Shown: piece by piece, positions 1 to 64,000 of the stretch
Layout of the letters: every line of letters starts with the position of its first letter
Numbering within the stretch: the first letter of the stretch is position 1
Notes under the pieces: model-generated
What the model was told of the DNA's origin: nothing
The model's input: the letters and a program-made list of their open reading frames with translations, nothing else
The model's database searches: none
DNA from: Candidatus Omnitrophota bacterium
Lineage (GTDB): Bacteria; Omnitrophota; Gorgyraeia; Pluralincolimonadales; Pluralincolimonadaceae
Length of the DNA: 64,000 nt
Assembly: GCA_028716565.1 (NCBI GenBank)
Contig: JAQUPL010000001.1
Coordinates: 147,545-211,544, forward strand
Direction of reading: 5' to 3'
Position numbers and translations under genes: made by a program

Positions 1-1
1 C

Positions 2-382
2 TTGACACGGGTATTCTTTTTGGGTAAAATTAATACAAAGCAGAAGAAGATTTACGGCATAGTAAAAGAGGCGCAGAGACGCTCAGTCAAGGCTATCAAG
101 CCCGGCGCGAAGATATCTGAGATAGATGGAATTGCGCGGGGCTTTATTAACGCTAAGGGATTCGGAAGCGGATTCGGCCATGCCCTTGGCCACGGCATAG
201 GGCTTGAGGTCCACGAGAGCCCGTCCGTCTCCAGCAGGAACCACGCAAAGATCAAACCGGGAATGGTATTCACAATAGAGCCAGCCATCTACCTGCCCGA
301 TTGGGGCGGTATCCGGATAGAGGATATGGTACTGGTCACAAAGAAAGGGTGCGAGGTATTGACAGATGATATCGACAAGTGA
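2..382 (+). CDS. M24 metallopeptidase (Xaa-Pro aminopeptidase-like), C-terminal fragment; 5-prime end outside window
   Basis: ORF open to the window edge. HGIGLEVHE motif typical of pita-bread M24 peptidases. pepP commonly sits next to efp. Confidence 0.6.
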   Translation: MTRVFFLGKINTKQKKIYGIVKEAQRRSVKAIKPGAKISEIDGIARGFINAKGFGSGFGHALGHGIGLEVHESPSVSSRNHAKIKPGMVFTIEPAIYLPDWGGIRIEDMVLVTKKGCEVLTDDIDK

Positions 383-926
383 TATTAAAAACGGCTTAAC
401 GGTCAAAATAGACGGAGAACTTTTTCAAGTCATAGAGTTCCAGCACGTGAAACCCGGCAAGGGCGGAGCTTTTGTAAAAACGAAGCTGCGCAGCTTGTCT
501 TCCGGAAATGTCCTGCCCAGGACGTTCCGTTCGGGTGATAAGCTCGAGGACGCGTTCATCGAATATAAAAAACTCCAGTTCAGCTACGTCGCCGGCGATG
601 AGTACCACTTCATGGAAGAAAAGACCTTTGAGCAGTTCCAGATGACCTCCAAGCAGCTGGGCGACGTCACCCATTACCTGAAAGAGAACATGGTGGTCAA
701 CGCCTCTTTCTACGAAGGTAAGTTGATGAGCGTAGAAGCCCCCATGTTCGTCGAGCTGGCCGTAGTGGAAGCCGATCCCGGCCTCAAGGGCGATACGGCC
801 AAGAGCGGCACAAAAGCGGTAAAACTCGAGACCGGATATTCCATACAAGTCCCGTTATTCGTAAATACAGGCGACATCCTTAAGATAGATACCCGCACAG
901 GCGATTACGTCGAGAGAGCCAAATAA
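366..926 (+). CDS. efp: elongation factor P
   Basis: 186 aa. N-terminus MISTSDIKNGL...KPGKGGAF matches EF-P including the KPGKG loop. Confidence 0.9.
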   Translation: MISTSDIKNGLTVKIDGELFQVIEFQHVKPGKGGAFVKTKLRSLSSGNVLPRTFRSGDKLEDAFIEYKKLQFSYVAGDEYHFMEEKTFEQFQMTSKQLGDVTHYLKENMVVNASFYEGKLMSVEAPMFVELAVVEADPGLKGDTAKSGTKAVKLETGYSIQVPLFVNTGDILKIDTRTGDYVERAK

Positions 927-945
927 AAGCCCAAAGGGGGATAAG

Positions 946-1395
946 ATGAACGTAAAAGAACTCAAAGAGATGATAGCCCTGATGAACGAGAACGGCCTGA
1001 CCGAAATAGAGATCGAGAGGGAAGGCCAGAGGATCAGGCTGAAGAAAGGATTCTCCGGGGCGCCCGAAGTGACCCAGGAGGGAGTATTTATCCAGCCCCA
1101 GCAGGGCCCTATCCTGGCCGTGCCGCATAAAGAACCGGAACCTGTGAAATCAAACCTTATAGAGATAAAAGCTCCTATGGTCGGGACCTTCTACAGGGCG
1201 CCCGCGCCTGACGCGCCCGCGTTCGTCGAGGAAGGCAGCATGATAGAGCCCGGCCAGGTGATATGCATCGTCGAAGCGATGAAGCTCATGAATGAGATAA
1301 AGTCGGAAGTCAAAGGCAAGGTCGTCAATATCCTTGTCGAGAACGCGCAACCCGTTGAATTCGGCCACGTGCTCTTCCTTATCGAGCCCGCATAA
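946..1395 (+). CDS. accB: biotin carboxyl carrier protein of acetyl-CoA carboxylase
   Basis: 149 aa. C-terminal biotinyl domain with EAMKLMNEI (AMKM-type biotinylation motif). Immediately upstream of accC. Confidence 0.85.
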   Translation: MNVKELKEMIALMNENGLTEIEIEREGQRIRLKKGFSGAPEVTQEGVFIQPQQGPILAVPHKEPEPVKSNLIEIKAPMVGTFYRAPAPDAPAFVEEGSMIEPGQVICIVEAMKLMNEIKSEVKGKVVNILVENAQPVEFGHVLFLIEPA

Positions 1396-1398
1396 AAA

Positions 1399-2757
1399 AT
1401 GTTCTCAAAAATATTGATAGCCAACCGCGGAGAAGTCGCCCTGAGGATCATAAGGGCGTGCAAGGACATGGGGATAAAGTCCGTCGCCGTATATTCCGAG
1501 GCGGATAAAGACTCCCTCCATGTGAAATTTGCCGACGAGGCCATCTGCATAGGCGCCGCGGCGCCGGCAGGCAGCTACCTTAACATACCCAGCATTATAA
1601 GCGCCGCCGAGATATCCGATGTCGAGGCGATACATCCCGGATACGGGTTCCTTGCCGAGAACGCCCATTTCGCCGAAGTCTGCGAATCGTGCAATATTAA
1701 ATTTATAGGCCCTACGCCTGAAGCCATGCGCCTCATGGGCGACAAGATGGCGGCAAAAGATACCATGAGGAAGGCCGGGCTTCCTATCATACCCGGCAGT
1801 TTGTCGGTAGTAAAAGAGAAGGAAGAGGCCCTCAGGGTCGCGCATAAATTGCAGTACCCGGTCATCGTAAAGGCGGCCGCAGGCGGCGGCGGGCGCGGGA
1901 TGCGTATCGCGCACAACGACGTCAGGCTTGTCAGCGTCCTGATGACCTGCCAGACCGAGGCCGAGGCCGCGTTCGGTAATCCGGCGGTATATATCGAGAA
2001 GTATGTTCCCAACCCGAGGCACGTGGAGTTCCAGATAGTCGCGGACAAGTACGGCCACGTCGTACATCTCGGCGAGAGGGACTGCACGATACAAAGGCGC
2101 CACCAGAAACTGCTGGAGGAATCCCCTTCACCGGCGGTCGATCCCAAACTTAGGAAGAAGATGGGAGATGCCGCGGTAAAAGGCGCGAAGGCGGGGAATT
2201 ACACGAATGTCGGCACGATAGAGTTCCTCCTGGATGAAAACGATAATTATTATTTCATGGAGATGAATACGAGGATCCAGGTCGAGCATCCGGTCACCGA
2301 GATGGTCACCGGAATAGACCTCGTAAAGGAGCAGATAAAGATCGCGGCCGGAGAGAGGCTGTCCTACAGCCAGGATGACATCAAATTCAGCGGCCACGCT
2401 ATCGAATGCCGCATAAACGCAGAGGACGCGGACAATAACTTCATGCCATGCCCGGGTAAAGTCACGTTCTTCCATGCGCCGGGCGGGCCGGGCGTGCGCG
2501 TAGATTCGCACGTCTACCAGGGATATACGATACCGCCTTTTTACGATTCGATGATAGCCAAGCTTATAACTTACGGCAAGAACAGGTCCGAGGCTATACA
2601 GGTGATGCAGAGGGCCCTCTCGGAATTCACCATCGAGCCCATCAAGACGACGATAGATTTCCACAAGCGCCTCACCGCAGATCCCGCGTTCCTTCGCGGT
2701 GAGGTCACGACCGAATTCATAGAAAAGAAGATGTCAGAAAAGGAGGCCGCACAATGA
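1399..2757 (+). CDS. accC: biotin carboxylase subunit of acetyl-CoA carboxylase
   Basis: 452 aa. [21 protein letters not shown] start and ATP-grasp motifs (GGGGRGMR) typical of AccC. Confidence 0.95.
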
Positions 2758-3368
2758 AAATATTGAACAGGTTAACGATGATGTTTTTCCTAATAGTCTT
2801 TATCACGATCGGTCTCTTCCTTATTGCCGTATCCATAAGGTCTGTGGAGAGCGAACCGATAATGAACGCACTCGACTCGATCAACGCCTCTACGACTTTG
2901 CGGATCGGGGTGGGAGCGGTCGGTTTTCTTCTCATCGTGATATCATGGGCGAGCTACCAGTTTACGGTCGCGCGCATCCAGAGGCAGAAGAACATAGCGT
3001 TCAACAATCCCGACGGCCAGGTTTCCATCTCGCTTTCGGCGATAGAGGAGTTCATAAGGAAGATAGGTTCGTCCCTTCCCGAGGTCAAGGAGATGAAGTC
3101 GGATTGCATAGCGACCAAGAAGGGCATCGATATATCCACCAAGGTCATATTCTGGGCCGACGCGAACATCCCCGAGTCCACGGAAAAGATACAGGGCCTC
3201 GTGAAGGCGAAGATACAGGAGATGCTCGGCATAGACGAGCCGATCATAATAAAGATACACGTCACAAAGATAGCGACCCGTCCCGACGCCAAACCCGCGG
3301 CAAAAAAGGGCAAGGACAAGGATGATGTGAGCATTCCGTTCGGCGGGTTCGATTACAGGAACGAATAA
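2754..3368 (+). CDS. membrane-anchored Asp23/Gls24-like (DUF322-type) envelope stress protein (tentative)
   Basis: N-terminal TM segments followed by an Asp23-like core ([17 protein letters not shown]...[37 protein letters not shown]). Start overlaps the accC stop. Confidence 0.4.
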
Positions 3369-3393
3369 AAAAGACAAAAGGAGGAAGCACCGG

Positions 3394-4419
3394 ATGAAAA
3401 GGTTGGGAATACTTACCGGCGGCGGGGACTGTCCGGGTTTGAACCCCGTCATCAGGGCGGCGGTCAAGAAGGCTTATGCGGAAGGATATGAAGTCATAGG
3501 TTTTAAGAACGGCTGGAAAGGCCTCATAGAAGGGGATGTGATACCTCTGGACCTGCGTTCGGTATCCGGGATCCTCCCGAAAGGCGGCACGATATTAGGC
3601 ACTTCAAGGACCAACCCCTACAAGCAGGAAGGAGCTGTCCAGAAAGTAAAAGATAATTTCAAAAAGTTCGAGCTCGACGCCCTGATAGCCATAGGCGGCG
3701 AGGACACTCTCGGCGTCGCAAATAAACTTGTGAAAGAAGGCCTGAAGGCTGTGGGCGTAGCGAAGACTATAGATAATGACCTCAACGAGACCGATTTTAC
3801 GTTCGGTTTCGATACCGCGGTGAATATAGTAATGGAATGCATCGACAGGCTGCACACTACGGCGGAGAGCCACAACAGGATCATGATTGCTGAAGTCATG
3901 GGCCGCCATGCCGGCTGGATCGCGATGTACGCGGGTATCGCCGGGGGCGCGGACGTGATATTGATCCCTGAGATCCCGATCAATATCGACGATGTATGCG
4001 CTATAATCAAGAAACGCCACGAGCGCGGCAAGAATTTCTCGATCGTCGTAGTCGCGGAAGGCGCAAAGTTCGGGGATGAGGAGATACTCCAGACCGAGAA
4101 GCTCGATGAGTTCGGGCATGTAAGGCTGGGAGGGATCGGCCAGCGCCTCGGCGAATTAATAGAGAAGAAGACGGGTTTTGAGACGAGGGTTACCGTGCTC
4201 GGGCACATCCAGCGCGGCGGTTCTCCTACGGCGTTTGACAGGGTCCTGGGCACCAGGTTTGGCGTCAAGGCCGTTGAACTTATCATGCAGGGAAAATTCG
4301 GTTATATGGCCAGCCTCCAGGGAAACAAAATAAAGGAAGTCCCGATCGATAAAGCCGTCGGCACCTTAAAGACGGTCGACAAGGATTTCTACGATATGGC
4401 AAAGACATTCTTCGGTTGA
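3394..4419 (+). CDS. pfk: 6-phosphofructokinase, probably pyrophosphate-dependent type
   Basis: 341 aa. GILTGGGDCPGLN, then IGGEDTLG (D at the G104-equivalent position) and GVAKTIDND (K at the G124-equivalent), as in PPi-PFKs. RBS GGAGGA upstream. Confidence 0.85.
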   Translation: MKRLGILTGGGDCPGLNPVIRAAVKKAYAEGYEVIGFKNGWKGLIEGDVIPLDLRSVSGILPKGGTILGTSRTNPYKQEGAVQKVKDNFKKFELDALIAIGGEDTLGVANKLVKEGLKAVGVAKTIDNDLNETDFTFGFDTAVNIVMECIDRLHTTAESHNRIMIAEVMGRHAGWIAMYAGIAGGADVILIPEIPINIDDVCAIIKKRHERGKNFSIVVVAEGAKFGDEEILQTEKLDEFGHVRLGGIGQRLGELIEKKTGFETRVTVLGHIQRGGSPTAFDRVLGTRFGVKAVELIMQGKFGYMASLQGNKIKEVPIDKAVGTLKTVDKDFYDMAKTFFG

Positions 4420-4988
4420 AAATGAAAAAAAAGATAGAAAGCATACTGGAAGAGAGCATCTCCGTAAAGAAAGACCTCCTGGTGTCGCAGGCCGGCGCTA
4501 TCGAAAAAGCCGCCGACGCTGTCATCAAGTCGCTGAAGTCCGGCGGCAAGGTCATAATCTTCGGCAACGGCGGAAGCGCCGCGGACAGCCAGCATATGGC
4601 GGCTGAACTCGTCGGGAAATTCCTGAAGGAGAGGAAGGGGGTCCCGGCGGTAGCCCTGACCACCAACACCTCGATAATTACGGCGATAGCCAACGACTAT
4701 TCTTATGATGAGGTGTTTTCGCGCCAACTCGACGCGATCGCGGGAAACAACGATGTGGCGGTCGGGATCTCAACGAGCGGGAACGCGAAGAACGTCATCA
4801 AGGCGGTAGAACTCGCAAATAAAAAGGGCCTGGTTACGGTCGCGCTCACGGGACGCGACGGAGGCGGTCTGGCCAGGATAGCGAATATCCCAATAATAGT
4901 CCCTTCCGGGTCTACTCCGAGGATCCAGGAAGCCCACGTCACGGTTGTCCATATCCTCTGCCAGTTGGCAGAAGAGGCGTTGTTCTAA
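4416..4988 (+). CDS. gmhA: D-sedoheptulose-7-phosphate isomerase (SIS domain)
   Basis: 190 aa. GGKVIIFGNGGSAADSQHMAAELVGKF is near-identical to the GmhA consensus. Confidence 0.8.
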   Translation: MKMKKKIESILEESISVKKDLLVSQAGAIEKAADAVIKSLKSGGKVIIFGNGGSAADSQHMAAELVGKFLKERKGVPAVALTTNTSIITAIANDYSYDEVFSRQLDAIAGNNDVAVGISTSGNAKNVIKAVELANKKGLVTVALTGRDGGGLARIANIPIIVPSGSTPRIQEAHVTVVHILCQLAEEALF

Positions 4989-5008
4989 TTTACCGGCGGG
5001 GTCCCATA

Positions 5009-5512
5009 ATGACGGAAAAAAAGATAACCTCCTTTTCGAAGTTAAAGGCTCTTGCATCAAGACTTCGCGCAAAAGGCAAAAGGATCGTCTTTACGAACGG
5101 GTGTTTCGACATCCTGCACGCAGGGCACGTGAAATACCTTGAGAAGGCCAGGTCCCTCGGGGATGTCCTGGTCCTGGGGCTCAACAGTGATCGTTCGGTA
5201 AAAAAGATAAAAGGCCCGTCGCGCCCCATAATCCCCCAAAAAGACAGGGCCGCGGTCGTTGCTTCCCTCGGCTTTGTTGACTATGTGGTAATATTCGGCG
5301 ATGCCACGCCCCTGAAACTCATAAAGGCGGTAAGGCCCTACGTGCTCGTTAAGGGAGCGGACTGGAAAGTAGGCAAGATCGTCGGCGCCGACCTCGTGAA
5401 GTCCTACGGAGGGAAAGTCGTCGCTATACCGCTGGTGAAGGGCAGGTCCACTACCGGGCTTATCCGCAGGATATTAAACACTGCGGATATCCGCGGTGCA
5501 AGAAGATCTTAA
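5009..5512 (+). CDS. D-beta-D-heptose 1-phosphate adenylyltransferase (RfaE/HldE domain II only)
   Basis: 167 aa. VFTNGCFDILHAGHVKYL...GLNSD cytidylyltransferase-like motifs of HldE C-terminal domain. No kinase domain fused. Confidence 0.75.
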   Translation: MTEKKITSFSKLKALASRLRAKGKRIVFTNGCFDILHAGHVKYLEKARSLGDVLVLGLNSDRSVKKIKGPSRPIIPQKDRAAVVASLGFVDYVVIFGDATPLKLIKAVRPYVLVKGADWKVGKIVGADLVKSYGGKVVAIPLVKGRSTTGLIRRILNTADIRGARRS

Positions 5513-5922
5513 TGAAAGAGAAGCTTTACAGGATAATTGACGCGAACCTCAACAGGTCGAGGGAAGGCTTAAGGGTCTGTGAGGAGATCGCGAGATTCGT
5601 GCTGGACGACGCGTCCCTCATGAGGGATCTCAAAGGCCTGCGCCACGGCATTTCAGGCTGCATCAAACTCTACCCGGTCAGACTGCGCGGAATTATATCG
5701 GCGCGCGATACCGATGGCGATGTAGGGCGGGGCAGGCAGGCGATCGAGAGGAAGAGAACCGGATGGAAGGAGATCTCGATAGCCAATATGGAGCGCGTCA
5801 AGGAATCCCTCCGCGTCCTGGAAGAATTCTCAAAGCTCATAGACGGAAAGATAGCCGACAGGTTCAAGAGGCTCAGGTTCAAGGCGTATAACGCCGAGAA
5901 GAGGCTCGTCTCGAGGTTTTGA
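5512..5922 (+). CDS. hypothetical protein, translationally coupled between rfaE2 and thiE
   Basis: 136-aa ORF. Start ATG overlaps the upstream TAA (TAATG); no recognisable motif by eye. Confidence 0.3.
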   Translation: MKEKLYRIIDANLNRSREGLRVCEEIARFVLDDASLMRDLKGLRHGISGCIKLYPVRLRGIISARDTDGDVGRGRQAIERKRTGWKEISIANMERVKESLRVLEEFSKLIDGKIADRFKRLRFKAYNAEKRLVSRF

Positions 5923-6545
5923 CCTTGCGTGATTTCAGGCTTTACGTGATCATAGATAAGAAGGCGGTCAAGGGCCGCGACCTGGCCTATGCGGCGAAGG
6001 AAGCGATAGCCGGAGGCGCGGACGTGATACAATTCCGCGACAAGGAATCTGACGCCGCGGATGTAGTCGAGGCCGGCCGCGCGATGCGTGAGGCGATAGG
6101 AAAAGACGAGGCCATATTCATCGTTAACGACAGCCCGGATATCGCGTTAGCCATCGATGCCGACGGCGTGCATCTCGGCCAGGAAGATATGCCGGTAATC
6201 GGCGCCCGCTCCATATTAGGCAGGGGCAAGATAATAGGCCTATCGACGCATTCGCTCGAACAGGCGCGCGCGGCGCAAAACAGCGGCGCGGATTATATAG
6301 GAGTGGGGCCGGTATTTTCTACGCCTACCAAGCCCGGATATAAAGCGGTCGGGCTCGATCTGATAGAACAAGTAAATAATATGAAAGGCCTTCCTTTTGT
6401 CGCTATCGGCGGTATCGACGAGACGAATATCGGCGAAGTTATAGCGGCCGGCGCATCAAGGGTTGCCGTAGTAAGGGCGGTATGCGGCGCGGAAGATATC
6501 AGGAAAGCGGCAAAAAGATTGAAGGATAAACTCACCAAAAGATGA
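5919..6545 (+). CDS. thiE: thiamine-phosphate synthase
   Basis: 208 aa; LYVIIDKK...GADVIQFRDKE...GVHLGQED...GVGPVFST TIM-barrel ThiE motifs. Non-ATG (TTG) start in ORF track. Confidence 0.8.
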   Translation: MTLRDFRLYVIIDKKAVKGRDLAYAAKEAIAGGADVIQFRDKESDAADVVEAGRAMREAIGKDEAIFIVNDSPDIALAIDADGVHLGQEDMPVIGARSILGRGKIIGLSTHSLEQARAAQNSGADYIGVGPVFSTPTKPGYKAVGLDLIEQVNNMKGLPFVAIGGIDETNIGEVIAAGASRVAVVRAVCGAEDIRKAAKRLKDKLTKR

Positions 6546-7822
6546 CCCAATTAGAGTCGGCAAAAAGAGGCAAGATCACGCCCGAGATGAGGCTGGTCGC
6601 GAAAGCGGAAGGCCTCGACTTGAAACTGCTCGTAAGGAAGATATCTTCAGGCAGGATCGTCATACCCTCCAATATCCTCAGGAAGAAGGGAAGGGTCTGC
6701 GGCATCGGCGAAGGGTTAAAGACCAAGATAAACGCCAATATCGGGACATCCCAGGGTTCTTCGAAGATATCGGCTGAGCTGAAGAAACTGAAGGTCGCGG
6801 TCGATAACGGCGCAGATGCCGTAATGGACCTTTCGACCGCGGGAGACCTGCGAGCTATCAGGAAGGCTATACTCAGGGCTTCGCCCGTGCCTGTAGGGAC
6901 AGTCCCTATTTACGAAGCGGCTGTCGGCGCGGACCGCAGGAAGAGGCCTATCTATTCCATGACGGCGGATGAGATGTTCGCCGTGATTGAGGGTCAGGCG
7001 GGGGAAGGTGTGGATTTTTTTACTATCCATTGCGGCGTTACAAGGAAAGCGGTGGATTGCCTTAAGAGACAGGGCAGGGTGATAGGCGTCGTCAGCAGGG
7101 GCGGCGCCATAATGGTTGAATGGATGGCGCATAACCGCCGCGAGAATCCCTTTTATGAGGAGTTTGACAGGGTACTGGAGATCGCGCGCAAATACGACGT
7201 CACTTTAAGCCTGGGCGACGGAATGAGGCCGGGATGCCTTGCCGACGCCAGCGACAGGGCGCAGATACAGGAGTTAATGACCCTTGGCGAACTTTCCGTG
7301 AGGGCTAAACGGGCCGGCGTCCAGGTAATGATAGAAGGGCCCGGGCACGTCCCGATCAACCAGATCGAAGCAAATATCATGCTGGAGAAAGACCTTTGCC
7401 ACGGCGCGCCGTTTTATGTCTTAGGCCCGTTGGTGACGGACATAGCGCCCGGCTACGACCATATAACATCGGCGATAGGCGGAGCGCTTGCGGCCGCCCA
7501 CGGCGCTGATTTCATCTGCTACGTCACGCCTTCCGAACATCTCGGTCTGCCTTCGGTCGAAGACGTGAAGACAGGCGTCATCTCCGCCCGGATAGCCGCG
7601 CACGCGGCGGATGTAGCCAAGGGGGTAAAAGGCGCGCTCGATCGGGACATCGCCATATCTGCCGCCCGCAAGAAGAGGGATTGGAAGAAACAATTCGCCC
7701 TGGCCATCGACCCGTCGCGCGCGAAGGAATACAGGAACCGTTCCAAGCCGGCGGCGAAAGATGTCTGCACGATGTGCGGGCAATATTGTTCAATGAAAAT
7801 ATCGGAGGAATACCTGGGATAA
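6542..7822 (+). CDS. thiC: phosphomethylpyrimidine synthase
   Basis: 426 aa. DAVMDLSTAG and C-terminal CTMCGQYCSMK Fe-S cluster motif (CX2CX4C) of ThiC. Confidence 0.9.
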   Translation: MTQLESAKRGKITPEMRLVAKAEGLDLKLLVRKISSGRIVIPSNILRKKGRVCGIGEGLKTKINANIGTSQGSSKISAELKKLKVAVDNGADAVMDLSTAGDLRAIRKAILRASPVPVGTVPIYEAAVGADRRKRPIYSMTADEMFAVIEGQAGEGVDFFTIHCGVTRKAVDCLKRQGRVIGVVSRGGAIMVEWMAHNRRENPFYEEFDRVLEIARKYDVTLSLGDGMRPGCLADASDRAQIQELMTLGELSVRAKRAGVQVMIEGPGHVPINQIEANIMLEKDLCHGAPFYVLGPLVTDIAPGYDHITSAIGGALAAAHGADFICYVTPSEHLGLPSVEDVKTGVISARIAAHAADVAKGVKGALDRDIAISAARKKRDWKKQFALAIDPSRAKEYRNRSKPAAKDVCTMCGQYCSMKISEEYLG

Positions 7823-8727
7823 TGTCACTCTTGGTCGTAGGCTCAATAGCCTTGGATTCGATAAAGACCCCGTTCGGAAAGGTGGATGAGGCGCTCGGCG
7901 GTTCGGCAGTATATTTCTCCTGCGCCGCTACGTTCTTTAATTCGGCGCGGCTAGTCGGAGTGGTGGGCGCCGATTTCCCGAAAAAATATATTCAATTGCT
8001 GGAAAAGAGGGGCGTAGATGTCACGGGGCTCAAGATTGACGGGGGAAAGACCTTCCGGTGGAAAGGCGAATACGGGTTCGACCTCAACACTGCTCACACG
8101 ATTTATACTTACCTTAACGTGTTCGCCGATTTCAAGCCGGAGATCCCCGCGGAATACCGGGACTCCGATAATGTCTTCCTGGCGAATATCGACCCTTCGT
8201 TACAACTGGATGTCCTGAAGCAGGTCGACGACCCGCGCCTTATCGCCTGCGATACGATGAACTACTGGATAGAGAACAAGCCGAAGGAGCTTAAAAAACT
8301 CCTGAAGCACGTCCATATATTTTTCGCTAATGACAAGGAAGCGCGCGAGTTTTCCGGCGAACTTAACCTCCTCAAGGCCGCAAGATATATATTTTCTTGC
8401 GGGCCGAAAATTGCTATAATAAAAAAAGGCGAACACGGCGTTCTTTGTATCTCAAAAGATTTCATCTTTTCCTATCCCGCGTATATCCTTGAAGACCCGT
8501 TCGACCCGACCGGCGCCGGCGATACCTTCGCCGGAGGGTTCATGGGTTATCTCAGTAAAGCGAAGAGGATCGACGAGACGGTGCTGCGCAAGGGATGTGC
8601 CTACGGGACCATCCTTGCCTCATTCGCGGTCGAGGATTTCAGCGTCAACCGGATATTGAAGTTGACGGAAAAAGATATACAGGGCAGATATAAGAAATTC
8701 AAGATGCTCATGCATCTAGCCGATTGA
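7822..8727 (+). CDS. PfkB/ribokinase-family sugar kinase (substrate unknown)
   Basis: ATG at 7822 overlaps the thiC stop. The ORF-track start at 7681 is rejected because it is inside thiC. C-terminal DPTGAGDTFAGGF anion-hole motif of ribokinase superfamily. Confidence 0.7.
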   Translation: MSLLVVGSIALDSIKTPFGKVDEALGGSAVYFSCAATFFNSARLVGVVGADFPKKYIQLLEKRGVDVTGLKIDGGKTFRWKGEYGFDLNTAHTIYTYLNVFADFKPEIPAEYRDSDNVFLANIDPSLQLDVLKQVDDPRLIACDTMNYWIENKPKELKKLLKHVHIFFANDKEAREFSGELNLLKAARYIFSCGPKIAIIKKGEHGVLCISKDFIFSYPAYILEDPFDPTGAGDTFAGGFMGYLSKAKRIDETVLRKGCAYGTILASFAVEDFSVNRILKLTEKDIQGRYKKFKMLMHLAD

Positions 8728-8846
8728 TTATGTGGTATGCTGTAACGGTTTTTCTTCCGATTAGGAAAGGGGTTCTGTAAAGGGTAAAACAACGTTTTCC
8801 CCTTTACGACAAATTCGCCCAGATTGGGCGATACGAATTTGTCCAA

Positions 8847-8922
8847 GCGGGTGTAGTTCAGTTGGTAGAACGTCAGCTTCCCAAGCTGAATATCGTGGGT
8901 TCGAGTCCCATCACCCGCTCCA
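8847..8922 (+). tRNA. tRNA-Gly (anticodon CCC)
   Basis: GCGGGTGTAGTTCAGTTGGTAGAAC...anticodon stem TCAGC/GCTGA with loop TTCCCAA...GGTTCGAGTCC T-arm...CACCCGC-T-CCA. CCA is encoded. Confidence 0.85.
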
Positions 8923-8944
8923 TTTTTAGGATGGTGTATCATAA

Positions 8945-9625
8945 ATGTCTTATTTTAGGGTTTTATTTATAACTATTCTTATCCTCTCCCTGGCGGGCTG
9001 CGCGGAGACCCCGGTCATTAAGCCGCCGAAAGAAGGCCTGCCAGTCCACGCTAAAGGCGGGACTTACCACAGGGTCGTAAAGGGTGAGACGCTTTGGAGG
9101 ATAGCGAAGAATAACGGCGTAGACCTCGAGACACTTGTCGAGGCGAACGGCCTGGCGGACGCCGGGAATATAAAGGTCGGACAGGATATACTCATACCCG
9201 CTAAACCCGCACAACCCGTGTCGAATATCACGCCTATCCCCGTGTACTCAAAAGAGGATTTTATCTGGCCGGTCAAGGGCAAAGTCATCTCGTCGTTCGG
9301 ACAGAAGAGAGGGTCGACGCCGAATAAAGGGGTAGATATCCAGGCGCGGGAAGGTACGGCGGTCATCGCCTCCAGGAGCGGCAGGGTCATATTCAGCGAT
9401 GATAAAGTAAGGGGTTTCGGGAAGACTGTCATACTGGACCATGGCGACGGCATCCAGACGGTTTATTCGCATAATTCCGAGATACTTGTCAGGATAGGTG
9501 AAGATGTCAGGCAGGCGCAACCGGTGGCTAAAGTCGGCTCCGGGGGAAGGGGCAATTCCCCGTACCTGCATTTTGAGATAAGAAAGAGGCATAAGCCTCA
9601 GAACCCATTTTATTACTTGTCTTAA
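8945..9625 (+). CDS. LysM-domain M23 family peptidoglycan endopeptidase, lipoprotein
   Basis: Lipobox LSLAGC; LysM (YHRVVKGETLWRIAKNNGV) and M23 motifs (HGDGIQTVYSHN, YLHFEIR). Confidence 0.8.
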   Translation: MSYFRVLFITILILSLAGCAETPVIKPPKEGLPVHAKGGTYHRVVKGETLWRIAKNNGVDLETLVEANGLADAGNIKVGQDILIPAKPAQPVSNITPIPVYSKEDFIWPVKGKVISSFGQKRGSTPNKGVDIQAREGTAVIASRSGRVIFSDDKVRGFGKTVILDHGDGIQTVYSHNSEILVRIGEDVRQAQPVAKVGSGGRGNSPYLHFEIRKRHKPQNPFYYLS

Positions 9626-9646
9626 GCCAGGAAGGTTTTATCTATA

Positions 9647-11332
9647 ATGTTATTGGGCCCCGCAACGGGAAATAATTTTTTCGGCAGAGACGATATACTC
9701 GCCCTGCTTAAGAAGCGCGCCGACGGCCTGCGTTTCGGTTACCGCCAGAATGTCGCCATCATAGGGCCTTCCTATTACGGGAAGACCTCGGTCATCTACC
9801 GTTTCATAAGCACCCTCCCTTTTAAGGACACGGTCCCGGTCTATATCGAGGTCAAAAACCAGGGGTTTCCCGCCTTCGCCGAAAAGTTCATCGCCGCCTT
9901 GCTTTTCAGGTATCTCGATTTCGCGGAGTTTAAGGCGTCCGGCACCGGCGGGCTCGTCTCTCTTGCCGCGGACAGGATGCCGAAGACCGCGAAGGCCGTG
10001 AAGGCTATCGAAACGCTGATAAAAGGAGGCAAGAACCTGAAGGCCTACCGCGCCCTGTTCGAACTTCCCGCTACGGCATATTCCGAGACCGGCCTGCGGC
10101 CGATAATCATACTGGATGAATTCCACCGGATCGCGGACCTCGGCATAGAAGACGCGTTTGCCGAGCTCGGGAAGTTCATCATGCTGCAGAAAGACACGAT
10201 GTATATCGTATTATCTTCCCAGATTAACCAGGCCAAAAATATCCTCGCGGAAAAACTCTCCCTGTTATTCGGTAATTTCGAAATATACGAACTCGGGACC
10301 TTTGATATCCGGACGGCCTCGCAGTTTATAAGGGCGCGCATGGCCTGCGGGCCACTTCCGGACGAACTGGTGGATTTTCTCGTCGCGTTCAGCGACGGCC
10401 ACCCGTTCTACCTCGATTCTATCCTGTTGAGCCTGCGGGGCCGGGGCGGTAATATTACCGCGGAAAAAGACACCGATACGCTTACGGCGATGTTCATCGA
10501 GATACTCTTTGATTCGAAAGGGATATTAAACCAGCATTTTTCGGGCGTGATGACCCAGCTCGACGGCATAGACAGGCATTCAGCGGCGGTCCTGCTGGCC
10601 ATCTCCAACGGCGCGAAGAAAGTCCAGGCGATATCGCAGGCCTCCCGCGTCAGGACCACAGAGCTCTCAGCCCTGCTTGAGAAATTGATAGACGCAGGGT
10701 GGGTATCCAGGCAAGGGAAGTTTTACCTGATACGCGATAAGGTATTCGAATTGTGGCTCAGGAACGTCTACCAGATAAAGGAATACCTGCTCGACCCTTC
10801 TTACGAGCCCAAGATATCGATGTTCAGCGCCGAGGTAAAAGGGTTCATAGAGAATTTCGTGAATTCTTCCGCCAGGGATATCGACGACCTTGTCGCGGGG
10901 CTTTTCACCTCGTTCAACGGCGAATTCATGGAATTGGGAGGGAAGAGTTTCCGGCTGCCGTATTTCGGCAACACAGAGGCCCGGGCATCAAAAATAGAGG
11001 GCATTTCGTATTTGAGCCTATTTGCGGAAGGCTGTACCTGGGAACTGATAGTCGGCCGGCGCCCGGTCCGGGACAGCGATGTCATGGATTATCTCAGCCA
11101 ATGCAAAGGCAGGAAAGGCGCGGTCAAGCGGAAGATCGTCCTCTCCCTGGCAGGTATAGGCGCGAACGCCAAACTTCTCGCAAAAGAAGCGAAATGCTGG
11201 ATATGGGACCTGAAGGACCTGAATACCCTGCTCGACATGACCGGAAGGCAGAGGCTGGTCCTGCCGCAATGGGACGCTGAAGGGATAGCTGAATCGCAGA
11301 AAGATCATATTACAAACACGGAGAGCGCTTAA
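9647..11332 (+). CDS. AAA+ ATPase of the archaeal-type ATPase (PF01637-like) family with C-terminal winged-helix-like extension
   Basis: 561 aa. Walker A GPSYYGKTS, Walker B IIILDEFH. Overall FFGRDDIL...ATPase layout resembles Arch_ATPase/DUF234 proteins. Confidence 0.5.
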   Translation: MLLGPATGNNFFGRDDILALLKKRADGLRFGYRQNVAIIGPSYYGKTSVIYRFISTLPFKDTVPVYIEVKNQGFPAFAEKFIAALLFRYLDFAEFKASGTGGLVSLAADRMPKTAKAVKAIETLIKGGKNLKAYRALFELPATAYSETGLRPIIILDEFHRIADLGIEDAFAELGKFIMLQKDTMYIVLSSQINQAKNILAEKLSLLFGNFEIYELGTFDIRTASQFIRARMACGPLPDELVDFLVAFSDGHPFYLDSILLSLRGRGGNITAEKDTDTLTAMFIEILFDSKGILNQHFSGVMTQLDGIDRHSAAVLLAISNGAKKVQAISQASRVRTTELSALLEKLIDAGWVSRQGKFYLIRDKVFELWLRNVYQIKEYLLDPSYEPKISMFSAEVKGFIENFVNSSARDIDDLVAGLFTSFNGEFMELGGKSFRLPYFGNTEARASKIEGISYLSLFAEGCTWELIVGRRPVRDSDVMDYLSQCKGRKGAVKRKIVLSLAGIGANAKLLAKEAKCWIWDLKDLNTLLDMTGRQRLVLPQWDAEGIAESQKDHITNTESA

Positions 11333-11337
11333 CTGAT

Positions 11338-11823
11338 ATGAAGATACTGGTCTTGTCTGACACGCACATACCCAGGATGGCTAAAGATATCCCTAAGGCC
11401 GTCTATGAAGAAATAAAGAAGGCCGACCTGATACTGCACGCCGGAGATTTCGCGGAGATGAGTTTCCTGGAGAAATTAAGGAAGCTCAAAAAGACGGTTG
11501 CCGTATACGGGAACATGGATTCGAAGGAGTTGAGTTCCGCCCTGAAAGCGAAAGAGATTGTGGAAGCCGGCAGATTCAAGATAGGCCTTATCCACGGCTG
11601 GGGCACTCCGGACGGGTTGACCGACCGCATATTGGAAGAGTTCAAGGGCGATAAAGTGGATTGCATCGTCTTCGGCCATTCCCACCGGCCGATGAGTGAA
11701 ATGATAAAAAAGGTGTTGTTCTTGAACCCCGGCAGCCCGACCGATAAGATATTCGCCCCGTACAATTCTTACGGGATAATTGAGGTAAACAGCAAGATAA
11801 CCGCTAAGATAGTGAAACTTTGA
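11338..11823 (+). CDS. metallophosphoesterase (YfcE/MJ0936-like phosphodiesterase)
   Basis: 161 aa. MKILVLSDTHIP...GDF...GNMD...GH..GHSH calcineurin-like motifs. Confidence 0.75.
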   Translation: MKILVLSDTHIPRMAKDIPKAVYEEIKKADLILHAGDFAEMSFLEKLRKLKKTVAVYGNMDSKELSSALKAKEIVEAGRFKIGLIHGWGTPDGLTDRILEEFKGDKVDCIVFGHSHRPMSEMIKKVLFLNPGSPTDKIFAPYNSYGIIEVNSKITAKIVKL

Positions 11824-11833
11824 CGGAGGATTA

Positions 11834-12322
11834 ATGGACAGGCTTTGGGCGCCGTGGAGGACCAAATACATCACTAAGGTGAACACGATGAAGGGCTGCA
11901 TCTTCTGTTCCAAGCCCAAGACGGGAAAAGACAGGAAGAATTACATAGTAGCGCGTACCCGCCACAGCTTTTCCATCCTTAATCTCTACCCCTACAACAA
12001 CGGCCATATGATGATCGTCCCTCTCAGGCACGTTGACAGCCTCACTAAACTTAATAAAGAAGAAACGGCGGACCTCATAAGCCTCCTTAACGCGACGCAA
12101 GAACTCCTTTCGAAGACGATGCGTCCCGACGGTTTCAATATCGGCGTCAATGTCGGGAGGGCGGCCGGCGCCGGCATAAAAGATCACGTCCATATCCATA
12201 TAGTCCCGCGGTGGTTCGGGGACTCCAATTTCATGCCGGTTTCGGCTTCGACGAAAGTCATATCCGAATCTCTCGGCGCCTTGTATGACAGGCTGATAAA
12301 ATGCTCACGCGTAAAGAAATAG
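11834..12322 (+). CDS. HIT-family nucleotide hydrolase/transferase
   Basis: 162 aa. Histidine triad HVHIHIVPRW. Confidence 0.7.
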   Translation: MDRLWAPWRTKYITKVNTMKGCIFCSKPKTGKDRKNYIVARTRHSFSILNLYPYNNGHMMIVPLRHVDSLTKLNKEETADLISLLNATQELLSKTMRPDGFNIGVNVGRAAGAGIKDHVHIHIVPRWFGDSNFMPVSASTKVISESLGALYDRLIKCSRVKK

Positions 12323-13452
12323 AGGAGATAGAGTCGAAGACGCTCGCCCCTTACGCGATGAAGGCGAAGGATTCGAGGGGCAGGGAACATAAGGAAGAGG
12401 AACATCCTTATAGGACCTGCTACCAACGCGACAGGGACAGGGTGATACATTCGACCGCTTTCCGCCGCCTGGAATACAAGACGCAGGTCTTCGTAAACCA
12501 CGAGGGCGATTATTACCGGACGAGGCTGACGCACACCCTCGAGGCAGCGCAGATAGCGGTCTCGATAGCGCGCACCCTAGGCCTGAACCCCGACCTGACC
12601 GAGGCGATCGCCCTGGCCCACGATATCGGCCACCCGCCTTTCGGGCATTCCGGGGAGCAGGAACTGCATGAATTGATGAAAGGCCACGGGGGATTCGACC
12701 ACAACATACAGGGACTTCGCGTCGTGGACCTCCTCGAAGAGAGATACCCGGATTTTAAAGGCCTTAACCTTACATGGGAAGTCAGGGAAGGGATAAACAA
12801 GCATTCCACCCCGTATGACAGATCCGGCGGCCTTCCCCAGCTAGAACCCGAGAAATCGCCTACGCTTGAAGCCCAGATAGTAGACCTGGCCGATGAGATA
12901 GCATACGACAACCACGACATAGACGACGGATTGACCTCGGGCCTGATAAAGGAAGAAGAGATCCGCGATATACCTTTATGGAAGAAGATCTGCGAGGAGA
13001 TCTCCAGGGCCCACCCGTCTATGAGCAACAGCATCAGGAAATACCAGATGGTTAGGTCGCTTATAAACACGGAAGTCACGGACCTCATAAATGAATCCGG
13101 AAAAAGGATCGAGGATTTCGGGATCGCCTCCGCCGAATCGGCAAGGTCGAGGCCGGAGAGGACTATCGCTTTTTCCAAAGGATTACTTGAAGAGAGGAAA
13201 CCCCTCAAGAAATTCTTATATGATAATCTTTATATGCACAAGAGGGTAGTGAGGATGGCGGATAAATCGAAACGCTTTATCCGGGAGCTGTTCAATTATT
13301 ATATCTCGAACCCCGGGCAGCTGCCAGGGGCCGCAGGCCGGGAGGCCGTGGACAGGTACAGGGTGGTCTGCGATTATATCGCGGGGATGACCGACAGGTA
13401 CGCGCTTGACGAGTACATAAAACTATTTAACCCATACGAGAGGATGCAATGA
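12301..13452 (+). CDS. dGTP triphosphohydrolase-like HD-domain protein
   Basis: 383 aa. RTRLTHTLEAAQIA...AHDIGHPPFGHSGE HD motif and overall dGTPase-like layout. Confidence 0.8.
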   Translation: MLTRKEIEEIESKTLAPYAMKAKDSRGREHKEEEHPYRTCYQRDRDRVIHSTAFRRLEYKTQVFVNHEGDYYRTRLTHTLEAAQIAVSIARTLGLNPDLTEAIALAHDIGHPPFGHSGEQELHELMKGHGGFDHNIQGLRVVDLLEERYPDFKGLNLTWEVREGINKHSTPYDRSGGLPQLEPEKSPTLEAQIVDLADEIAYDNHDIDDGLTSGLIKEEEIRDIPLWKKICEEISRAHPSMSNSIRKYQMVRSLINTEVTDLINESGKRIEDFGIASAESARSRPERTIAFSKGLLEERKPLKKFLYDNLYMHKRVVRMADKSKRFIRELFNYYISNPGQLPGAAGREAVDRYRVVCDYIAGMTDRYALDEYIKLFNPYERMQ

Positions 13453-14159
13453 GGCACCGACTTTTATACCTGATCATATTAGTGGCCATACTTTTCGTGG
13501 TCTTCTATTCGCCGCTCACCTCATACCTGCTCAAGGATTTCATAACCTTTAAGCTCGAAAAGGCCCTCGACATGAATGTCGTCTTCGGGTCGGTGCGCGT
13601 GAAGATGCCGGCCCAGCTCACGGTATCCGACATAAAAGCGATGGACAAGGACGGCCTGGCGTTCACCGCGGAGAGGGCGTACCTGCGCCTCGACCCCGCG
13701 AAGTTTTTTAAGGCAAAATTCGTCCTCAGCTGCGATTTCCAGAATGTCGTCTTGAAGTCGGGCCCTAAAGATTCCCTTAATAAGCTCCTCAAGCCCTTCG
13801 GGGTCCCGTCGCAGAATAACTACGCGTTTGACGGGATAACCGGCGTTATAACTACCAGTAAGGGATTTATCTCGATCACTGACCTGAAAGGCGCCGGGAA
13901 GGACTTCAAATTTTCGGGCAATTTCACCAGGTTCCAGGACAAAAAGATAGATTATGAACTCGATTTCGGCATAAATAACCGCCTTGTCGCGGCGGTTCAG
14001 GAACGGGAGAGATCGCTTCTTGGGGAAGAGGAGAAAGACGGATGGTATTCGATAAAACTCTCTCTTAAAGGAGATCCCCATAAGCCTTCCAGTATCTCAT
14101 TCTCATCCGGAGGCATAAAATTTGAGGTAAAACCCGTAGATAAGCCGCTTCCAAAGTGA
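13449..14159 (+). CDS. hypothetical membrane-anchored protein (AsmA-like N-terminus, tentative)
   Basis: 236 aa. Single N-terminal TM; no catalytic motif. Confidence 0.35.
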   Translation: MRHRLLYLIILVAILFVVFYSPLTSYLLKDFITFKLEKALDMNVVFGSVRVKMPAQLTVSDIKAMDKDGLAFTAERAYLRLDPAKFFKAKFVLSCDFQNVVLKSGPKDSLNKLLKPFGVPSQNNYAFDGITGVITTSKGFISITDLKGAGKDFKFSGNFTRFQDKKIDYELDFGINNRLVAAVQERERSLLGEEEKDGWYSIKLSLKGDPHKPSSISFSSGGIKFEVKPVDKPLPK

Positions 14160-14235
14160 TATCTATGTGGTATCAAAAATCGTTTGCTTTCAAATGGCCG
14201 TTATGATAAAATTAGTCTTCCTCGGAGTGATATAG

Positions 14236-14859
14236 ATGCCGCCTTTAAATACCCAAAAACAACAGCAAGAGCTGTTTGATGAGTTTGTAGTAGTAAAGAA
14301 GACGAGGGGAAGGTTTTTCGGCGTATTGAACAAGTTCGATAAGCAGATCTTCCCGCAGTATCGTCTGGCTTTGTCTATTCGTTATGAGACGCTGTTCATA
14401 ATCCTGATCGGCGTCGCTCTTGTGGCGGCTATCATCTTTTCTCTGGGAGTGGAAAGAGGAAGGAGCTTGAACAGCGCGGACGTGGAAGCCCCGGCCCCGG
14501 TCGAACCGGTTGTCGAGGCTCCGTCTGTAAAGCCGGCGCCGCTGCCGGTTGCCGAAGCGCCAAAGACGCTTCCGAAGGCCCCGGAGCCCGTTAAAACGGT
14601 TGCCGTCAAACCGGTTGTAAGCGCCGCGGCATCGGCCGCGGATAAGCCTTTTACGATACAAGTGGCTTCATACAAGGGCCGCGACGCTGCGGAAAAAGAG
14701 CTCTCACGGGTCAAGGCCACGGGTTATACCGGCGAGATAATAAAAAAGGGCAATTATTTCATTTTGTGCGTCGGTTCATTCGCCACGAAAGATGCGGCGA
14801 AACAGACGCTTGCAGCGATGGGAAAGAAGTATAAAGGGTGCCTGGTAAGAAAACGCTAA
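14236..14859 (+). CDS. SPOR-domain peptidoglycan-binding protein
   Basis: TM anchor, Pro/Ala-rich linker, C-terminal SPOR-like domain (FTIQVASYKGRDAAEKELSRVKATGY...FILCVGSFATKDAAKQ). Confidence 0.6.
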   Translation: MPPLNTQKQQQELFDEFVVVKKTRGRFFGVLNKFDKQIFPQYRLALSIRYETLFIILIGVALVAAIIFSLGVERGRSLNSADVEAPAPVEPVVEAPSVKPAPLPVAEAPKTLPKAPEPVKTVAVKPVVSAAASAADKPFTIQVASYKGRDAAEKELSRVKATGYTGEIIKKGNYFILCVGSFATKDAAKQTLAAMGKKYKGCLVRKR

Positions 14860-14875
14860 AATGCAAGGAGAGTGA

Positions 14876-15196
14876 TTGATGTCGATCCATCCAAGTCTGC
14901 GTCCTTCCAAAGGGAAGGGCCATAGGTCGGTTTTTAAGAGGTTCGAACGTATAAAAATGCTGTCGGAAAAAGACAAGTGGAAGGAAGATCAGTCCGTATT
15001 CGGCCTTCCTAAGGTCAAGTCCGTGAAGATCAAGGTCAAAAAAGAGAAGGTCGAGAAAGTCGCGGCTGAAGGTGCCGTAGCGGCTCCAGGGTCGGCGGGA
15101 ACGGCTCCGGCCGCAGGCGCGGCCCCCGCCGGCGCGAAACCGGCGGCAGCGGCTCCGGGCAAGAAGGAGCAGGCAAAATCGAAGGAAGGGAAGTGA
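14876..15196 (+). CDS. hypothetical Lys/Ala/Pro-rich low-complexity protein
   Basis: 106-aa ORF with RBS GGAGAG 7 nt upstream; same strand and tightly spaced with neighbours. Low complexity, so weak call. Confidence 0.3.
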   Translation: MMSIHPSLRPSKGKGHRSVFKRFERIKMLSEKDKWKEDQSVFGLPKVKSVKIKVKKEKVEKVAAEGAVAAPGSAGTAPAAGAAPAGAKPAAAAPGKKEQAKSKEGK

Positions 15197-16176
15197 AACT
15201 TTCTTTTTGTGCAAGGTTTTTTCTCTGCGCTGTAGCCTGCCTTGTTTTTCCTTTTAACCTTTCATACGCGTCGAAAGGATCGCTCGAAGGCGGGCCCTTT
15301 ACCGGGACCGTCTCCGGTGACCGGGTGAATGTGAGGGCCGCCGACAGTATCTCTTCCGAGGTTGTTTGCCAGTTGAAAAAAGGGGAAGAGATAAACGTGC
15401 TGGGGCTTAAGGGCAAATGGTATAAGATAGAGCTCCCGAAGAAGGCGCTCGTCTATGTCACCAAGTCCAAGGTCTCAAAGAAAGACGGCCGGACGGTGAT
15501 CTCGGAAGACAAGATCAACGTCAGGGCCGCGGGCACCGTTTCCTCATCCATCGTCTGCCGCCTGAATAAAGGCACGGCGGTCAAGATACGCAAGGAATAC
15601 CTTGACTGGTATGAGATAGAGGCCCCCAAGGGTTCATGCGGGTGGGTATCCTCTGATTATGTCAATAGTGACGGAAACTCCGAAGTCCCGAAGCCCGCAG
15701 ACCTGCCTGAAAAATTAGCCCAGCTTGACGCTTCATACGCGGCGGAGCTTAAGAAGCCCTTACGCGAGATAGAGCTCAAGTGGATCCTCGAGAGATACCA
15801 GAAATTCGCCGCCGAATACAAAGACACTCCCGAGGAGAAAGAAGCGCTGCTTAAGGCGGAAGGGATAAAATTAAAAATGGCCGAGATAGGGCATCTAAAG
15901 GCGAAAGAGGATTACGACGCCAAGATAAAAAATATCTCCACGCCGCGGCCCGGAGAGGCGCCAATGGTCTCGGGGCTGGTCGATAATGTGGGCAAGGTCC
16001 ACGGACGCTTAAGCCAGTTTAAGATCGTCAAAGACGGCAAGTCCCTGGGCTATCTTACAAGCTCAAAGGTCGACCTTAACCGCTATATCCACCTTCCGGT
16101 GAACGTCTGGGGCATAAGGAAGGACGTGAACGGGACGGCGCTCTACGAGGCTGACGCGGTACAAATAATAGAGTAG
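15193..16176 (+). CDS. exported protein with two bacterial SH3 (SH3b) domains
   Basis: Signal peptide. Two repeats of the VNVRAA.....VVCQL.KG..V.........WYKIE pattern typical of SH3b. Confidence 0.6.
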   Translation: MKLSFCARFFLCAVACLVFPFNLSYASKGSLEGGPFTGTVSGDRVNVRAADSISSEVVCQLKKGEEINVLGLKGKWYKIELPKKALVYVTKSKVSKKDGRTVISEDKINVRAAGTVSSSIVCRLNKGTAVKIRKEYLDWYEIEAPKGSCGWVSSDYVNSDGNSEVPKPADLPEKLAQLDASYAAELKKPLREIELKWILERYQKFAAEYKDTPEEKEALLKAEGIKLKMAEIGHLKAKEDYDAKIKNISTPRPGEAPMVSGLVDNVGKVHGRLSQFKIVKDGKSLGYLTSSKVDLNRYIHLPVNVWGIRKDVNGTALYEADAVQIIE

Positions 16177-16178
16177 AG

Positions 16179-16505
16179 ATGGAATACGTAAAATTCGAAG
16201 ATTTCAAAAAACTCAACATCAGAATAGCCAAGGTCCTGAAGGTGGAAGACCATCCTAACGCCGACAAACTGTATCTCATCACCGTATCGACAGGCGAGGC
16301 GGAAAAGACGGTAGTCGCGGGCATAAAACCTTTTTATAAAAAAGAAGAACTCGAAGGGAAGTCGGTCGTCATGATAGACAACCTCGAACCGGCGACTATA
16401 CGCGGAGCCGTCTCGAACGGCATGATCCTCGCCACGAAGGACGGGGAATCGCTTGCCGTATTGATCCCCGAAAAACCCGTCAAAATAGGCAGCCCCGTTT
16501 CCTGA
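16179..16505 (+). CDS. tRNA-binding domain protein (CsaA/EMAP-like)
   Basis: 108 aa. FKKLNIRIAKVLKVEDHPNADKLY...VVAGI matches the Myf/EMAP tRNA-binding fold. Confidence 0.7.
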   Translation: MEYVKFEDFKKLNIRIAKVLKVEDHPNADKLYLITVSTGEAEKTVVAGIKPFYKKEELEGKSVVMIDNLEPATIRGAVSNGMILATKDGESLAVLIPEKPVKIGSPVS

Positions 16506-17146
16506 TGGATAGTTTTTTAGCAAATTTTGCCGTAACCGTCCTGGATCTTGTTATAATAATCCCGATATTCCTGTTTGCCATGATAATCCATGAGATCGCC
16601 CACGGATGGGTAGCTTATAAGTTAGGCGACCCGACGGCGAAATTTTCCGGAAGATTGACCCTCAACCCCGTTTCTCATATCGACCCTATCGGCACTATAT
16701 TATTACCGATCACCCTGATGATTATGGGATCGCCGGTCGTATTCGGATGGGCCAAGCCGGTCCCGATAAATTTCATGGGGCTTCGCAATCCGAAGAAAGA
16801 TATCGCGTGGGTCGGCGCAGCCGGCCCTTTAGCTAATGTCATGTTAGCCTTTGCGCTTGTGGCGGCTTACCGGCTGTTCCCTTTTTTGCATGAGCCGTTA
16901 TTAAAAGGCCTTATGTTTTACGCGATAAGCATAAACCTGATCCTGGCGGCGTTCAACCTTATACCGATCCCGCCCCTCGACGGTTCGAGGATCCTATTCA
17001 GCTTCCTGCCGCCGAGGATGGCGATGAGCTATATGAGCATAGAGCCGTACGGCTTTATGATACTCTTTGTAATGCTGTGGATGGGTTTTTTAAATTGGTT
17101 CGTTAATCCTATTTTATTTGCGCTCTCAAGGATCATAGGGTTTTAA
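16505..17146 (+). CDS. site-2 protease family (M50) intramembrane zinc metalloprotease
   Basis: 213 aa, polytopic. HEIAHGW HExxH motif in first TM, as in SpoIVFB/M50B. Confidence 0.75.
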   Translation: MDSFLANFAVTVLDLVIIIPIFLFAMIIHEIAHGWVAYKLGDPTAKFSGRLTLNPVSHIDPIGTILLPITLMIMGSPVVFGWAKPVPINFMGLRNPKKDIAWVGAAGPLANVMLAFALVAAYRLFPFLHEPLLKGLMFYAISINLILAAFNLIPIPPLDGSRILFSFLPPRMAMSYMSIEPYGFMILFVMLWMGFLNWFVNPILFALSRIIGF

Positions 17147-17177
17147 ATCTTAAAAAGGAAGGAGGTGCGTAATAACA

Positions 17178-17390
17178 ATGGCAGACGAATTGACCGGAGT
17201 GGTAAAGTGGTTCTCGAACCAGAAGGGCTACGGTTTCATAACTCCGGATAACGGGGGTAAGGATGTCTTTGTCCATCATTCTGCGATAATCGGCGAAGGT
17301 TATAAGACTTTAGCCGAGGGGCAGAAGGTGAAATTCGAGATAGCGAACACCGAAAAAGGCGATCAGGCGTCCAACGTAACGAAGATCTAA
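17178..17390 (+). CDS. cspA: cold-shock protein (CspA family)
   Basis: 70 aa. [15 protein letters not shown] and VFVHHS RNP motifs. Strong RBS AAGGAGG. Confidence 0.9.
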
Positions 17391-17428
17391 CTAAGCGGCT
17401 CCGTAATCATCAATCATAAGGTGATATC

Positions 17429-18520
17429 ATGGCTTCAATACCGGTCCGCCTTGGCGAGCGCAGCTATATTATCGCCATCGAAAAGACTCTTGGAAAGCTG
17501 CCGCGGGAATTAAGAAGGCTTGATCCCGGGACAGACGCGGCAGTCATCACGAATGCGAAGGTCAAGTCCCTTTTCGGAAAGAAGGTCGGAGGTTCCCTTA
17601 AGGGGTCCGGCCTCAGGGTGAAATTCCTGGTTGTCCCCGATTCGGAAAAGGCCAAGTCGCTTAAAGAGGCGATGAGGCTTTTGGCGTCGCTTTCCAGGAT
17701 GGACGGCAAAGGCAAGAGGCTGTGCGCCGTCGCGCTGGGAGGCGGAGTGGTGGGGGACCTCGGGGGTTTCGCGGCATCCGCGTATAAACGGGGGATACCG
17801 TATATCCAGGTCCCGACGACATTGCTTGCCCAAGTAGACTCATCGATCGGCGGAAAAGTAGCGGTGGACCTGCCCGAGGGCAAGAACCTAGTAGGCTCAT
17901 TCTATCAACCCAAACTCGTATACAGCAATATATCTTTCCTCAGGGACCTTTCGGGCCGCGATTTCGCCTCAGGCATGGCCGAGGTCATCAAATACGCCGT
18001 CATAAAAGACAGGGCGCTCTTCGTTTATCTCGAACGCAACAGGCGGAAGATAATAAGGCGGGACGCCGGCACGCTCCTGGAAATAGTAAAGAGGTGCGCG
18101 AAGATAAAAGCCGGGATAGTATCGAAGGACGAAAAGGAAAAGAAGTCTATAAGGACAATTTTGAATTACGGCCATACGATAGGGCATGCCGTCGAGACGG
18201 CGCACGGATATTCCGGCGCCTATTCGCACGGCGAGGCGGTAGGATTGGGGATGATAGCCGCTGCGCGCATGTCGCAGAGATTGGGGATATTCCCGGCTGC
18301 GGGCGTCTCAAGGATAGAAAGGTTGATCGGCAGTTTCGGCCTCCCGGTAAACCTGGAGAAGACCGACACGGCAAAGATCATGGGTTCCCTGTCGCGCGAT
18401 AAGAAATTCATCCGTGGAGTGAACAGGTTCGTCCTCCCGGTAAAAATAGGCAGGGTCGTAGTCAGGGAGGCGATCCCCGAACCGTTAATACGCGAAGAGA
18501 TCAAAAAATTATACCGTTGA
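17429..18520 (+). CDS. aroB: 3-dehydroquinate synthase
   Basis: 363 aa. GGGVVGDLGGFAA...IQVPTTLLAQVDSSIGGK...and His-rich metal site (HGHAVE...H). Confidence 0.9.
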   Translation: MASIPVRLGERSYIIAIEKTLGKLPRELRRLDPGTDAAVITNAKVKSLFGKKVGGSLKGSGLRVKFLVVPDSEKAKSLKEAMRLLASLSRMDGKGKRLCAVALGGGVVGDLGGFAASAYKRGIPYIQVPTTLLAQVDSSIGGKVAVDLPEGKNLVGSFYQPKLVYSNISFLRDLSGRDFASGMAEVIKYAVIKDRALFVYLERNRRKIIRRDAGTLLEIVKRCAKIKAGIVSKDEKEKKSIRTILNYGHTIGHAVETAHGYSGAYSHGEAVGLGMIAAARMSQRLGIFPAAGVSRIERLIGSFGLPVNLEKTDTAKIMGSLSRDKKFIRGVNRFVLPVKIGRVVVREAIPEPLIREEIKKLYR

Positions 18521-18529
18521 AACCCCTCC

Positions 18530-19261
18530 ATGGCAGATAAATCAAGGTCATCCGAACTTAAAAAATTTGAACGGCGGATAAAGTATGTGTTCAGGAATAA
18601 GCGGCTCCTGGCGCAAGCGCTTGTACACCGTTCATACGCTTATGAGCATGCCGGAGGGAAGGGGTCCGATAACGAGAGGCTTGAGTTCCTCGGTGACGCG
18701 GTCCTCGGGTTAGTGATAAGCGGTACTATCTTCAAACGGTTCCCGGATTTTCTCGAGGGAGAGATGACCCGGATACGGTCGGCGCTCGTAAGCCGCCCGA
18801 CGCTGGAAGGCCTGGCCAGGAAGCTCGGGCTCGGAGGGATGATCCTGCTCGGAAAAGGAGAAGCGGCGAGCGGCGGCGCCGAACAGTCGAGGAACCTTGT
18901 GGGCGCGTATGAGGCCGTGATAGGGTCCATCTATATCGACGGGGGCTTCAAAAAAGCCGGAAAATTCATCGAGGGCCAATTTAAGGCGGAATTGAAGAGG
19001 ATCTCGGAAGGCGGCACCACTAAAGATTACAAATCTGTCCTCCAGGAATATACTTCGAAAGCCTACAAGGCCACCCCAAAATATATGGTCATATCCGAAG
19101 AAGGGCCCGAGCACAGGAAACATTTCGAGGTCGCGGTCCTCTTTGGCGGGATGGCGCGCGGAAGAGGGGAAGGGAAGAACAAAAAATCGGCGGAACAGGA
19201 CGCCGCCTATAAAGCGCTTTTTAATGAGGGCTTGCTTGACAAAATGGCTGAGGAGAAGTAA
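18530..19261 (+). CDS. rnc: ribonuclease III
   Basis: 243 aa. ERLEFLGDAVL RNase III signature and C-terminal dsRBD. Confidence 0.9.
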   Translation: MADKSRSSELKKFERRIKYVFRNKRLLAQALVHRSYAYEHAGGKGSDNERLEFLGDAVLGLVISGTIFKRFPDFLEGEMTRIRSALVSRPTLEGLARKLGLGGMILLGKGEAASGGAEQSRNLVGAYEAVIGSIYIDGGFKKAGKFIEGQFKAELKRISEGGTTKDYKSVLQEYTSKAYKATPKYMVISEEGPEHRKHFEVAVLFGGMARGRGEGKNKKSAEQDAAYKALFNEGLLDKMAEEK

Positions 19262-19272
19262 AATCACATAAC

Positions 19273-19728
19273 ATGCAGATCAGACCGATACAATCCAGGG
19301 ACCAGAAGCAGGTAAAGGAGTTGATCAGCGGCATACTCTCCAAAGAGTTCGAGTATGGGCATAACGCTTATCCTTACGGCGATCTCGATTCGATAGATAA
19401 GGTCTACGGCGGAAAGAGGGAGCAATTTTTCGTGATAGAGGATAACGCCGGCATAGCCGGGACCGTCGGGATCAAGGAGGAGTCGAAAAATACCGCCATC
19501 ATAAGGCGGCTCTTTGTCAATCCTTCTTTCAGGAAGAAAGGATTCGGAGGCCTCCTTATAGACAGGGCCCTGGATTTTTGCAAAGAAAAAGGTTATCGCG
19601 AAGCGGTCTTCCACGCCGCGACAACTATGAAGAGCGCGATCAAATTGTGCAGGAGCAGGGGTTTCAAGGAGGACCAGAAGCTCGTCTCCGGCGGCATCGA
19701 CATAATAAAATTTGTAGTCACTTTCTGA
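19273..19728 (+). CDS. GNAT family N-acetyltransferase
   Basis: 151 aa. RRLFVNPSFRKKGFGGLLI acetyl-CoA binding motif (Q/RxxGxG/A). Confidence 0.75.
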   Translation: MQIRPIQSRDQKQVKELISGILSKEFEYGHNAYPYGDLDSIDKVYGGKREQFFVIEDNAGIAGTVGIKEESKNTAIIRRLFVNPSFRKKGFGGLLIDRALDFCKEKGYREAVFHAATTMKSAIKLCRSRGFKEDQKLVSGGIDIIKFVVTF

Positions 19729-19735
19729 GGCCAAA

Positions 19736-20251
19736 TTGTTCTGGAAAAAACCGGATAAAACGGATAAAAATGTAAAGAACCTCACGGAAAAAGATATCCA
19801 GAAGCAGCTTTACGGGAATTACCTCGATAAGGTGGAGGTGATGGATTCCTCTTTTATCGTAAAGGAAAATGAAGAGTCGCCGATACAGGAAAAACCCGAC
19901 GCGAAAATGAAGAAGGAGCTTAATGCCGAACTGGAAGAATTAAAAGGCGAGTTCAAACGGCTTCAGGGCGAGGTCAACAGGCTTAAGAAAGACAAGGAAT
20001 CGCTCGAGCGCCCGGAGATATGGTTCAAGCCGCCTTTCCTTAAGAGCAGGCAGTTGGTGGTGATCGGATCCATTGTGGTCCTCATCCTAGCGGCTTACGG
20101 ATCATTCTTCGCCGTAAAATTATTCATATCGAAGGTCAGCCATAAAGAGCCTGTCCTTTCCGGAACCGCGGTCTCTAAAAAAGTGACCGTTCCTTCCAAA
20201 AATACCGCCGTAAAAAAATCCGTTAAAAAGGTAAAAGGGAAGAAACCTTAA
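19736..20251 (+). CDS. hypothetical coiled-coil membrane protein
   Basis: 171 aa. Charged coiled-coil N-terminal half, one TM, Lys-rich tail. Confidence 0.4.
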   Translation: MFWKKPDKTDKNVKNLTEKDIQKQLYGNYLDKVEVMDSSFIVKENEESPIQEKPDAKMKKELNAELEELKGEFKRLQGEVNRLKKDKESLERPEIWFKPPFLKSRQLVVIGSIVVLILAAYGSFFAVKLFISKVSHKEPVLSGTAVSKKVTVPSKNTAVKKSVKKVKGKKP

Positions 20252-20264
20252 CCCTGCGTAAGGG

Positions 20265-20828
20265 TCAATCCAATTTCAGGACGAAACCCTGGCCTGTCAC
20301 CTCATCCAGCATTTCGACGCTGCTATTATGGATCTTTACGATCCTGGCTCCTTTTATTGAGGCGCCTTCCTCCAGGATCTTATTCTCTATTATGGCGGCC
20401 GGTTTGCCCGCGCCATAGACTATCCCGCTGAGGGTCAGGCGGGGATTTGACAGTTTTGTTATGAAACTGCCGATGGGGGTAACTTCCTGTTTTGAGGGAG
20501 CGGGAGGGGGTACCGTAGAATATCCTTCAGCGGCCGGTCTGCCGTTTGCTTCCGGGGAAGACGGGAGAGATGCGATAACGTTGTTCGCTTCGGTTGTCCC
20601 GTTCTGCGTCCCGCCCTGCGGGAGCGTCAAAAATGCGACAAGGCCGACGATCACGATCGCCGCCGCGGCCATCAGCATTGTCCTCGAGAGGTTAAAACCG
20701 CCGCTGTCAGAGACCCCGGCTACCTCCTCGATCTTTTCTTCCAGGTTTTTGGCCGTAGTTCCGGCGGCAAGCGGCGGGGTATTCCCGGCCGCAGACGCCT
20801 TTTTTAAGGCTTCCAGTATTATGCTCAT
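20265..20828 (-). CDS. GspB/ExeB-like secretion-associated protein (partner of ExeA)
   Basis: 187 aa. One TM, Pro-rich linker, conserved C-terminal domain (LTLSGIVYGAGKPAAIIENKILEEGASIKGARIVKI). Overlaps the exeA-like stop, so translationally coupled. Confidence 0.45.
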   Translation of the reverse strand: MSIILEALKKASAAGNTPPLAAGTTAKNLEEKIEEVAGVSDSGGFNLSRTMLMAAAAIVIVGLVAFLTLPQGGTQNGTTEANNVIASLPSSPEANGRPAAEGYSTVPPPAPSKQEVTPIGSFITKLSNPRLTLSGIVYGAGKPAAIIENKILEEGASIKGARIVKIHNSSVEMLDEVTGQGFVLKLD

Positions 20829-21655
20829 ATTTTTACATACCCCTCGATCTCTTCAACGGAACGCTTTATCATGTCCAGAGTCATTGTCTTTGTCTCCATG
20901 GAGAATCCCAGAAGTAACACCCTGTCGCAGATGAGGTTTATCAGTCTCGGCACGCCTGAGGAGTATTCGTAGATCTCTCCCAGGGCATCCGGCTCGAATG
21001 TTAAGTTCCCGTCGGCGCCCGCGACCCGCAGGCGGTGGTAAATATAATCCCCCACTTCGGTCCTGTCCAGGGGAAGGATATGATACCTTACTGCGATCCT
21101 CTGCCTAAGCTGTTCCAACTCGGGGGAGTCGAGCTTTTCCTTCAGCTGCGGTTGGCCGACGAGGACTATCTGGATCAGTTTTTCCTTGTCGGTCTCGAGG
21201 TTGGAAAGGAGCCTTATCTGTTCCAATTGGGCCGCCTTGAGATTTTGCGCCTCATCGATGATAAGGACCACATTAGAGCCGGCTTTAAGTTCCGCGATCA
21301 GGAACTTGTTGAGCTCGGTAAGGAGGCTTATCTTGGTCTTTGGCTTTGCCGCGAGGCCCAGATCGGTGACTATGGCCAGTAAGAGCTGCATCTCCGGAAG
21401 GTTTGAGTTAAGGATAAAGGCGGTCTTCGTATTTTTGTCGAGCTGGCCCAAGAGGGCGCGGCAAAGGGTGGTCTTGCCTGTGCCGATCTCGCCGGTTATC
21501 TCAAGGAATCCCTTTCTTTCTTTTATGCCGTAGATGAGATGGTCGAAGGCTTCGCGGTGCTTCTTGCTGAAAAAAAGGAAATTAGGGTCGGCGGTTACGT
21601 TGAAAGGTCTTTCTTTTAGGCCAAAAAAACTTTCATACACGCGGAGAACCTCCAA
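20825..21655 (-). CDS. ExeA/GspA(MshM)-type AAA ATPase
   Basis: 276 aa. FFGLKERPF N-terminus and Walker A GEIGTGKTT, Walker B VVLIIDEAQ, as in T2SS ExeA / MSHA MshM. Confidence 0.75.
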   Translation of the reverse strand: MEVLRVYESFFGLKERPFNVTADPNFLFFSKKHREAFDHLIYGIKERKGFLEITGEIGTGKTTLCRALLGQLDKNTKTAFILNSNLPEMQLLLAIVTDLGLAAKPKTKISLLTELNKFLIAELKAGSNVVLIIDEAQNLKAAQLEQIRLLSNLETDKEKLIQIVLVGQPQLKEKLDSPELEQLRQRIAVRYHILPLDRTEVGDYIYHRLRVAGADGNLTFEPDALGEIYEYSSGVPRLINLICDRVLLLGFSMETKTMTLDMIKRSVEEIEGYVKI

Positions 21656-21777
21656 AAAAACCCGAAAAAAAGGATTTCGTGATTTTCATTCTATCATCAT
21701 AATATATGCTTGTCAAAGCAAAAATCCTGTTGTAATGCGCGCTTTTGAAGGTATAATACATTTGAGAGGGAACTAAA

Positions 21778-22140
21778 ATGGGCTGGGGCGGAATCGATAC
21801 CAGAAGAGGCGCGCGGGTCGTCTTCGAATGCGTGGTCATCGTCAAGAAAAAAGAGACCAGCCTTGTCTTCAGGACCCAGACCGAGAACATCTCTACCGGC
21901 GGGATCTGTGTCATACTCGAGAAAGGGTTATTGAGGAATACCCCGGTTGACGTAGAAATTTTTCTCGCCGATGACCCTGTCCCGTTAGCATGCGGCGGCA
22001 AAGTCGCATGGGTCATGCGGCGCAACGAATACGCAAAGAAGAAACCCTCGCAGTTTGATACGGGAATAGAGTTTACCGATATCACGGACGAGGATAAAGG
22101 GCGTATAAAGCGGATCATCGAGGAGTTGCTGGAATATTAG
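21778..22140 (+). CDS. stand-alone PilZ-domain protein (c-di-GMP receptor candidate)
   Basis: 120 aa. RRGAR (RxxxR) and NISTGG (D/NxSxxG) PilZ motifs. Confidence 0.65.
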   Translation: MGWGGIDTRRGARVVFECVVIVKKKETSLVFRTQTENISTGGICVILEKGLLRNTPVDVEIFLADDPVPLACGGKVAWVMRRNEYAKKKPSQFDTGIEFTDITDEDKGRIKRIIEELLEY

Positions 22141-22226
22141 CTTGACTTTTGTTATTGAGGGGTAGATAATAATAACAATAACTGAAAAAGGAGGGCGAGA
22201 ACTGATCTTAAAAACAAGATAGGGGG

Positions 22227-22616
22227 GTGAGGGGGATGAGTGAGAAACGGAAATTCATGCGTTTTGATGTAGCCGTTGAAGTGGAGTATATGGTTCCCGG
22301 AAATGGCGCCCCGATAGAAGGCATCTCCGTTACGCGCAACCTGAGCCGCGAAGGGATGCAGATCGCAGTAAACAGCAAACTCGTTCCGGGCACTGAATTA
22401 GAGATCAAGTTGAGGATCCCCGAGGATATGGCTCCTGTGTACGCGAAAGGAGACCTTGTCTGGGTGGAAAAATCAGAGATCAAGACCGAATCATCCGCCG
22501 GCGTGAAATTCTCCCAGATGTCGCCTTTTGACAGGAACCGCATACTGGACCACGTTTATAAAGAATGGGTGGAAGAGCAGATCGGCCAGAACGCAGCACA
22601 ACCGCGGAACAAGTAA
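22227..22616 (+). CDS. stand-alone PilZ-domain protein
   Basis: 129 aa. KRKFMRFD (RxxxR-like) and NLSREGMQI motifs. Confidence 0.6.
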   Translation: MRGMSEKRKFMRFDVAVEVEYMVPGNGAPIEGISVTRNLSREGMQIAVNSKLVPGTELEIKLRIPEDMAPVYAKGDLVWVEKSEIKTESSAGVKFSQMSPFDRNRILDHVYKEWVEEQIGQNAAQPRNK

Positions 22617-22627
22617 AATATAAACTT

Positions 22628-23008
22628 ATGTCAAGGCCAAAGTCCGAAAGAAGAAAACATCCGCGTGTCGATGAGAAAGTGCCTCTAAAGATAAAAGATG
22701 AAGGCTTCGACACGATAAGCGTAACAAAAAATATCAGTTGTTCAGGCGTTTTTTGCCAGGTTGACGGTTATTTCCCGCTTTTATCAAAAGTCAAGATCGT
22801 GCTCCTGCTCCCTTCCGAAGAAAAATCAAAGGCGCATCCCATACATATAGAGGGCGTTGTCGTCCGTTCGGAACCGGTAAAATCCCCGTCGAATCCCAAT
22901 TGCAGGAACATAGGCGTCTTCTTCAACAGGATAAAGAAACAGGATATGCTGAAGATAACCGGCTATATCAATTCCATCCTGGCCAAGAGGATGGTAATAA
23001 TAAATTAA
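22628..23008 (+). CDS. stand-alone PilZ-domain protein
   Basis: ATG at 22628 chosen, 12 nt after the upstream stop; the ORF-track start at 22565 overlaps the previous gene. RRKHPRVD and NISCSGVF motifs. Confidence 0.55.
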   Translation: MSRPKSERRKHPRVDEKVPLKIKDEGFDTISVTKNISCSGVFCQVDGYFPLLSKVKIVLLLPSEEKSKAHPIHIEGVVVRSEPVKSPSNPNCRNIGVFFNRIKKQDMLKITGYINSILAKRMVIIN

Positions 23009-23012
23009 AACT

Positions 23013-23597
23013 TTGTTGTACGGAATCCTGCGGCCGATCGGGTGGTTGATCTGCAGGATTTTTTTCTGCCTGAAAGTCAAAGGCGTAGAGAATATCCCTG
23101 CCGAAGGCAAAGTCATAATAGCCGCCAATCACTCCAGCTACCTGGATCCCGTCGCGATCGCAGCCGTTGTCCCCAGGCAGATAAAATGGATAGTCCGGAA
23201 AGACGTCTATGATGTTTGGTGGCTGAGGCCTTTGTTCGCTTCGACAGGCATGATAAGGGAGAACGGTTCGGTCGGGAAGGCCATAGACCTGCTCGGGAAA
23301 GGCGAGGCTTTAGGAGTATTCCCGGAGGGGTCCAGGAGTTACGACGGAAGGCTCGGCGCGGGCAGGAGAGGCGCGGCCATTATGGCGTTAAGATCGGGCG
23401 CACCGGTCGTACCGTGCGCGGTCAAGGGCGCTTTCAAGGCCTATCCGCGCAATTCCGTATTGCCGAGGCCCTGTCCCGTAGAAATAATAATAGGAAAAGC
23501 TATCGAACCGGGTAGGATGGATGAGCCGGACGACCGGACGGTAGATTCTTTACTGGCAGGGATAATGACGGCGATCCAGTCGCTGATGGGGCAATAG
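23013..23597 (+). CDS. plsC: 1-acyl-sn-glycerol-3-phosphate acyltransferase
   Basis: 194 aa. ANHSSYLDP (HX4D) and FPEGSRS motifs of the PlsC family. Confidence 0.8.
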   Translation: MLYGILRPIGWLICRIFFCLKVKGVENIPAEGKVIIAANHSSYLDPVAIAAVVPRQIKWIVRKDVYDVWWLRPLFASTGMIRENGSVGKAIDLLGKGEALGVFPEGSRSYDGRLGAGRRGAAIMALRSGAPVVPCAVKGAFKAYPRNSVLPRPCPVEIIIGKAIEPGRMDEPDDRTVDSLLAGIMTAIQSLMGQ

Positions 23598-23612
23598 TAG
23601 TATTGACTTTGC

Positions 23613-23640
23613 CTGCGGCCGTGATATAATTGTATCGGGA
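23613..23640 (+). promoter_or_regulatory. sigma-70-type promoter (TTGACT-16-TATAAT)
   Basis: TTGACT at 23613-23618, 16-nt spacer, TATAAT at 23635-23640. Lies in the plsC to next-gene spacer. Confidence 0.55.
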
Positions 23641-23647
23641 AAAGATA

Positions 23648-23837
23648 TCTACCCTATGCGTGTTAGGATTGGCGCAATGATCAGCAAAGTCGTATAAGGG
23701 GTTTGGAGTTCGGGTACCTTTCGAGGTATTCGACAGGACCCCACCTTGAATAAAGGGTCAAGCGGCCAAGCCCTCACGGTAGGGTTGAGGACTTATTCAC
23801 GGCCTAGGGTAAACCTAGGCCTTTTTTATGAATAGAA
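23648..23837 (+). ncRNA. candidate structured RNA of about 190 nt (6S-like extended hairpin, or riboswitch-type leader of the downstream operon)
   Basis: Bounded by the promoter above and an intrinsic terminator (GGCCTAGGGTAAACCTAGGCC + T6 at 23811-23837). No ORF inside. Long imperfect helix between 23661-23683 and 23774-23797 (ACCCUA/UAGGGU, CGUG/CACG, GGAUUGGC/GCCAAGCC). Internal unpaired region and apical UUCG hairpin (GUACCU-UUCG-AGGUAU). Confidence 0.45.
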
Positions 23838-23846
23838 GGAGTTCAA

Positions 23847-24629
23847 ATGAGGATAACCAAGGAGAAGGTCTACTTCCACGTGCCTTACAGGATACTCTTA
23901 AGCAGCCTCGACTGGATAGCGCAGATCGGGGTGAATTGCGAGATATACGCCAACGGAGAGGCCCTGGACGATTATACCGATGATGAGATAGATAAAATAA
24001 ACGGCGTCTTTGAAAGCCGCGGGATAAAAAAAATAGTGCACGGCCCGTTCCTGGACCTTAATCCCGGAAGCACGGATCCCAAGATAAGGGACCTGACCTA
24101 CGGACGTTTTATATCGGCGCTTGATTTTTGCGAGAAACTGAGGGCCAACCATATCGTATTGCACACCGGGCTCGACCCCATCTTTTACAAAGGCGCCTCG
24201 CGCTTTTTCCTCGACCTCAGCATCCCGGTCTGGAAGGAGGCGATGAAAGCCGCCGAATCAAGGAAGATAGTCATAGCCATAGAAAATTCCGTAGACCCGG
24301 ATCCCGAAGTGGTTGTGGGGCTGCTGAAAGGGATCAACTCCCCGTCTGTGGAGGCGTGCTTTGACGCCGGCCATTATTACGCGTTCGGAAAGATGTCCCC
24401 GTTCGACGCCTTGAAATGGTACCCGGACGGGTCGATAGGCGAATTGCATCTTTCCGACAACAAAGGCGATTTCGATACCCATCTGCCGCTTGGGGACGGT
24501 GACCTGGATTTCAAGAGGCTGCTGATCGAGGCCTGGAAGAAAGGCAGGGAGCCGATCATAACTTCCGAGCCCCATTGCAAGGAACATATAGAAAGAAACC
24601 TCAAATACCTGCTTTCACTGGGCCTTTAG
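23847..24629 (+). CDS. sugar phosphate isomerase/epimerase (xylose-isomerase-like TIM barrel)
   Basis: 260 aa. IVLHTGL...IAIENS...ACFDAGHYYAF...ELHLSDN metal-binding pattern of the AP-endonuclease-2/xylose-isomerase-like fold. RBS AGGAG. Confidence 0.65.
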   Translation: MRITKEKVYFHVPYRILLSSLDWIAQIGVNCEIYANGEALDDYTDDEIDKINGVFESRGIKKIVHGPFLDLNPGSTDPKIRDLTYGRFISALDFCEKLRANHIVLHTGLDPIFYKGASRFFLDLSIPVWKEAMKAAESRKIVIAIENSVDPDPEVVVGLLKGINSPSVEACFDAGHYYAFGKMSPFDALKWYPDGSIGELHLSDNKGDFDTHLPLGDGDLDFKRLLIEAWKKGREPIITSEPHCKEHIERNLKYLLSLGL

Positions 24630-24681
24630 AAGAGAGGCTTGGCCTTTTGAATAGCGGTATGTTATAATAAAAAACGGAGGG

Positions 24682-25245
24682 ATGAAGATGGCTAAAAAAG
24701 AGATCAAAGGCGATGTGGCGCTCTTCCCGTTGCCGGTCGTCCTTGTTACCTGCGTCGGAAAGAACGGCAAGCCGAATATCATAACTTTGGCGTGGGCCGG
24801 CGTCGTCTGCTCGGAACCGCCGATGGTCTCCATCTCTATAAGGCCTCACCGCCACTCCCACCCGCTGATAAAAGAAACGGGGGAATTTACGGTGAATATC
24901 CCCACTTCCGATATAATGAAAGAGACCGATATCTGCGGGATGGTTTCCGGGCGGGACACGGATAAGTTTGCCCTGACGAAGCTTACCCCGGAACCGGCCA
25001 CGCACGTCAAGTCCCCGCTCATAAAAGAGTGCCCTGTAAACCTCGAATGCAAAGTGAAGAGCGCGATGCTTCTCGGAACGCACGAGGTGTTCCTGGCCGA
25101 GGTCGTCGCCGTCCACATAGACGAGTCGGTGATGACGGAGACGGGGAGGATCGATTACGCCAAGGCCAAACCTTTCTCGTATAATTGGGGCGAATACTGG
25201 AGCGTTAAAGAGAAAATAGGACACTACGGATGCTCGAAAAAATAA
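24682..25245 (+). CDS. flavin reductase-like FMN-binding domain protein
   Basis: 187 aa. ALFPLPVVLVT...NIITLAWAGVVCSEPPMVSIS matches the flavin reductase like domain. Confidence 0.7.
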   Translation: MKMAKKEIKGDVALFPLPVVLVTCVGKNGKPNIITLAWAGVVCSEPPMVSISIRPHRHSHPLIKETGEFTVNIPTSDIMKETDICGMVSGRDTDKFALTKLTPEPATHVKSPLIKECPVNLECKVKSAMLLGTHEVFLAEVVAVHIDESVMTETGRIDYAKAKPFSYNWGEYWSVKEKIGHYGCSKK

Positions 25246-26099
25246 TATTCCAAATCGACAGGATCTCCGAGAAGGCCAGCGTTATCTTTGATTTTTTCGG
25301 CGCGCGGACAAAGGCCCTCTTCTTCGGGCATTTCGGGACAAGGCTTACGTACAGGCGCGAGATGGTGGCCGCGCTAATGGTCCTGGCGGCCGTCCTTATC
25401 TTCTTCGCCCCCCGGGGCTGGCTTATCTGGCTGGGGATCGCGGCGATGATGGCCGGCATGTTCCTCTGGCTCATAATCATCTTCTCCTGGACCCTCGATC
25501 CGTTGATAGATTACAAGATACGCATCCATAAGATAAAAAGCTGGGGTGAGAGGCTGCTTAAATACCTGAGCGGCGAATTCAAGGATCTGGAGAACAGGCA
25601 CCATATGGAGGCATACGCCTGGGGCAAACTCGCTTACTTCGAGGAGCTAAAGAGCGAGGTTGATAATTTCTCGAAGACCAACCTGCTCCAGAAGTTCCTG
25701 GGGAGGTTCTTTTCGACCTTCATGTTCCTGATACTCGGTTACGCCTTCATATATTACGGCCTCCATAAGATAACAAATTCAAGTTTCGTTTCGGCCGCGG
25801 AACTGGGCGGGTTCGGCCGTTTCGGCTCGATAGCGGATTTTATATATTACAGCGCGATCACTATCGCCACAGTCGGATACGGGGACATCTATCCGGTACA
25901 TATCCTGGCAAAGTTCTTCGTCTTGACTGAAGTCCTCTACGGCGCGCTCCTGATCATCTTCCTGATAGCATCTTTTACCGCTATATCTATTCCTCTTACC
26001 TCGGAAAGGCAGAAGGCGCTGCTCGGCGAGATCGAGAAGGAGATAAAGAACATCGAAAAGGTCTTTGCCGATATCAAACAATTAAGCGGAGGCGACTGA
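25230..26099 (+). CDS. potassium channel (two-TM pore domain with TVGYGD selectivity filter)
   Basis: 289 aa. N-terminal TM helices and pore loop ITIATVGYGDIYPV. Confidence 0.7.
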   Translation: MLEKIIFQIDRISEKASVIFDFFGARTKALFFGHFGTRLTYRREMVAALMVLAAVLIFFAPRGWLIWLGIAAMMAGMFLWLIIIFSWTLDPLIDYKIRIHKIKSWGERLLKYLSGEFKDLENRHHMEAYAWGKLAYFEELKSEVDNFSKTNLLQKFLGRFFSTFMFLILGYAFIYYGLHKITNSSFVSAAELGGFGRFGSIADFIYYSAITIATVGYGDIYPVHILAKFFVLTEVLYGALLIIFLIASFTAISIPLTSERQKALLGEIEKEIKNIEKVFADIKQLSGGD

Positions 26100-26626
26100 T
26101 GCCGCCTCTCTTTAATAAGGCCTTTGCCGTAATAGCGGCCTCTCTATTCCTGGCTCTTCCGTCCTCCGGACAGGCCGAAGGGGAGGGGGTCCCCGAAAAA
26201 GAATTGGAATTGGGAAATGTGATGGTGACCCTTTACGCCTTAGGAGGGAGCGCGGCCGGCCAAAAGACTTACGGGGAAGAGGTATATTTGGCAAAAGGCA
26301 CACCCCGCCAGGCCCTGATCACACTTAAACAGATGCTGCTTGAAGGCAATAGGCCTTCCCGGGCATTTAAAATGAAGGACCAGATCGAGGTCATTGTTTT
26401 CAGGGGAGCCTTTTTAAAATTAAGTAAGATAGCCGTAAAGAAAGTAGTTTTAAAAGATTCAAGCATCGAGGTATATGCGGAATATAAGGACCTTCCCGGC
26501 ACTGATATCGCTTCCCAGCCCGCGGCTATAATCCCCGTTGGACAGCTCCCCCCAGGCAAGTATACGGTTATTTTATTCGTAGATAATAACTTACGTAAAA
26601 AAACCGAGTTCAGCGTCTCCCGTTAG
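26099..26626 (+). CDS. hypothetical exported protein
   Basis: 175 aa. Signal peptide, no motif. Start overlaps the upstream stop (ATGA). Confidence 0.4.
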   Translation: MPPLFNKAFAVIAASLFLALPSSGQAEGEGVPEKELELGNVMVTLYALGGSAAGQKTYGEEVYLAKGTPRQALITLKQMLLEGNRPSRAFKMKDQIEVIVFRGAFLKLSKIAVKKVVLKDSSIEVYAEYKDLPGTDIASQPAAIIPVGQLPPGKYTVILFVDNNLRKKTEFSVSR

Positions 26627-26688
26627 CCACCAGTCTAATAATTTGACTTTTGAAGACATTGGTGGCATAATTATAATGATTTAAAAAC

Positions 26689-28329
26689 ATGGGAGAAAAA
26701 GACATCCAGGACCAATTTTTTGATATTATTGAATTTCTTCCAGATGCAACCTTCGTCATAGATAGCAACCGAAAGGTCATCGCCTGGAACAAGGCCATTG
26801 AGGAGATGACGGGTGTTGCTAAGAGCGAAGTCATCGGCAAGGGAGATTATGCCTACGCCGTCCCTTTTTACGGGGACAGAAGGCCTGTCCTCGTCGATCT
26901 CATCTTCAAATCCAGCCGCGAGATCGAAAGTAAATACGATTATTTAAAACGTGAAGGTAACGTGCTGTACACCGAGGTTTTTTTGCCGTCCCTGAACCAC
27001 GGCAAAGGGATCTTTGTCTGGGCCAAGGCCTCGCCGCTTTACGACAGGTCAGGCAATCTTACCGGCGCCATAGAATCTATCCGGGATATAACCGAACAAA
27101 AACTCGCCAAAGAGAACCTTGGGAAGCTCAATGAGGAGCTCACCAAATCCAACAGGATCTTCAAGCAGCTCGCCCTCAAGGATTCGCACACCGGCCTTTA
27201 CAACCACCGTTATTTAGGCGAAGTCATCGAGGCCGAATTCTTCCGTGCCAAGAGATATGCTCACCCACTTTCGGCGATACTTACGGACATAGACTATTTT
27301 AAGTCTATAAACGACGTCTATGGCCACCAGTTCGGGGATGTTATACTTAAGCAATTCGCGCGGCAACTCAAGATGGCGGTCCGCCAGTATGACATAGTGG
27401 TGCGCACGGGAGGAGAGGAATTTGTGGTATTATCTCCCGCTACCGACAGGGCAGACGCCGTGGCTCTTGCCGAAAGGATCCTCGAAGTCATCAGCCTCTA
27501 CGATTTCGGGGATGAGTCGCATAAAGTAAAACTCAAGATAAGCGTCGCAGTGGCGTCGTATCCCGAAGATAAGATATCAAAAGGGATGGACCTCATTGAC
27601 CTGGCGGACCACATATTGGTCAAGGTCAAGGACTTCGGGGGGAACAGGGTCTATTCGTCATCCGACCTGAAGAGGCAGGATAAGGGCAGTTCTCCCGGCG
27701 AAACCGAAAAGATGGCCGATGTCAAGTCGCTGAAGAAGGAATTGGAGAAGTTGACCAGGCAGGCGAACCAGGGCCTGATAGAATCGATATTCGCTTTCGC
27801 CAAGACTATTGAACTCAAGGACCATTATACCGGCGAGCATGTAGAGAAGACCGTGCATTACGCTACCGAGGTCGCGCGCGAGCTCAACCTTCCAAATGAT
27901 GAAGTGGACAAGATCAGGAAAGCTTCCATTTTACACGACCTCGGCAAGATAGGCATAAGCGAGAATATCCTCCTTAAAAAAGGGAAGTTGACGAAAAAGG
28001 AATTCGATGAGATAAGGAAGCACCCCCAGATCGCGGTGGACATATTAAGGCCCATCCAATCGCTCCAGGGCGTTATCCCCATGATATACTATCACCATGA
28101 GAGATGGGACGGCGGCGGATACCTGAACGGGCTGAAGGGCGATGAGATACCTATCGGGGCCCGGATAATCGCTGTCTCCGATGTCTACGAGGCGCTGACC
28201 TCTGACCGCCCCTACCGCAAGGCCTTTTCGAGAGATGAAGCGATAAAGATGGTGAGGGAGAGTTCCGGCACACAGTTCGACCCGAAGGTGGTGGACGCTT
28301 TCTTGAAGGTCCTCCAACAGGAAAAATAG
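26689..28329 (+). CDS. PAS - GGDEF (GGEEF) - HD-GYP-like multidomain c-di-GMP turnover protein
   Basis: 546 aa. PAS N-terminus, diguanylate cyclase core RTGGEEFVVL with RYxHPLS I-site-like region. C-terminal HD domain (ILHDLGK...HHERWDGGGYL, GYL variant of GYP). Confidence 0.8.
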   Translation: MGEKDIQDQFFDIIEFLPDATFVIDSNRKVIAWNKAIEEMTGVAKSEVIGKGDYAYAVPFYGDRRPVLVDLIFKSSREIESKYDYLKREGNVLYTEVFLPSLNHGKGIFVWAKASPLYDRSGNLTGAIESIRDITEQKLAKENLGKLNEELTKSNRIFKQLALKDSHTGLYNHRYLGEVIEAEFFRAKRYAHPLSAILTDIDYFKSINDVYGHQFGDVILKQFARQLKMAVRQYDIVVRTGGEEFVVLSPATDRADAVALAERILEVISLYDFGDESHKVKLKISVAVASYPEDKISKGMDLIDLADHILVKVKDFGGNRVYSSSDLKRQDKGSSPGETEKMADVKSLKKELEKLTRQANQGLIESIFAFAKTIELKDHYTGEHVEKTVHYATEVARELNLPNDEVDKIRKASILHDLGKIGISENILLKKGKLTKKEFDEIRKHPQIAVDILRPIQSLQGVIPMIYYHHERWDGGGYLNGLKGDEIPIGARIIAVSDVYEALTSDRPYRKAFSRDEAIKMVRESSGTQFDPKVVDAFLKVLQQEK

Positions 28330-28332
28330 CAG

Positions 28333-29544
28333 TTGGACAGAATAAAAAAGATACTTATCATTTCGTCGGACAAGAGCCTGAGGGAAGTCTTAAGCTTTTG
28401 TTTCGACGGCTGGGGTTATGAGGTATTCCTGCACGAATCCCCGCTTCACGAAGTCATGCCGATAAAGATGATATCTCCCGACGTCATAGTGGTGGATGTG
28501 CATTCCGCCAGCAAGGCGCACCTCGAGATATGCCGCCTTTTAAAAGACGATTTCGTTACCGCCTTTATCCCGGTCATAACCCTCATCAACAAGCGCCAGC
28601 TCAGGACGCAGCTGCTGAACCTGAAACAGGGCGTAGACGACTACCTGATCAAGCCGCCGGACCCGCTCGACCTGCGCGTGAGGGTGGAGATGGCGATGCG
28701 GAGGTCGCAATACGGTTTCTACGCCAGCCCGCTTACAGGCCTGCCCGGAGGGCGGATAATCGAAGAGGCGGTGCAGGAGAGGCTAAAAAAAGACATCTCT
28801 TTTTCTTTTGGATACCTCGATATAGACAGTTTTAAATATTTCAACGATGTCTACGGCTACCTAAAGGGCGACAGGGCCATAATGCAGACCGCGTACGTCC
28901 TTTATACGACTATCAAGAAATACGGCAACAGCGAGGATTTTATCGGCCACATAGGAGGGGATGATTTCATGTTCATAACCTCCATCGATAAATTTAAAGA
29001 GGTCTGCCACAACATGATCCTCGCTTTCGACAGGATCATACCTTTCCACTATTCCCCGGATGACAGGAAGCAGGGGTTCATCTACGCGAAAGACAGGACG
29101 CGCAAGATGGTAAAAGTGGACCTTATGAGCATATCGCTCGCCGTCGTCAACAGGGAAAGCCACTCGGAATTGCGCAGCATAATCCAGATAAACGAGAGAT
29201 TGGCCGAGATCAAAGGCTTCCTTAAGGAGATATCCGGGAGCAAATTCATGGAGGACAGAAGGAACGGCAAGACCGGGGAATTCGTAGGGCCGCAGCTCTA
29301 TAAGAAGCCGGACGTATCTTCGGATCCCTATGTGCCGCTCGGGACTATCCTCCTTGAGAAGAAACTCCTGACGCCGGACCAGCTTGACGAGGCCCTTAAC
29401 CTCCACTGGAGGAGGGGTGTCCTCTTTGGCGAGATACTTAAGGAGCTCGGTTTTATTAAAGAAGAAGAGCTGCGTGAAGCCCTCAGGGAACAGTATAAAA
29501 CGAAGCACCATCCCCGTCCGCCAAAAATTATTCTTGACAAATAA
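28333..29544 (+). CDS. REC-like - degenerate GGDEF (GGDDF) - tandem MshEN/T2SSE_N-like motif protein
   Basis: 403 aa. Receiver-like N-terminus (VIVVDV...LIKPPDPLDL), GGDEF fold with IGGDDF, C-terminal LGTILLEKKLLTPDQLDEALNLH + FGEILKELGFIKEEELREALREQ matching the c-di-GMP-binding MshEN 24-residue motif. Confidence 0.65.
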   Translation: MDRIKKILIISSDKSLREVLSFCFDGWGYEVFLHESPLHEVMPIKMISPDVIVVDVHSASKAHLEICRLLKDDFVTAFIPVITLINKRQLRTQLLNLKQGVDDYLIKPPDPLDLRVRVEMAMRRSQYGFYASPLTGLPGGRIIEEAVQERLKKDISFSFGYLDIDSFKYFNDVYGYLKGDRAIMQTAYVLYTTIKKYGNSEDFIGHIGGDDFMFITSIDKFKEVCHNMILAFDRIIPFHYSPDDRKQGFIYAKDRTRKMVKVDLMSISLAVVNRESHSELRSIIQINERLAEIKGFLKEISGSKFMEDRRNGKTGEFVGPQLYKKPDVSSDPYVPLGTILLEKKLLTPDQLDEALNLHWRRGVLFGEILKELGFIKEEELREALREQYKTKHHPRPPKIILDK

Positions 29545-29561
29545 AATATAGATGGTAGAAT
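29534..29561 (+). promoter_or_regulatory. candidate promoter for metY leader (TTGACA-16-TAGAAT)
   Basis: TTGACA 29534-29539 (overlapping the upstream stop codon), TAGAAT 29556-29561. Confidence 0.4.
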
Positions 29562-29644
29562 TATACAAAATGATAAAGCGGCGATTTGAGGCGTATTGCT
29601 CCGCTTAATAAATGTGCTAAAAAGCAAACAAAGATTATTTGAGG

Positions 29645-29675
29645 CCCGTGCTTTTTAGCGCGGGTTTTTTGTTTT
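29645..29675 (+). terminator. intrinsic terminator/attenuator within metY leader
   Basis: CCCGTGCT-TTTT-AGCGCGGG hairpin followed by TTTTTTGTTTT, 45 nt upstream of the metY start. Confidence 0.6.
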
Positions 29676-29677
29676 AA

Positions 29678-31018
<1,341 letters not shown>

Positions 31019-31025
31019 GGTTAAA

Positions 31026-32156
31026 ATGACAGTCGAGAACAGCGTAGGCACAGTAAAAATAAAATACTTCACTTTCGCGGAACCCCCGCGCGAACTGAAA
31101 CTGGAGTCCGGCCAGGCCCTCGGCCCCATCACTTTGGCTTATGAGACCTATGGCACCCTGAACAGCCGGAAGAGCAACGCGATACTGATAGAGCACGCTC
31201 TCTCAGGCGACGCGCATGCCGCGGGTTTCCACGAAGGGGATAAGGACCCGGGCTGGTGGGATTCTATGATAGGTCCGGGCAAGGCCTTTGATACAACGAA
31301 ATATTTCGTGATCTGTTCCAATGTCATCGGCGGATGCAAGGGGAGCACAGGCCCTTCTTCGGTCAACCCGAAGACGGGGAAGCCCTACGCGCTGGAATTC
31401 CCGCTGATAACGATATCCGATATGGTCCATGCCCAGAGCCATTTGATAGGCCATCTCGGCATAGACAAGCTGCTTTGCGTGGTAGGCGGCTCGATGGGCG
31501 GGATGCAGACACTCCAATGGGTCGCGTCTTACCCTGACAGGGTGCGCTCTGCCATACCCATTGCTTCGGCGCTGAAACATTCCCCGCAGCAGATAGCTTT
31601 TAACGAGGTCGGAAGGCAGGCGGTAATGGCTGACCCGGAGTGGAGGGAAGGGGACTATTACGGGCACGGCCAACCCGAGAGGGGCCTGGCAGTCGCGCGC
31701 ATGGTCGGCCACATAACTTACATGAGCGACCAGTCGATGGAAGAGAAGTTCTCGCGCCGGCTTAAAGAGAAGAATTACAGCTTTACGTTCAAGACCGATT
31801 TCGAGGTAGAGGGTTATTTGAGATACAAGGGCGACGCCTTCGTGAAACGCTTTGACGCCAATTCATATCTCTATATAACCAAGGCCCTCGATTATTTCGA
31901 TCTTTCTGACGGTAAGCTTATACGCCAGGGTAAGGCCGTAGATACCCGCTTCCTGGTCATTGCCTTTAAGTCGGACTGGCTCTACCCGTCTTACCAGCTG
32001 CAGGATATCGTGCGCCAGCTTAAGACGAGGCATGTCGACGCCACGTATTGCGAGGTCAAGTCGACTTACGGGCACGACGCGTTCCTTCTCGAGGTTGAGG
32101 AGGAGACGCATTTGATCAGGCACTTTCTTAAAAAAGTATACAAGGAAGGCGAATAA
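31026..32156 (+). CDS. metX: homoserine O-acetyltransferase
   Basis: 376 aa, alpha/beta hydrolase. GGSMGGMQ nucleophile elbow. Typical MetX length and metW neighbour. Confidence 0.9.
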
Positions 32157-32161
32157 AATAA

Positions 32162-32755
32162 ATGGCTGAAGAAATAAAGAGACCGGACTATAAGATAATA
32201 TACGGGATCGTCGAACCCGGCTCGAGGGTATTGGACCTCGGCTGCGGCGAAGGGGACCTCCTTTGTCTCCTCTCGAAGGGAAAGGGGATAAAGGCGCAGG
32301 GGATAGAGTTGAGCGAAGACGCCATCTATAAATGCGTGGAGAAGGGATTAAGCGTATTCCACGGTGATATAGACAGCGGGCTCACCGAGTATCCGGATAA
32401 ATCTTTCGACTATGTGATACTCAACCAGAGCATGCAGGAGGTTAGGAAGGTAGATTTCGTGATAAACGAGGCGCTGAGGGTGGGAAGGAACGTAATAGTA
32501 GGATTTCCCAACTTTGCCTACTGGAGGGCAAGGTTCCGGCTTTTCCTAAAAGGCAAGACGCCGGTTACCCCCTCGTTGCCATACAGGTGGTATAATACCC
32601 CTAACCTGCATTTCCTGAGCATAAGCGACTTTAAGGAGTTCTGCGCGGAAAAGGGGATCTCTATCATCAGCGAGCATTATCTGGCGAAGGGCGGGGCGGC
32701 CGATTTTTTCCCCAATCTTTTCGCCTTAAACGCCGTATTCGTGATAACCAAGTAG
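32162..32755 (+). CDS. metW: methionine biosynthesis protein MetW
   Basis: 197 aa. SAM-MTase-like VLDLGCGEGDLL. Canonical metX-metW pairing. Confidence 0.8.
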   Translation: MAEEIKRPDYKIIYGIVEPGSRVLDLGCGEGDLLCLLSKGKGIKAQGIELSEDAIYKCVEKGLSVFHGDIDSGLTEYPDKSFDYVILNQSMQEVRKVDFVINEALRVGRNVIVGFPNFAYWRARFRLFLKGKTPVTPSLPYRWYNTPNLHFLSISDFKEFCAEKGISIISEHYLAKGGAADFFPNLFALNAVFVITK

Positions 32756-32775
32756 AAAAAAGAAAGGAGGGGGGC

Positions 32776-33498
32776 ATGAAAAAGATACTTATCATAATTG
32801 CCGCAGTCCTCGTTGTCTTATTTCTCGCGAAAGACTTTATCGCCGGTTCGCTTTTGACCTTAGGGGTAAGTTCCTTTACTGACCTTTCAGCTAGCGTACA
32901 ACACCTCAGCTTAGGCGTTTTCAAGAGCGCGGTCGATGTAAAAGGGTTTAAATTATACAATCCGCCGAAAGATTTCAGGGACAGGGTCATGGTGGATATG
33001 CCGGGTGTTTATATCAGCTACTATCCCGGCTCATTTCTGACCGGCACCAAACATCTCAAAGAAGTAAAACTCAATATCAAGGAGTTTGTGGTCGTAAAGA
33101 ACGCGAACGGCAAGCTGAATCTCGATTGCTTAAAACCTATACAGGCGCAGACGGACCGAAAGAGAGGGGACAAGAACCGGGATAAGAAGTTTAAGATCGA
33201 CGTCCTGGAGCTAAAGATAGACAAGGTCATATATAAAGATTATTCCCGGCCTGGCGAACCGGTGGTGAAAGAGTTCAATATAGGGGTTAATGAGCGTTAC
33301 GCCAATATAACCGACCCGTATTCTTTCGCTTCTTTGGTCGTCTTCAAGGCCCTGGCCAATACCAGCATCGCGTCTCTCGCCCATTTTGACCTTAGCCCGT
33401 TGAAGAGCGCCGCCTCGGATGCGCTCGTTAACGCGACGAAGAATGCGGTCGGCGCGGCGAGCGAAGCAGTAAAGAAACTGTTGCCTTTCGGTAAATAA
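32776..33498 (+). CDS. hypothetical exported/membrane-anchored protein
   Basis: 240 aa. N-terminal signal/anchor. RBS GGAGGGGGG. Confidence 0.4.
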   Translation: MKKILIIIAAVLVVLFLAKDFIAGSLLTLGVSSFTDLSASVQHLSLGVFKSAVDVKGFKLYNPPKDFRDRVMVDMPGVYISYYPGSFLTGTKHLKEVKLNIKEFVVVKNANGKLNLDCLKPIQAQTDRKRGDKNRDKKFKIDVLELKIDKVIYKDYSRPGEPVVKEFNIGVNERYANITDPYSFASLVVFKALANTSIASLAHFDLSPLKSAASDALVNATKNAVGAASEAVKKLLPFGK

Positions 33499-33503
33499 GA
33501 AAT

Positions 33504-33540
33504 AGAGGGAAGATAAGCCCTCTCATGAGATTTTTGTTTT
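33504..33540 (+). terminator. probable intrinsic terminator
   Basis: AGAGGG-loop-CCCTCT hairpin then TTTTTGTTTT. Confidence 0.4.
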
Positions 33541-33576
33541 GACACTTAATTTGTAAAGAGTTATAATAAGTTTGTC

Positions 33577-34359
33577 ATGAGAGTCGGTAAAACCCCTATT
33601 TGTTCGCAAATCAAGGAGCAAACGGCATTAAGTATAACAGCTTATTGTGCCTTGCTCCTTTTTGTTTTGAGCCAATCCGCTTATGCGCAGGACGGGGACG
33701 TCATATTGTGGGACGGGCTTGAAAGTAACAACAATTGGAGCATGAACACCGGCGGCAAAATGGCCGTTACCGCCGACCACAAGACAGAGGGGAACAGCAG
33801 CCTGGCGGTGAACGTTAACGGAGAGATCCCCGCGAGCGGCGTCATCATCAGGAAGACGAACGCCAATCTTAATGTTTCTTTCGCGAACCAGGTGATCCTG
33901 GATATCTATAACAGCGGAGACCCCTGTAAGATAGCGCTCGCTTTCGAGACAGGCAATTACCACGAAAGCGTTCCCAAGACCCTCAAAAGCGGGCTGAACA
34001 AGAATGTCACATTCGAGATCAGCTCAAGAGATTTCAAGGCCCCGTTTGATTATGTCACTACGGCAAATAACGTGATGTTCGTAGTGTATCCCGGCGACGG
34101 TTCGGTAGACCCGGTTTATCTCGATAATATCCGCGTAAAAAAATACGGCGGGCTCACATCGGTGCCTCCCGGGATTTCGCCCGCTATACAAGTTGCCGAG
34201 GCAGAAGAAACGGCTGTCGAAGCGGCCCCGGAATACACAGGCGCTTACAGCATATTAAACGGTTCGGTGCCCAACGAGAATACGGTGCCGGAACACAAGA
34301 CCGCCGTCATATTCGGCCTGGGCCTCGCCGGTCTCCTTTTTTATCGAAAAAAATCCTAA
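33577..34359 (+). CDS. secreted beta-sandwich (CBM-like) protein with PEP-CTERM-like C-terminal anchor
   Basis: 260 aa. Signal peptide; C-terminus VPEHKTAVIFGLGLAGLLFYRKKS (PEP-like motif + TM + basic tail). Domain paralogous to 36762 and 37387 (YLDNIRVKK vs YVDDIMF / YLDDLELVK). Promoter TTGACA-17-TATAAT directly upstream. Confidence 0.45.
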   Translation: MRVGKTPICSQIKEQTALSITAYCALLLFVLSQSAYAQDGDVILWDGLESNNNWSMNTGGKMAVTADHKTEGNSSLAVNVNGEIPASGVIIRKTNANLNVSFANQVILDIYNSGDPCKIALAFETGNYHESVPKTLKSGLNKNVTFEISSRDFKAPFDYVTTANNVMFVVYPGDGSVDPVYLDNIRVKKYGGLTSVPPGISPAIQVAEAEETAVEAAPEYTGAYSILNGSVPNENTVPEHKTAVIFGLGLAGLLFYRKKS

Positions 34360-34370
34360 AAACCCGCCCA

Positions 34371-35078
34371 TTGCGGTATAATATGCGCATGCTTAGATCA
34401 TTTTTTATTACGCTGGTTTTGCTTTTCCTGTTTTATTTTTCCCGAGTTTCCGCGGCTCCGGCATACGGCACCGATACCCCGGACAAAGGAAAGATCTCGA
34501 TAGGATATCAAGCCAACCTTGTATTTAAACACAGCTTAAACGACTCCCACGGCAGGATCAGGAGCTACCAGCATTTTGTCGACCTGTCTTACGGTGTATT
34601 AGACTGGTTCGCGTTCGACGGCAAGCTTGGCGTCGGCGACGTCAGGCAGAGCGGGGGAGACAGGCCGGAGATCAATTACGGGACCGGTTTCGCCGGAGGA
34701 TACGGGTTCAGGATCCTCCTCTGGAACAAGCCCTCGTATAAGGCCAGGGCCACTTTCGGCTTACATCATATAAGCGTCCATCCCACGGATGAGAATGTCG
34801 GCGGTAATTTGTACGAGACTTTCCTCGATGATTGGCAGCTCGACCTCCTCGCGTCCAAGAAATTCGGGAAGTTCGAGCCGTTCGTCGGCGGGAAAGCGTC
34901 ACTGTTCGACCAGGGCTATCGCGTAAACCACGGCGACAGGAAAAGGATGCACCCGAGATATTACGGCGGCGTGATAGCCGGCTTCGGGTTCGACCTCAGG
35001 GAGGACTTGACCCTGAAGGTAGAAGGCCATTTCATAGACGAAGATTCGCTGAGCGCCGGCCTTTATTATAAATACTGA
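34371..35078 (+). CDS. putative outer-membrane beta-barrel protein
   Basis: 235 aa. Signal peptide, alternating amphipathic strands, C-terminal aromatic YYKY. Confidence 0.4.
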   Translation: MRYNMRMLRSFFITLVLLFLFYFSRVSAAPAYGTDTPDKGKISIGYQANLVFKHSLNDSHGRIRSYQHFVDLSYGVLDWFAFDGKLGVGDVRQSGGDRPEINYGTGFAGGYGFRILLWNKPSYKARATFGLHHISVHPTDENVGGNLYETFLDDWQLDLLASKKFGKFEPFVGGKASLFDQGYRVNHGDRKRMHPRYYGGVIAGFGFDLREDLTLKVEGHFIDEDSLSAGLYYKY

Positions 35079-35095
35079 AAGAAGGGAAAAAGGAT

Positions 35096-35590
35096 ATGGA
35101 TATCTTTGAAGCGTTCAAAAGCAGGATAAGCGTCAGGGAATACAGCGATAAACCCGTTGAAAAAGAGAAATTGGAGAAGATGGTAGATGCCGGCCGCCTG
35201 GCCCCGACCGCGAGGGGCGAACAGCCGTGGGAATTTGTAATCGTAACCAACAAGGAAAAGGTAAAGGAACTCGCGGATATCACCGACCACGGCAAATTCA
35301 TGTCCGGGGCATCGGCGGCTATAGTCACGTTCTGCAAGGACACCAAGTATTACCTTGAGGACGGATGCGGCGCTACCGAAAACATCCTTCTCGCCGCCGC
35401 CGCCCAGGGAATAGCATCCTGCTGGATAGCCGGGGATAAGAAAGACTACGGGACAGAGATCGCGAAAGCCCTCAATGTCCCTGCAGATTTTAAATTGATA
35501 AGCATCATCTCGCTCGGATACCCTAAAGAAAAACCTCAACCTCACCAGAAGCGTCCGCTGAAAGAAGTCATGCACTGGGAGAAATTTTAA
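35096..35590 (+). CDS. nitroreductase family protein
   Basis: 164 aa. ISVREYSDKPV...RLAPTARGEQPWEFVIV nitroreductase N-terminal signature. Confidence 0.8.
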   Translation: MDIFEAFKSRISVREYSDKPVEKEKLEKMVDAGRLAPTARGEQPWEFVIVTNKEKVKELADITDHGKFMSGASAAIVTFCKDTKYYLEDGCGATENILLAAAAQGIASCWIAGDKKDYGTEIAKALNVPADFKLISIISLGYPKEKPQPHQKRPLKEVMHWEKF

Positions 35591-35611
35591 AAAACCCGTA
35601 AGGAGGCCGCG

Positions 35612-35845
35612 ATGAAAAAGGTAAAAATCTACAGCACGCCCACCTGCCCGCATTGCATAAGGGCCAAAAAATTCCTGGAAGAAAATAATGTCCCGTTTGA
35701 GAATTTTGACGTCGGCGCGGACCAGCAGAAATCCGAGGAGATGGTCAAGCTCTCCGGCCAGATGGGCGTCCCGGTCCTGGACATCGAGGGCAAGATAATA
35801 GTCGGCTTCGATAAAGAAGAAATAAAAAAAGAATTGGGGATATGA
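35612..35845 (+). CDS. glutaredoxin-like small redox protein (thioredoxin fold, CPHC)
   Basis: 77 aa. KIYSTPTCPHCIRAKKFL active site. Confidence 0.75.
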   Translation: MKKVKIYSTPTCPHCIRAKKFLEENNVPFENFDVGADQQKSEEMVKLSGQMGVPVLDIEGKIIVGFDKEEIKKELGI

Positions 35846-36747
35846 GCGTCTATGACCTTATAATCATAGGCGCGGGCCCGGCGGGCATCACCGCGGCCGT
35901 TTACGCGGCGCGCAAAAAGATGAGCATCCTGGTCATAAGCCCTGATATCGGCGGCCAGGCCGCCTGGAGCGGCGACATCGAGAATTATACCGGCTACCAG
36001 TTCATAAGCGGGCCTGACCTTGCCTCGAAATTCGAAGAGCATATGCGCAAGTATAACATCGCGCTCAAGGAAGGTGAGATGGCCATCGACCTTAAAAAAC
36101 TGGTGGATACATCGTTGGTAAAGACCGACAAGGGCGAGTACAGGGCCAAGGCCGTAATAGTCGCTTCCGGCAAGAAGTCCCGCGAACTGAGGGTGCCGGG
36201 AGAGAAGGAGTTCAAGAACAGGGGGCTGACCTATTGCGCCACCTGCGACGGCCCGTTATTTTCCGGGAAGGATGTGGCCATTATCGGAGGCGGAAACTCA
36301 GCCCTTGACGCCGCCCTGCAAATGGTAAAGATAGCGAAAAAAATATACGTCATAAATAATACTCCGCGGCTCGGGGGAGACCCTGTGATGCGCGAAAAGG
36401 TCGAAAAAGACCCTATCGTCACGGTCTTTAACGAGAGCCGCGTAACCGCTGTTTTGGGCGACAAATTTGTAAATGCCGTAAAGATAGCTGTCAGCGGCGA
36501 GGAACGCACCGTAAGCGTCCAGGGGATCTTTGTAGAGATAGGCCTGATCCCAAACACCGATTTCGCCAAAGACCTGGCCAAGAACGAGGTTGGCGAGATC
36601 AAGGTCAATAGCCGCAACGAGACGAACATCCAGGGCATCTTTGCTGCAGGCGACGTCACCGACGTCCCGGAGAAGCAGATAATCATTGCCGCAGGTGAGG
36701 GCTCCAAGGCCTGCCTGAGCGCGTTCAGGTATTTGTCGGAACACTGA
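35842..36747 (+). CDS. trxB: thioredoxin-disulfide reductase-like flavoprotein
   Basis: 301 aa. FAD motif IIGAGPAG, redox-active YCATCDG, NAD(P) motif IIGGGNSA. Confidence 0.85.
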   Translation: MSVYDLIIIGAGPAGITAAVYAARKKMSILVISPDIGGQAAWSGDIENYTGYQFISGPDLASKFEEHMRKYNIALKEGEMAIDLKKLVDTSLVKTDKGEYRAKAVIVASGKKSRELRVPGEKEFKNRGLTYCATCDGPLFSGKDVAIIGGGNSALDAALQMVKIAKKIYVINNTPRLGGDPVMREKVEKDPIVTVFNESRVTAVLGDKFVNAVKIAVSGEERTVSVQGIFVEIGLIPNTDFAKDLAKNEVGEIKVNSRNETNIQGIFAAGDVTDVPEKQIIIAAGEGSKACLSAFRYLSEH

Positions 36748-36761
36748 GGAGGAATGAACCT

Positions 36762-37373
36762 ATGAAAGTTATTGCTTTATCCGTTCTTTTATTGTGTGTG
36801 CTTGTGATGCCCTGCAGGGCGGCGCTTGCCGCGGACCTTATGGTTGCAAGTTTTGAGAATAACGGCCGCACCGACATCGGCACCGACATCGGCACGTGGG
36901 ATTACAATCCTGCCGACCCTAATCAGAGCTGTTCCATTGAGGTAGTACCCATGAAGGACGTATTGGGCAAAGCAGGGGTCGAGACCCATGTCCTGAAGAT
37001 ATCATATAGCGTGGCGTCGTCTATGCCGGCGTTCAACGGCATCTATATCAAGCTCAACAACGCGGACCTCAGTTCTTACGACGAGATGAGCATGCTGATC
37101 AAAGGCGACAACGAAAGGGGATTTACGACCCAATTCAAGGTCGAGATGAAAAATAACAAGGGCGAGCGCGTGGTATACCTTGTCAAAGACATAACCCTCG
37201 GCTGGCAAAAGATAGTAATACCGATGCAGGAACTAAAGGCGCTTGGCTCGATATCCGATTGGTCGAAGATGAAAGAGCTCGTCTTCACGTTCGACGACAT
37301 AACCGCGGATGTCAGGAAGGGCGCCATTTACGTTGACGATATAATGTTCTCGGAGAAAGAACAATCCCAATAG
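36762..37373 (+). CDS. secreted CBM-like beta-sandwich protein (paralog family)
   Basis: 203 aa. Signal peptide. Shares WQKI.IP...DW..I.E.VF.F......G..Y.DD pattern with 37387 and 33577. Confidence 0.45.
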   Translation: MKVIALSVLLLCVLVMPCRAALAADLMVASFENNGRTDIGTDIGTWDYNPADPNQSCSIEVVPMKDVLGKAGVETHVLKISYSVASSMPAFNGIYIKLNNADLSSYDEMSMLIKGDNERGFTTQFKVEMKNNKGERVVYLVKDITLGWQKIVIPMQELKALGSISDWSKMKELVFTFDDITADVRKGAIYVDDIMFSEKEQSQ

Positions 37374-37386
37374 GAAGGGGACAAAG

Positions 37387-38079
37387 ATGCGCTCGAAGAA
37401 GATAATCCTATTATTACTTTTGGCGGCGGGGCTTTTGATGCCGGGCCCTGTCTTTTGCGAAGAGATGCAGGTCAGTGTCCTCAAGATAGATGATTTCGAC
37501 GGCAAAGTGATGTTCAATTTGCTGGGCGGTAAGACGCAGGGCTATGAGGAAGCCGGGATCAAGTGCATACCGTCGTTTACCGATGACCCCAAAGAAAGGT
37601 ACGGCGACAAAGGCGCGTCGCTCAAGCTTGATTTTGACGTGACCAAGAGAGGGAGTTTCGCTTTTTACTGGACTATGCTGACCGTCAAGAAGAATATCGA
37701 AGTCGAAGGCAGGAATGTCGAGGTAATATCATTTGCGGCCCTGCGCGGCCACGATTTCCTGGAATTCCAATTCAAGGACCCGAAGGGGGGAGCCGACTTC
37801 ACGATAGAGGTGCATGAGGATGCCGACAGCGACGGCGTGTATATGATGGGGGTAGACAGGTCATCTATGGTGAATGCCGATCCGTATATTGACAGGACCG
37901 CCGCCGGAAAATGGCAGAAGATATCGATACCGCTTATCAAATTTGCGAACATCAAGGACTGGGACCGCATCCTTGAGATAGTCTTCGTCTTCAAGAGCGG
38001 ATACGGGATACCCAAGGGGACGGTTTATCTGGACGACCTGGAATTGGTAAAATATCCGAAGGAAGAGCCTTCGCAATAG
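37387..38079 (+). CDS. secreted CBM-like beta-sandwich protein (paralog family)
   Basis: 230 aa. Signal peptide. Paralog of 36762. Confidence 0.45.
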   Translation: MRSKKIILLLLLAAGLLMPGPVFCEEMQVSVLKIDDFDGKVMFNLLGGKTQGYEEAGIKCIPSFTDDPKERYGDKGASLKLDFDVTKRGSFAFYWTMLTVKKNIEVEGRNVEVISFAALRGHDFLEFQFKDPKGGADFTIEVHEDADSDGVYMMGVDRSSMVNADPYIDRTAAGKWQKISIPLIKFANIKDWDRILEIVFVFKSGYGIPKGTVYLDDLELVKYPKEEPSQ

Positions 38080-38101
38080 GGCCCCGGAGATCTCAAAAGG
38101 A

Positions 38102-38632
38102 GTGGAGATGAAAAAAACACTTTTTATTCTTGTTTTAAGCGTCGCCTTGTTTTCTCAGGTTGCCGGCATCAACGCGGAAGAACAAAGGACTTACATGAGC
38201 CCTTATTTCAATTTCGCGATAAATTATCCTTCTTCCTGGCAAGCCAGGGAATTAAGCGGTATGGTATTCTTTTTGTCTCCGCGCGAGGGTAACTCGGACG
38301 GTTTTACAGAAAACGTCGGTGTCACTATCGAAGACCTGGCTAAGAATCCGATGAGTTTGGATGAGTATGAGACGATTTCGCTTAAGAATGCCCCAAGCAT
38401 AATACCGGCTTTTAAATTGATAGAAAAGAACAACGCTAAAATAGACGGCAAGAATGCTTATTTTATGGTTTATACTGGCAGCGCACAGACTAGAAGCCTT
38501 AAATATAAGTCATACACGTTTATCACGGATTCAAAGGCGTTCACCTTGACTTATTCAGCCGAAAAGAAGAATTATGATAAATACCTGAAACGGGCTGAAC
38601 TCATAATGAGATCCATTAAAATAACGCATTAA
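38102..38632 (+). CDS. hypothetical exported protein
   Basis: 176 aa. Signal peptide, no motif. RBS GGAGTGGAG. Confidence 0.4.
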   Translation: MEMKKTLFILVLSVALFSQVAGINAEEQRTYMSPYFNFAINYPSSWQARELSGMVFFLSPREGNSDGFTENVGVTIEDLAKNPMSLDEYETISLKNAPSIIPAFKLIEKNNAKIDGKNAYFMVYTGSAQTRSLKYKSYTFITDSKAFTLTYSAEKKNYDKYLKRAELIMRSIKITH

Positions 38633-38678
38633 TATAGGGGACGCGTCAAAAGGGGAAGGTCAGGAAAGGGGATAAGGC

Positions 38679-39167
38679 GTGATAAAGAGATGCAAAAAAT
38701 GCAGGGTCCCGCTGGAAGGGTTTATGTATATATGGGTAGCGGCCAGGATCTTCAAGATCAAGCCCTCCGAAAAGGACCCGGAATTGTGTAATAAGTGCGA
38801 AGACATCACAAACATCCCGGTCCGGATCACAAGCGCATTTAGAGACCTGGTGGTATTGATCGTCGTCACCGTCATCGTATTGGTCATCTCGTATTTTTTT
38901 AGCGTATTCGAGTTTATCGTAAGCCTGTTCAATAAATATCCCCATTTGATAACTTATGTAGACGAGATCATAACATTCCTTTTGACCTTAAGCATCGGCT
39001 TCGCGATCTTCTCCTGGCGCAGATGGCGGGAAGTCAAAAAAGAGGCCGCTGAATGCATAAGACTGCAGGAAGAGCTTGTCAAGGCTGCCGATACAAAGGC
39101 GGAAACAGAGAAGATCATCAGCAAACAGCTTCACAGCGAGATCGAGCTGCGCAAGCAAAAGCGTTAA
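38679..39167 (+). CDS. hypothetical membrane protein with C-terminal coiled coil
   Basis: 162 aa. Two TM helices plus charged helix. True start uncertain. Confidence 0.35.
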   Translation: MIKRCKKCRVPLEGFMYIWVAARIFKIKPSEKDPELCNKCEDITNIPVRITSAFRDLVVLIVVTVIVLVISYFFSVFEFIVSLFNKYPHLITYVDEIITFLLTLSIGFAIFSWRRWREVKKEAAECIRLQEELVKAADTKAETEKIISKQLHSEIELRKQKR

Positions 39168-39180
39168 AATAATCATAGTG

Positions 39181-39237
39181 GCAAGGGAGGGCTGCAAGGC
39201 CTGCCTGAGCGCGTTCAGATACCTCTCCGAACACTGA
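39181..39237 (+). repeat. diverged duplicate of the last 57 nt of trxB (remnant, encodes ...AREGCKACLSAFRYLSEH-stop)
   Basis: 49 of 57 nt identical to 36691-36747 including the TGA at the same position. Several differences are synonymous (TATTTGTCG vs TACCTCTCC both YLS). Confidence 0.6.
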
Positions 39238-39251
39238 CTCGCCGTTTTCCC

Positions 39252-39280
39252 TTGACAAGGATATTTAAATAACATAGTAT
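39252..39280 (+). promoter_or_regulatory. candidate promoter (TTGACA-17-TAGTAT) upstream of hflK
   Basis: TTGACA 39252-39257, TAGTAT 39275-39280. Confidence 0.4.
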
Positions 39281-39354
39281 GAAACCATAAGACAATTAAT
39301 CGGGTCAGAAATATTAATTTATTTCTGAAGGAGAAGTCAATTTGGATGGTCGGG

Positions 39355-39392
39355 CCGCCATCTGTGAAAAAACAGATGGCGGTTTTTGTTTT
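39355..39392 (+). terminator. intrinsic terminator between the promoter above and hflK
   Basis: CCGCCATCTGT-GAAAAA-ACAGATGGCGG hairpin + TTTTTGTTTT. 30 nt upstream of the hflK ATG. Confidence 0.55.
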
Positions 39393-39424
39393 ATAAGGAT
39401 GAATTAAAACGGGAGGCGTAGATC

Positions 39425-40423
39425 ATGGACTGGCAGAACGTCCCTAATCCCGATGAGATAATCGGCATGGGAAGGAAAAGACTGGTTGATTTTTGGAAAT
39501 TTTTGCGATGGTTCATCGTGATATTCATCATTCTTATCGGCATAAAAGGGGTTGTTTACTCTATCGGCCCGGATGAGGTAGGCGTGATCCAGAGATTCGG
39601 CAAGTATATCGGCTTAAGCTCGCCCGGACTGCATGTAAAATTGCCTTTCGAGATAGACAAGGTGACCCCGGTTAAGGTGAAGAAGGTCTTTAAAGAGGAG
39701 TTCGGCTTTAGGACCGTAAAACCGGGAACAAGGACCGACTATAGAAGCGGAGGCAACAAAGACCAGTCCCTGATGCTTACCGGGGATTTGAATATCCTGG
39801 ACGTGCGCTGGATAATCCAATTCAAGATAAAAGACCCCGTTAAGCTGATCTTTGCCACCCGCAACCCTATGGATAACATCGACGATATTTCCGAAGTGGT
39901 GATGCGGCGTTTTGTCGGCGATTATACGGTCGACGAAGTGCTTACCACAAAGCGTGAGGAGATAGACGATCTCGCGCAGCAGGAGATCCAGAAGATCCTG
40001 GATAATTACAACGTGGGGGTCCAGATAGTCACGGTAAAACTGCTGGATGTTAATCCTCCCGAGAAGGTAAAACCGGCTTTCAACGAGGTAAACGAGGCAA
40101 AACAGGAAAAGGAAAAGATGATCAACCAGGCGTGGGAGGCCTACAACAAGGTCATCCCCAAGGCCAGGGGCCAGGCGGAGAAGACCATCCGCGAAGCGGA
40201 AGGTTACGCTACGGATAAGACAAACAGGGCAAAGGGCGAATCGGAACGGTTCCTGATAACATTAAAGGAATATAACAATGCCCCGGAGATAACCAGGAAG
40301 AGGCTATACTTAGAGACCTTAACGGAAGTCCTCCCTAAGGCAAGAGAAAAATATATAATTGATCCAGAGCAGAGGTCGATTCTTCCTATGCTCGACATGA
40401 AAAACAAGGAGGGCCAACGATAA
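39425..40423 (+). CDS. hflK: FtsH protease modulator HflK (SPFH/band-7)
   Basis: 332 aa. N-terminal TM, SPFH domain, HflK-type coiled-coil tail. Followed by hflC with overlapping stop/start (ATGA). Confidence 0.85.
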   Translation: MDWQNVPNPDEIIGMGRKRLVDFWKFLRWFIVIFIILIGIKGVVYSIGPDEVGVIQRFGKYIGLSSPGLHVKLPFEIDKVTPVKVKKVFKEEFGFRTVKPGTRTDYRSGGNKDQSLMLTGDLNILDVRWIIQFKIKDPVKLIFATRNPMDNIDDISEVVMRRFVGDYTVDEVLTTKREEIDDLAQQEIQKILDNYNVGVQIVTVKLLDVNPPEKVKPAFNEVNEAKQEKEKMINQAWEAYNKVIPKARGQAEKTIREAEGYATDKTNRAKGESERFLITLKEYNNAPEITRKRLYLETLTEVLPKAREKYIIDPEQRSILPMLDMKNKEGQR

Positions 40424-41379
40424 TGAAGAAACTGAGTTCCATTATCGCTTTATCTGTAGGAGTATTGGTCCTGGTGATCGCCGCTTTTGCCACCGGGGCT
40501 GTATATATTGTCGATGAAGTGCACCAGGTGGTGATCACGCAATTCGGCAAACCCATAGGAAACCCGATCACCTCCTCGGGGCTGCATCTTAAGAGGCCTT
40601 TTATCCAGACTGCCCATTATTTTGACAAGAGGCTGCTTGATTGGGACGGGGACCCGAACCAGATCCCGACCAGAGATAAGAAGTATATCTGGGTGGATAC
40701 GACCGCGCGATGGAGGATCGTGGATTCCCTGAAATTCCTGCAGTCGGTGGGTAATGAGATCGGCGCCCAGGGCAGGTTGGACGATATCATCAATTCTGCG
40801 ACCAGGGACGTGGTTACCAGCCATCTTTTGGTCGAGGCCGTAAGGGATTCAAACCGCATCCTGGAGACAAAGATCGAAGGAGAAGACCTGATAGTCACGG
40901 ATGAGGCGCTGGAAAGGATAAGTGTCGGCAGGGAACTGCTGGAGAAGGCTATCCTGGACAAGGCGAAGGTCCTCGCCCCGCAGTACGGCATAGAGATAGA
41001 CGATGTGCGCATTAAACGCATAAACTATGTCGAGGACGTGCGCAATAAGGTCTATGACCGCATGATCGCCGAGAGAAAACGCGCCGCCGAGAAATACCGC
41101 TCCGAAGGCCAGGGAAAATCCGCGGAGATCGAAGGGCAGGTGGCCAAAGAGTTAAAGGAGATCTCTTCGGAGGCATACAGGAAAGCCCAGCTTGTAATAG
41201 GTAAAGCCGATGCCGAAGCCGTCAGCATCTACGGCAAGGCCTACAGCCAGGATCCCGGTTTTTATTCATTTCTGAAGACGCTCGAGACGTATAAGGAGAC
41301 CATCGACGGGAATTCAACGGTGATCCTGACCACCGACAGCGATTATTATAAGTACCTTAAAACCCTTGACGAGAAGTAA
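40423..41379 (+). CDS. hflC: FtsH protease modulator HflC
   Basis: 318 aa. SPFH domain; canonical hflK-hflC pair. Confidence 0.85.
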   Translation: MKKLSSIIALSVGVLVLVIAAFATGAVYIVDEVHQVVITQFGKPIGNPITSSGLHLKRPFIQTAHYFDKRLLDWDGDPNQIPTRDKKYIWVDTTARWRIVDSLKFLQSVGNEIGAQGRLDDIINSATRDVVTSHLLVEAVRDSNRILETKIEGEDLIVTDEALERISVGRELLEKAILDKAKVLAPQYGIEIDDVRIKRINYVEDVRNKVYDRMIAERKRAAEKYRSEGQGKSAEIEGQVAKELKEISSEAYRKAQLVIGKADAEAVSIYGKAYSQDPGFYSFLKTLETYKETIDGNSTVILTTDSDYYKYLKTLDEK

Positions 41380-41428
41380 CATCCAGTCCCGAAGGAAGAC
41401 TAATCCTTTCCATAGGAATAGGCACGCA

Positions 41429-41488
41429 ATCACAACCCTCTGCAATTATAATAGTTGCAGAGGGTTTTTGTTTGGAGTAGAATAAATC
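41429..41488 (+). repeat. about 58-bp terminator-like repeat element, copy 1 (also the hflC terminator)
   Basis: ATCACAACCCTCTGCAATTATAATAGTTGCAGAGGGTTTTTGTTTGGAGTAGAATAAA. Hairpin CCCTCTGCAA/TTGCAGAGGG + T-run. About 86% identical to 48578-48636. Confidence 0.7.
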
Positions 41489-41622
41489 CTGACGGAGTGT
41501 CCCAAAGTGACACGTCCCCAAAATCCCGCAATAGCAGAAAATTAAGCAAAAAAGCAAATATTTCCTCTTGTAATAATGTCAATTAATGGTACATTAGAGT
41601 ATCTTCGATACGTGACGATAAT

Positions 41623-42195
41623 ATGAAAAAATCAACTATTATAATAATCGCGATCCTGCTAACGTTCCCTGCGGCGGCAAGCGCCAATCTGCTGGTCAAC
41701 CCGGGATTTGAGACGGGTAATTTCAGCGGATGGGCTCCTTACGCTTTCGGCTCTGAGAATGTATCAAGCGCAAACCCTTACACGGGCCAGTATGAGGCAA
41801 GAATAACTAACTACGGATGGATAACCCAAACCGTCAATTTAACGCCGAATGCCACCTACAAGCTGTCTTCATACCTGTATATGCCGCAAGACGGCGGTGA
41901 CGCGTCGATCTCCATAACTTTTTATAACTCTACCGGCACGACTTCCTTCCAGCAGGAGCGTTCCTGGCAGCGGATCCCGGGAGACCAGCAATACGATAAG
42001 ATAGAAACGGACTGGCTGGTTGCCCCCAGTTATACCGCTTATGCCAAAGTGCGCTGCTCAGTCGCTTCAGCCGGCAGCTATATTGACTTCGATGACGTCA
42101 GCTTGGATGTTGTGCCGGAACCGAGCTCGCTGGTTCTTCTGTTTACCGGCCTTACAGGATTATTCGGTTTACTGACCCGCCCCAAAGGTGTATGA
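41623..42195 (+). CDS. PEP-CTERM sorting-signal protein with CBM-like N-terminal domain
   Basis: 190 aa. Signal peptide. C-terminus VVPEPSSLVLLFTGLTGLFGLLTRPKG is a classic PEP-CTERM (PEP, TM, basic tail). Confidence 0.6.
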   Translation: MKKSTIIIIAILLTFPAAASANLLVNPGFETGNFSGWAPYAFGSENVSSANPYTGQYEARITNYGWITQTVNLTPNATYKLSSYLYMPQDGGDASISITFYNSTGTTSFQQERSWQRIPGDQQYDKIETDWLVAPSYTAYAKVRCSVASAGSYIDFDDVSLDVVPEPSSLVLLFTGLTGLFGLLTRPKGV

Positions 42196-42228
42196 TATTC
42201 CCGTACTCCAATTAACTGGAGGAAGGGG

Positions 42229-42468
42229 ATGCCTTTTCTGCTGATTTTATTATTGGTTCCTTTAGTCATCTTAATAGCCGGCTTAATATTATTCATTAAG
42301 CCGGCTTCTTGCATTAAATGGCAGATTAAATTCTACAGCAAGATCAACTGGCGAATGGAACCCATCAATATGGAAATGGAGATCAGGAATACGAAGATCA
42401 TGGGATTATTCCTGATTGGCGCGGCTATAGCAACGGTCATCTATCCATTAATTAGGGGAAATAAATGA
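42229..42468 (+). CDS. small hypothetical membrane protein
   Basis: 79 aa, two TM helices. Stop overlaps the next start. Confidence 0.3.
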   Translation: MPFLLILLLVPLVILIAGLILFIKPASCIKWQIKFYSKINWRMEPINMEMEIRNTKIMGLFLIGAAIATVIYPLIRGNK

Positions 42469-44759
42469 AAAAGATCATTTTGATAACGTTAATTTTATTA
42501 TTTTCATTTACAGGCCCTTTGATTCCTGCAAAGGAAGAGAATCTCGCTGATTCTACGCCTCCTTCCGCACCCGTAATCAATACTGATAAGAGAACAAAAT
42601 CACTAGATATGATCGTTGCGCACTGGAAAAGCGAAGACCCTGAATCAGGGATAGCCGAGTATCAGTACGCAATAGGGACGGTCCCGGAAGGCACCGATGT
42701 TCTATACTGGACCTCAAACGGGCCGAACGAAGATTGTTATGTCTATCAGGTAAGATTGGAGAAAAATAAAAATTACTATATCTCTGTGGTCGCAAAAAAT
42801 AAAGCGGGCTTAAAAAGCAAAGTAGCCACAGCCGGTCCGATAAAAGCTGCAAAAGAAGTATATATATCGGTTGAATGGCCAAGGTTTAATTCAATTATAA
42901 GGAATAATGAAACAAGGATAAGTGGCACTGCCGAAGGTGTTGATACTGTAAATATTAACGGCAGGGAATTCGCAGTTAATGATGACGAGTCATTTAAAGG
43001 CCCGACTTTAGTAGCACCCGGTTATGCCGCAAGAAAAGGGATCGATGCAAAAGACCCGAATTATATTATTATGAATTTTCCCGGGAAGACAGATATTAAA
43101 GTATCCGCCGAAGGAGAGGAATCGTTTACAACGTGTTACTATTATCAAGCTTATTTGAAGAGTTCTACAACTTCGGAGAGTTATGCTTATTCTGATGAGT
43201 TCCAATCCTGGAATATGGATGCCTTGGCAAAATCACCGTTTGCCGATTGGAAAGACTATCAATATCCATCAAGGATCAGGACTAAGAAAAATATGTCGGA
43301 AGCCTGGACGCCCTGGCAATATTGCGATTACTACTTTAAGTGGTGGAGATATTATCATAGCGCAATATCATATCCCGGGAAACCGGGCAGATGCACTTCC
43401 TCAATGACGATTCATACACTACCGGCCAAAAAAGGAGAGATTGAGCCGATGATATTGCTATTCCAAGAGTGCATGATATCACCTTATGACTTTAAAGGAA
43501 GGCGTCCTGATATTTCAGAATATAAGATGAATGGCAGACAATTGAAGTGGTTTTACGGTGATGCAAATAAATTGCCCAACTGCGCTTATATCATCCTGGA
43601 TAAGTATGTTCCGGATACCGATATCGAGCTTAAGGTCGAAGCTCCTGTTTTGAAGACCGATACTAAAGGGAATCCAACCGAATTACAGACATTTGCGTGC
43701 CGGTTCATAGATGTATTTGAAATGGAACTCGTACGCGAAACCCCGTTTAACAGCGGAAATTATAGCGTTGTGCAGACTATACCGATTTTCACCCCGGATA
43801 CAGGAGAAGGGCGAGGGTTGCCTTTGGGCGTGATTAACATGCCTTTTTTAAAGCTTAACCTTGATAAGGAATTATCTGATTCGCAGGTTGACCACTTAAA
43901 TGCTGAATTGAGAATAGCTGACAAAGTCACGAAATATACCTTAACGGAAACGTCACCCAATTCGCAGGTGTTTACGGACGAATCTAAGGACTTCGTTATC
44001 AAATTTGAGCCTTTAGTAAAAACTAGCCCAAGCGAACAAGATGATATTGTATGTTTTTTAACCTCAAAGAAAAATAACATAAATGACCAGGTTTTCAATC
44101 TTAGAGAAACCGCCTCGGATTCACTATGTTTTGAGGACGTAAAAGTGTTCATTACGGTCTGGTTTAAAGGAGAATTAAGCGACCAGCAAAAAGATATGAT
44201 GACAATCCAATTCACGAAAGGCATGATGGCTGGCGACCAGGAGCTTACGGAAACGGGCGAAAACTCGTTGGAATTTACGAACAAAGACGGCGATCTTACG
44301 GTGCGGCTTAACAACTATAAGGGTAAATTTAGTGGTGCGCTTGATGTGACTGCCCCGAACAAGGGCTATATGGACCTAAAAAGCCCAAGGCTTATTCTTG
44401 AGAGAGTCGACCCATCAAAATACTGTTTTACAAATGAAAATTTCGGCAACGGCACTAATGTTACCCAAGAAGATCCCGGAATATCCGGCGAGGGTATATT
44501 CAGGGCCAGGATAAGAGGATTGCACGATCTCAATAAATATTCTTTAAATCGGCTGGTAATCGTGATTACAGTTGATGGAGTTTCAAAGAGTTTAAAATTA
44601 ACAAAACACACGGATGGATCGTACATTACCGGAAATCTGCTATTAGTTCTGAAAGATCAAAAGGGGGAAAGGGACTATAAAGGAGTAACCGTATTCCACA
44701 CAGATGGCAAAAAGGGTGTAGGGGCTATTTCAACAAAATTTATGGAAGTAAACGAATAA
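42465..44759 (+). CDS. large secreted protein of unknown function (N-terminal FN3/Ig-like module)
   Basis: 764 aa. Signal peptide, then PSAPVINTD...WKSEDPESGIAEYQYAIGT...module. Remainder has no recognisable motif. Confidence 0.5.
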   Translation: MKKIILITLILLFSFTGPLIPAKEENLADSTPPSAPVINTDKRTKSLDMIVAHWKSEDPESGIAEYQYAIGTVPEGTDVLYWTSNGPNEDCYVYQVRLEKNKNYYISVVAKNKAGLKSKVATAGPIKAAKEVYISVEWPRFNSIIRNNETRISGTAEGVDTVNINGREFAVNDDESFKGPTLVAPGYAARKGIDAKDPNYIIMNFPGKTDIKVSAEGEESFTTCYYYQAYLKSSTTSESYAYSDEFQSWNMDALAKSPFADWKDYQYPSRIRTKKNMSEAWTPWQYCDYYFKWWRYYHSAISYPGKPGRCTSSMTIHTLPAKKGEIEPMILLFQECMISPYDFKGRRPDISEYKMNGRQLKWFYGDANKLPNCAYIILDKYVPDTDIELKVEAPVLKTDTKGNPTELQTFACRFIDVFEMELVRETPFNSGNYSVVQTIPIFTPDTGEGRGLPLGVINMPFLKLNLDKELSDSQVDHLNAELRIADKVTKYTLTETSPNSQVFTDESKDFVIKFEPLVKTSPSEQDDIVCFLTSKKNNINDQVFNLRETASDSLCFEDVKVFITVWFKGELSDQQKDMMTIQFTKGMMAGDQELTETGENSLEFTNKDGDLTVRLNNYKGKFSGALDVTAPNKGYMDLKSPRLILERVDPSKYCFTNENFGNGTNVTQEDPGISGEGIFRARIRGLHDLNKYSLNRLVIVITVDGVSKSLKLTKHTDGSYITGNLLLVLKDQKGERDYKGVTVFHTDGKKGVGAISTKFMEVNE

Positions 44760-44858
44760 AGTCTAATAAGCCAAAGTCTGATTTCATATGCCCGCGCAGA
44801 GAAGACATACGACAAGTCGATCGATAATTACCTGCGTAACAGAAAAAGATAGAATAAT

Positions 44859-45362
44859 ATGAAAATATTAAAGATACTTCTATTTTTAGTTTTAATGTTT
44901 ATTGGGGTTTATTTCTTAATAATCAGTATCGAGGGTTTTATACCCATTTTGACCAGGCATGTTGATACAAATGGAAATGATTTAATTATACTGCTGACGA
45001 TTTGTACTTTTTTCGCGGCAATGTGTCTGATAGGTTCTATTGGAAAATTATTCTTCAGAAAATGGGCCCGCTTCCTAGTAATTGTTGATGTCGCGTTTAA
45101 TATCGCGATTGCATTTTTTCTTTCCGGATTTACTGTAATAATTCAAACTGGAGTGGATACTGCCTACAGCGATTCTGTCGGCATCATTAGATACTGGGGT
45201 TTTCCAATTCATTATTGTTCGAAGGCTCCTGGTTTAGCTTGGGCTGAGTATGATCCTATGCGGTTTTTATTGAATTCATTTGTTTGGTTCATCTTTCTTA
45301 TGGCGTTTTGGTTTTATCGGAGAAAAATAGGACAGAAATCTAAAGAAGCAAGGCCTGAATGA
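44859..45362 (+). CDS. hypothetical polytopic membrane protein
   Basis: 167 aa, 4 predicted TM helices. Confidence 0.4.
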   Translation: MKILKILLFLVLMFIGVYFLIISIEGFIPILTRHVDTNGNDLIILLTICTFFAAMCLIGSIGKLFFRKWARFLVIVDVAFNIAIAFFLSGFTVIIQTGVDTAYSDSVGIIRYWGFPIHYCSKAPGLAWAEYDPMRFLLNSFVWFIFLMAFWFYRRKIGQKSKEARPE

Positions 45363-45688
45363 GGATCTGGGATATAGCGCCAAGAAAATTATGCCGCAAC
45401 CATCTCCTGGGCGAGCACAGGGAACTTCACGCCATCTGGTCTGTCCTGACACGCAAAAAGAAAGGGTATTCCCGTCATCCGGAGACCTTAAGGTGGAAGG
45501 GCAGGTTAAAGGCGCTGTATTCAAGGCACAATAAGCTCATAGCGGAGTTTAAAAGGCGGGGTTACAGGCATTACAGCCCTCTTGATTCGAGGCTGGCAAT
45601 AGGGAAGGGGAGGCAAACGCAATTCGTCAATTCGGTCAGTGAACAGGCTCAAATTTTAGGAAGGAAACACTGCGGCTGTAAGATATAA
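45359..45688 (+). CDS. pyrimidine-dimer DNA glycosylase-like protein (T4 endonuclease V / Pyr_excise family, short form)
   Basis: 109 aa. RNHLLGEHRELHAIWSV aligns with T4 endoV ADQHLMAEYRELPRVFG (catalytic Glu region). Confidence 0.5.
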   Translation: MRIWDIAPRKLCRNHLLGEHRELHAIWSVLTRKKKGYSRHPETLRWKGRLKALYSRHNKLIAEFKRRGYRHYSPLDSRLAIGKGRQTQFVNSVSEQAQILGRKHCGCKI

Positions 45689-45704
45689 AAGGGGACAGTT
45701 CATA

Positions 45705-47384
45705 ATGAAAAAAGTTAATGGTTTTTTAGTATTTATTACGATTATATTGTTAATTTTCCCTTCTAAAGTATCATTTTCTGTTACTGAGGAACAAATAAAA
45801 ACTTATGCTCCGAAATGCATAGAAGTGTTGAAAAGCGAAACAACTTCTGCTGAAGAAAAAAAGGAAGCAGCCACAAAACTTCGGTACTATGTAGATAAAT
45901 CTATAACGAAGCAACTAATAGAGCTTTTGAAAGCCAAGGATCCCATGTCAAGATATACAGCAGTACGATATTTGGACCTCACAAAGGATCCTTTAGCTAT
46001 ACCCGCATTAGTGGATACATTAAAGGATAAAGACGATGGAGTTAGGCGACTTGCAGCATCGGCATTACAAGGTTACTCGGGCAAAGAAGAAAATGCCCCG
46101 GCGTTTAATTCAAAGATGATTTTACGAATAACTCAATCATTACATGATCAAGATGCCAAGGTGAGAAGGTCGGTCCTATTGATATTAGCGTCTCTGAAAG
46201 ATCAGTCGGCGGTTCCGTCTGCTGTAAAGGCTTTGGGTGACCCGGAACCTGAGGTAAGAAAGGAAGCTGTTAATATATTGATAAAGTTAGATGTCTACAA
46301 GGCAGCTCCCTATCTTATGAGGGTTCTGAAAGATAAAAATGAGGATGTGCAACGAGCCGCTATATGCGGTTTAATATGTTCCAAGAACACTTCTATTGTA
46401 CCCAATCTCATAGACTTAACAAAGGATCAAGATGCTAACATAAGAAGACAGGCTATATTTTGCTTACAATTTCTGAATGATAAAAGAGCTATACCTGTTT
46501 TTATTAAATCTTTGGACGATCAAGATAAAGAAGTGAGGCGACGGGCGGTGTATGCTTTAGGCGCAAAGGGATTTGAAGGAACAGAGGTGATCGATGGTTT
46601 AATCAAAGCATTGGGCGATGAATCTGATGAGGTCCGTGAAGCAGCCGCTTTTGGTTTAGGGCATAAAGAGGGAGCTAAAAAAGCCATCCCCGTACTTATG
46701 GATGCTTACAAAAAAGGATCTAACAGATCAAGGATATCAAGCAGTAGCACACTTATTAAGCTATGTGACAAAACTGATATTCCCTTTTTTGTCGGGCTTC
46801 TCAAAAGCGACAATCCTCATCTTAAATCTCAGACATGTTACATATTGGAAAATATCGGCGATAAATCAGCAATTGCTCCTTTGCTCGAGGTTTATAAAAA
46901 AGATGCCGATGAAAATGTTAAATTAAGCGCTTTTCACGCTCTCATAACAATTGATGATTTTCCAGAAATGCGTCCTATCTGTTTAGAGGCATTAAAAATG
47001 TCTAAGCCTCAGTTTAAATGTTATGCATTATATGGGCTAATGAAATTGAAAGACGAGTCTGTATATGATGATGTTATTAAGTATTCAAAAGATGAAAATA
47101 GAGAAGTTCGTAAAGCAGCCATTGTATTTATTGGCTCGTCAACAAATAAAAATGCGTTGAAAGATATTGAACCCTTCTTGGAAGATGCGGATTTGGATGT
47201 TAGGGAAGAAACTGTTGTTTTAATTGTAAAGAAATTGGGCAAAGAATCGATCCCTATATTGGAGCGCCATGTGGATCGAACAAGCGATTCCTCTGACCCT
47301 GTAAAGGTCACCCTGAATGCTTTGAAAGCTGGGAAAGAGCCCGACGCTGCGATAATAGAAATGTTTTATACTTTTCATGAATAA
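45705..47384 (+). CDS. HEAT-repeat (PBS-lyase-like) protein, exported/anchored
   Basis: 559 aa. N-terminal signal/anchor, then about 12 repeats of the AIPALVDTLKDKDDGVRRLAASAL type. Confidence 0.65.
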   Translation: MKKVNGFLVFITIILLIFPSKVSFSVTEEQIKTYAPKCIEVLKSETTSAEEKKEAATKLRYYVDKSITKQLIELLKAKDPMSRYTAVRYLDLTKDPLAIPALVDTLKDKDDGVRRLAASALQGYSGKEENAPAFNSKMILRITQSLHDQDAKVRRSVLLILASLKDQSAVPSAVKALGDPEPEVRKEAVNILIKLDVYKAAPYLMRVLKDKNEDVQRAAICGLICSKNTSIVPNLIDLTKDQDANIRRQAIFCLQFLNDKRAIPVFIKSLDDQDKEVRRRAVYALGAKGFEGTEVIDGLIKALGDESDEVREAAAFGLGHKEGAKKAIPVLMDAYKKGSNRSRISSSSTLIKLCDKTDIPFFVGLLKSDNPHLKSQTCYILENIGDKSAIAPLLEVYKKDADENVKLSAFHALITIDDFPEMRPICLEALKMSKPQFKCYALYGLMKLKDESVYDDVIKYSKDENREVRKAAIVFIGSSTNKNALKDIEPFLEDADLDVREETVVLIVKKLGKESIPILERHVDRTSDSSDPVKVTLNALKAGKEPDAAIIEMFYTFHE

Positions 47385-47421
47385 AAAGTAAGGTAAATAG
47401 AGGTCGCGTCGAAAGGTAGCA

Positions 47422-48077
47422 ATGAAAAAGGTAATCACCTACGTAGCGCTCACATTCCTTCTTAGCTCCGCCGGCTATTACCTGATAATCAATAGTAAAG
47501 CTTTAGGCCTGAGCCCGGCTTTGCTGATGTTATACCTTATGTGGTGTCCCGGGATCTCGGGCATGGCCACCTCGCTCATATATGAAAAGAGCCTCTCCGG
47601 CATCGGCTGGAAACCGGGCAAACTGCGCTGGCTGGGATTGGGGTATCTCCTGCCTATCTGCTACGCGGCCGCCGCTTATGGGATCATCTGGCTCTCCGGC
47701 TTCGGTGGCGTCAACCATGATTACCGTATTAACGCGTTTATACTCATCGTGTTGGGCCCGGCAATAAGCGTGGTGTATGCGGCAGGGGAGGAGATAGGCT
47801 GGCGCGGGTCACGATAACCGCGATGACCTTCGCTATCGGATGGCTAAGGCTGAAATCAGGCAGTGTCTGGCCGGCGATCCTGATGCACGCAAGCCATAAC
47901 TTTTACATCCAGTGGTTATTCGACCCGCTTACGACCGAAACAGGCCCGATGTCCAACTATATGATCGGCGAATCCGGTATCGTTTTAACAGTGATTTTTA
48001 TCGGGCTGGCGTTGGTTTTTTGGAGTCAAAGAGGGCGGCTTCCGAACTTCGAAAATAGAACCGGAGTTGTGCAATAA
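47422..48077 (+). pseudogene. CPBP (CAAX/Abi-type) intramembrane metalloprotease, frameshifted
   Basis: Motif 1 EEIGWRG at the end of ORF 47422-47817, then a stop. Motif 3 HASHN appears in the next ORF (47823-48077) in a different frame. Confidence 0.5.
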
Positions 48078-48102
48078 ACGTGAAAGGAATCTTGATTAGA
48101 AA

Positions 48103-48528
48103 ATGAAGTGGGATATAGCTCAAAAGAAGGTCAGCTCATTTCTTAGAAGCGGCTATGATGAACTAAAAAAGCAAAAAGTGGTAAATATCAATCATTCTTT
48201 TCCTACCAAACCCGGAACTTACATATTTATAAAAGAACGTAAAATCATATACGCAGGTGAAGCTTCTGAATTAAAAAGAAGAATGTACAGACACAAAAAA
48301 AGAACAGAGGTAAGTACTTTAAGAAAATCTATTGGTTTCGTCGTTTTTAAACAAGCAAAATCAGGAATGTTTAGCAAACAAATCGAAAATAGGATAAATA
48401 ACTATATTGCAAATCTTAAAATTAAATATATAGAAGTTCAATATGGTAGAAAAGAATTGGAAGAGTATATTATTAATATAGAAAAACCAATTCACAACAA
48501 AGTATTTAAAGGACCGAGATCTGTTTAA
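48103..48528 (+). CDS. GIY-YIG-like nuclease domain protein (tentative)
   Basis: 141 aa, AT-rich. PGTYIFIKERKIIYAGEASELKRRMYRH resembles GIY...YIG...R...H. Downstream Glu/Asn are present. Confidence 0.45.
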   Translation: MKWDIAQKKVSSFLRSGYDELKKQKVVNINHSFPTKPGTYIFIKERKIIYAGEASELKRRMYRHKKRTEVSTLRKSIGFVVFKQAKSGMFSKQIENRINNYIANLKIKYIEVQYGRKELEEYIINIEKPIHNKVFKGPRSV

Positions 48529-48577
48529 TTGGTACCACCCTAATTTTGTGCGTTGAAAGAACAGGGGTCATAAAATA

Positions 48578-48636
48578 ATCATAACCCTTTGCATTTATAA
48601 CTGTTGCAGGGGGTTTTTGTTAGGAGTAAAATAAGA
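48578..48636 (+). repeat. about 58-bp terminator-like repeat element, copy 2
   Basis: AATCATAACCCTTTGCATTTATAACTGTTGCAGGGGGTTTTTGTTAGGAGTAAAATAAG. Hairpin with G-U pairs + T-run. Confidence 0.7.
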
Positions 48637-48726
48637 TTAGTAGCGTGCTCCTAGGCTGAGTACCTCCATAGGCACACTAATAAGGTGTAGATTTTTTGTC
48701 TTAGTAGTATAAGGAATCCCAAATAA

Positions 48727-50535
48727 ATGATTTATTCAATAAAAATTAAAAATTTTAAAAGCATAGGCAAAGAAGAACAAGTTTTAGATAATTTAGGTTC
48801 AGTCAATGTTTTTATAGGAGAGAATAATTCTGGTAAGACTGCAGGATTGGAAATTCTTTGGATTTTTGGAGAAATATTATTGGAGAATTTAGAAACAACC
48901 GGACGCATTAATTCTATCGGGTCTCTCATAGATCAAGAGTCATCTTTCCCAGCCGGCGATATTTTGGATAAAATTAAGACCATATCATCTAATATTGATA
49001 AAATGACTGATTTTGTTCATCAAAATGAAGGTAATATCGAATTAGAAATTGTATTTAATGCAAACGACTCATTTCGTGAGCATGTTAAAGATTTATCAAC
49101 GTCGAAGCGTAATCTTCAAGAAGAAAGGGTGCTAGAAGAAAAGCTAATAAGAGACGTAAAAGATATAGATTTATTAAAATTAAGGTTTATTTTAGATTTT
49201 AATCGACATGTTTTTAGAATAATTCAGGTTGGATGGGGAAATATAAATTTAGTATGCATTGAAAATAATACTTTAAAATATGTAAGTTTGGATGATTATT
49301 TAGCAGATTCGCACTTTCTAATTGAAAATGCGAATCTAAATCGTAATAATAGATTTTTTAATAATGTAATTGTTCCTCAAATACGTGAATTTCTTTCTTA
49401 TCTTCGACGCACCTATTACATTCATTCAAAAAGAAAAATAGACGAGATTATAAAGGTAGATGATGGACGTCAAGGAATAAAAGGTTCAAATCTTAAAAAA
49501 ATAATGTTTGACTTATTTCATGACGGGGACCAGCGACGTAGAGAAAAATACTTTAAAATATTAGAAGTATTTAAAAAAATTGCAGGTAAACAGATTAGAA
49601 GGGATCCTTATAAAGATAGTAGAAAAGTGGATTTAGTATTTGAAGAGGGGAATATAAGCGTAAATATTGATAATTCAGGCTATGGCTATAATCATCTATT
49701 AAATCTTGTATATAATATTATTATTAGCGATGCGAATACGATTTTAATTGATGAACCAGAAATTTCGCTTCATCCTCAGGCACAGCTGAGATTTATTGAA
49801 TTTATTAAAGAAGTCGCAAATAAAGAAAAGAAGCAATTTTTTATTTCGACTCACTCGCCATATTTCATCAGTTTAGAAGCAATAGATAAAGTATTTAAAT
49901 TTACAAAATCTGATACAATAACTCACGTTACAAGAATCAACAATGAAAAGACTGTACAAGCAATAAAAGACAAGAAGGAGGGTATTTTTAATTTTAGACA
50001 TAGAGAATTATTTTTCATGAATAAAGTAATATTTGTTGAGGGGAGTGAGGACCTAGTTGCTTTGCCGCAGTATTTTACTGAGAGCCTATCCATTTCTAGA
50101 GAATGCCTGTATCAATTAGGGGGAATTAATGATGAGAAAATAGCTCTCTTCTCGTCATTTTGTAACGACCTAGGTATAAAATATGCTTTTATATTAGATT
50201 TTGATTATCTTAGAAAGGATACAAACAAGAAGAGGTTTATCCAGGCGCTAAAAAAGATTGAAGAAAAACCCAAATCTACAAATCGGCTTTTAACGTTACT
50301 CGATAAAAATGGACTTAAAGGTAAAAATAAAGAAATGGTAAAAGATATTTGGTTAAAAGATTGGGCTAGTTATTGGAATAAAAAAACGTTGCAAAATCTT
50401 TTGAAAAAATACAAGGCCAATGGAATATTTATTATGCCATTTTACGATGTTAAAATATTAAAAGAAACAACGGCTACAGATTTCGCTTTTGAGGCTAATA
50501 AAATTATTAGTGAAGTTAATGAATACCTTTTGTAG
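48727..50535 (+). CDS. OLD-family ATP-dependent nuclease (ABC-type ATPase + TOPRIM; GajA-like or class-1 OLD)
   Basis: 602 aa, about 30% GC by eye. Walker A GENNSGKT, Walker B/D-loop ILIDEPEISLHP, H-loop STHSP. C-terminal TOPRIM VIFVEGSED and FILDFD. Confidence 0.75.
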   Translation: MIYSIKIKNFKSIGKEEQVLDNLGSVNVFIGENNSGKTAGLEILWIFGEILLENLETTGRINSIGSLIDQESSFPAGDILDKIKTISSNIDKMTDFVHQNEGNIELEIVFNANDSFREHVKDLSTSKRNLQEERVLEEKLIRDVKDIDLLKLRFILDFNRHVFRIIQVGWGNINLVCIENNTLKYVSLDDYLADSHFLIENANLNRNNRFFNNVIVPQIREFLSYLRRTYYIHSKRKIDEIIKVDDGRQGIKGSNLKKIMFDLFHDGDQRRREKYFKILEVFKKIAGKQIRRDPYKDSRKVDLVFEEGNISVNIDNSGYGYNHLLNLVYNIIISDANTILIDEPEISLHPQAQLRFIEFIKEVANKEKKQFFISTHSPYFISLEAIDKVFKFTKSDTITHVTRINNEKTVQAIKDKKEGIFNFRHRELFFMNKVIFVEGSEDLVALPQYFTESLSISRECLYQLGGINDEKIALFSSFCNDLGIKYAFILDFDYLRKDTNKKRFIQALKKIEEKPKSTNRLLTLLDKNGLKGKNKEMVKDIWLKDWASYWNKKTLQNLLKKYKANGIFIMPFYDVKILKETTATDFAFEANKIISEVNEYLL

Positions 50536-50665
50536 CTATTTTTATTATAGAGAATTCGAAATAACTAAAAATAAAATAGGGGAAGTGTCCAAAGGGATAG
50601 GAAATAATGCACAAAATTATCGGACAAAAAGCATATCAACCGAATAATTAAATAAAGGGGGTAAC

Positions 50666-51853
50666 ATGGATCTAATCTCTTGCTTGGAAGATAAAAGAAT
50701 AAATGCGACAAATCTTGCCTTTGAGATCTCAATAGGAAACTATCTTGAGATTGCGTCCTCTATTTTAGACAGTAACATATTTCAGCGCAGACGGGTAAAA
50801 TCCTCATCAACAATTTATGCGCTTTTAAAAGACGATTTAAAGTTGGGGTGCGTTATTCCTCCTCTTGTCCTGGCGTTTGAGGAAGAAATTGATGCCGGCG
50901 ATTTTGTTAAAGAAGCTAAAGCAAAACCAGAATTTTTGGTGAATTTTATGAAAAAGAATATCAAGCATCTTTTGATTTTAGATGGTCTACAGCGCACCTA
51001 TACTCTATTAGAATTACGCGATGAATTGATGAAACAATTCGATGAGGAATTATTAAAAAAAATCCTTAATAGTAATATAAGAATAGAATTATACATTAGC
51101 GTAAATCGTATTGGCATCCTTTACCGAATGTTAACTTTGAATACAGGGCAAACTCCAATGAGCTTACGGCATCAAATAGAGATTCTTTATTCTGATTATT
51201 TGAATGCTGAAGTGGCAGGACTAAGGTTGATATCCGAAGTTGAGGAGCAAAGAGCAACTCATCTTACTGATTATAAATTTAGAGATGTTATGGACGGATT
51301 TAATTCGTATCTGGAACGTAACGAGTTGCCAATTGATAAATTTGAGCTTCTGGAAAATATTAAAGGGTTAGAAAAACTAGCGAAGGAAAATCAAAACCAA
51401 GATATCTTTCGTGGATTTTTACTGTCATTCCATGTATTTCTCATGAAGATGGTTAGTATTGGTGATAATTGGAAGCTTAACCCAGAAGTAGCAAAAAGTT
51501 TTGGAGGCAATCCATTTGGAGTTGATGTTGAATCAATTTTTAAGAAAAATCAAACGTTATCTGCTTTTGGGGCCGCGGTAGGTAGATTGAAGGATTTCGA
51601 TGTTATTGATAATTTTGAGTCCTTAAATCCTATCATCGCCAATATAAAATTTCAGACCAATCCAGACGAAGGGTATAACAAGCTTCTTAAGGTACTTGAT
51701 GACATTCGCTTAAAATCTAAGAAAATTGGTAATGCTCAACGTATGTATTTTCAATACTTCTTTCGTGAATTATTTAATAGCAATACAGATTCTTATGGCG
51801 TAATAGAAGCAGCTGTTGATAATGCTTATCAGAAATACTTAAGCCAAATTTAA
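50666..51853 (+). CDS. DUF262 / ParB-like nuclease-domain protein
   Basis: 395 aa. N-terminal FQRRRV (pFQRxxVW-type) and LILDGLQRTYTL (DGQQR motif). No DUF1524/HNH tail seen. Confidence 0.6.
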   Translation: MDLISCLEDKRINATNLAFEISIGNYLEIASSILDSNIFQRRRVKSSSTIYALLKDDLKLGCVIPPLVLAFEEEIDAGDFVKEAKAKPEFLVNFMKKNIKHLLILDGLQRTYTLLELRDELMKQFDEELLKKILNSNIRIELYISVNRIGILYRMLTLNTGQTPMSLRHQIEILYSDYLNAEVAGLRLISEVEEQRATHLTDYKFRDVMDGFNSYLERNELPIDKFELLENIKGLEKLAKENQNQDIFRGFLLSFHVFLMKMVSIGDNWKLNPEVAKSFGGNPFGVDVESIFKKNQTLSAFGAAVGRLKDFDVIDNFESLNPIIANIKFQTNPDEGYNKLLKVLDDIRLKSKKIGNAQRMYFQYFFRELFNSNTDSYGVIEAAVDNAYQKYLSQI

Positions 51854-51855
51854 TC

Positions 51856-52944
51856 ATGACATTAACAATAGGAGATATGGAAGGGGAAAAAGTTAATTTA
51901 GGATTACCAAACTTTTTGCCTGGTGAAAAAGTTTTTTCTCTAGAGTTTAATGGAGAAGCAATAAATGTGCCATATTTATTGCAGGTGGAGGAACCATATT
52001 CCGCCGATGCGTTTGAAATGCATTTGTTTATTAATGCTGCAACACATGAAAATGATATTTTTCGTGTTTATGAAGTGGAAAGTGGCGAAATAATCGGATG
52101 GTTGTTTCCTGTTCAGGCGCTTCTTTCAGTTGAGCACGATTATGCCAACGATGAATATTTTCTACCTTGTGCTTTTGCTGCTTTTCAAAAGTTATTACAG
52201 GGCGAAGGCTTACCCGCAAAAACCCCGATTTTAAAAACGGAACAACTATCAATTTTAGATTTTTATAATGACAGCGATATCGTTTTATTATTAGCAAAAA
52301 ATCAAATTAGTAAAATAAAAGATTTTAATATCAAATTTTATCTGCCAGATCTTTTTAAGTATGGTTATCGGTATAAAGATAAAATAGAAACTGTGAATAA
52401 ACGAGTCAGTAAATTTTATGAAGAGTTAGATAAAAATATCAAACTACGTAAGATGTCAAGCAGGCTAATTGCTAATACGTATATATATGACTTATTTACT
52501 GATATATTAGATGATAACGATGTCATTCATGCGTTTTTATCTCTGTATCAAGTTATTGAAATAGTTATATTTGACATTTTTAAAGATGAACTGGCGAAGT
52601 GTCTAGATGATTACTCTAATCTTTCTGAAAATGACTATGGAGGCTTTTTCGATATAGGAGACAAGTTAAATTCTATCAAATCAGAAAAGAATCGAGTTGC
52701 AAATTTATTTAATTATACAAACGACACGTTGGAATTACGAGATCTATGCAATAATCTCTTGCAGCAATTAAGTTTAAAAACTGAAGACAACGCAGCGAAA
52801 GCGCTTTATTCTGTTAGGAGTAACTTGGTTCATGCATATCGATTATTTTCTAAGCCGCAAAAGATAATTTTAGAGGAAGTGGTAGAAGAATTTATTGGTG
52901 TTATCATCGATCTTGTTATTTGTTATAAAAAGGACATAAAATAA
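51856..52944 (+). CDS. hypothetical protein with C-terminal HEPN-like Rx4H motif (Abi-like, tentative)
   Basis: 362 aa. LYSVRSNLVHAYRLF resembles the Abi_2/AbiD-F-type lRNxxAHxxRlf HEPN motif. Starts 3 nt after the DUF262 gene's stop. Confidence 0.35.
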   Translation: MTLTIGDMEGEKVNLGLPNFLPGEKVFSLEFNGEAINVPYLLQVEEPYSADAFEMHLFINAATHENDIFRVYEVESGEIIGWLFPVQALLSVEHDYANDEYFLPCAFAAFQKLLQGEGLPAKTPILKTEQLSILDFYNDSDIVLLLAKNQISKIKDFNIKFYLPDLFKYGYRYKDKIETVNKRVSKFYEELDKNIKLRKMSSRLIANTYIYDLFTDILDDNDVIHAFLSLYQVIEIVIFDIFKDELAKCLDDYSNLSENDYGGFFDIGDKLNSIKSEKNRVANLFNYTNDTLELRDLCNNLLQQLSLKTEDNAAKALYSVRSNLVHAYRLFSKPQKIILEEVVEEFIGVIIDLVICYKKDIK

Positions 52945-53014
52945 AAAGCGTGTTTAAAATGGACAGGTTGTAAGTAACGCGCCTCAAGGTCCTAAATAAT
53001 CCCGCCTAAAAATC

Positions 53015-53043
53015 TTGACACCCACACAAATGTGTGGTATATT
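53015..53043 (+). promoter_or_regulatory. lexA promoter with palindromic operator candidate in the spacer
   Basis: TTGACA 53015-53020, perfect palindrome CCACACAAATGTGTGG 53022-53037, TATATT 53038-53043. ATG of lexA at 53051, so essentially leaderless. Confidence 0.5.
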
Positions 53044-53050
53044 CCTGCCT

Positions 53051-53599
53051 ATGAAACCCCAAGTAGAATTGACCGCCAAGCAAGAGAAAGTCCTGAAATT
53101 TATCCGTGAGAGAGTGGGGGAGAACCTGCCTCCGACCATAAGGGAGATAGCAGGGGAGATGGGTTTTGCTTCCACAGGAACGGTTAGGGACTATCTTAAG
53201 GCGCTCCAAAGAAAAGGTTATCTCAAACGTGAAAACAACAAGTCCCGGGGCATAGCGTTAATAGGCAGTATCGCGGCCGGGGAGCCGAAATTGGCCTATG
53301 AAGATACCGAGGGCTATGTCGAGATCGCCCGGGAGAACACCTTTGCCTTGAAGGTCAAAGGTGAGAGCATGATAGACGCGGGCATTATGGACGGCGACAT
53401 AGCAGTTATCAGGAAACAGAAGACGGCCGACAACGGCGACATCATCGCCGCCTTACTGGATAATAACGAAGTCACCTTAAAAAGATTGAAGACCGGCGCC
53501 GGCAAACCGTTCCTGGAGGCGGCGAACAGGAAGTATCCTCCGATACGTAAAGATTTCACCATCATAGGAAAGCTCGTCAACATTGTAAGAAAGTATTAA
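53051..53599 (+). CDS. lexA: LexA repressor (S24 peptidase)
   Basis: Start at MKPQVELTAKQEKVLKFI (typical LexA N-terminus). The ORF-track TTG start at 53015 is rejected because it is the -35 hexamer. Ala-Gly cleavage site IAAGEP; catalytic GESM Ser and LKRLK Lys. Confidence 0.85.
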   Translation: MKPQVELTAKQEKVLKFIRERVGENLPPTIREIAGEMGFASTGTVRDYLKALQRKGYLKRENNKSRGIALIGSIAAGEPKLAYEDTEGYVEIARENTFALKVKGESMIDAGIMDGDIAVIRKQKTADNGDIIAALLDNNEVTLKRLKTGAGKPFLEAANRKYPPIRKDFTIIGKLVNIVRKY

Positions 53600-53602
53600 G
53601 CG

Positions 53603-53914
53603 ATGCCTATATCAGGCTTCAACCCCAAAGCGCGGTGGGACCGCCACATTCCCGAGACCGAAGACAGTGTCGACCCCGGGATACTGGACGAAAAGATAGA
53701 AGTCCTGGTGTATTTTAAGGGCTTCGGGATCTACCCGCGCGCGTTCATCCGCAACAACAAGGTCCACAGGATAAGAAAGATAACCTATAACTGGCAGGAA
53801 CGCCGCGGCCGGGAGGTCATCAATTTCTTTTCGGTGGATACCGGGACCTGCCTGTACCAGATATCATTTAATAACACGACCTACCGCTGGCAGATAGATA
53901 GGATAATCGAATGA
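53603..53914 (+). CDS. hypothetical protein in lexA-dinB cassette
   Basis: 103 aa, no motif. 4 nt after the lexA stop. Confidence 0.35.
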   Translation: MPISGFNPKARWDRHIPETEDSVDPGILDEKIEVLVYFKGFGIYPRAFIRNNKVHRIRKITYNWQERRGREVINFFSVDTGTCLYQISFNNTTYRWQIDRIIE

Positions 53915-53955
53915 CAGGGACTGTCCCCACATGGGGACGGCCCCTGTCATGACAC

Positions 53956-55116
53956 ATGATCCTGCACATAGACATGGACGCGTTCTTCGCGTCCATTGAA
54001 CAGGCGGCCAATCCGCGGCTCAAAGGCAGGCCCCTGATAGTGGGCACGCGCGAGAACAAGCGCCACACGGTCGTTTGCGCGGCCAGTTATGAGGCCAAGG
54101 CCTTAGGCATCGGCTCAGGGATGCCTTCTGAGGAGGCCTTCAAGATATGCCCGGAACTTAATTTTGTGCCCGCGGAACAGGGAAAATATATCTGGACCTC
54201 GGGCCGGATACTGGAGCTTATCAAAGGATACGGGTTTGAGACAGTTTATGTTTCGATAGATGAATTTCAGGTAGACGTGGGGAACCGTCCGCCTAGCGGC
54301 GGACTGTTATTAGCAAGAGATATACAGCGAAAAATACATGAAAATTTTAGTATAACAGCCTCTGTAGGCATAGCCAAAAATTGCCTCCTTGCCAAACTCG
54401 CTTCAAAGTTAAATAAGCCCAATGGCGTGGCCGCCCTGGACGAAGCAAATTTAGCCGAAATCTTGGCCAAAACACCGGTCGAAAAATTGTGCGGGGTGGG
54501 GGAGAGCACTAAAAAAGTCTTTTGGGATTTGGGAGTAAAAACTTGCCTTGATCTCTACGCTAAATCTCCTGATTTTTTGGAGAAAAATTTAGGCAAAAAT
54601 GGGCTTAATTTATACGCGTCTTTGCATGCGGAAGAATCGCTCAAACCGGTGTCCGAGCCGCGGGATGACGAGCCCAAATCTATGGGCCATTCATATACGC
54701 TGCCCAGATCCACAGCAAATGTTACATTTATTAACGCATGGATACGGCTTCTGAGCGATATGGTCGCGGAGCGCCTGCGCAATGCCGGCCTTGCCGCGGC
54801 CACAGTGCACCTGTGGCTCAATGGCCCTGAGATAGGCAACTTCGGGTGCCAAAAGACCTTCCCGGAAGCCATAGATGACGGCTATGAGATATACCGGCGT
54901 TGCCTTAAGATAATGGCCAAATTAGGGCCAAAAACGCCCAAAATAAGGGCTCTCGGAGTGACAGGCGGCAATCTTACCCATACCAGGTATCCGCCGTTAT
55001 TTGAGGCGCAGAGGAGCCGAGAATCGCTTCTTGGGGCGATGGACCTCATCAATGGCCGCTTCGGGGACGGCTCGATTTATCCCGCCGTAATTACACTTAC
55101 CAGGAAAATGCCTTAA
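53956..55116 (+). CDS. dinB: DNA polymerase IV (Y-family)
   Basis: 386 aa. MILHIDMDAFFASIEQ start and SIDE catalytic motif. Confidence 0.9.
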   Translation: MILHIDMDAFFASIEQAANPRLKGRPLIVGTRENKRHTVVCAASYEAKALGIGSGMPSEEAFKICPELNFVPAEQGKYIWTSGRILELIKGYGFETVYVSIDEFQVDVGNRPPSGGLLLARDIQRKIHENFSITASVGIAKNCLLAKLASKLNKPNGVAALDEANLAEILAKTPVEKLCGVGESTKKVFWDLGVKTCLDLYAKSPDFLEKNLGKNGLNLYASLHAEESLKPVSEPRDDEPKSMGHSYTLPRSTANVTFINAWIRLLSDMVAERLRNAGLAAATVHLWLNGPEIGNFGCQKTFPEAIDDGYEIYRRCLKIMAKLGPKTPKIRALGVTGGNLTHTRYPPLFEAQRSRESLLGAMDLINGRFGDGSIYPAVITLTRKMP

Positions 55117-55262
55117 GCACAAGGGAGTTGTCCACAGCTTATTCCGTGTGCTCACGTACTTAACATAAGATATATTATAGGACGTTGAGCTTGAGAGCAA
55201 ACGGGGCTAAAAAGACGCTGGATTTTGGCTTTTAAGGTAAAGATTTATCGGGGATTTGTGTT

Positions 55263-56045
55263 TCAGGATCTCTTTTTCGACAGTATCTTTGACATCTGCC
55301 GGTGGATCTTTCCGTTTGATGCCAGTATTTCTTTTAGGTAATGGCCATAAGGTTTACCCGAAAATGTGGTCACCTCTCCCCCTGCTTCTTTGACTATGAG
55401 CCAGGCGGCGGCCGTGTCCCAGGGGTTCAGACCTAATTCCCAGTACCCGTCAAGCCTGCCGCAGGCCACATTGCAAAGGTCAAGGCTCGCGCTGCCGGCC
55501 CTCCTTACTGCCTGTGAAACTATGAGGAAACTCCTGAAATGCCTTAGATTTGTCTCCATGGTTTTGCCCAAATTATAGGAAAAACCGGTCATCAAAAGGC
55601 TCTTTTTAAGGTCTTTTTGGGCGCTTACTTTTATGGGTTTGCCGTTCAGGAAGGCGCCCCGGCCGCGTTCGGCGAAGAAAAGCTCGCGGCGTTCGGGGTC
55701 ATATACTATGCCAAGTATAGGTTTTTTGTCTTTTTCAAGGGCTACTGAAATGGAATAAAAAGGAAAACCGTGGGCGAAATTCGTGGTCCCGTCAATGGGG
55801 TCTATTACCCATTTAAGGTCGGAACCCGCCCTTATTTCCCCGATCTCTTCGGACAAAAATCCTATCTCCGGGAATGCCTTGCGCAAAGAACGTATAAGCA
55901 AGCCCTCAACCTCGCGATCGACATTCGTCACGAGGTTTATCGAACCCTTGAAGGCAATGCTCTTGATCTTCCTGCTGTTTTCTTTGAGGTATTTCCCGGC
56001 TTTAAGGACTATCCGGCAGGCGTCTTTACTGAAGCTATTATTCAT
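55263..56045 (-). CDS. inositol monophosphatase family protein (SuhB-like)
   Basis: 260 aa. WVIDPIDGTTNFAHGFP and EE..DxID motifs. Confidence 0.8.
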   Translation of the reverse strand: MNNSFSKDACRIVLKAGKYLKENSRKIKSIAFKGSINLVTNVDREVEGLLIRSLRKAFPEIGFLSEEIGEIRAGSDLKWVIDPIDGTTNFAHGFPFYSISVALEKDKKPILGIVYDPERRELFFAERGRGAFLNGKPIKVSAQKDLKKSLLMTGFSYNLGKTMETNLRHFRSFLIVSQAVRRAGSASLDLCNVACGRLDGYWELGLNPWDTAAAWLIVKEAGGEVTTFSGKPYGHYLKEILASNGKIHRQMSKILSKKRS

Positions 56046-56096
56046 CGAATTTGCCCGCGCCCGGACGCTGGTTACTTCTTCGGGCCCCTATGGGGT

Positions 56097-56663
56097 TTAC
56101 CGGACATACGTTTCTTTCTTCTTTTGGTCCTGAGCCCTCTTGGTACTGCCATCGTTGCCTCCTTTTTTATTTACAGACAGGTGTTTGTCTATGTATTCCA
56201 TAAGCATATTCTGGTGTTTCTTTTCGGTTTCCAGGAACTCAATGCCGACCAGAAAAGTCCGCTTGCCGTCTTTATCGAGGCGCTCAATGCCGTTACAACC
56301 CTCGCACCAGGCGACCTTTCCCCTTAATTTTATGGTCTCTTTTGAGTTTGGTACCGAGATTTCCATATCGATCAGCGAGTCTTTCGGCAGTATCTCGTAT
56401 ACCAAAATGGAAATACCCGACTTGCTTATGTTTTTCGTGTTGGTCATGAAATCAGATCTCGAGGCAGGGATGAGGTTGTATTTAAGGTCGAGTTCGGTAT
56501 CGAAACGTTCGCATCTCCTTCTCTCCTTCTCTCCCGCGCAGTATTCCTCGACCTTCCCGCGCGTGGCGTATTTCTCGTTTATTTTCCTATCTTCCCTGGA
56601 CGAGAGGATATAGATCACGAAAAAGACGACCGCCGTTAAAACGCAAACTAGTATGATGTTCAT
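56097..56663 (-). CDS. membrane-anchored PilZ-domain protein
   Basis: 188 aa. N-terminal TM, then RRRCERF and TKNISKSGISI PilZ motifs. Confidence 0.55.
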   Translation of the reverse strand: MNIILVCVLTAVVFFVIYILSSREDRKINEKYATRGKVEEYCAGEKERRRCERFDTELDLKYNLIPASRSDFMTNTKNISKSGISILVYEILPKDSLIDMEISVPNSKETIKLRGKVAWCEGCNGIERLDKDGKRTFLVGIEFLETEKKHQNMLMEYIDKHLSVNKKGGNDGSTKRAQDQKKKETYVR

Positions 56664-56711
56664 TTGATTTAGAGTATATACGTTATTTTATTACCTGTCA
56701 ATGGATTGCGG

Positions 56712-58892
56712 CTATACGGTCCAGGCCTGGGATTCGTAATCCGGCCCCGGGAGCGTTATTTCTATCTCCCCGGACTCCGGGCAGCGTTCTATCACGGTGC
56801 CGGCGGCCTCGACCGTAACCGTCAGCTTTAGCAGGTCTCCCGGCCCGGCCTTGATGTCATTGAACTTTACGGCCAATTCCAGTATCTTATCATAGGCGAC
56901 GGCGGCGTCTCTTTTTACCTCTGCCCATGTCCCGTCTTTCGATTTTTCGGATATTGTATATTGTGGATCCTTGCTGTTGCGCAAAAGCGGCGCGGAAACC
57001 TTTATCCCTTTTTCCTGGAACAAGAGGTTAAGGCCGTATTCTTCCTTATTTTCGTTCTCCCGGTCCGGGGGAATATCAAACCGTAAATAAAGGGCCTCCG
57101 AATCGAAACCGAAATATATCTGTTTTATTATCGTTTCCGACTGGTGCATAGTGCCGCCGCGCTTGCTGGTATCGATCAGGCCCGCGTTTATCCATTCGAA
57201 ATAGTTCGTGTCCATTCCGTCTATCACGGGTTTTGTGAAACCGTAAGGCTCCCTTACGATCTTCGCCTTCTTTGTCCTTATCGGCAAGGATAGGTACTCG
57301 GGAGGTTCTTTGCCTATCAGGGTGTAGACATTCGCGAGGTGCGACCTGAAGAGCCGGTCAAATTCCTCATCGTTGGCCGAGGAATTGTCATCACCGTACC
57401 ACCAGTTCCAGTCGCTTCCCTCGGCTATGTAGATCTCTTTCCATGCCTTCCTGAGGGTATCGGGGTCAGGCTGCTGCTTCTCGTAGTCCTTAAGTACGCT
57501 CCTGGTCTCTGAGAGATATTCCCACGCTTTATTCTTTTCCTCATGTCCTATCCATATACAGAAGTTAGCGTTTATCCATGAACCCGGATGGAGCCTGTTA
57601 AGCTTATCCTGAACCGGGAACTCGTCCAGGTATTCCGATACCGTTACGAACTTTAAAGCCGGGTCGTTCGAAGCGTTCCTGTATAAACAGTTAAGGAAGT
57701 CGCCGCCGTCGTTAGGATAAAACTCCCACGCGTTCTCTCCGTCAAGGATTATAGGGACAAGATACGGGACTTTGGATTTCGGGAGCCTCCCCTTGATCGC
57801 GCGCAGGCGGTTTAGCAGGTCTCCCGCGGCATTTTCCGCGCTCCAGCTCTGGTATACGAAGCCTATGGAATCCGATAAGGCCCTGTCCCTGAATATAAGC
57901 GATAATCCGCCCTGCTTTCTTTCAAGCATATACGGCCTGTAGAGGGCTTCCTGCGTTTTTTCCCTCCCGAGCGACCTGAAAAGTATCTCTTCGTCCGTAG
58001 CGGCCCATTTAAGCCCCGCGTCTATTATAAGGTCTGCGGCCTGTTCGCTTACCGACCCTTCTGAAGGCCACATGCCCCTCGGCGGCCTTCCGAACTTCTC
58101 CGTATAGAATTTTACCGCCATATCTAACTGTGCCTTGGCGTCTTCCGGATGGCGGAAATTTATCTTGGGCAGCCTGATCTCCGGATAGGATATCTTTGCC
58201 GTGTCGGAATCGCACAGTAAAGGCAGTATCGGGTGGAAGAACGGTGAAACGGACACCTCTATGCTGCCCTTCTCTTGCATATCCTTGTAGGTAGGTATTA
58301 TCTCCTGCATGATCCCTAGCTGTTTTTTCATGACCAACTTCTTGTCTTCCTCGGAAAAGTATTTCCCTTTCCCGGCAAGTTCCTTGAGTTGGGGGTCTTT
58401 TTCCCTGAAGACAGGGTCTATCCAGGCAAGGTTAAAAAGCAGCTGGAGATCGGTGAAATCCTGCGGAGTGAAGCGCTTGATCGCGGCTAGGGCATCTTCA
58501 GGGGAAAAGTGCCTTCCCCTTTTTACCAGCAGGTCGTAATATCTCGGGAAGCGTTTTATCATCGTGTCCCAATTCGCCATAAAAAAATTGCGCAGGATAA
58601 AAAGTTTTTCCTGTTCGGTAAGATCGGCAGGTTTCTTCAGGGTGAGTTCATATGACCTGTCTTTTTTCGAGCCGGGATCAAGCATATCCTCTATCTGTTC
58701 GATAAGGGACGGGACGAGATTAAAGGTCTGGTGGATATACGGGAAACCCTGCAGGATCTTTACCATGTCCAGATAATCCTTGACGGCATGGAGCCGGACC
58801 CACGGCATTACCGTCTCGCCGGTAACGAGGTTCCTATAGAAAGGCTGGTGCATGTGCCAGACAACGGCTATATATAGAGGAGAATCAGACAT
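56712..58892 (-). CDS. glycoside hydrolase family 57 enzyme (alpha-amylase / branching-enzyme-like)
   Basis: 726 aa. N-terminal IAVVWHMHQPFYRN GH57 signature; long C-terminal extension. Confidence 0.8.
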   Translation of the reverse strand: MSDSPLYIAVVWHMHQPFYRNLVTGETVMPWVRLHAVKDYLDMVKILQGFPYIHQTFNLVPSLIEQIEDMLDPGSKKDRSYELTLKKPADLTEQEKLFILRNFFMANWDTMIKRFPRYYDLLVKRGRHFSPEDALAAIKRFTPQDFTDLQLLFNLAWIDPVFREKDPQLKELAGKGKYFSEEDKKLVMKKQLGIMQEIIPTYKDMQEKGSIEVSVSPFFHPILPLLCDSDTAKISYPEIRLPKINFRHPEDAKAQLDMAVKFYTEKFGRPPRGMWPSEGSVSEQAADLIIDAGLKWAATDEEILFRSLGREKTQEALYRPYMLERKQGGLSLIFRDRALSDSIGFVYQSWSAENAAGDLLNRLRAIKGRLPKSKVPYLVPIILDGENAWEFYPNDGGDFLNCLYRNASNDPALKFVTVSEYLDEFPVQDKLNRLHPGSWINANFCIWIGHEEKNKAWEYLSETRSVLKDYEKQQPDPDTLRKAWKEIYIAEGSDWNWWYGDDNSSANDEEFDRLFRSHLANVYTLIGKEPPEYLSLPIRTKKAKIVREPYGFTKPVIDGMDTNYFEWINAGLIDTSKRGGTMHQSETIIKQIYFGFDSEALYLRFDIPPDRENENKEEYGLNLLFQEKGIKVSAPLLRNSKDPQYTISEKSKDGTWAEVKRDAAVAYDKILELAVKFNDIKAGPGDLLKLTVTVEAAGTVIERCPESGEIEITLPGPDYESQAWTV

Positions 58893-58950
58893 GAAGGTCC
58901 TTTATTATATCCCAACAAGCGCGCTTGTTGGGATTACTCGCTTCGCGGAT

Positions 58951-58988
58951 AAAAAAACCCCCTGGGGATTTCGCCCCAGGGGGTTTTC
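58951..58988. terminator. bidirectional intrinsic terminator
   Basis: A7-CCCCCTGGGG-ATTTCG-CCCCAGGGGG-T4 between the OMP gene stop and the GH57 start. Confidence 0.6.
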
Positions 58989-59001
58989 CATCTAACTGAT
59001 G

Positions 59002-60606
59002 TTAGAAGGTTACTTTCACACCGCCAGTCACGATCACAGCAGGGGTCGTGCTCTTGGTGAAACCATCACTGTTGTTGTCATAGAACGTCTCCGGAACGAA
59101 CACGGCGCCAGTCAGATCAAACTGGACATCTTCCGTGTAATCGTACAGGATCGTCGTATCGACCTCATCACCGAGGTTTCTGCTTCTTCCGTCGACCGGT
59201 TTCTTCTCGGTCCAGAAGTGCAGCCATCTCGCCTTGATCGAGAGATCGTCCATCGGTTTCAATCCGCCATCGATATACATCGTTATCGCGTCGGTCGAAC
59301 CTGACGGATCTTTCATGTCTAGCGTCTGGTAGATGTTACCACCGACGTTGTTGAACGCAGCCTGCTGACCGGCCATGTAACCGCGGATCATGGACAGGGA
59401 GTTGCCCCTGAACATCGGATCCCATGCGGTCCACTTGCCGCTGTTGCCGGCGTTCTGGCCTGAAAGAATTTCGACGCCTAAGCCTAAATTAGGTTTGTAG
59501 GCGACTTCTTTCCAGGTATAGTTACCATAGGCATTGATCGCCCAGGCTAACTTGCCTCTGTTGATAGAGCCGTTGTCGGTGCCTTTGCCCCACGGACCTT
59601 CAGAGTCCTTGAGCTGGCCCCACTGTAACGCGCCTTCACCGGAAAGTACGAGGTTCTCGATCGGATCGATATCACCCCTCATACCGAATACATGTGTTTC
59701 TTCCTTCTCGTATACCCTGGCTCCTACGCCCGGAACGGACTGGTCCAATATGAAACCGCCGAACGCGCCGCCGGTCGCTAAGTAATCGACAGGATCAATC
59801 AATCCCATGTCGTCGTTCAAGCCGGGATTATACTTGAAGAAATAGTAGGCTTCGGCTTTCGCATTGTACTGGTCGAACTTGTATGCGACATTGGCTCCGG
59901 CCAACTCTTCATCGACTCTCGCGGTTCCGCTCTGGCTGATCTTCGAGTAGATAGCATCAACCGTCCACGGATCCAGGTCTAAGGTCGCGCGTATAGCGTC
60001 ATAGTATGTAGCATCGCTAAACTGCAAACCGTTAGCACCGCCCGGGAAGTAGAAGTTGTTTCCGCCACCCAGGTTAAACCGGTCAGGCGCCAAGTCCACA
60101 CCAGGAAGAGCGAACGTGCCCTGCGGATCCCTGTAGATACCAGGACCGACTATGAAACCGTTACCGAATCTCAGGTCCTGACGTCCGATCTTTAATGTCA
60201 ACGGCTGATAGAAGAACTCCTTCAATGTGACGAAGGCCTTGTTCACACTAACAGCGTCCCTGGCGATGAGGTTATCTCCCCATTTAGCCTGGTTCGATAA
60301 GACGATCGAAGCCGAGACGTTATCGGTCAGGTCTGAATCCACTCCGACCTTTATGGTCTGGAGAACGAAGGATTCCGAGTCTTCGTTTATGGAGTTGCCC
60401 GAACCTGTCATCTGGCCGGGGTCAACCACAGGCGAAAAGCGCCTTGCGGTGCTTTCTTCGCTCTTTGACGCGAGGTCAAAGTTGGACATGTAGATAGCCT
60501 GTTCCTCTATGGAACCGCTAACTTTAATGTTCTGTACCGCAGCGAACGTAGGAGCCGCTATCGCGACTACTATCGCAGCTACGAAGAGAACTTTCATTAA
60601 CTTCAT
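59002..60606 (-). CDS. outer-membrane beta-barrel protein (porin-like)
   Basis: 534 aa. Signal peptide MKLMKVLFVAAIVVAIAAPTFA. Gly/aromatic-rich alternating strands, C-terminal VKVTF. Confidence 0.5.
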   Translation of the reverse strand: MKLMKVLFVAAIVVAIAAPTFAAVQNIKVSGSIEEQAIYMSNFDLASKSEESTARRFSPVVDPGQMTGSGNSINEDSESFVLQTIKVGVDSDLTDNVSASIVLSNQAKWGDNLIARDAVSVNKAFVTLKEFFYQPLTLKIGRQDLRFGNGFIVGPGIYRDPQGTFALPGVDLAPDRFNLGGGNNFYFPGGANGLQFSDATYYDAIRATLDLDPWTVDAIYSKISQSGTARVDEELAGANVAYKFDQYNAKAEAYYFFKYNPGLNDDMGLIDPVDYLATGGAFGGFILDQSVPGVGARVYEKEETHVFGMRGDIDPIENLVLSGEGALQWGQLKDSEGPWGKGTDNGSINRGKLAWAINAYGNYTWKEVAYKPNLGLGVEILSGQNAGNSGKWTAWDPMFRGNSLSMIRGYMAGQQAAFNNVGGNIYQTLDMKDPSGSTDAITMYIDGGLKPMDDLSIKARWLHFWTEKKPVDGRSRNLGDEVDTTILYDYTEDVQFDLTGAVFVPETFYDNNSDGFTKSTTPAVIVTGGVKVTF

Positions 60607-60891
60607 TTTCGAATCTCCTTGGTTAAGTTATATTACGAAACAGGTTTAAAAAACAAACCCACGTATTTTCCATTTATATTGCTTATCATCATGATTTTGA
60701 TAGCTTCCGGCGTTTTAAGTTCATCCCTCCTCTCTCGCCATGTCTGAAACCATCCATGATGGTAGAGCCTAACTTTGTGCTTAAATTAACATAATAGGGG
60801 GTGTTTGTCAAGCATTTTTTGCTGTTTTTAGGGTATTTTTTAATGAACCATCGGCGGGGGCATATGGCGTTCAGGACGCCCCCGTAAACTT

Positions 60892-61819
60892 CTATTTTCT
60901 TTCCATCTCCACGGAACGTTGGATCACTATCTTGAGCTTGGAAGATTCGGCGCCGCTTATGAGCGCCGCCGCTTCGTCGACAGACATACCGGATACGGAT
61001 TTCCCGTCGATCGAGACGATCTTGTCCTTCGACTTTATGCCGGAAAGATCGGCCGGTTCACCCACTATGACGCTGTTGATCAGGAGGTCGTTGCCTGCGG
61101 CATCCAGGAATATCCCCACCCCGACGAAAGAATGTTTCTGGTAGTCGATCTTTTTCCTGGTAAGTTCGCATTCCCTCTGTATGAGGAAAACAAAAGCGGC
61201 ATTATCGCCCTTAGAAAGGTAGTCGGTTATCTCTTCAAGGGATTTTCCGCCGGCGGCCATATCATTGATCTGTATTATTTCGTCTTTCGGTCTTAACCCA
61301 ACGGCTTCCGCTTTTCCGCCGGAGGCGACATTGGACAGGGCGACCGTGCCGTTTGAAACGTCGATCGTAAAGCCGAACCCGCTTTTGACCTTGTCCTTCT
61401 TTTTAGCCTCTTCCATTTCCCTCTGTTCCAGCTCTCTCCTTTTCTTTGCCTCAGCTTTACCCTTGATCTTTTCCGCTTTTGCGAGCGCGTCTTTAGCTGG
61501 CTGGTAATCCGCGTTCGCCCGGAGGGCTTTATTGTATTGTTCTATGGCGGCATCTAAATTATTTGCAGCGAGGTACTGGTTCCCGAGGTTGACGAAGTTC
61601 TCCTCCGCGGGTATTTTTTTTATTTCCGCCACCATGTCCTTGTTGATCTTCATCGTGCCGATCTTGATCCTTACGTTGTAGTAGTCATTTCCCTCTTCGG
61701 TAATGACCCCTTCCATCTTCCTGCCGTCATTTAAGATGATAGTATCGGCGCAGGCAGTTGGCCTAATACAGACTCCCAAGACAGAGACAGCAAATATAAA
61801 GACAAGAATCATTCGCATT
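60892..61819 (-). CDS. PDZ-domain protein with N-terminal anchor and TPR-like/coiled-coil segment
   Basis: Start reassigned to ATG at 61819 (RBS AAGGGGG; MRMILVFIF signal). Two PDZ-like GLRPKDEIIQIND / GIKSKDKIVSIDG motifs. Confidence 0.55.
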
Positions 61820-61980
61820 TTAACCCCCTTTCTTCTATTCCCCGAAGATGCCTCGGCAGCCGTCTTCGGACCATGATCAAATCCTATTATAGTGATATCA
61901 TCCGGAATTCGCAACTCCTTTTCCGGGATATCATTTTGGCGCAGCTTCCTTAAGACGAACTCGGGGTGGCCGTCAAGCGT

Positions 61981-62436
61981 TTACTTTAAGGGGGATTTCG
62001 GTTTTTCGGATTTCGGGCCTACGGAGATGGTAATCGTGGATTTGGTCCTGCTGCCTTCTATTACAACGATGCAGTTTTGTCCGGGTTTTTCGAAACTCAT
62101 CTGTTTCAGCCCGAATTCTATTGTGTTAATTGGCTGCCAATTGTAAGCGGGCATATGCTGTTTGTAGAACTGCATGACAGATTCCTGCCCGGCCTTGCCC
62201 TCGTATCTCAGGACGCCTGCCCGTACGGACTCGGTCTGGAATATGAACGATTCTTTGGGGAGTTGTGAAAAGCCCGCAGGTACGGGAATATCGTCAAATC
62301 TCAGTAGCGGGGAAACGGCAAGATTTTTTTCAACGGCGGGTGATCCCTGTCCGGTCGTAGCGCAGCCGCCGGCAGACAGGGTGACCAGTGGAATGAGAAA
62401 AAAATAGATCGCGACGCGAAAACAGGGTCTTTTCAT
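61981..62436 (-). CDS. hypothetical lipoprotein
   Basis: 151 aa. Lipobox LSAGGCATT. Confidence 0.4.
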   Translation of the reverse strand: MKRPCFRVAIYFFLIPLVTLSAGGCATTGQGSPAVEKNLAVSPLLRFDDIPVPAGFSQLPKESFIFQTESVRAGVLRYEGKAGQESVMQFYKQHMPAYNWQPINTIEFGLKQMSFEKPGQNCIVVIEGSRTKSTITISVGPKSEKPKSPLK

Positions 62437-62519
62437 CTTTTCCCATAGTAAGAGAGGGACAGAATTTCTTCCATCCCTCTATTTATTATAATGTCCTATA
62501 GGAACTCTATTAACTGATG

Positions 62520-62897
62520 TTAATTCGTCGGCTGTCCGATGAATTCTGGGTTCAACCAGGTTTTTTCATACGGAGGAATCGGGAACGTTACGGTGTCAAA
62601 AAGACCAGAGGCCGTCCTGACAACGCCCTTGACCGTTCCTTTTATGCCGCCAACTATGACACCGAATACCGGATTGCTCTCCTTTATCGACTTATCCATC
62701 GCGATAGGGATCTCAACCCAACCTGTCGCAAAGTTGGCTAAACCTCTGCGCAGTTTGCTTCCGGCGTTAGCGGCATAGCTCGGTACTGCCATTCCGATCA
62801 GCAATGATATAACAAAGAGTACCGTCACCATTTTCCATACGTTGTTCTTGAACATGATTTTTTGTGTCACCTCCTCTCGGTTAACATCATTGAGCAA
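62520..62897 (-). CDS. small hypothetical exported protein
   Basis: About 100-125 aa with signal peptide. KLRRGLANFATGWVEIP motif of unknown function. Confidence 0.35.
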   Translation of the reverse strand: MLNDVNREEVTQKIMFKNNVWKMVTVLFVISLLIGMAVPSYAANAGSKLRRGLANFATGWVEIPIAMDKSIKESNPVFGVIVGGIKGTVKGVVRTASGLFDTVTFPIPPYEKTWLNPEFIGQPTN

Positions 62898-62934
62898 AAT
62901 ATAGCATAGTAGTAATTTTTTGTCAATAAAAAAA

Positions 62935-63576
62935 TTATAAATTGGCTAAAAGTGACAAAGAATTGACGAAAATCGCCTTTATTTGCCCGGCCGAAAGCCC
63001 GCATCCCGTAAGTATATTTTCCGCCATGTCTTCCGTGATCAGGTCTTCCGGATCGTGTGAGTCGGTATTTAAGACGAGCTTTGCCCTCGCCTGCGCGGCG
63101 ACGCGGGCGACATGCCCGTTCGTGAGCGAATGGCCGTTTTTCGCCGTTATCTCAAGATATATGCCGCGTTTCGCGGCGGTCCTGGCGTCTTTTAACGTTA
63201 TGAGGCCGGGATGGGCGAGTATGTCTATGTCGCATTCCAATGCCTCAGCATTGGTCCCGGGTATGACCGGCTCGACTATCGTCTCTCCGTGGACTAAAAT
63301 TAATTTTATGCCGTTGGCGCGCGCGTATGTCACGAGTCCCCGCAGGTCTTTGGGCGGGACATGGGTGAGCTCTATCCCCGGGACCACTTTTATCTTCGAT
63401 GATGTAAGGACCTTGGCCGCCTTGACTATCCTCGGTACGAGAAAATCGATATTGGAGGCGTCGGCGTGGTCGGCCAGGCCAATGCCCTTATAGCCGGCAG
63501 CGTAAGCCCTCCTCACAAGTTCCGACGGCAGGAGCGACCCGTCGCTTAACAATGTATGCGTGTGGAAGTCTATCAT
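62935..63576 (-). CDS. PHP-family metal-dependent phosphoesterase
   Basis: 213 aa. MIDFHTHTLLSDGS PHP motif I and downstream His motifs. Confidence 0.75.
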   Translation of the reverse strand: MIDFHTHTLLSDGSLLPSELVRRAYAAGYKGIGLADHADASNIDFLVPRIVKAAKVLTSSKIKVVPGIELTHVPPKDLRGLVTYARANGIKLILVHGETIVEPVIPGTNAEALECDIDILAHPGLITLKDARTAAKRGIYLEITAKNGHSLTNGHVARVAAQARAKLVLNTDSHDPEDLITEDMAENILTGCGLSAGQIKAIFVNSLSLLANL

Positions 63577-63609
63577 AAAAGGGACCTTTCGTTATCGTCC
63601 TTGGTATAT

Positions 63610-63687
63610 CTGGTGGGCCTGAGAGGACTCGAACCTCCCGCACGCGGTTTAGGAAACCGCTGCTCTATCCAGATGAGCTACAGGCCC
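63610..63687 (-). tRNA. tRNA-Arg (anticodon CCT)
   Basis: Reverse complement reads GGGCCTGTAGCTCATCTGGATAGAGCAGCGGTTTCCTAAACCGCGTGCGGGAGGTTCGAGTCCTCTCAGGCCCACCA. Anticodon loop TTCCTAA. CCA is encoded. Confidence 0.85.
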
Positions 63688-63691
63688 GGAA

Positions 63692-64000
63692 TCAAAATTC
63701 TATCAGCGAGAAGACCTGCCTGTCCTTAAGGCGTTCGCGGCCTTTAAGGAATGTCAATTCGATGAGAAAAGCGACTTCGACTATCTTGGCCCCCATCTTT
63801 TCGATGAGGCCGGATACGGCGCTCATCGTGCCGCCTGTTGCCAGCAAGTCGTCAATCAGCAAAACATTGTCACCGGGGTTTATCGCGTCCTTGTGTATCT
63901 CAAGCGAATCGGTCCCGTATTCCAATTCGTACTCTACCCTGTGTGTCTCATGCGGCAATTTGCCTTTTTTCCGGACGGGGACGAGGCCTGCGCCGAGCCT
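63692..64000 (-). CDS. apt: adenine phosphoribosyltransferase (N-terminus outside window)
   Basis: [20 protein letters not shown]-binding motif; typical APRT C-terminal region. ORF continues to the window edge. Confidence 0.8.

Follow-up and report, generated by a model that had tools for sequence, protein, structure and literature searches.

The promoter-to-terminator stretch at positions 23603 to 23827, on the plus strand of the window (the whole 64,000-nucleotide stretch of DNA analyzed here, from a Candidatus Omnitrophota bacterium), is in our assessment a divergent 6S RNA (ssrS-type) gene; we put the probability of this assignment at roughly 75%. 6S RNA, a common small RNA that binds RNA polymerase and restrains it, regulates transcription globally and occurs almost universally; the Omnitrophota are an uncultured phylum of very small cells. 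Our literature search found no paper naming 6S RNA together with Omnitrophota or Omnitrophica. The locus shows a significant end-to-end alignment to the 6S model, a covarying rod and the layout of a stand-alone non-coding gene of about 150 to 200 nt. The original prediction had offered a 6S-like small RNA and a riboswitch-type leader as two possible readings of this region. The 6S-like reading was strengthened by our analysis, in which we located the boundaries of the gene, found its own promoter and terminator to be conserved, observed covariation throughout the rod and obtained a statistical match to the 6S model that was the sole significant Rfam match and recurred in four more lineages.

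All of the features originally described are present in the sequence, but every coordinate given for them was 10 nt too high. The promoter had been called near consensus, and it agrees with the consensus at 11 of 12 positions: the -35 hexamer TTGACT (23603 to 23608) is separated by a 16-nt spacer from TATAAT (23625 to 23630), which together with TG at 23622 to 23623 forms an extended -10 element, TGATATAAT (23622 to 23630). This site, at 23603 to 23630, was the best promoter-like site within 22000 to 26500. Transcription is predicted to start at about G23637, since this residue lies 7 nt from the -10 element, and the transcript would begin with an unpaired A-rich 5′ tail, GGGAAAAGAUA (23637 to 23647), in which AAAAGAUA is conserved in the RNA family. 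The unit ends in an intrinsic terminator (23801 to 23827) with a G+C-rich stem of 8 bp, a GUAAA loop and U6; in the DNA, GGCCTAGG-GTAAA-CCTAGGCC occupies 23801 to 23821 and is followed by T6 at 23822 to 23827. The RNA body measures about 155 nt, and inclusion of the terminator brings this to about 190 nt. The downstream gene has its ribosome-binding site (RBS), AGAAGGAG, at 23834 to 23841 and its ATG at 23847. It is not unusual for 6S genes to have a TATAAT promoter and a rho-independent terminator (PMC8414754).

By BLAST, by a metagenome pattern scan, with a covariance model of the family (R1) and through contigs found via protein homologues, we obtained 17 distinct sequences of this RNA, which all belong to a single Candidatus Omnitrophota clade. 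Homologues of the downstream protein likewise place the window in Candidatus Omnitrophota. The metagenome pattern scan yielded the RNA in 8 of 18 loci, 5 of which duplicate genome loci; the remaining 10 were recognized by neither R1 nor the body-only model R2 and were discarded as chance matches. All 17 homologues carry TTGAYW at the -35 position, a spacer of 16 to 17 nt, a TATAAT-like -10 hexamer (in most of them with TG one base ahead) and a terminator consisting of a hairpin plus a U-run. The strong intrinsic terminator recognized in the window is thus a property of the family, and its stem shows compensatory changes.

The predicted transcript (23637 to 23828) has a minimum free energy of -76 kcal/mol, compared to -55.9 ± 4.6 kcal/mol for 200 dinucleotide shuffles, none of which folded as well (z = -4.4). 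RNAalifold, which had been suggested for homologous regions, returned a rod as the consensus. From the ends inward, this consensus consists of a closing stem of 13 pairs, a downstream helix (P2) of 14 pairs with small interruptions, a bubble of 15 and 13 nt, an upstream helix of 7 bp, an internal loop and a hairpin of 9 to 10 bp. When the sequences were aligned independently with MAFFT, the consensus was essentially unchanged, with differences limited to the pairs at the apical hairpin tip. In the 17-sequence alignment, 96.7% of the cells are paired, and two-sided changes affect 17 pairs, compared to 8.4 ± 1.8 pairs in shuffles; since the sequences had been aligned by fitting them to the model, the structure is somewhat favored. 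When the pairing partners were slid by 1 to 3 columns, only 2 to 6 pairs retained changes on both sides. The original prediction hinged on a structure conserved in homologous loci, and across the 17 sequences the rod does covary. G-U pairs dominate several positions, and one closing-stem pair is U-G in 16 of the 17 sequences. The frequent G-U pairs, together with much weaker scores on the reverse strand, establish that the plus strand is the transcribed one.

The individual parts of the rod differ in how they are conserved. The closing stem pairs its 5′ strand (UCUACCCUAU..GUG, 23648 to 23662) with its 3′ strand (CAC.GUAGGGUUGA, 23775 to 23788), which includes the first UAGGGU; its 13 pairs are formed in 99.1% of the cells over 17 sequences, and the CCCUAU/AUAGGG within it is invariant across the family. 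The long interrupted helix of the original prediction is therefore real, but it lies at these positions and not where it had been placed. In P2, positions 23668 to 23682 pair with 23756 to 23769; 95.3% of the cells are paired, 2 pairs covary through changes on both sides in the 17-sequence alignment, and UGAnCAnCA of the 5′ strand is invariant in the family. The central bubble has a 15-nt 5′ strand, AGCAAAGUCGUAUAA (23683 to 23697), which is unpaired in the RNAalifold consensus, and a 13-nt 3′ strand, ACCUUGAAUAAAG (23743 to 23755), delimited by the same consensus and by the RF00013 alignment. The upstream helix joins GGGGUUU (23698 to 23704) to GGACCCC (23736 to 23742). Its three bubble-side G-C pairs are constant (17, 17 and 16 of 17 sequences, with one gap), and 3 further pairs covary. 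The apical arm (23705 to 23735) comprises an internal loop, GGAGU/CA, and a 10-bp hairpin (23710 to 23719 with 23724 to 23733) whose loop, at 23720 to 23723, is the UUCG cap seen in the original fold. Changes on both sides occur in 8 of the 9 modeled pairs of this arm, and its loop residues GUU and CAG are invariant.

Comparison with Rfam by Infernal, the check that had been proposed for the 6S-like reading, identified 6S RNA (RF00013) as the sole significant match to this RNA. We searched both strands of positions 23550 to 23900 (351 nt) with 4227 Rfam families. RF00013 aligned over model positions 1 to 187 to window positions 23643 to 23794, with 35.9 bits and an E value of 6.5e-6, which by our own linear scaling to the whole 64-kb window becomes about 1e-3; Infernal E values assume random sequence, so long interrupted hairpins may suit hairpin-shaped models. 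The next best family had an E value of 3.4. RF00013 was also the top full-length match in four homologous loci: L001 (39.5 bits, E value of 1.4e-4) and L035 (35.4 bits, E value of 1.5e-3), both from searches of 54 to 61 kb, and L038 (27.4 bits) and L024 (23.1 bits). The RF00013 search gave nothing for the homologues in L010 and L029. Since every score lies under the RF00013 gathering threshold of 46.4 bits, these RNAs fall outside formal Rfam membership, and at the gathering level RF00013 was found neither in the window nor in L001 to L010. Sub-threshold Infernal matches backed by synteny have been accepted as 6S RNA before (PMC8414754).

The RF00013 alignment sets its closing stem, downstream helix, bubble and upstream helix onto the helices predicted by folding, with the 5′ bubble of the model falling on 23683 to 23697. 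The ends of the helices that flank the bubble carry conserved 6S elements: UGAnC with GnUCA(A), GGG with CCC, and CCCACCU. No variation across the family was seen in the U, G, A and C of UGAUC or in the 3′ strand that matches them, and the invariant residues flanking the bubble, GGG/CCC included, align to upper-case consensus positions of RF00013. In a sequence-only comparison with E. coli 6S RNA, window positions 23742 to 23762 (CACCTTGAATAAAGGG-TCAAG) matched nt 130 to 151 with 19 identities in 22 aligned columns. None of 1000 shuffles scored as high for the window and 3 of 300 did for L001, while the other 15 homologues were not significant; this similarity in the 3′ bubble, shared by the window and L001 alone, therefore carries limited weight and is no family trait. 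In the reverse direction, the top match of R1 in an E. coli segment (481 to 673) covered ssrS (484 to 666) with 7.7 bits and a nonsignificant E value of 0.053, and R2 did not find ssrS in that segment. We consider this reverse search uninformative because both models are too narrow (effective sequence numbers of 1.2 to 1.5).

The genes around the RNA follow a recurring order: three PilZ genes, an acyltransferase gene, an optional FAA-hydrolase or MFS gene, the RNA, optional genes for PolX and a CCA-adding enzyme, and then those for a TIM-barrel protein and a flavin reductase. Directly 5′ of the RNA lies an acyltransferase, FAA-hydrolase, MFS or PilZ gene, and directly 3′ either a TIM-barrel gene (12 loci) or PolX (5 loci). 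L003 and L009 are otherwise syntenic, and in both the RNA was absent even with the search filters off; the same genes abut, with 0 to 16 nt between them. The filter-off search also returned nothing in L002, whose sequence is too short to reach the expected position of the RNA. L036 and L037, which harbor more distant TIM-barrel homologues (47% identity), have a different gene context without the RNA. Because the neighbors vary on both sides and the RNA is missing from L003 and L009, we regard the RNA gene as an independent unit.

The downstream protein (23847 to 24629) is a xylose-isomerase-like TIM barrel (Pfam AP_endonuc_2), and the closest solved structures are those of the uncharacterized proteins MJ1311 and TTHB071. 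It had been described as a sugar-phosphate isomerase. The company its gene keeps hints at a role in DNA repair rather than in sugar metabolism: in the relatives L035, L039 and L041, the gene adjoins those for PolX, an HhH-GPD glycosylase, endonuclease V and a CCA-adding enzyme. In L004, the interval from the third PilZ gene to the RNA promoter (3670 to 3750) contains just a short vestige similar to the beginning of the acyltransferase gene, which suggests that this gene was lost in the L004 lineage.

The other possibility raised by the original prediction was a cis-acting leader, in which the 5′ ACCCUA would pair either with the closing-stem UAGGGU or with the copy in the terminator and so set read-through into the downstream genes. 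The motifs are indeed there, with TAGGGT twice, at 23780 to 23785 and 23805 to 23810, and ACCCTA at 23651 to 23656. The terminator ends close to the downstream RBS, as had been noted, although the distance is 7 nt and not 5; the RNA and its flanking genes always share one strand, and 87% of the cells of the alternative helix can pair across the family. However, this 6-bp helix competes with a conserved closing stem of 13 bp, shows 0 compensatory changes and does no better than shuffles. The switch model was tested on alignments of 11 and 17 sequences and rejected, as neither showed covariation. ACCCUA and the terminator UAGGGU are fully complementary in just 5 of the 17 sequences; divergent homologues carry UAGAGU, UAGC or UACGCG in the terminator while ACCCUA stays fixed. 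Neither does the rest of the evidence fit a leader. The RNA folds into a simple rod that has neither a junction of several helices nor a pocket, and none of the riboswitch or leader families matched 23550 to 23900, either at the gathering level or at E values up to 10, in line with the earlier failure to recognize any known class by eye. The gene to be controlled is not constant either, being PolX instead of the TIM barrel in 5 loci, and in L003 and L009 the operon is kept with abutting genes and no RNA. A switch without compensatory change that is fully complementary in so few sequences is not supported, and we regard a cis-acting leader that controls the genes for the TIM barrel, the flavin reductase and the K+ channel as highly improbable.

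An alternative closer to our reading is a lineage-specific small RNA that resembles 6S RNA in shape only, either a base-pairing regulator or an Ms1-like RNA that binds polymerase. All 6S scores are below threshold, L010 and L029 score none at all, the reverse searches were negative or not significant, and the invariant CCCUAU/AUAGGG is unusual for a purely structural stem. Against this stand the consistency with which the 6S model is the top match, end to end, in five lineages, the clustering of conserved residues at the bubble flanks as in 6S RNA, and the lack of a match to any other RNA family. In addition, nearly all bacteria carry 6S RNA (PMC8414754), and the window and L001 to L010 contained no other candidate. 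We consider a mere resemblance in shape unlikely. Somewhat more doubtful still is that the RNA is related to 6S RNA and also acts in cis, by conditional read-through of the terminator, or that it represents a separate, Omnitrophota-specific class of polymerase-binding RNA. The cis role comes into question because the strongest promoter of the area lies directly before a gene block that in related loci is of the DNA-repair type (PolX, HhH-GPD glycosylase, endonuclease V, the TIM-barrel protein and flavin reductase); if it were real, expression of the downstream genes would be coupled to the signals that raise 6S levels. Least probable is a gene for a small protein. The original prediction had noted the absence of an ORF between promoter and terminator, and we found no credible one. 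Just one ORF there reaches 40 aa, a minus-strand ORF of 42 aa with a GTG start (23649 to 23777), and in two contigs gene callers have placed ORFs over the RNA. The promoter and terminator, however, face the plus strand, and the substitutions between homologues are paired compensatory changes. The 42-aa ORF was rejected as coding because the homologues differ by indels of 1 and 2 nt inside it and conserve no reading frame. The public calls over the RNA are hypothetical proteins of 79 aa (L035, 4003 to 4242) and 86 aa (L040, 4029 to 4289) without a Pfam hit, whereas the RNA gene occupies 4035 to 4263 and 4061 to 4255 in these contigs, respectively; both calls are probably false ORFs. At the 3′ end of the RNA gene in L035 (4190 to 4263), the terminator tail seems to be duplicated: GCCATTTTT is present in two copies, and the closing stem is separated from the final U-run by an additional hairpin.

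Several other RNA elements were seen during the Rfam searches. At gathering thresholds, the 64-kb window contains just two tRNAs and an nhaA-I element, all of them away from the 6S locus. The tRNA genes are at 8847 to 8919 on the plus strand (73.9 bits) and at 63614 to 63687 on the minus strand (60.3 bits). The nhaA-I RNA, a riboswitch family in Rfam's classification, is at 39302 to 39363 on the plus strand (38.2 bits; gathering score of 37); a hairpin plus T-run at about 39344 to 39388 overlaps the 3′ hairpin of its aptamer, and it lies upstream of two SPFH/Band 7 genes (39425 to 40423 and 40423 to 41379), not of a cation transporter gene. Weak SAM-II, SAM_alpha and SAM-V matches (19 to 20 bits; gathering scores of 36 to 44) were obtained at 29568 to 29641 on the plus strand, followed by a terminator-like hairpin at about 29643 to 29672. 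Such SAM-type matches occupy the same intergenic position in three genomes: the window, L033 (12274 to 12345) and L038 (10102 to 10176). Those in the window and in L033 are just upstream of a Cys_Met_Meta_PP gene (29720 to 31018 in the window), and the one in L038 is upstream of an alpha/beta hydrolase gene like that at 31026 to 32156 of the window. The genes behind these matches look like methionine synthesis genes (metY and metX), and 29568 to 29641 and its counterparts may be putative divergent SAM-binding riboswitches with a terminator.

If the locus encodes a 6S RNA, its polymerase binding, the synthesis of a product RNA and its physiological role may be modeled on characterized 6S RNAs. 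The strong housekeeping promoter would drive a transcript of about 190 nt ending at its own intrinsic terminator. The rod would imitate an open promoter and sit in the active site of RNA polymerase bound to the primary sigma factor, lowering housekeeping transcription when nutrients are scarce. Upon the return of nucleoside triphosphates, the polymerase would use the 5′ strand of the bubble, along with the helix next to it, as the template for a short product RNA; making this product would open the downstream helix and free the enzyme. The predicted product RNA is 5′-GCUGAUCAUUGCGC, templated from C23685, and the predicted template is the P2 5′ strand (23668 to 23682) together with C23685. This C is invariant and has an A immediately 3′; an A in this position has been noted at known start sites of product RNAs (PMC8414754). 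We looked for pairings that might accompany the release. No bubble-collapse helix was obvious by eye in the window sequence, and CUUGA could pair with UCAAG in the window. When the 14-nt predicted template was blocked in silico, a hairpin formed in the 3′ bubble of L001 and L006 to L008 and not in the others, the window included; it is not conserved in L010, L029, L033, L035 and L038.

Since the family scores below the Rfam cut-off, routine annotation skips this RNA gene. Inclusion of the 17 sequences in the 6S seed could allow annotation pipelines to find 6S RNA in Omnitrophota, and the family would provide a naturally short-armed 6S RNA for comparison with engineered minimal variants. Beyond this, it would be an ordinary gene.

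Compared with known systems, the RNA shows clear differences from the E. coli gene. E. coli ssrS is directly upstream of the 5-formyltetrahydrofolate cyclo-ligase gene and is co-transcribed with it, whereas the gene described here has no such synteny and possesses an intrinsic terminator of its own. Its body is also shorter (about 155 nt versus 183 nt), which reflects a much reduced apical arm of about 45 nt; Aquifex aeolicus 6S RNA, too, is short. Minimal 6S versions with short arms still work, and a short apical arm does not destroy 6S function (PMC8876501), and since these minimal B. subtilis 6S-1 variants function, the short arm seen here is compatible with function. Unlike these variants and A. 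aeolicus 6S RNA, however, the present family does not conserve a 3′-bubble hairpin throughout. Ms1 is also a structured RNA akin to 6S RNA in shape that binds RNA polymerase (PMC9130861), as our RNA may by analogy. Ms1 differs in that it binds the core enzyme and not the holoenzyme and was identified in Actinobacteria, while the sole significant Rfam match here is 6S RNA. In the literature, 6S RNA is described as a rod measuring about 200 nt in which a central bubble separates two imperfect helical arms (PMC8876501), and the anatomy seen here fits this description. Like E. coli ssrS, the RNA of the window has a rod with a closing stem, a central bubble flanked by G-C pairs and an apical arm, a UGAnC/GnUCA downstream helix and a 3′ bubble strand, CACCUUGAA..AAGGG.UCAAG, close to nt 130 to 151. 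As with 6S RNA (SsrS), it is specified by an independent gene behind a strong housekeeping promoter.

Follow-up and report, generated by a model that had tools for sequence, protein, structure and literature searches.

A diverged copy of a trxB-like 3′ end at the left edge of an hflKC block in an Omnitrophota genome

Genes and features of the locus

The window analysed here is the whole stretch of 64,000 nucleotides of DNA, and its part from 35612 to 42195 holds a trxB-like gene whose 3′ end recurs downstream, between a membrane-protein gene and an hflKC unit. The features that are used below are as follows.

35612-35845, upstream of the trxB-like gene: YruB-type glutaredoxin-like gene (NCBIfam YruB match above cut-off)
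35842-36747, + strand: trxB-like gene, intact, 301 aa, FAD disulfide reductase of the TrxR/AhpF-C family with a CATC motif
36679-36747, + strand: first repeat copy, the resident gene's own functional 3′ end with its TGA
36762-38632, + strand: three exported-protein genes in the same order as in relatives (Pfam), namely two weak CBM-like paralogs (36762-37373 and 37387-38079, both +) and a PsbP-like protein gene (38102-38632, +)
38679-39167, + strand: membrane-protein gene, 162 aa, with N-terminal CxxC...CxxC, TM helices and a coiled coil
39169-39237, + strand: second repeat copy, the trxB 3′-end remnant, a probably non-functional scar at the left extreme of the lineage-specific block
39252-39280, + strand: sigma-70-like promoter of the hflKC unit (TTGACA-17-TAGTAT), 15 nt past the remnant's stop
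39302-39385, + strand: leader RNA of the hflKC unit, an nhaA-I (Li+-I class) riboswitch-like aptamer overlapping an intrinsic terminator
39302-39363, + strand: nhaA-I-like aptamer (Rfam RF03057, 38.2 bits against a gathering score of 37)
39352-39385, + strand: intrinsic terminator in the leader, the expression platform behind the putative aptamer
39425-40423, + strand: hflK (NCBIfam TIGR01933, 275 bits, cut-off 159)
40423-41379, + strand: hflC (NCBIfam TIGR01932, 255 bits, cut-off 134)
41428-41485, + strand: terminator hairpin element (stem 41434-41466 plus T-run) that closes the block
41474-41815, + strand: right flank, the promoter region of the PEP-CTERM gene plus ~190 nt of its 5′ coding part
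41623-42195, + strand: PEP-CTERM CBM_4_9 protein gene (Pfam), the conserved right border of a variable interval

The reductase matches Pfam Pyr_redox_2 (1.8e-42) and shares 94% amino acid identity with its ortholog in L161, a close relative. However, it scores below the equivalog cut-offs of both NCBIfam TRX_reduct (TIGR01292; 289 bits against 343) and NCBIfam AhpF, of which the C-terminal half is concerned (320 bits against 503). The label trxB given in the preliminary description is therefore right as to domain and motif but approximate as a name, and trxB-like is the safe one. The C-terminus of the protein (IIIAAGEGSKACLSAFRYLS...) is conserved across the clade. The membrane protein has 124 homologs and is a real Omnitrophota family, found elsewhere in unrelated gene contexts. 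Its L161 ortholog (P0001) is 92% identical and occupies the same place with the PEP-CTERM gene directly next to it; the gene is resident in the window's lineage.

HflK and HflC, the modulators of the FtsH protease, are encoded by adjoining genes with a one-base overlap, both above their equivalog cut-offs. Their leader may be classed as an nhaA-I RNA, as it scores above the gathering threshold of RF03057 and is followed by a terminator. In 15/15 other loci, too, the region preceding hflK matches RF03057, with scores of 44-54 bits. Visual inspection of L165 and L167 shows a promoter-like TTGACA...TAGAAT at the corresponding position before hflK. Nucleotide homology of the hflKC unit with its relatives begins at 39287-39302.

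The two copies of the trxB end (36679-36747 and 39169-39237) form a direct repeat with a spacing of 2490 and 58 of 69 positions identical (84%), by far the longest that the repeat search reported in 34000-42000. The 57-nt repeat of the preliminary description lies inside it and is thus real and longer than described. Both copies end in the same TGA and their likeness breaks off directly 3′ of it. They have in common an exact 23-mer, AAGGCCTGCCTGAGCGCGTTCAG, which occurs twice in the window and in none of 100 dinucleotide-preserving shuffles, even with 3 mismatches allowed. Translated in frame, the remnant reads IIIVAREGCKACLSAFRYLSEH and the resident gene IIIAAGEGSKACLSAFRYLSEH, each followed by the stop. 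The synonymous differences quoted earlier (TAT TTG TCG against TAC CTC TCC) were correctly read. In the ancestral form of the remnant, as kept in L172 and L174, 6 of the 8 changed codons are purely synonymous, and in the window's own copy third codon positions account for 7 of 11 differences (p = 0.039).

The origin of these codons bears on what the remnant once was. Several occur in the trxB genes of other lineages (TAC CTC TCC in L003, AGA in L001 and L002, GCG in L002), and the resident end matches that of the L161 ortholog at 67/69 positions. The remnant matches any known trxB end at only 57-59/69 (57/69 for L161). The synonymous codon pattern, together with the L161-like resident end, supports the remnant being the end of a different, once-functional trxB allele, as had been proposed. 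By its divergence of ~16% alone, the remnant could just pass for a self-copy that has decayed neutrally since about the time of the window/L161 split, and it is the codon pattern only that opposes such decay.

The remnant is best explained as having no function of its own. A T/C polymorphism among strains at 39179 (Val/Ala) indicates that there is no coding constraint on it, and decay has begun (G to R, S to C, plus the still-polymorphic A to V). The preliminary description had considered that it might be read in frame with something expressed. It lies one base out of frame after the TAA of the membrane-protein gene, and the 53-aa ORF that contains it (39076-39237), with a TTG start inside another frame of that gene, has no family match.

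Comparison with related genomes

In L161 (93% nucleotide identity), L002 and two P0254 contigs the three exported-protein genes directly follow an intact trxB, and both the remnant and hflKC are absent from this site. These three genes are 95.5% identical to L161 and 82% to L002 at the nucleotide level and are vertically shared cargo, not an insertion. Consequently, the suggestion of an inserted element made up of the bracketed 2.4 kb (36748-39180) is not supported. L161 also has the membrane-protein gene, with the PEP-CTERM gene ~135 nt on. In L002 and the two P0254 contigs the third exported-protein gene runs straight into the PEP-CTERM gene. Window positions 29255-38660 correspond to L161 1-9445 at 93.0%, and 38659-39163 to L161 9981-10485 at 93.3%; homology to L161 then restarts at 41496 by BLAST, or at 41474, at GGAGTA, by alignment. 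The window-only segment therefore starts at the first base of the remnant and ends past the hflC terminator. As the boundary of presence and absence coincides exactly with the remnant's left border, the remnant belongs with hflKC and not with the genes to its left; it does mark an insertion junction, as had been claimed. The alignments delimit the 2.3-kb block 39169-41473 as a lineage-specific unit that begins exactly at the remnant and consists of remnant, promoter, nhaA-I-type leader, hflK, hflC and terminator. A single gain of this unit is favoured, since the alternative is at least two independent losses, each ending exactly at the edge of trxB homology.

It had also been expected that trxB would be followed directly by hflK in related genomes. 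The comparison of trxB regions had the opposite outcome. Among the best 80 matches per scan, hflK lies downstream of trxB in 0 of ~90 trxB loci and trxB lies upstream in 0 of 83 other hflK loci outside the window's own population. Of the 80 metagenome hflK loci that were screened, not one is preceded by trxB or followed by the PEP-CTERM gene, and trxB is likewise absent upstream of hflK in L165-L167.

The interval behind trxB holds at least 6 different cargo sets in relatives with 77-94% TrxB identity, and the PEP-CTERM gene is kept downstream of differing cargo in the L002, L004, L161 and P0254 contigs. In L165, hflKC is followed at a distance of 1.5 kb by glpK-glpD, a gene pair found elsewhere after trxB. 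Most cargo swaps behind trxB are without any scar. On this evidence the interval downstream of grx-trxB is a gene-exchange hotspot in the clade. Moreover, the window's synonymous divergence from L161 is uneven (dS 0.07-0.35, with trxB at 0.27), and the locus is generally mosaic.

A second trxB-end scar was found in L168, at 11858-11934 (ending RYLSQQ and a stop). It matches L002 at 63/69 positions and L168's own trxB at 51/69, and thus clearly looks like an independent case of foreign, L002-like type. This scar is joined to 46 nt of a glpK 5′ end and borders a further cargo gene on that gene's left side. It starts ~80 nt before the stop, against 69 nt in the window. The junction partners, the stop codon of the membrane-protein gene in the window and the glpK 5′ fragment in L168, are unrelated, both junctions being microhomologies. 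The genes that adjoin the scars (hflKC in the window, a C11 peptidase in L168) are not immunity-like.

Origin of the remnant

We consider it reasonably probable that the remnant is a recombination scar, formed by the ~69 terminal nucleotides of a foreign trxB allele that came in with the hflKC block via homology-facilitated illegitimate recombination (HFIR). The donor would have been a related Omnitrophota genome in which this variable interval had the order trxB - hflKC - PEP-CTERM gene. Its DNA would have entered as a linear fragment broken 69 nt before the donor's trxB stop. The right part of this fragment would have paired with the homologous flank of the PEP-CTERM gene and crossed over near 41815-41860. 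The left end, not long enough for homologous exchange, may then have been joined illegitimately just past the stop codon of the membrane-protein gene, at an ATA microhomology, so that the event as a whole would have been one-sided.

Several lines of evidence favour import. The block is absent from L161, with its 93% backbone, and from L002 and P0254, which are more distant, their neighbouring genes being otherwise alike, and the remnant allele is foreign. The insert is more diverged than the backbone, the closest non-self HflK being just 86% identical where the flanking genes mostly share 92-99% identity with L161. One junction lies at a short microhomology in non-homologous DNA: the ATA at 39169-39171 is a 3-nt microhomology between the L161-type recipient (...TGAGAATAGGAG...; TGA G AATA GGAGTA in L161) and trxB (...CAGATAATCAT...; CAG ATA ATC). 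Import is further favoured by the exchange hotspot, the L168 scar and the excess of window-unique sites in 41571-41814. Here the odd-one-out sites number 18 for the window, 3 for L161 and 8 for L002, compared with 86:73:471 for the region on the left (Fisher p = 7.5e-9); when the 3′ part of the PEP-CTERM gene serves as reference, the excess has p = 9e-4. The right flank to ~41815 thus looks donor-derived on statistical support only, as the presumed homologous anchor or crossover zone. The locus being mosaic, this window-unique tract of the PEP-CTERM gene could also stem from a separate exchange. The donor order, with trxB directly upstream of hflKC and the PEP-CTERM gene downstream, was seen at none of the ~90 trxB and 83 hflK loci among the best 80 matches per scan, and the direction of the event rests on parsimony across three relative lineages, all metagenome assemblies.

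Lastly, import is favoured by the lack of any detected integrase, transposase or phage family. The preliminary description had already noted the missing integrase, and in 36748-39180 no integrase, transposase, recombinase or phage family was found with Pfam, NCBIfam and PHROGs. Pfam likewise gave no integrase or recombinase in ORFs of at least 110 aa in 42229-52944. Around the remnant, the scanned ORFs span ~7 kb on its left and ~13 kb on its right.

Other origins of the repeat can be weighed against the same evidence. That a metagenome assembler fused two strains at a common k-mer is barely credible. The window does come from a metagenome-assembled genome and its two trxB-end copies do have a 23-mer in common, but the novel junction between the membrane-protein stop and the remnant is not at that 23-mer. 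Furthermore, the order membrane protein, remnant, hflK was assembled independently in three other assemblies of the same population at 99.6-100% identity, a second metagenome-assembled genome (L172, GCA_028714115.1) and two Logan assemblies (L173 and L174), and therefore the repeat structure is not an accident of assembly. Local duplication, in which unequal crossing-over, say, or tandem duplication with later deletions gave the genome a second copy of part of its resident trxB end that then decayed neutrally, would suit copies on the same strand only 2.4 kb apart and a divergence roughly that of neutral decay since the window/L161 split. We find it very improbable given that the synonymous changes match functional genes of other lineages while the resident end has stayed close to L161. 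Likeness that ends exactly at the stop is expected of two alleles whose downstream neighbours differ, the scar in L168 is of clearly foreign type, and the weld of the copy to the lineage-specific hflKC unit would be left unexplained.

An unlikely course, though one to be taken seriously, is displacement as had first been proposed, here taken without an integrase. Here the lineage would once have had a trxB allele followed by hflKC and the PEP-CTERM gene, and L161-like DNA (trxB, three exported-protein genes, membrane protein) would have come in, paired within trxB and been joined illegitimately at its right end 69 nt before the resident stop, shoving the original trxB 3′ end downstream as in T6SS effector-immunity arrays. 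This yields exactly the observed structure, with the remnant as a diverged, formerly coding allele, by a mechanism documented elsewhere (PMC5361080), and the two middle cargo genes have the lowest dS to L161 (0.07-0.09), which could reflect recent exchange. However, to the left and to the right of the block alike the backbone resembles that of L161, so that cargo must have been lost to a foreign tract and then regained, two events against the one of import. Moreover, L002 and P0254 show the three-gene cargo to be the older state in the clade, and among the best 80 matches per scan no relative has trxB next to hflK. A site-specific system, with the trxB 3′ end as attachment site of an integrase-driven island or of integron-like cassettes and the repeats as att, would account for cargo genes bracketed by direct repeats of a gene's 3′ end, for the many alternative cargo sets and for two independent scars. 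We hold it to be very doubtful: the scanned ORFs encode no integrase or recombinase, the two scars start at different distances from the stop and join unrelated partners at microhomologies, what varies among relatives is not the set of bracketed genes, and most swaps are scarless. There is a similarly slim chance that the grx-trxB interval is a dedicated cassette-exchange site, the last ~70-80 nt of trxB being the substrate of an unlinked putative recombinase. If so, the trxB-end stubs of the window and L168 would be footprints of att type rather than chance products of illegitimate joining.

Relation to known systems

HFIR was reportedly described by de Vries & Wackernagel in 2002 in Acinetobacter, by Prudhomme et al. 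in 2002 in S. pneumoniae and by Meier & Wackernagel in 2003 in P. stutzeri. Studies in these three organisms are cited in PMC5361080, and HFIR has also been described in E. coli (PMC3240628). As in HFIR, one end of the imported block would lie in homologous sequence and the other be joined at a few bases of microhomology, with no recombinase gene, no target-site rules and an insert that carries a stub of its former neighbour. Unlike the published cases, which were observed experimentally, the present one is read from natural genomes of an uncultured phylum.

In Vibrio cholerae, T6SS effector-immunity modules are displaced one after another, for which Kirchberger et al. (2017) proposed HFIR (PMC5361080). 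Such arrays and the orphan 3′ tips of Rhs/CDI toxin genes likewise have a conserved gene with a hotspot of exchangeable modules behind it and 3′ fragments between, and there too most exchanges are clean homologous replacements with scars in the minority. In those systems, however, the 3′ end of the conserved gene is variable and selected, being a toxin domain, and the downstream gene gives immunity, whereas in the window the trxB end is conserved and the cargo consists of unrelated housekeeping or envelope genes. The newer block moreover lies to the right of the scar, judging by the relatives, which places the anchor on the other side. A displaced 3′-tip array of this type was rejected on the conserved TrxB C-terminus and on the neighbours of the scars. 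Islands and prophages that target the 3′ terminus of a tRNA or protein gene, duplicating att and supplying a replacement 3′ end of their own, also leave a direct repeat with the stop in register and diverged copies. Such an element was rejected as well, because the scanned ORFs encode no recombinase, the bracketed DNA is the wrong variable unit and the scar ends are not fixed, leaving no common crossover core.

Import of the hflKC block would most likely be ordinary genome evolution, and what the locus reveals is an exchange hotspot behind grx-trxB in this clade, not a new kind of system. Together with the independent case in a relative, it would be a clean natural example of operon movement in an uncultured phylum without mobile-element machinery, in which the stub of a former neighbour records the gene order of the donor. 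For annotation, the remnant should be called neither a gene nor evidence of an integrated element. The terminator hairpin that closes the block is itself a member of a family of repeated intergenic elements, with a second copy in the window at 48577-48634 (86% identity) and related copies in L161, L004 and L141.

A second trxB 3′ end in front of hflKC

Repeat search and alignment showed that, in this uncultured Omnitrophota bacterium, the 3′-terminal 69 nt of the trxB-like gene (36679-36747, with its TGA) recur at 39169-39237 with 58/69 identity. The preliminary description had reported a slightly shorter version of this repeat, and it is confirmed: both copies contain an exact 23-mer (0 occurrences in 100 shuffles, 3 mismatches allowed) and their similarity stops exactly at the common stop codon. 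In frame, the stray copy (the remnant) reads IIIVAREGCKACLSAFRYLSEH and a stop, versus IIIAAGEGSKACLSAFRYLSEH and a stop in the trxB-like gene. It begins 1 base past the TAA of a membrane-protein gene (TM), in another frame. The features of the locus are listed below.

Features of the locus (window coordinates)
35096-35590: nitroreductase
35612-35845: YruB-type glutaredoxin-like gene
35842-36747: trxB-like gene
36762-37373: weak CBM-like exported protein
37387-38079: weak CBM-like exported protein (paralog)
38102-38632: PsbP-like exported protein
38679-39167: membrane protein (TM)
39169-39237: trxB remnant
39252-39280: good sigma-70 promoter, 15 nt past the remnant TGA
39302-39363: nhaA-I-type leader, upstream of hflK
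39352-39385: terminator of the leader
39425-40423: hflK
40423-41379: hflC
41434-41466: strong terminator hairpin, closing the hflKC unit
41623-42195: PEP-CTERM CBM_4_9 gene
48103-48528: GIY-YIG protein, defence-like cluster (48103-52944)
48727-50535: OLD-family nuclease with AAA_15 and TOPRIM domains, defence-like cluster
50666-51853: GmrSD_N, weak match, defence-like cluster

In NCBIfam the trxB-like gene reaches neither the thioredoxin reductase nor the AhpF equivalog cut-off. Its translation is coupled to that of the YruB-type glutaredoxin-like gene, the nitroreductase precedes the pair, and its product may reduce the glutaredoxin-like protein, not a classical thioredoxin.

The synonymous-codon pattern bears out the earlier proposal that the remnant derives from a homologous but different trxB end. 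The resident 69-nt end is 67/69 identical to that of the relative L161, and the remnant is just 57-59/69 identical to any trxB end in the collected set. Position 39179 is C in two assemblies of the window's own population (L172 and L174; GCG, Ala) versus T in the window (GTG, Val); the change must therefore postdate the event, and it is still polymorphic. In its ancestral form the remnant differs from the resident copy in 8 codons, 6 of them purely synonymously (ATT>ATA, GCC>GCG, AGG>AGA, TAT>TAC, TTG>CTC and TCG>TCC). All six alternatives are found in living trxB genes of other lineages: ATA, TAC, CTC and TCC in L003, AGA in L001 and L002, and GCG in L002. The other two changes, G>R in AAGEG and S>C, fall on residues that vary little, if at all, among the trxB ends of the clade. 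Judged from these codons, the remnant fits an allele that would have diverged while functional and then decayed slightly; neutral decay of a self-copy does not fit. HflK divergence points the same way: a search of 5.8 billion proteins gave a top non-self match of 86% identity, compared with 92-99% identity to L161 for most flanking genes. Strain L172, 99.6% identical to the window, differs from it at 25 sites, and 20 of them cluster in 370 nt of hflC (40683-41049), which indicates a recent recombination tract within the population.

Extent and junctions of the hflKC block

We compared the best 80 loci around TrxB homologs in species-representative genomes, the best 80 around HflK homologs in metagenomes and 15 more contexts from exact-protein look-up; all relatives compared are metagenome assemblies. 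The decisive relative is L161 (GCA_041653595.1), which matches window 29255-38660 at 93.0% nucleotide identity and the TM gene at 93.3%. Past the TM gene, homology comes back only at 41474-41496. The order in L161 is trxB, the three exported-protein genes, a peroxiredoxin gene that is missing from the window, TM, ~135 nt and the PEP-CTERM gene. In L002 (TrxB 88% identical) and two P0254 contigs (89%), trxB is followed by the three exported-protein genes and the PEP-CTERM gene. All of these lack both the remnant and hflKC, which leaves 39169-41473 (2305 nt) as the lineage-specific unit, a block bounded on the left by the first base of the remnant and on the right by the end of the hflC terminator. 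Thus the remnant goes with hflKC on its right and not with the genes on its left. The 2.4 kb between the repeats had been taken for an old, decayed insertion into trxB; those genes are instead the conserved part. The preliminary description also proposed to check whether trxB directly precedes hflK in relatives, and here the outcome was negative throughout: among the loci compared, hflK is not within 8 kb of any trxB locus, and no hflK locus outside the window's own population has trxB upstream.

The missing peroxiredoxin gene encodes 171 aa (Redoxin/AhpC-TSA) and lies in L161 at 9446-9980, corresponding to window 38633-38678, between the PsbP-like gene and TM. It is flanked by ~20-nt RBS-like direct repeats (AGGT.A..A.GGGGATA.GGC), of which the window has one copy and no peroxiredoxin gene, consistent with a deletion between the repeats. 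At its N-terminus the TM protein is extended by ~45 residues that include two CxxC pairs and resemble a zinc ribbon. Only its L161 ortholog (92%) has this extension; the remaining ~120 members of the family align just to the C-terminal ~70%. One source labels a TM homolog 'regulation of membrane protease activity'. We considered TM as a usual partner of hflKC and rejected this, since no TM homolog adjoins hflK in 80 metagenome hflK loci (L081-L160) and the family is found in unrelated gene contexts.

At the left junction, L161 reads ...GCGGTGA G AATA GGAGTA..., the window ...GCGTTAA A ATA ATCATAG... and trxB ...CAG ATA ATC AT..., so that the join falls in a 3-nt ATA microhomology. At the right junction, L161 homology resumes at GGAGTA (41474), straight after the terminator, itself part of a repeated element found again at 48577-48634. 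Terminator-like hairpins with a conserved tail (…GGGTTTTTGTT.GGAGTA.AATAA) form a small repeated family in several intergenic regions (window 41428-41485 and 48577-48634; L161:17431-17524; L004:14764-14813; L141:635-680). As transposon ends the element was rejected: an exact and near-exact palindrome search gave no more copies and BLAST gave the one diverged copy (48577). It looks like a common terminator.

Moreover, the window appears foreign over ~340 nt past 41474. Among three-way informative sites in 41571-41814, those unique to the window, L161 and L002 number 18, 3 and 8, compared with 86, 73 and 471 in 35096-38632 and 13, 10 and 31 in the 3′ part of the PEP-CTERM gene (Fisher p = 7.5e-9 and p = 9e-4, respectively). 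Donor sequence therefore seems to enter the homologous flank up to ~41815-41860. This tract could also stem from another exchange, the locus being recombinogenic in general.

Probable import of the block and a second scar behind trxB

The simplest reading is that homology-facilitated illegitimate recombination (HFIR) imported the block. We infer a linear donor fragment, acquired by DNA uptake from a related genome ordered trxB - hflKC - PEP-CTERM gene. Its right side would have paired with the PEP-CTERM flank, where the two are homologous, and the 69-nt trxB stub at its left end, too short for homologous exchange, would have been joined illegitimately behind the TM gene. Of this, the presence/absence pattern, the signature of a foreign allele and the ATA microhomology are direct observations, and the donor gene order, the right-hand homologous crossover and the uptake route are inferred. 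Origin of the donor block in the same syntenic interval would explain why the stray trxB piece lies so near trxB itself, and only short stubs would be seen because a longer one would recombine cleanly without a scar. HFIR also accounts for the position of the remnant at the extreme edge of the block, its end at the stop codon and the lack of a recombinase. The donor-type adjacency of trxB and hflK was never seen in the best 80 TrxB loci, the best 80 metagenome HflK loci, the protein searches or the context look-ups. Of the earlier proposal, the foreign trxB end at an insertion junction stands, with the hflKC block on its right as the inserted DNA rather than the 2.4 kb on its left; the integrative element does not stand. 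The locus would show a known process at work in nature, in a phylum that has been little studied.

The interval behind trxB carries different cargo in each lineage.

Genes downstream of trxB in relatives (TrxB identity to the window)
L161 (94%): the three exported-protein genes, Prx and TM
L001, P0246, P0252 (91%): Ysc84 and choloylglycine hydrolase
L168 (91%): two large unknown proteins, C11 peptidase and glpK-glpD
L002, P0254 (88-89%): the three exported-protein genes
L171 (84%), L175 (80%): glpK directly
L004 (77%): hydrolase, glpK-glpD and membrane protein, then the PEP-CTERM gene

From trxB to the next conserved gene (PEP-CTERM CBM gene or glpK) there are at least six gene sets at 77-94% TrxB identity, and this interval is a cassette-exchange hotspot. 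The HflK closest to the window's among those known is that of L165 (86%), where 1.5 kb separates hflKC from glpK-glpD downstream; intervals of this kind do therefore hold hflKC. A second variable interval lies 3′ of the PEP-CTERM gene, where window 42200-47380 has no L161 counterpart and L161 has an autotransporter gene.

A sensitive tblastn search with the last 40 trxB residues against ~171 loci and the window found trxB-end scars in the window and L168 and no others. The L168 scar (11858-11934 of Ga0129287_10000035, ~77 nt) encodes ...EKQIIIAAGEGSKACLSAFRYLSQQ and a stop, ending …RYLSQQ, and lies 3.9 kb downstream of L168's own trxB. It is 63/69 identical to the L002 trxB end and just 51/69 to L168's own. 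On its left it is fused to 46 nt of a glpK 5′ end (L168:11812-11934); the C11 peptidase gene begins 17 nt after it, and the two large unknown genes lie on the other side. This is a second, independent trxB-end scar.

Both its break point (~-80) and its junction partner are unlike the window's, which favours illegitimate joining over a site-specific att core. A site-specific system would also call for a recombinase, and none was detected: Pfam, NCBIfam and PHROGs gave no integrase or transposase trace in the four ORFs between the repeats or in the remnant's 53-aa ORF, nor did Pfam in nine ORFs to the right, and no recombinase, transposase or phage family was found in the bracketed region or in ORFs of >=110 aa scanned out to 52944. 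The only tRNAs in the window, at 8847 and 63611, are far from the repeat. We regard such a system as improbable, and duplication of the resident end followed by decay, opposed by the codon pattern and the link to hflKC, as hardly less so. An assembly chimera can be practically dismissed, as independent assemblies, one a second MAG (L172, GCA_028714115.1) and two from Logan runs (L173 and L174), contain the same structure at 99.6-100% identity; the remnant is therefore not an artefact.

Displacement of the original trxB end by an incoming one, as first proposed, can be recast as left-anchored HFIR, which has been put forward for V. cholerae T6SS effector-immunity arrays (PMC5361080). It yields the same final structure as import of the block and is the more credible alternative, though still rather unlikely. 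With an L161-like backbone flanking the block on either side, displacement needs two events, loss and then regain of the same cargo. The left-crossover mark that it predicts was sought in dS between window and L161, which is patchy (0.07-0.35), shows no clear step and so speaks neither for nor against it. Under import by HFIR, the lack of a GC difference between the block (0.489) and the window average (0.487) is expected with a donor from the same clade.

An nhaA-I-type leader upstream of hflK

Window 39302-39385, upstream of hflK, holds a match to nhaA-I (RF03057, Li+-I riboswitch class; 38.2 bits versus a gathering score of 37) followed by an intrinsic terminator. The same arrangement precedes hflK in all 15 other Omnitrophota loci tested (L081, L083, L084, L086, L088, L095, L098, L106, L128, L140, L143, L158, L165, L166 and L167), at 44-54 bits, and hence in all 16 with the window. 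Where the discovery paper (PMC5737381) deals with nhaA-I, HflK does not appear, nor do HflK/HflC, SPFH or Omnitrophota in the main text or the supplements searched of the Li+ riboswitch paper (PMC9646797); in those parts of the papers describing the class the association goes unmentioned. It is the most interesting by-product of this analysis and may be a new gene association, in which an alkali-cation riboswitch would control the FtsH modulators.

Follow-up and report, generated by a model that had tools for sequence, protein, structure and literature searches.

Short hairpin-forming intergenic repeats with regulatory side-effects are known from several bacterial groups: REP/BIME in enterobacteria, Correia elements in Neisseria and BOX/RUP in pneumococci. 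Hotspots for defence islands, in turn, are anchored by core genes, as in enterobacterial, Vibrio and Pseudomonas examples. Integrative islands are flanked by attL and attR, direct repeats some tens of bases long that lie at a conserved gene's 3′ end; integrons separate their typically promoterless gene cassettes by attC hairpins; and ordinary intrinsic terminators mark operon boundaries with stems that vary freely in sequence. Here we compare with these systems a pair of repeats found in a 64-kb stretch of Omnitrophota DNA, the whole of which is called the window below. Full-text literature searches gave no description of such a motif in Omnitrophota.

A first-pass annotation had reported a repeat of about 58 bp, occurring twice with about 86% identity. 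Pairwise comparison of positions 41428–41485 and 48577–48634 bore this out, with 50 of 58 bases identical (86%), and the window contains no further copies: a degenerate pattern matched exactly two sites in its 64 kb and none in 100 shuffles, and a position-weight scan scored 53.7 and 45.0 bits at the two copies and 0.5 at the next-best site. Copy 1 (41428–41485, + strand) carries a hairpin at 41434–41466 with the arms AACCCTCTGCAA and TTGCAGAGGGTT and a 9-nt loop, a T-tract from 41465, a −35-like TTGCAG at 41455–41460 and, after a 17-nt spacer, a −10-like TAGAAT at 41478–41483. Its similarity with the module of the relative L196 extends to 41522. Copy 2 (48572–48634, + strand) starts with the 5′ edge AAAATAATCATAA at 48572, followed by a hairpin at 48583–48615 that includes two U.G wobble pairs, TTGCAG (−35-like) at 48604–48609 and TAAAAT (−10-like) at 48627–48632. 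The subfamily to which the window copies belong has the AAAATAATCATAA edge and an ATTATAA loop in common.

Taken alone, the + strand hairpins fold with −21.7 (copy 1) and −14.6 kcal/mol (copy 2), and TTTTTGTT lies directly 3′ of both. Thus each copy has the layout of an intrinsic terminator, a stable stem-loop followed by a U-tract, 3′ of a same-strand gene. On the − strand the fold of copy 2 is weak (−9.7 kcal/mol, z = −1.6). The stems of the two copies differ by a U-A to U.G and a C-G to U.G substitution, both one-sided, hence pairing is kept on + strand RNA only. The hairpin does fold in both copies, as had been claimed, but the G-U changes described as compensatory are one-sided and preserve pairing on this strand alone. 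Rfam searches at gathering and E-value thresholds gave no family for either copy, all matches being at chance level. A 12-mer, AAAATAATCATA, occurs both at the 5′ edge of copy 2 and where another repeat has its junction, at 39166; since at least two matches with one mismatch allowed occurred in 16 of 100 shuffles, we treat this sharing as unexplained and not as evidence.

The 3′ half of both copies resembles a sigma-70 promoter, with TTGCAG inside the 3′ arm of the hairpin, a 17-nt spacer that holds the T-tract, and TAGAAT or TAAAAT. Each −10 box agrees with the consensus at 5 of 6 positions. TTGCAG matches TTGACA at 3 of 6 positions only, which is why a consensus promoter scan lists neither copy. 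In the window, the next start codon lies 139 nt past the −10 box of copy 1 and 94 nt past that of copy 2; the median for the family described below is 24 nt. In about 18% of sites (21/118 among the matches listed) the 3′ half is present with no good 5′ arm, at most 8 of 10 positions pairing, suggesting that the promoter half can stand alone.

We then looked at the distribution of this module. A scan of a genome collection, with a pattern requiring the hairpin and TTTT only, found 66 loci, and the module was seen in Omnitrophota-type contigs only. A TAnA[A/C]T box 16–18 nt past the TGCAG hexamer was present in 12 of 15 Omnitrophota-type loci versus 1 of 51 others (p = 1e-9). One of the 15, L038, lies on a contig labelled Planctomycetales and was grouped with Omnitrophota; moving it to the others changes the counts to 11/14 versus 2/52. 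In metagenomes, a pattern of 20 specified bases (3′ arm and tail) matched at least 120 stretches, where a rough estimate of chance expectation is about a handful. This second pattern fixed many tail positions and tail conservation in the metagenome set is therefore partly a product of the search; the unbiased evidence for the tail is that of the 15 genome-scan loci.

The surroundings of the module vary, while its placement is regular. ORFs beside the 15 Omnitrophota-type loci mostly lack homology to one another, and 108 downstream proteins fell into 87 clusters among the matches listed. Among these same listed matches, the module is placed almost always between two genes of the same strand: a same-strand ORF ends upstream at 74 of 93 sites (median 41 nt), and one starts downstream at 108 of 114, a median of 24 nt past the −10 box. 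At 19 of the listed sites the start codon comes less than 10 nt past the −10 box, as in leaderless mRNAs. The first-pass annotation had itself named, as the outcome speaking against its reading, a common terminator family unrelated to islands, and at the level of the phylum this is largely what was found, with mostly ordinary, unrelated neighbours.

Base pairing in the stem varies in a strand-specific way. At one stem position, the listed matches comprise U-A in 52, C-G in 18, U.G in 13 and non-pairs in 9, and over the three scored stem positions the + strand shows 42 wobble pairs versus 7 workable on the − strand. Loop length among these matches peaks at 9 nt (55/92). Double changes in the stem are found in L070, where a C-G pair becomes U-A, and in L196. 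Taken together, the C-G/U-A covariation and the strand-specific G.U pairs indicate selection on the hairpin as + strand RNA. Judged on these comparisons, the two 58-mers appear to belong to one lineage-specific subfamily of a composite module that is intergenic and widespread in Omnitrophota.

Our main reading, to which we give a probability of roughly three in four, is that the module is a unit of terminator plus sigma-70-type promoter, and that several separate events produced the mosaic seen from hflC to lexA, with the copies as its older part. In + strand RNA, the 12-bp hairpin and the U-tract would terminate the unit upstream: hflKC in the case of copy 1, the CPBP gene in that of copy 2. 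In DNA, TTGCAG in the 3′ arm, the 17-bp spacer and TAGAAT/TAAAAT would act as a sigma-70-type promoter, from which transcription of the next gene is presumed to initiate. Both copies would have occupied their own loci before the gene content now seen between and beyond them took shape.

Two direct repeats at a distance of 7.1 kb that enclose non-housekeeping genes and DNA of partly lower GC also bring to mind the attL and attR sites that a 7.1-kb island would leave on site-specific integration into the hflC terminator, and the first-pass annotation had proposed an att-like footprint. We consider this extremely improbable, as in relatives the copies at hflC and at CPBP occur independently, each at its own locus. 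Copy 1 is identical in L001, a 99.7%-identical strain, where it also follows hflC, and L070 has a hairpin in the same position after hflC. L196, L145 and L198 have counterparts of copy 2 directly 3′ of the CPBP gene or of what remains of it. The two positions are never found together in one of the matching loci of these five relatives, and the genome-collection scan gave no locus carrying both window copies together. Moreover, the copies are not each other's closest relatives: window copy 1 and copy 2 agree at 50/58 positions, whereas copy 1 and the L145 copy L145_B agree at 53 and copy 2 and L145_B at 54, so that each window copy is nearer to copies of other genomes (53–54/58) than to its partner. 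The CBM, Pyr_excise and CPBP genes of the supposed island occur in the same order in relatives, with 79–96% amino acid identity. In Pfam searches, the nine ORFs lying between the copies and the three cargo genes beyond copy 2 gave no match to integrases or transposases. Finally, no direct hflC-lexA junction was seen among 8 relatives (82–86% nucleotide identity), all of which have different genes after hflC. Independent loci, closer copies elsewhere, lack of an integrase and GC shifts located off the repeats thus led us to reject a single integration footprint. Compared with the attachment sites of integrative islands, the repeats share their size and their place at a conserved gene 3′ end, but they sit off the boundaries of foreign DNA, come with no integrase and appear older than the content they bracket. 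The comparison with relatives indicates that both copies predate the block between them.

Composition and homology place the boundaries elsewhere. GC content is about 0.50, core-like, at 41.6–42.2 kb (CBM), about 0.40 at 42.2–47.4 kb, 0.50–0.55 at 47.4–48.05 kb (CPBP remnant) and about 0.30 from ~48.08 kb (GIY-YIG) to 52.95 kb, giving shifts at about 42.2, 47.4, 48.08 and 52.95 kb. Copy 1 hence lies ~0.7 kb left of the first drop, and copy 2 within the AT-rich stretch, off its edge. The lower GC claimed for the DNA between the copies holds for 42.2–47.4 kb and the GIY-YIG gene, but not for the CBM gene and the CPBP remnant. Homology to L001, L145, L196 and L198 breaks at ~42111–42170, 45358, 45688, 47383–47835, 48043–48050 and 48572 (the contig of L001 itself stops at window position 42111). 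Among the edges of the repeats, only the 3′ edge of copy 2 coincides with a junction.

The gene content described for the block was confirmed by Pfam. All genes in the following lie on the + strand. The hflK (39425–40423) and hflC (40423–41379) genes, both Band_7, form the operon ending at copy 1; a 100%-identical protein from a Candidatus Omnitrophica MAG is named HflC. Downstream, a CBM_4_9 gene (41623–42195) of core-like GC encodes a borderline PEP-CTERM protein (19.5 bits versus a cut-off of 20.7) that is 89% identical in L145, 70% in L169 and 79% in L198, and it has its own upstream region (41548–41622) in common with relatives. It is followed by a variable segment of ~0.40 GC (42171–45357) coding for membrane proteins of 79 and 167 aa and for a 764-aa secreted protein whose N-terminus resembles a signal peptide. 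In L145 the corresponding place is taken by an 844-aa autotransporter and a 168-aa protein; all of these genes are missing from L198. The 109-aa pyrimidine-dimer DNA glycosylase (Pyr_excise, 45359–45688) shows 91% amino acid identity to that of L145, where it directly abuts the CPBP remnant. In the window, a gene for a 559-aa HEAT-repeat protein (45705–47384) stands between the two, with no homologue at the same position in L145, L196 or L198.

The broken CPBP (Rce1-like) protease gene (47422–48077, core-like GC) is a pseudogene in two reading frames, 94% identical in nucleotides to L196 positions 5065–5489 and 5635–5874 and missing ~145 nt relative to the intact gene there (264 aa). An insertion at 48050–48571, carrying the GIY-YIG nuclease gene (48103–48528, GC ~0.32), lies between the CPBP 3′ end and copy 2, where it takes the place of 13 nt, TAG(T/C)GGAATAAAG, present in L196 and L145. 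To ask whether such a gene targets modules we searched beside ~190 module-bearing loci and found no GIY-YIG homologue. Several events would then make up the mosaic: 42.2–45.4 kb was replaced, the HEAT gene was gained or lost, the CPBP gene decayed, a GIY-YIG gene entered just 5′ of copy 2, and the cargo beyond that copy was exchanged.

This cargo occupies a slot of GC ~0.30 between copy 2 and the lexA promoter (48639–53011, + strand). Its first gene (48727–50535, +) encodes an OLD-family ATPase-TOPRIM nuclease (Pfam AAA_15 at residues 1–381, OLD-like_TOPRIM at 429–493), matched in PADLOC by the Old, AriA and GajA types, with no GajB or AriB partner adjacent. PADLOC further assigns the next two genes, also on the + strand, to Dazbog: DzbA (50666–51853; 455 bits, E = 5e-137, full length) and DzbB (51856–52944; 192 bits). 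Adjacent DzbA and DzbB constitute a Dazbog defence system, with a predicted function. The right-hand anchor of the slot is lexA (53015–53599, +), with the promoter boxes TTGACA (53015–53020) and TATATT (53038–53043), the palindrome CCACACAAATGTGTGG at 53022–53037 and a probable ATG at 53051. To the right of lexA, synteny with L196 continues at 92% nucleotide identity. The closest LexA in the contigs searched is 93% identical.

Homology with L145, L196 and L198 ends where copy 2 has its 3′ edge, and the cargo beyond differs in each genome: a type II restriction-modification system and an AbiJ-like gene in L145, PDC-S06 and DitA-like genes in L198, and genes not recognisably defensive in L196. 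In L196 and L198 homology starts again at the lexA −35 box or just before it; the L145 contig ends before lexA. The earlier suggestion of serial acquisition at a hotspot before lexA thus gains support from the stop at copy 2 and the differing cargo of three relatives, and the comparison supports the slot as a likely exchange site for anti-phage defence genes in this lineage. Exchange would most likely proceed by homologous recombination via the conserved flanks, and the copy 2 promoter would be positioned to drive any cargo arriving in the slot.

The stop of homology at the module's 3′ edge in the window, L145, L196 and L198, followed by different cargo, might also mean that modules are docking sites for cassette exchange, integron-like or as portable homology, with copy 2 admitting defence cassettes. 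In L145 the type II restriction-modification cassette is indeed flanked by two modules, and many locus pairs are alike on one flank of the module only (upstream only in 61, downstream only in 47, both in 16). We regard this as quite unlikely. Loss of synteny at operon boundaries is common between diverged genomes anyway, the genes between paired modules on other contigs are ordinary ones (aquaporin, MscL, ACR3 and rubrerythrin, as judged from N-terminal sequences), and the right end of the window cargo is the lexA promoter, not a second module. Sequence inspection revealed neither attC core sites (RYYYAAC / GTTRRRY) nor extrahelical bases, and no integrase gene lies in the vicinity. The attC candidate was examined separately and rejected: TCATAAC on the 5′ side and GTTTTTG on the 3′ side are not complementary cores, and the stem is perfect, with no integrase. 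The likeness to attC consists of an imperfect ~60-nt hairpin between gene cassettes. Unlike attC, the module lacks R″/R′ core motifs and IntI, shows selection at the RNA level and carries a promoter-like unit, where integron cassettes are typically promoterless.

Dispersal by mobility deserves more weight, and the first-pass annotation had offered a REP/MITE-type element as its alternative. According to this, the module would be a dispersed repeat that is mobile, or has been mobilised, much like REP, MITE or Correia elements; it would insert copies of itself between genes, bringing a terminator and a promoter along, and the window copies would be two insertions. Sharp unit edges in many unrelated contexts and lineage-specific subfamilies fit such an origin, as do near-identical copies within single contigs (four in 2.1 kb in L134, four in 5 kb in L150, three in 1.1 kb in L178) and a loop inverted between L116 and L166. 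We nevertheless hold it to be unlikely, since the edges of seven aligned copies had neither target-site duplications nor terminal inverted repeats other than the hairpin, and Pfam scans of the region found no transposase or RAYT-like gene nearby. Density is low as well, two copies in the 64-kb window and two in 71 kb of relatives' DNA not picked for the module. Viral contigs gave a single match, and the module is accordingly not considered phage-associated. Orientation is nearly always co-directional with both neighbours and the distance to the start codon is tight, which favours selection for function over insertion. What stands of the alternative is a dispersed intergenic hairpin repeat with subfamilies; its terminal inverted repeats, target duplications and transposase were not found. 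A broader proposal goes past a convergent regulatory signal and takes the ~60-nt unit for a self-propagating or recombination-active boundary of expression cassettes, a portable terminator-promoter element spreading in genomes as lineage-specific subfamilies and docking foreign genes, defence systems for instance, directly under its promoter; this similarly seems to us improbable.

With the terminator-promoter reading, the main result is a negative one: what looks like an integration scar is two copies of a regulatory module, which calls for caution when islands are predicted in uncultivated phyla. On the whole we see ordinary regulatory DNA here, of modest interest owing to the phylum-wide conservation of the module and its novelty in the literature searched. 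For Omnitrophota, a phylum without genetics, TTGCAG, 17 nt and TAGAAT fused to a terminator would provide a searchable expression signal, and the module could anchor operon and start-site prediction, leaderless genes included. The slot between module and lexA would represent a small, well-defined defence hotspot in this lineage. Beyond function, a question is raised by a terminator stem whose sequence is conserved phylum-wide.

How does the module compare with described systems? It resembles an intrinsic terminator followed by a sigma-70 promoter at an operon boundary, with which it shares a GC-containing stem, a U-tract, covariation at the RNA level, a position 10–130 nt past a same-strand stop codon, and a TAnAAT box with a gene downstream. 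It differs in that its −35-like hexamer lies inside the terminator 3′ arm and the T-tract within the spacer. Whereas the stems of ordinary terminators vary freely, the ~60-nt module is kept phylum-wide, stem included, at unrelated loci. Terminator and promoter function alone leaves this stem conservation at unrelated loci unexplained. With REP/BIME, Correia and BOX/RUP the module has in common that it is a short hairpin-forming intergenic repeat with lineage-specific subfamilies, of a kind that can supply terminators or promoters; unlike these, it was seen with no terminal inverted repeats, target duplications or partner transposase, its density appears low in this lineage, and its orientation is nearly fixed. 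The slot before lexA, for its part, resembles defence-island hotspots with core-gene anchors in being a fixed place with varying anti-phage systems, here in a sample of four genomes. The difference lies in the left anchor, which in this lineage is a terminator-promoter module, and incoming cargo would therefore come directly under a resident promoter.

The pair of repeats that the first-pass annotation had described at about 86% identity is real. Positions 41428-41485 (copy 1, 3′ of hflC) and 48577-48634 (copy 2, 5′ of the cargo preceding lexA) are identical at 50 of 58 bases, and a degenerate pattern fitting both found 2 sites in the 64 kb and none in 100 shuffles. In a weight-matrix scan of the window the copies came first, at 53.7 and 45.0 bits; the third-best site, at 0.5 bits (1-33, + strand), is a standard-looking promoter, TTGACA-N17-TAAAAT, without hairpin, whose spacer resembles that of the repeat module (…TTTTTGGG…). 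On the + strand each copy folds into a hairpin (12 base pairs in copy 1, 11 in copy 2) followed by TTTTTGTT; the - strand fold of copy 2 reaches -9.7 kcal/mol (z = -1.6). Compensatory G-U changes had been said to keep this hairpin: it is kept, on the + strand only, but the copy 2 stem differs at two places by one-sided changes giving U.G wobble pairs, and double compensatory changes are absent.

We then compared gene orders in relatives. L001 (GCA_028714115.1) matches window 30423-42111 at 99.7% identity, with copy 1 the same in both, and its contig stops at window position 42111, just before the GC drop; the window HflC is 100% identical to the protein of a Candidatus Omnitrophica MAG. Among hflKC relatives at 82-86% nucleotide identity, the genes after hflC differ in every one, and an empty site, hflC directly followed by lexA, was found in none. 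At the related locus L070, hflC is followed by a short ORF-like stretch resembling a zinc ribbon and then by a hairpin of the same build as the module, with a C-G to U-A double change in the stem and the tail TTTTGTTTTATGTATAAT.

Three further relatives with the same neighbourhood (L196, L145 and L198) were recovered via motif scans and LexA homologues. L196 (LexA 86%) carries an autotransporter gene, genes for 143-aa and 484-aa proteins, an intact CPBP (Rce1-like protease) gene, a module 3 nt past the CPBP stop codon, four unrelated genes and lexA, to the right of which it is syntenic to window 55-62.8 kb (92% identical). L145 carries glpK, glpD, CBM (the CBM_4_9/PEP-CTERM gene; 89% aa), genes for an 844-aa autotransporter and a 168-aa protein, Pyr_excise (91%), a CPBP 3′ fragment (96%) and module A, then type II methylase, restriction enzyme and cupin genes, module B (L145_B) and genes for an AbiJ-like protein and a UvrD-type helicase. 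In L198 (LexA 82%) CBM is followed by a 76-nt CPBP remnant, a decayed module, DitA-like, DUF2130 and PDC-S06 (660 bits) genes and lexA. Pyr_excise-like coding also lies at both ends of contig L126 (1-1860; aa 38-109 at the start, 1-35 at the end) with a module mid-contig; these ends differ from each other in identity to the window and could be tandem paralogues or an assembly artefact.

These gene orders therefore assign copy 2 to the CPBP gene and copy 1 to hflKC as their resident modules. Over 58 columns the copies share 50 positions with each other, whereas L145_B shares 53 with copy 1 and 54 with copy 2. Each copy predates the present content between them, and the two are not products of one recent event. 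The att-like integration footprint first proposed for the pair is thus not borne out, since relatives carry the CPBP-side module independently and both copies are nearer to L145_B than to each other. We rejected att sites as the explanation: the copies stand at separate resident loci, diverge at 8 of 58 bases, and no integrase or transposase family was matched by any of the twelve genes that separate copy 1 from lexA. The next ~37 nt past copy 1 (41486-41522) read ATCCTGACGGAGTGTCCCAAAGTGACACGTCCCC, with an inverted GTGTC/GACAC, and could represent an operator or an ancestral, longer version of the module; a similar stretch follows the CPBP module in L196 (5951-5988) and, in a less conserved form, in L145 (about 6475-6495, - strand), and it is absent after copy 2, where the cargo begins immediately.

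The gene content reported between hflC and lexA was correct. The lower GC claimed for the DNA between the copies holds for 42.2-47.4 kb (about 0.40), but not for the CBM gene directly 3′ of copy 1 (about 0.50, core-like) nor for the broken CPBP gene (0.50-0.55). The 0.30-GC stretch runs from the GIY-YIG gene, which lies 5′ of copy 2, to 52.95 kb, and compositional boundaries coincide with neither copy. Homology breakpoints show several separate events. The genes at 42171-45357 (79-aa, 764-aa and 167-aa proteins) have other genes in their place in L145 and are absent in L198; no homologue of the HEAT gene was found at this position in L145, L196 or L198. L145 and L198 lack the CPBP 5′ half (131-aa ORF), which is intact in L196; compared with L196 the window pseudogene misses ~145 nt, and the 13 nt separating the CPBP stop codon from the module have given way to ~520 nt that carry the GIY-YIG gene. 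Homology with all three loci stops at the 3′ edge of copy 2 (48634-48638) and resumes at the lexA -35 box in L196 (53012-53015) and ~20 nt upstream of it in L198 (52992). In the window this slot holds a 4.4-kb cargo (GC about 0.30) whose products are a Dazbog pair (DzbA 455 bits, DzbB 192 bits) and an ATPase-TOPRIM nuclease of the OLD family. Such breakpoints around different content support a hotspot with serial acquisition, and this hotspot is the slot bounded by the CPBP module and lexA, not the interval between the two repeats. The lexA promoter itself (53015-53051) reads TTGACA, 17 nt, TATATT, and its spacer holds a perfect palindrome, CCACACAAATGTGTGG, conserved in L196 and a candidate LexA operator (SOS box) for the lineage; the start codon is probably ATG at 53051, not TTG at 53015.

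Another repeat pair lies upstream. The last 69 nt of a thioredoxin-reductase-like gene (35842-36747), stop codon included, occur at 36679-36747 and 39169-39237 (84% identical, 2.49 kb apart), flanking genes for 203-aa, 230-aa, PsbP-like and 162-aa proteins. This pair is also present in L001, and no empty site for it was found in relatives; it resembles a trace of insertion into the 3′ end of a gene more closely than the 58-nt pair does. The 12-mer AAAATAATCATA is found exactly twice in the window, once at the second 69-nt copy's junction (39166-39177) and once at the 5′ border of module copy 2 (48572-48583), in 16-nt contexts alike at 14/16; with one mismatch allowed, at least two matches occurred in 16/100 shuffles. 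Just upstream of hflK lie a nhaA-I riboswitch candidate (Rfam; 39302-39363, + strand; 38.2 bits vs gathering score 37) and, after it, a strong terminator-like hairpin (39352-39385). Among relatives whose contigs reach that far upstream, homology begins at the riboswitch candidate (39302) for L003, L074 and L075 and at 39296 for L070.

A genome scan with the hairpin arms and TTTT only as query returned 66 loci. The stem occurs as a sporadic terminator in many phyla, and the conserved tail TTTTTnTTTrGrGTAnAAT follows it in Omnitrophota-type matches only. A TAnA[A/C]T box lies 16-18 nt past the TGCAG hexamer in 12/15 Omnitrophota-type matches vs 1/51 others (p = 1e-9), or 11/14 vs 2/52 when L038, a contig labelled Planctomycetales and counted among the 15, is regrouped with the others. 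L038 may be mis-binned, because its module is nearly identical to that of Omnitrophota contig L007; a group I intron (221-450, - strand; Rfam, 57 bits) lies near a module there. Genes flanking the 15 loci are mostly unrelated. A metagenome scan for the 3′ arm plus tail (TTGCNGNGGGNTTTTNTTNNNNGTANAAT, 20 specified bases) gave at least 120 matching stretches. Among the matches listed, the 5′ arm pairs at ≥9/10 positions in 82% of 118 unique sites, about 18% being the 3′ half alone without a good 5′ arm, and loop length peaks sharply at 9 nt. A same-strand ORF ends upstream at 74 of 93 listed sites (median 41 nt) and another starts after the TAnAAT box at 108 of 114 (median 24 nt), with the start codon <10 nt after the box at 19, as expected for leaderless mRNAs. 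The 108 downstream proteins of the listed matches are diverse (87 clusters); on multi-module contigs the genes between modules are ordinary ones, judged by N-terminal sequences to encode aquaporin, MscL, ACR3, rubrerythrin and small zinc-ribbon proteins, and viral contigs gave a single match. Contig L134 (1-2143) has four modules identical over about 48 nt, bar one base in one copy, at ~600-nt spacing, each 5′ of a single small unrelated gene, and looks like a series of transcription units with one gene apiece; L143, L182 and L189 are further examples. A genome-wide terminator family with dozens of copies unrelated to islands had been named beforehand as speaking against the integration proposal; across the phylum, the module does stand in many unrelated gene contexts.

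Among the same listed matches, the free stem positions covary (at one of them U-A 52, C-G 18, U.G 13, non-pairs 9), and at three scored stem positions + strand-compatible wobbles outnumber - strand-compatible ones by 42 to 7. Covariation and wobble bias therefore indicate that selection acts on the hairpin as RNA, on the upstream gene's strand, as a terminator would require. From these features and their comparative conservation we infer terminator and promoter activities, and the repeat is most likely regulatory DNA of an ordinary kind, with a terminator and a promoter fused together. The hairpin and U-tract would end the upstream transcript; TTGCAG in the 3′ arm (-35-like; 41455-41460 in copy 1, 48604-48609 in copy 2), a 17-nt spacer holding the T-tract and a -10-like box (TAGAAT 41478-41483; TAAAAT 48627-48632) would together act as a sigma-70-type promoter of the gene that follows. 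This reading has weak points: TTGCAG matches the -35 consensus at only 3/6 positions, so that a consensus promoter scan omits this promoter, and the window leaders, 139 (copy 1) and 94 nt (copy 2), exceed the family median.

No Rfam family was found for the module and the literature searched does not describe it; a phylum-wide conserved family anchoring a defence hotspot adds modest interest. Function by itself explains neither stem conservation at unrelated loci across the phylum nor the near-identical lineage-specific subfamilies, the window's own sharing AAAATAATCATAA and an ATTATAA loop. Use of the module as portable homology for cassette capture seems very improbable, with neither a recombinase nor attC cores here. 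In metagenome contigs L116 and L166 the module and its upstream flank (93% identity across 400 nt) are the same and the downstream DNA differs; relative to each other, their hairpin loops are inverted (CAATAAATA vs TATTTATTG), the product that recombination between hairpin arms would be expected to give. Spread in the manner of REP or Correia elements is unlikely, though better placed than capture: the terminal repeats, target duplications and recombinase of a mobile element are absent here, but the REP/MITE-type alternative of the first-pass annotation is partly right, in that this is a hairpin repeat dispersed between genes and divided into subfamilies by lineage.

Follow-up and report, generated by a model that had tools for sequence, protein, structure and literature searches.

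A probable defence island of independent modules beside lexA in an Omnitrophota genome: a Dazbog pair next to a Class 1 OLD nuclease, with a lone GIY-YIG gene

The 4.9-kb AT-rich segment at 48-53 kb of the window (the whole stretch of 64,000 nucleotides from a Candidatus Omnitrophota bacterium that was analysed) is very probably a small, horizontally acquired defence island of independent modules and not one system. Two already catalogued defence modules, a Dazbog pair and a stand-alone OLD nuclease, adjoin each other in it, and a lone GIY-YIG gene is added to them (Table 1). What the analysis demonstrates is the identity of these genes, the independence of the modules, and the HEPN-like fold and motif of the second Dazbog protein, DzbB.

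The four open reading frames were found where the first-pass annotation had placed them, and their translations contained every motif it had listed (GENNSGKT, ILIDEPEISLHP, STHSP, VIFVEGSED, FILDFD, FQRRRV, DGLQRT and VRSNLVHAYRLF). The gap between the OLD gene and dzbA is 130 nt, as had been reported, and the spacer between dzbA and dzbB is 2 nt rather than 3. The reported drop in GC over the last ~4.9 kb of the low-GC segment was also seen: GC is 0.283-0.331 at 48-53 kb, intermediate at 42-48 kb (~0.38-0.46), and ~0.47-0.56 in the remainder of the window, not the 55-60% that had been given for the core. The AT-rich segment is inserted between the gene for a CPBP-family protease and lexA, and dinB also lies downstream of the cassette as annotated; the description of the setting as defence-island-like, horizontally acquired DNA adjoining lexA and dinB was judged to be right. 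A search for the borders of a mobile element around 48-53 kb found neither tRNA nor integrase genes and no credible direct repeats at the flanks, and neither the ORF list nor the Pfam and PADLOC searches contained a helicase in this interval. SOS control of the defence genes was considered and rejected: the palindrome of the lexA promoter, CACACAAATGTGTG, occurs just once in exact form in the window, and its sole copy with one mismatch is inside dinB.

Table 1. Features of the AT-rich segment, in positions of the window
Feature	Coordinates	Strand	Remarks
GIY-YIG nuclease-family gene, orphan, 141 aa	48103..48528	+	Pfam GIY_YIG_2 PF20815 and PF01541
OLD leader and probable promoter region	48570..48726	+	conserved with the orthologous locus L001; left part of the common OLD module 48570-50582
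Class 1 (stand-alone) OLD-family nuclease, 602 aa, N-terminal AAA_15 ABC-type ATPase fused to C-terminal Toprim	48727..50535	+	
dzbA, Dazbog component A, divergent DUF262 / ParB-like NTPase-fold protein, 395 aa, DGLQRT replacing DGQQR	50666..51853	+	
dzbB, Dazbog component B, 362 aa, N-terminal alpha/beta domain (~1-205) and C-terminal all-helical HEPN-like domain (~208-356)	51856..52944	+	

Judged by their sequences, the third and fourth genes are Dazbog by membership and not by mere resemblance, because both products have full-length PADLOC matches and are homologous to the B. mycoides proteins, and the genes have the same order and spacer. The PADLOC match of DzbA (E=5.1e-137) covered residues 1-394 against positions 2-392 of a profile of 393, and that of DzbB (E=6.3e-57) residues 30-358 against positions 17-338 of 341. 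DzbA shares 44% identity along its entire length with DzbA of B. mycoides GOE10 (E=3.5e-122), and DzbB is 30% identical to the B. mycoides protein over 325 aa (E=1.5e-39). The PADLOC matches overturn the earlier statement that the combination fits no named system. The gene order and near-abutting layout in the window are those of Dazbog as described (Millman et al. 2022; Stokar-Avihail et al. 2022), and among 83 Dazbog loci dzbB was directly 3' of dzbA on the same strand in 82, and the most frequent spacer was 2 nt, as in the window. No third gene recurred at these loci; the commonest neighbour, an integrase-like gene, was found at 8 of the 83. Compared with known Dazbog, the window copy has an Omnitrophota host, very low GC and a divergent DzbB, while its architecture is identical. 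Homologues of DzbA numbered more than 2500 at 47-75% identity, and DzbB had only 11 close word-sharing relatives. When the flanks of the module were compared with loci L008 and L009, only the ribosome-binding site was conserved. Dazbog had no match in phages, and 12 plasmid records were found, 3 of them near full length.

The assignment of the third gene to DUF262 by the first-pass annotation held, in the form of a divergent DUF262, with a Pfam DUF262/GmrSD_N match that is only sub-threshold (23.6 bits, cutoff 33.2). The label rests on this match, the motif and published annotation, because hhalign of the DzbA profile against a bona fide GmrSD_N protein of L001 aligned only the 21-column DGQQR region, at a probability of ~10%. 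With GmrSD, BrxU and SspE (DUF262-DUF1524) DzbA has in common the DUF262 NTPase-type domain, the DGQQR-like motif and the link to sensing of modified DNA. Unlike them, it has no DUF1524/HNH nuclease, and DzbB presumably provides the effector function in trans; Pfam searches found no DUF1524 domain in either gene of the pair, in agreement with what had been noted before. Sequence searches of the PDB with the DzbA and DzbB profiles gave no real matches, only coiled-coil noise.

The C-terminal domain of DzbB resembles HEPN domains of solved structure in being a four-helix up-down bundle, and the N-terminal domain was confidently modelled, without a recognisable relative or a solved structural relative. 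In the C-terminal domain, R321 and H326 of an Rx4H motif stand where helix 313-326 ends, ahead of the loop to helix 333-356. Both residues, as well as E235, are invariant in 131 sequences down to ~20% identity, E277 is nearly invariant in these sequences, and 78 of 79 genome ORFs had equivalents of R321 and H326. The residue after R321 is polar, N in the consensus. In catalytically active HEPN RNases, helix 3 typically ends in Rx4-6H, the R is followed by a polar residue, and an acidic residue lies upstream. The consensus of the domain matched the HEPN part of Csx1/Csm6 with E=3.9e-6, and individual members gave weak matches to HepT-like and HEPN_Apea. The bundle, the invariant R321-x4-H326 and E235 considerably strengthen the case for the HEPN-like motif that had been noticed in this gene, and DzbB is probably a HEPN RNase effector in Dazbog everywhere.

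Two known systems are similar in layout to this arrangement. PD-T4-2 (Vassallo 2022) has two genes, DUF262 and HEPN, as Dazbog does once the C-terminal domain of DzbB is taken to be HEPN; however, DzbA and DzbB have no detectable sequence similarity to the PD-T4-2 models, and DzbB has an extra N-terminal domain of ~200 aa. The single-gene HEPN defence protein ApeA (Gao_Ape) has a beta-rich domain at its N-terminus and an Apea-type HEPN after it, an order also seen in DzbB. HEPN_Apea was the top Pfam match of the DzbB consensus (E=1.6e-4), just below threshold at 22.5 bits against 24.4, but the N-terminal domains may be unrelated, and DzbB, in contrast to ApeA, needs DzbA.

In experiments with Bacillus, Dazbog acted by abortive infection and was triggered by a phage cytosine methylase (10.1101/2022.08.27.505566), and by analogy with these systems the window pair may have the same phenotype and trigger. 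DzbA, as a divergent DUF262 ParB-like NTPase, would sense methylated DNA, and the HEPN-type RNase domain of DzbB, with its Rx4H site, would carry out growth arrest, while the N-terminal domain of DzbB likely serves for contact with a partner or ligand. The RNase activity and this division of labour are predictions. The roles could also be the reverse: DzbA would be the toxic effector and would use its ParB/DUF262 NTPase-nuclease fold on DNA or nucleotides, and DzbB would mainly restrain or sense, with a HEPN-like domain that is regulatory or RNA-binding only. Millman et al. were unable to transform a dzbB deletion, 'possibly due to toxicity'. This suggests toxicity of DzbA on its own and speaks against DzbB as the sole effector. 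In R-M contexts, ParB-like domains are regarded as DNases, and DzbA is far more conserved than DzbB, as would be expected if an enzyme had a fast-evolving sensor or antitoxin as its partner. Yet DzbA is without the nuclease domain of GmrSD, BrxU and SspE, and conservation of the Rx4H motif, the polar residue and the upstream acidic residues in DzbB is typical of active HEPN RNases; a toxic DzbA restrained by DzbB is a tentative reading and the less likely one.

The 602-aa protein behaves as a Class 1, stand-alone OLD and not as a Class 2 protein, judging from its fused ATPase and Toprim with intact motifs, its best PDB match and the absence of a helicase, reverse transcriptase, ncRNA or AriB partner. 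Pfam supported both parts of the fusion of an ABC ATPase to an OLD-type TOPRIM that the first-pass annotation had proposed (AAA_15, E=3.2e-27; OLD-like_TOPRIM, E=3.2e-7, 31.2 bits, cutoff 23.2). Residues G31/N33/G36/K37, D342/E343 and T375/H376/S377 of the ATPase (Walker A K37, Walker B D342/E343, H-loop H376) and E438/G439 and D491/D493 of the Toprim are invariant. In PADLOC the protein matched Old (E=3.8e-31) with a higher score than any GajA model (1e-23 or weaker), and the AriA model (E=2.1e-31) matched the ATPase part only, residues 1-381. Its sole PDB sequence match was 6P74, the Class 1 OLD of T. scotoductus (E=1.8e-15), with only residues 299-500 aligned. In the earlier label 'GajA / class-1 OLD architecture', the Class 1 part stands and GajA, a Class 2 name, is loose. 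The clade of this protein is small, with 9 relatives at E<1e-80.

Like P2 Old, 6P74 and V. cholerae Vc OLD, the window protein combines ATPase and Toprim in one polypeptide without a dedicated partner, but its sequence similarity to them is low, and, whereas Class 1 OLD genes are typically isolated according to a review, it sits within a defence island. It also has OLD-type ATPase and Toprim chemistry in common with Gabija (Class 2), PARIS (Class 4) and retron-Eco8 (Class 3). In Gabija, however, a UvrD/PcrA-like GajB helicase is encoded directly downstream of GajA, in PARIS an AriA without Toprim is accompanied by a separate Toprim protein, AriB, and retron-Eco8 includes a reverse transcriptase and ncRNA. 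The OLD gene of the window has none of these partners, as had been recognised for Gabija and PARIS; its Toprim is fused, and the gene downstream is dzbA. A retron or other RNA was rejected: no Rfam family matched the OLD leader or the intergenic gaps, and the predicted fold of the leader is not unusual (z = -1.5). In phage defence, a Class 1 OLD acts as a nickase on its own (PMC12392090). By homology with P2 Old, 6P74 and Vc OLD, the window protein may have ATP-modulated nuclease or nickase activity and a role in phage defence; as an ATP-regulated Toprim enzyme it would damage replicating phage DNA unaided.

The first gene was confirmed as GIY-YIG by two Pfam matches above cutoff (PF20815, E=9.9e-11, 42.3 bits, cutoff 22.4; PF01541, 27.8 bits, cutoff 22.6). 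Its product had no significant match in PADLOC or PHROG, no relatives were found in phage genomes, and there were no homologues at the 83 Dazbog loci. Since it was also missing from all the OLD loci compared, the gene was rejected as part of a system, and it would represent a lone nuclease module.

The independence of the modules was seen most directly at L001, which is the orthologous site because the same CPBP C-terminus is encoded upstream of an OLD 89% identical to that of the window. Nucleotide homology between the two is limited to 48570-50582: the alignment is recognisable from ~48570 on, with ~93% identity in the aligned downstream stretch, and upstream of ~48570 the sequences cannot be aligned. 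The GIY-YIG gene is specific to the window, being absent between the CPBP and OLD genes of L001. Downstream of OLD, L001 encodes Shedu and, in a place equivalent to that of Dazbog, an NsnA/PD-T4-2A-type DUF262 gene. The cassettes thus contain GIY-YIG, OLD and Dazbog in the window and OLD, Shedu and a PD-T4-2-like system in L001, a clean natural case of an OLD gene that was kept while the cassettes around it were swapped, with breakpoints mapped within a few tens of bases. More distant OLD homologues adjoin a PLD nuclease, an integrase or housekeeping genes. Across 87 metagenome OLD loci, which are mostly distant relatives and many of which are short (36 are >= 6 kb), neither DzbA, DzbB nor the GIY-YIG gene was found, and a DGQQR-type gene of any kind was present at 2. 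Conversely, a full-length OLD-like gene lay within 10 kb at 1 of the 83 Dazbog loci, at another position in the locus. The trio of OLD, DUF262 and HEPN that had been proposed as an operon-like, unnamed system is accordingly not a conserved neighbourhood, and two of its three genes are Dazbog.

These comparisons bear on the reading that OLD, DzbA and DzbB, perhaps joined by the GIY-YIG protein, form a single new system in which DUF262 senses modified DNA and directs the OLD nuclease and a HEPN effector, as in Menshen but with a fused OLD. The genes are co-directional and equally AT-rich. The OLD gene and Dazbog may be co-transcribed in this genome, since the 130-nt gap ahead of dzbA has no predicted terminator-like site and its promoter-like matches are weak. 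Menshen consists of the DUF262 protein NsnA, the OLD-type ABC ATPase NsnB and an effector, NsnC, which is sometimes a Toprim; its building blocks are thus common to the second and third genes of the window, the NsnB model matches the ATPase region of OLD (E=2e-20), and functional cross-talk between OLD and Dazbog is not absurd, because Menshen couples just such proteins. L001 too has a DUF262 gene within 1.5 kb of its OLD gene, although of another family than DzbA. However, the third gene matches only DzbA in PADLOC and no NsnA model, OLD precedes DUF262, ATPase and Toprim are fused, and the association is not conserved in either direction. Dazbog is complete with two genes, self-sufficient at 82 of 83 loci and experimentally active in that form, and relative to L001, where Shedu intervenes, recombination breakpoints lie on both sides of OLD. 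A single system is therefore very improbable. The same low credence is given to the idea that in this Omnitrophota lineage a Class 1 OLD was recruited as a co-transcribed partner of Dazbog, with the DUF262 sensor of modified DNA in control of a Toprim DNA nuclease as well as a HEPN RNase. That the GIY-YIG and OLD genes form a two-gene nuclease module, the small protein being a partner or regulator of OLD, is hardly credible: they adjoin in the same direction ~200 nt apart and are comparably AT-rich, but L001 retains OLD and its leader with the CPBP stop codon abutting the leader, the 87 OLD loci contain no GIY-YIG homologue, and at L002 the gene upstream of OLD is unrelated.

The value of the preferred reading, an island of independent modules, is mostly corrective: adjacency of genes in AT-rich islands should not be taken for a new system. 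If OLD and Dazbog did nevertheless act together, the trio would be a fused-OLD analogue of the Menshen logic that has not been described before. For Dazbog, whose mechanism is called unclear by reviews of 2025-26, the HEPN domain of DzbB provides a concrete effector hypothesis and ties the system architecturally to PD-T4-2. If DzbB is indeed a HEPN RNase, there would be a testable chain from methyl-DNA sensing through RNA cleavage to abortive infection.

Genes 3 and 4 of the low-GC segment, dzbA and dzbB, are Dazbog, a named system of two genes that Millman et al. 2022 described. Gene 3 matched nearly the whole DzbA profile of PADLOC-DB (E=5.1e-137) and gene 4 the DzbB profile (E=6.3e-57), and the two proteins shared 44% (E=3.5e-122) and 30% (E=1.5e-39) identity with their B. 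mycoides GOE10 counterparts (locus L037). The DUF262 call made for gene 3 in the first-pass annotation was partly borne out: the motif is present and DzbA was annotated as DUF262 by Stokar-Avihail et al. (10.1101/2022.08.27.505566), but the Pfam GmrSD_N/DUF262 match was sub-threshold (23.6 bits, cutoff 33.2). No Pfam family was found for gene 4. In B. mycoides, Dazbog brings about an abortive-infection-type growth arrest, expression of the phage SPR cytosine methylase makes the system toxic, and phages escaping it have lost CCGG methylation (10.1101/2022.08.27.505566).

Eighty-three Dazbog loci were examined, 80 from one-genome-per-species references and three metagenomic loci with the closest DzbA relatives, spanning Bacteroidota, Bacillota, Cyanobacteria, Pseudomonadota, Actinomycetota, others, and one archaeal MAG. 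dzbB directly followed dzbA in 82 of them, the spacer most often being 2 nt. In the remaining locus, from Trichormus sp. NMC-1 (L027), no DzbB homolog was detected downstream, and the partner may have been degraded or replaced. Clustering of all neighboring ORFs of the 83 loci gave no recurrent third gene, the commonest neighbor being an integrase-like family (8 loci), and nothing past the ribosome-binding site was conserved between the flanks of the window Dazbog and those of its closest relatives. An HMM built from 120 OLD homologs matched ORFs within ±10 kb of Dazbog in four of the 83 loci. Only one match, in an Aequorivita sp. MAG (L021), was a full-length OLD-like ATPase (585 aa, E=4e-47); its gene sits ~1.3 kb past dzbB, in the same orientation and separated from it by another gene, whereas the OLD gene of the window is upstream. 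In the other direction, no DzbA or DzbB match was found among the ORFs of 87 OLD-family loci (574 kb), and a DGQQR-type gene of any kind occurred in two of these loci.

Only nine relatives of the OLD protein reached E<1e-80, the closest being P0002 at locus L001 (89% identity). The CPBP C-terminus encoded at the 5' end of L001 is that of the window (ETGPMS.YM.GESGIVLTVIFIGLA.VFWSQR), and L001 is therefore the orthologous chromosomal site. It lacks the GIY-YIG gene, and its OLD leader directly adjoins the CPBP stop codon. Nucleotide homology extends only from ~48570 to ~50582, covering the OLD leader, the gene and ~45 nt past its stop codon; past the gene the aligned stretch is ~93% identical, and on either side of the interval the homology collapses. 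After the OLD gene, in place of Dazbog, L001 encodes Shedu (SduA, E=8e-82) and next an NsnA/PD-T4-2A-type DUF262 protein (E=3e-68) with no relationship to DzbA by BLASTP, followed by a helical protein whose first 93 aa contain no Walker A. The first-pass annotation had proposed the OLD, DUF262 and HEPN-like genes as a candidate unclassified system and had named two conditions that would count against it, a match to a named system and a lack of synteny elsewhere; genes 3 and 4 are the named Dazbog and the trio is not a conserved neighborhood in the loci compared, so that the proposal is not supported on either count. The two-way neighborhood counts and L001 thus indicate that OLD and Dazbog adjoin in the window by defense-island co-location.

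Gene 2 matched AAA_15 (E=3e-27) and OLD-like_TOPRIM (31.2 bits, cutoff 23.2), which upholds its description as an OLD-type ATPase with a TOPRIM domain. Walker A (G31/N33/G36/K37), Walker B (D342/E343), the H-loop (T375/H376/S377) and the Toprim residues (E438/G439 and D491-x-D493) were invariant across homologs. OLD classes are set by genomic context (PMC10568477), and by that classification gene 2 is a Class 1 OLD. It had been described as of "GajA / class-1 OLD architecture", of which the second half holds: the single match in a PDB sequence search was 6P74 (E=1.8e-15), the full-length Class 1 OLD of Thermus scotoductus, and the P2-type Old model of PADLOC (E=3.8e-31) ranked above every GajA model, while the AriA model spanned the ATPase half alone. 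Unlike Gabija (Class 2), the gene has no UvrD-like helicase beside it, and unlike PARIS (Class 4) it has no separate AriB, absences that the earlier reading had recognized; Class 3 was rejected because neither a reverse transcriptase nor an ncRNA was present (Rfam negative). A bacterial Class 1 OLD defends alone as a DNA nickase that stops phage genome replication (PMC12392090), and by analogy such nickase-type solo defense is the likeliest mode of action here.

The contig (625,636 bp) belongs to a Candidatus Omnitrophota MAG. The four co-directional ORFs lie exactly where they had been placed, and every motif quoted for them was found in the translations. GC content is indeed low across 48-53 kb (0.283-0.331), against ~0.47-0.56 elsewhere in the window rather than the 55-60% estimated by eye; 42-48 kb is intermediate and holds the glycosylase gene together with its neighbors, the HEAT-repeat and secreted protein genes. 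Searches at the island borders turned up neither tRNA nor integrase genes, nor any credible direct repeats. The 130-nt gap between the OLD gene and dzbA was correctly given, and the dzbA-dzbB spacer is 2 nt, not 3. Since no terminator was predicted in the OLD-dzbA gap and promoter-like sites there were weak, these two genes may possibly share one transcript. The upstream neighbor is a CPBP/Rce1-like membrane protease gene broken into two ORFs that differ in reading frame, reflecting either a frameshift (pseudogene or assembly error) or two genes. Gene 1 was rightly called GIY-YIG (PF20815, 42.3 bits, cutoff 22.4); its protein had no relatives in the 83 Dazbog loci or among the ORFs of the 87 OLD-family loci (574 kb), and it is an orphan, unconnected with the OLD and Dazbog genes.

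Features of the window and of the comparison loci
Feature	Location	Remarks
764-aa secreted protein	42465-44759	no Pfam family
T4 endonuclease V-type pyrimidine-dimer DNA glycosylase	45359-45688	PF03013, E=5e-27; few kb upstream of lexA-dinB
559-aa all-HEAT-repeat protein	45705-47384	adjoins glycosylase gene
CPBP/Rce1-like, first ORF	47422-47817	no PF02517 match
CPBP/Rce1-like, second ORF	47823-48077	PF02517
GIY-YIG gene (gene 1)	48103-48528 (+)	141 aa
OLD gene (gene 2)	48727-50535 (+)	602 aa
dzbA (gene 3)	50666-51853 (+)	395 aa
dzbB (gene 4)	51856-52944 (+)	362 aa
lexA promoter	53015-53043	sigma-70-like
103-aa ORF	53603-53914	no Pfam family
Inverted repeat	53911-53950	2-nt loop
dinB start	53956
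L001 (JGI 3300045917, Ga0496409_0035647)	1-4960	orthologous site, related genome; compared with window 47823-50582
L021, OLD-like ATPase	13619-15376
L027 (NZ_LZQD01000004.1), DzbA	10001-11197
L002, distant OLD relative		adjoins PLD/DrmC-like nuclease
L003-L005, distant OLD relatives		amid fatty-acid and housekeeping genes
L007, distant OLD relative		beside integrase

Downstream lie lexA, the unannotated 103-aa ORF and dinB, as the placement beside lexA-dinB had implied. A strong sigma-70-like promoter upstream of lexA (TTGACA, 17 nt, TATATT, extended TG) carries within its spacer a perfect palindrome, CACACAAATGTGTG, which is a candidate LexA operator (SOS box) for the phylum; exact matches to it occur nowhere else in the 64 kb. 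Between the 103-aa ORF and dinB, the 19-nt inverted repeat ATGACAGGGACTGTCCCCA / TGGGGACGGCCCCTGTCAT may act as an operator or form an attenuator hairpin.

Among 1.84 billion representatives searched by profile, 836 were relatives of DzbB, and 131 of these, down to ~20% identity, were aligned. Only seven columns were invariant (G81, F227, Y231, E235, Y318, R321 and H326), and the Y-x2-R-x4-H signature was present in 78 of the 79 full-length DzbB ORFs of the reference genomes. A very confident AlphaFold2 model (pLDDT 95.6, pTM 0.91) predicted a mixed alpha/beta N-domain (~1-205) and an all-helical C-domain (208-356), with R321-H326 closing helix 313-326, immediately before the loop to the last helix. 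The HEPN Rx4-6H motif sits at such a helix end, typically with a polar residue after R (Anantharaman et al., PMC3710099); the DzbB consensus has a polar N there and conserved acidic residues upstream. The C-domain consensus matched HEPN_Apea as its top Pfam family (E=1.6e-4, profile positions 5-123 of 136), at 22.5 bits below the cutoff of 24.4, and the HEPN part of the PADLOC Csx1/Csm6 model (E=3.9e-6); HepT-like and HEPN_Apea were the most recurrent weak matches of single members. The HEPN-like guess for gene 4 thus gains support from the invariant R321/H326, their helix position in the model and the consensus matches, and the C-domain is very probably a true HEPN domain. The literature searched counts PD-T4-2 (DUF262 and HEPN) among HEPN-containing systems but not Dazbog, although such an annotation may exist elsewhere.

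The OLD, Dazbog and GIY-YIG genes are most likely three independent modules. Judging from its homologs, the OLD protein would attack phage DNA with a Toprim nickase or nuclease activity under ATP control. In Dazbog, the divergent ParB/DUF262 NTPase DzbA (DGLQRT) would detect methylated DNA or what follows from methylase activity, the methylase trigger being that of the literature, and the HEPN domain of DzbB would then cleave RNA, leading to growth arrest. Because attempts by Millman et al. to delete dzbB failed, 'possibly due to toxicity', DzbA may itself be toxic and DzbB in part a restraining partner, a reading we consider rather unlikely. According to reviews of 2025-26, how Dazbog works is still unclear.

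The region thus holds another occurrence of known systems, Dazbog and Class 1 OLD, accompanied by an orphan GIY-YIG gene, at a site of defense-cassette exchange. What it offers beyond that is the HEPN domain assigned to DzbB and the comparison with L001, a clear-cut case of cassettes being swapped around an OLD gene that both sites keep.
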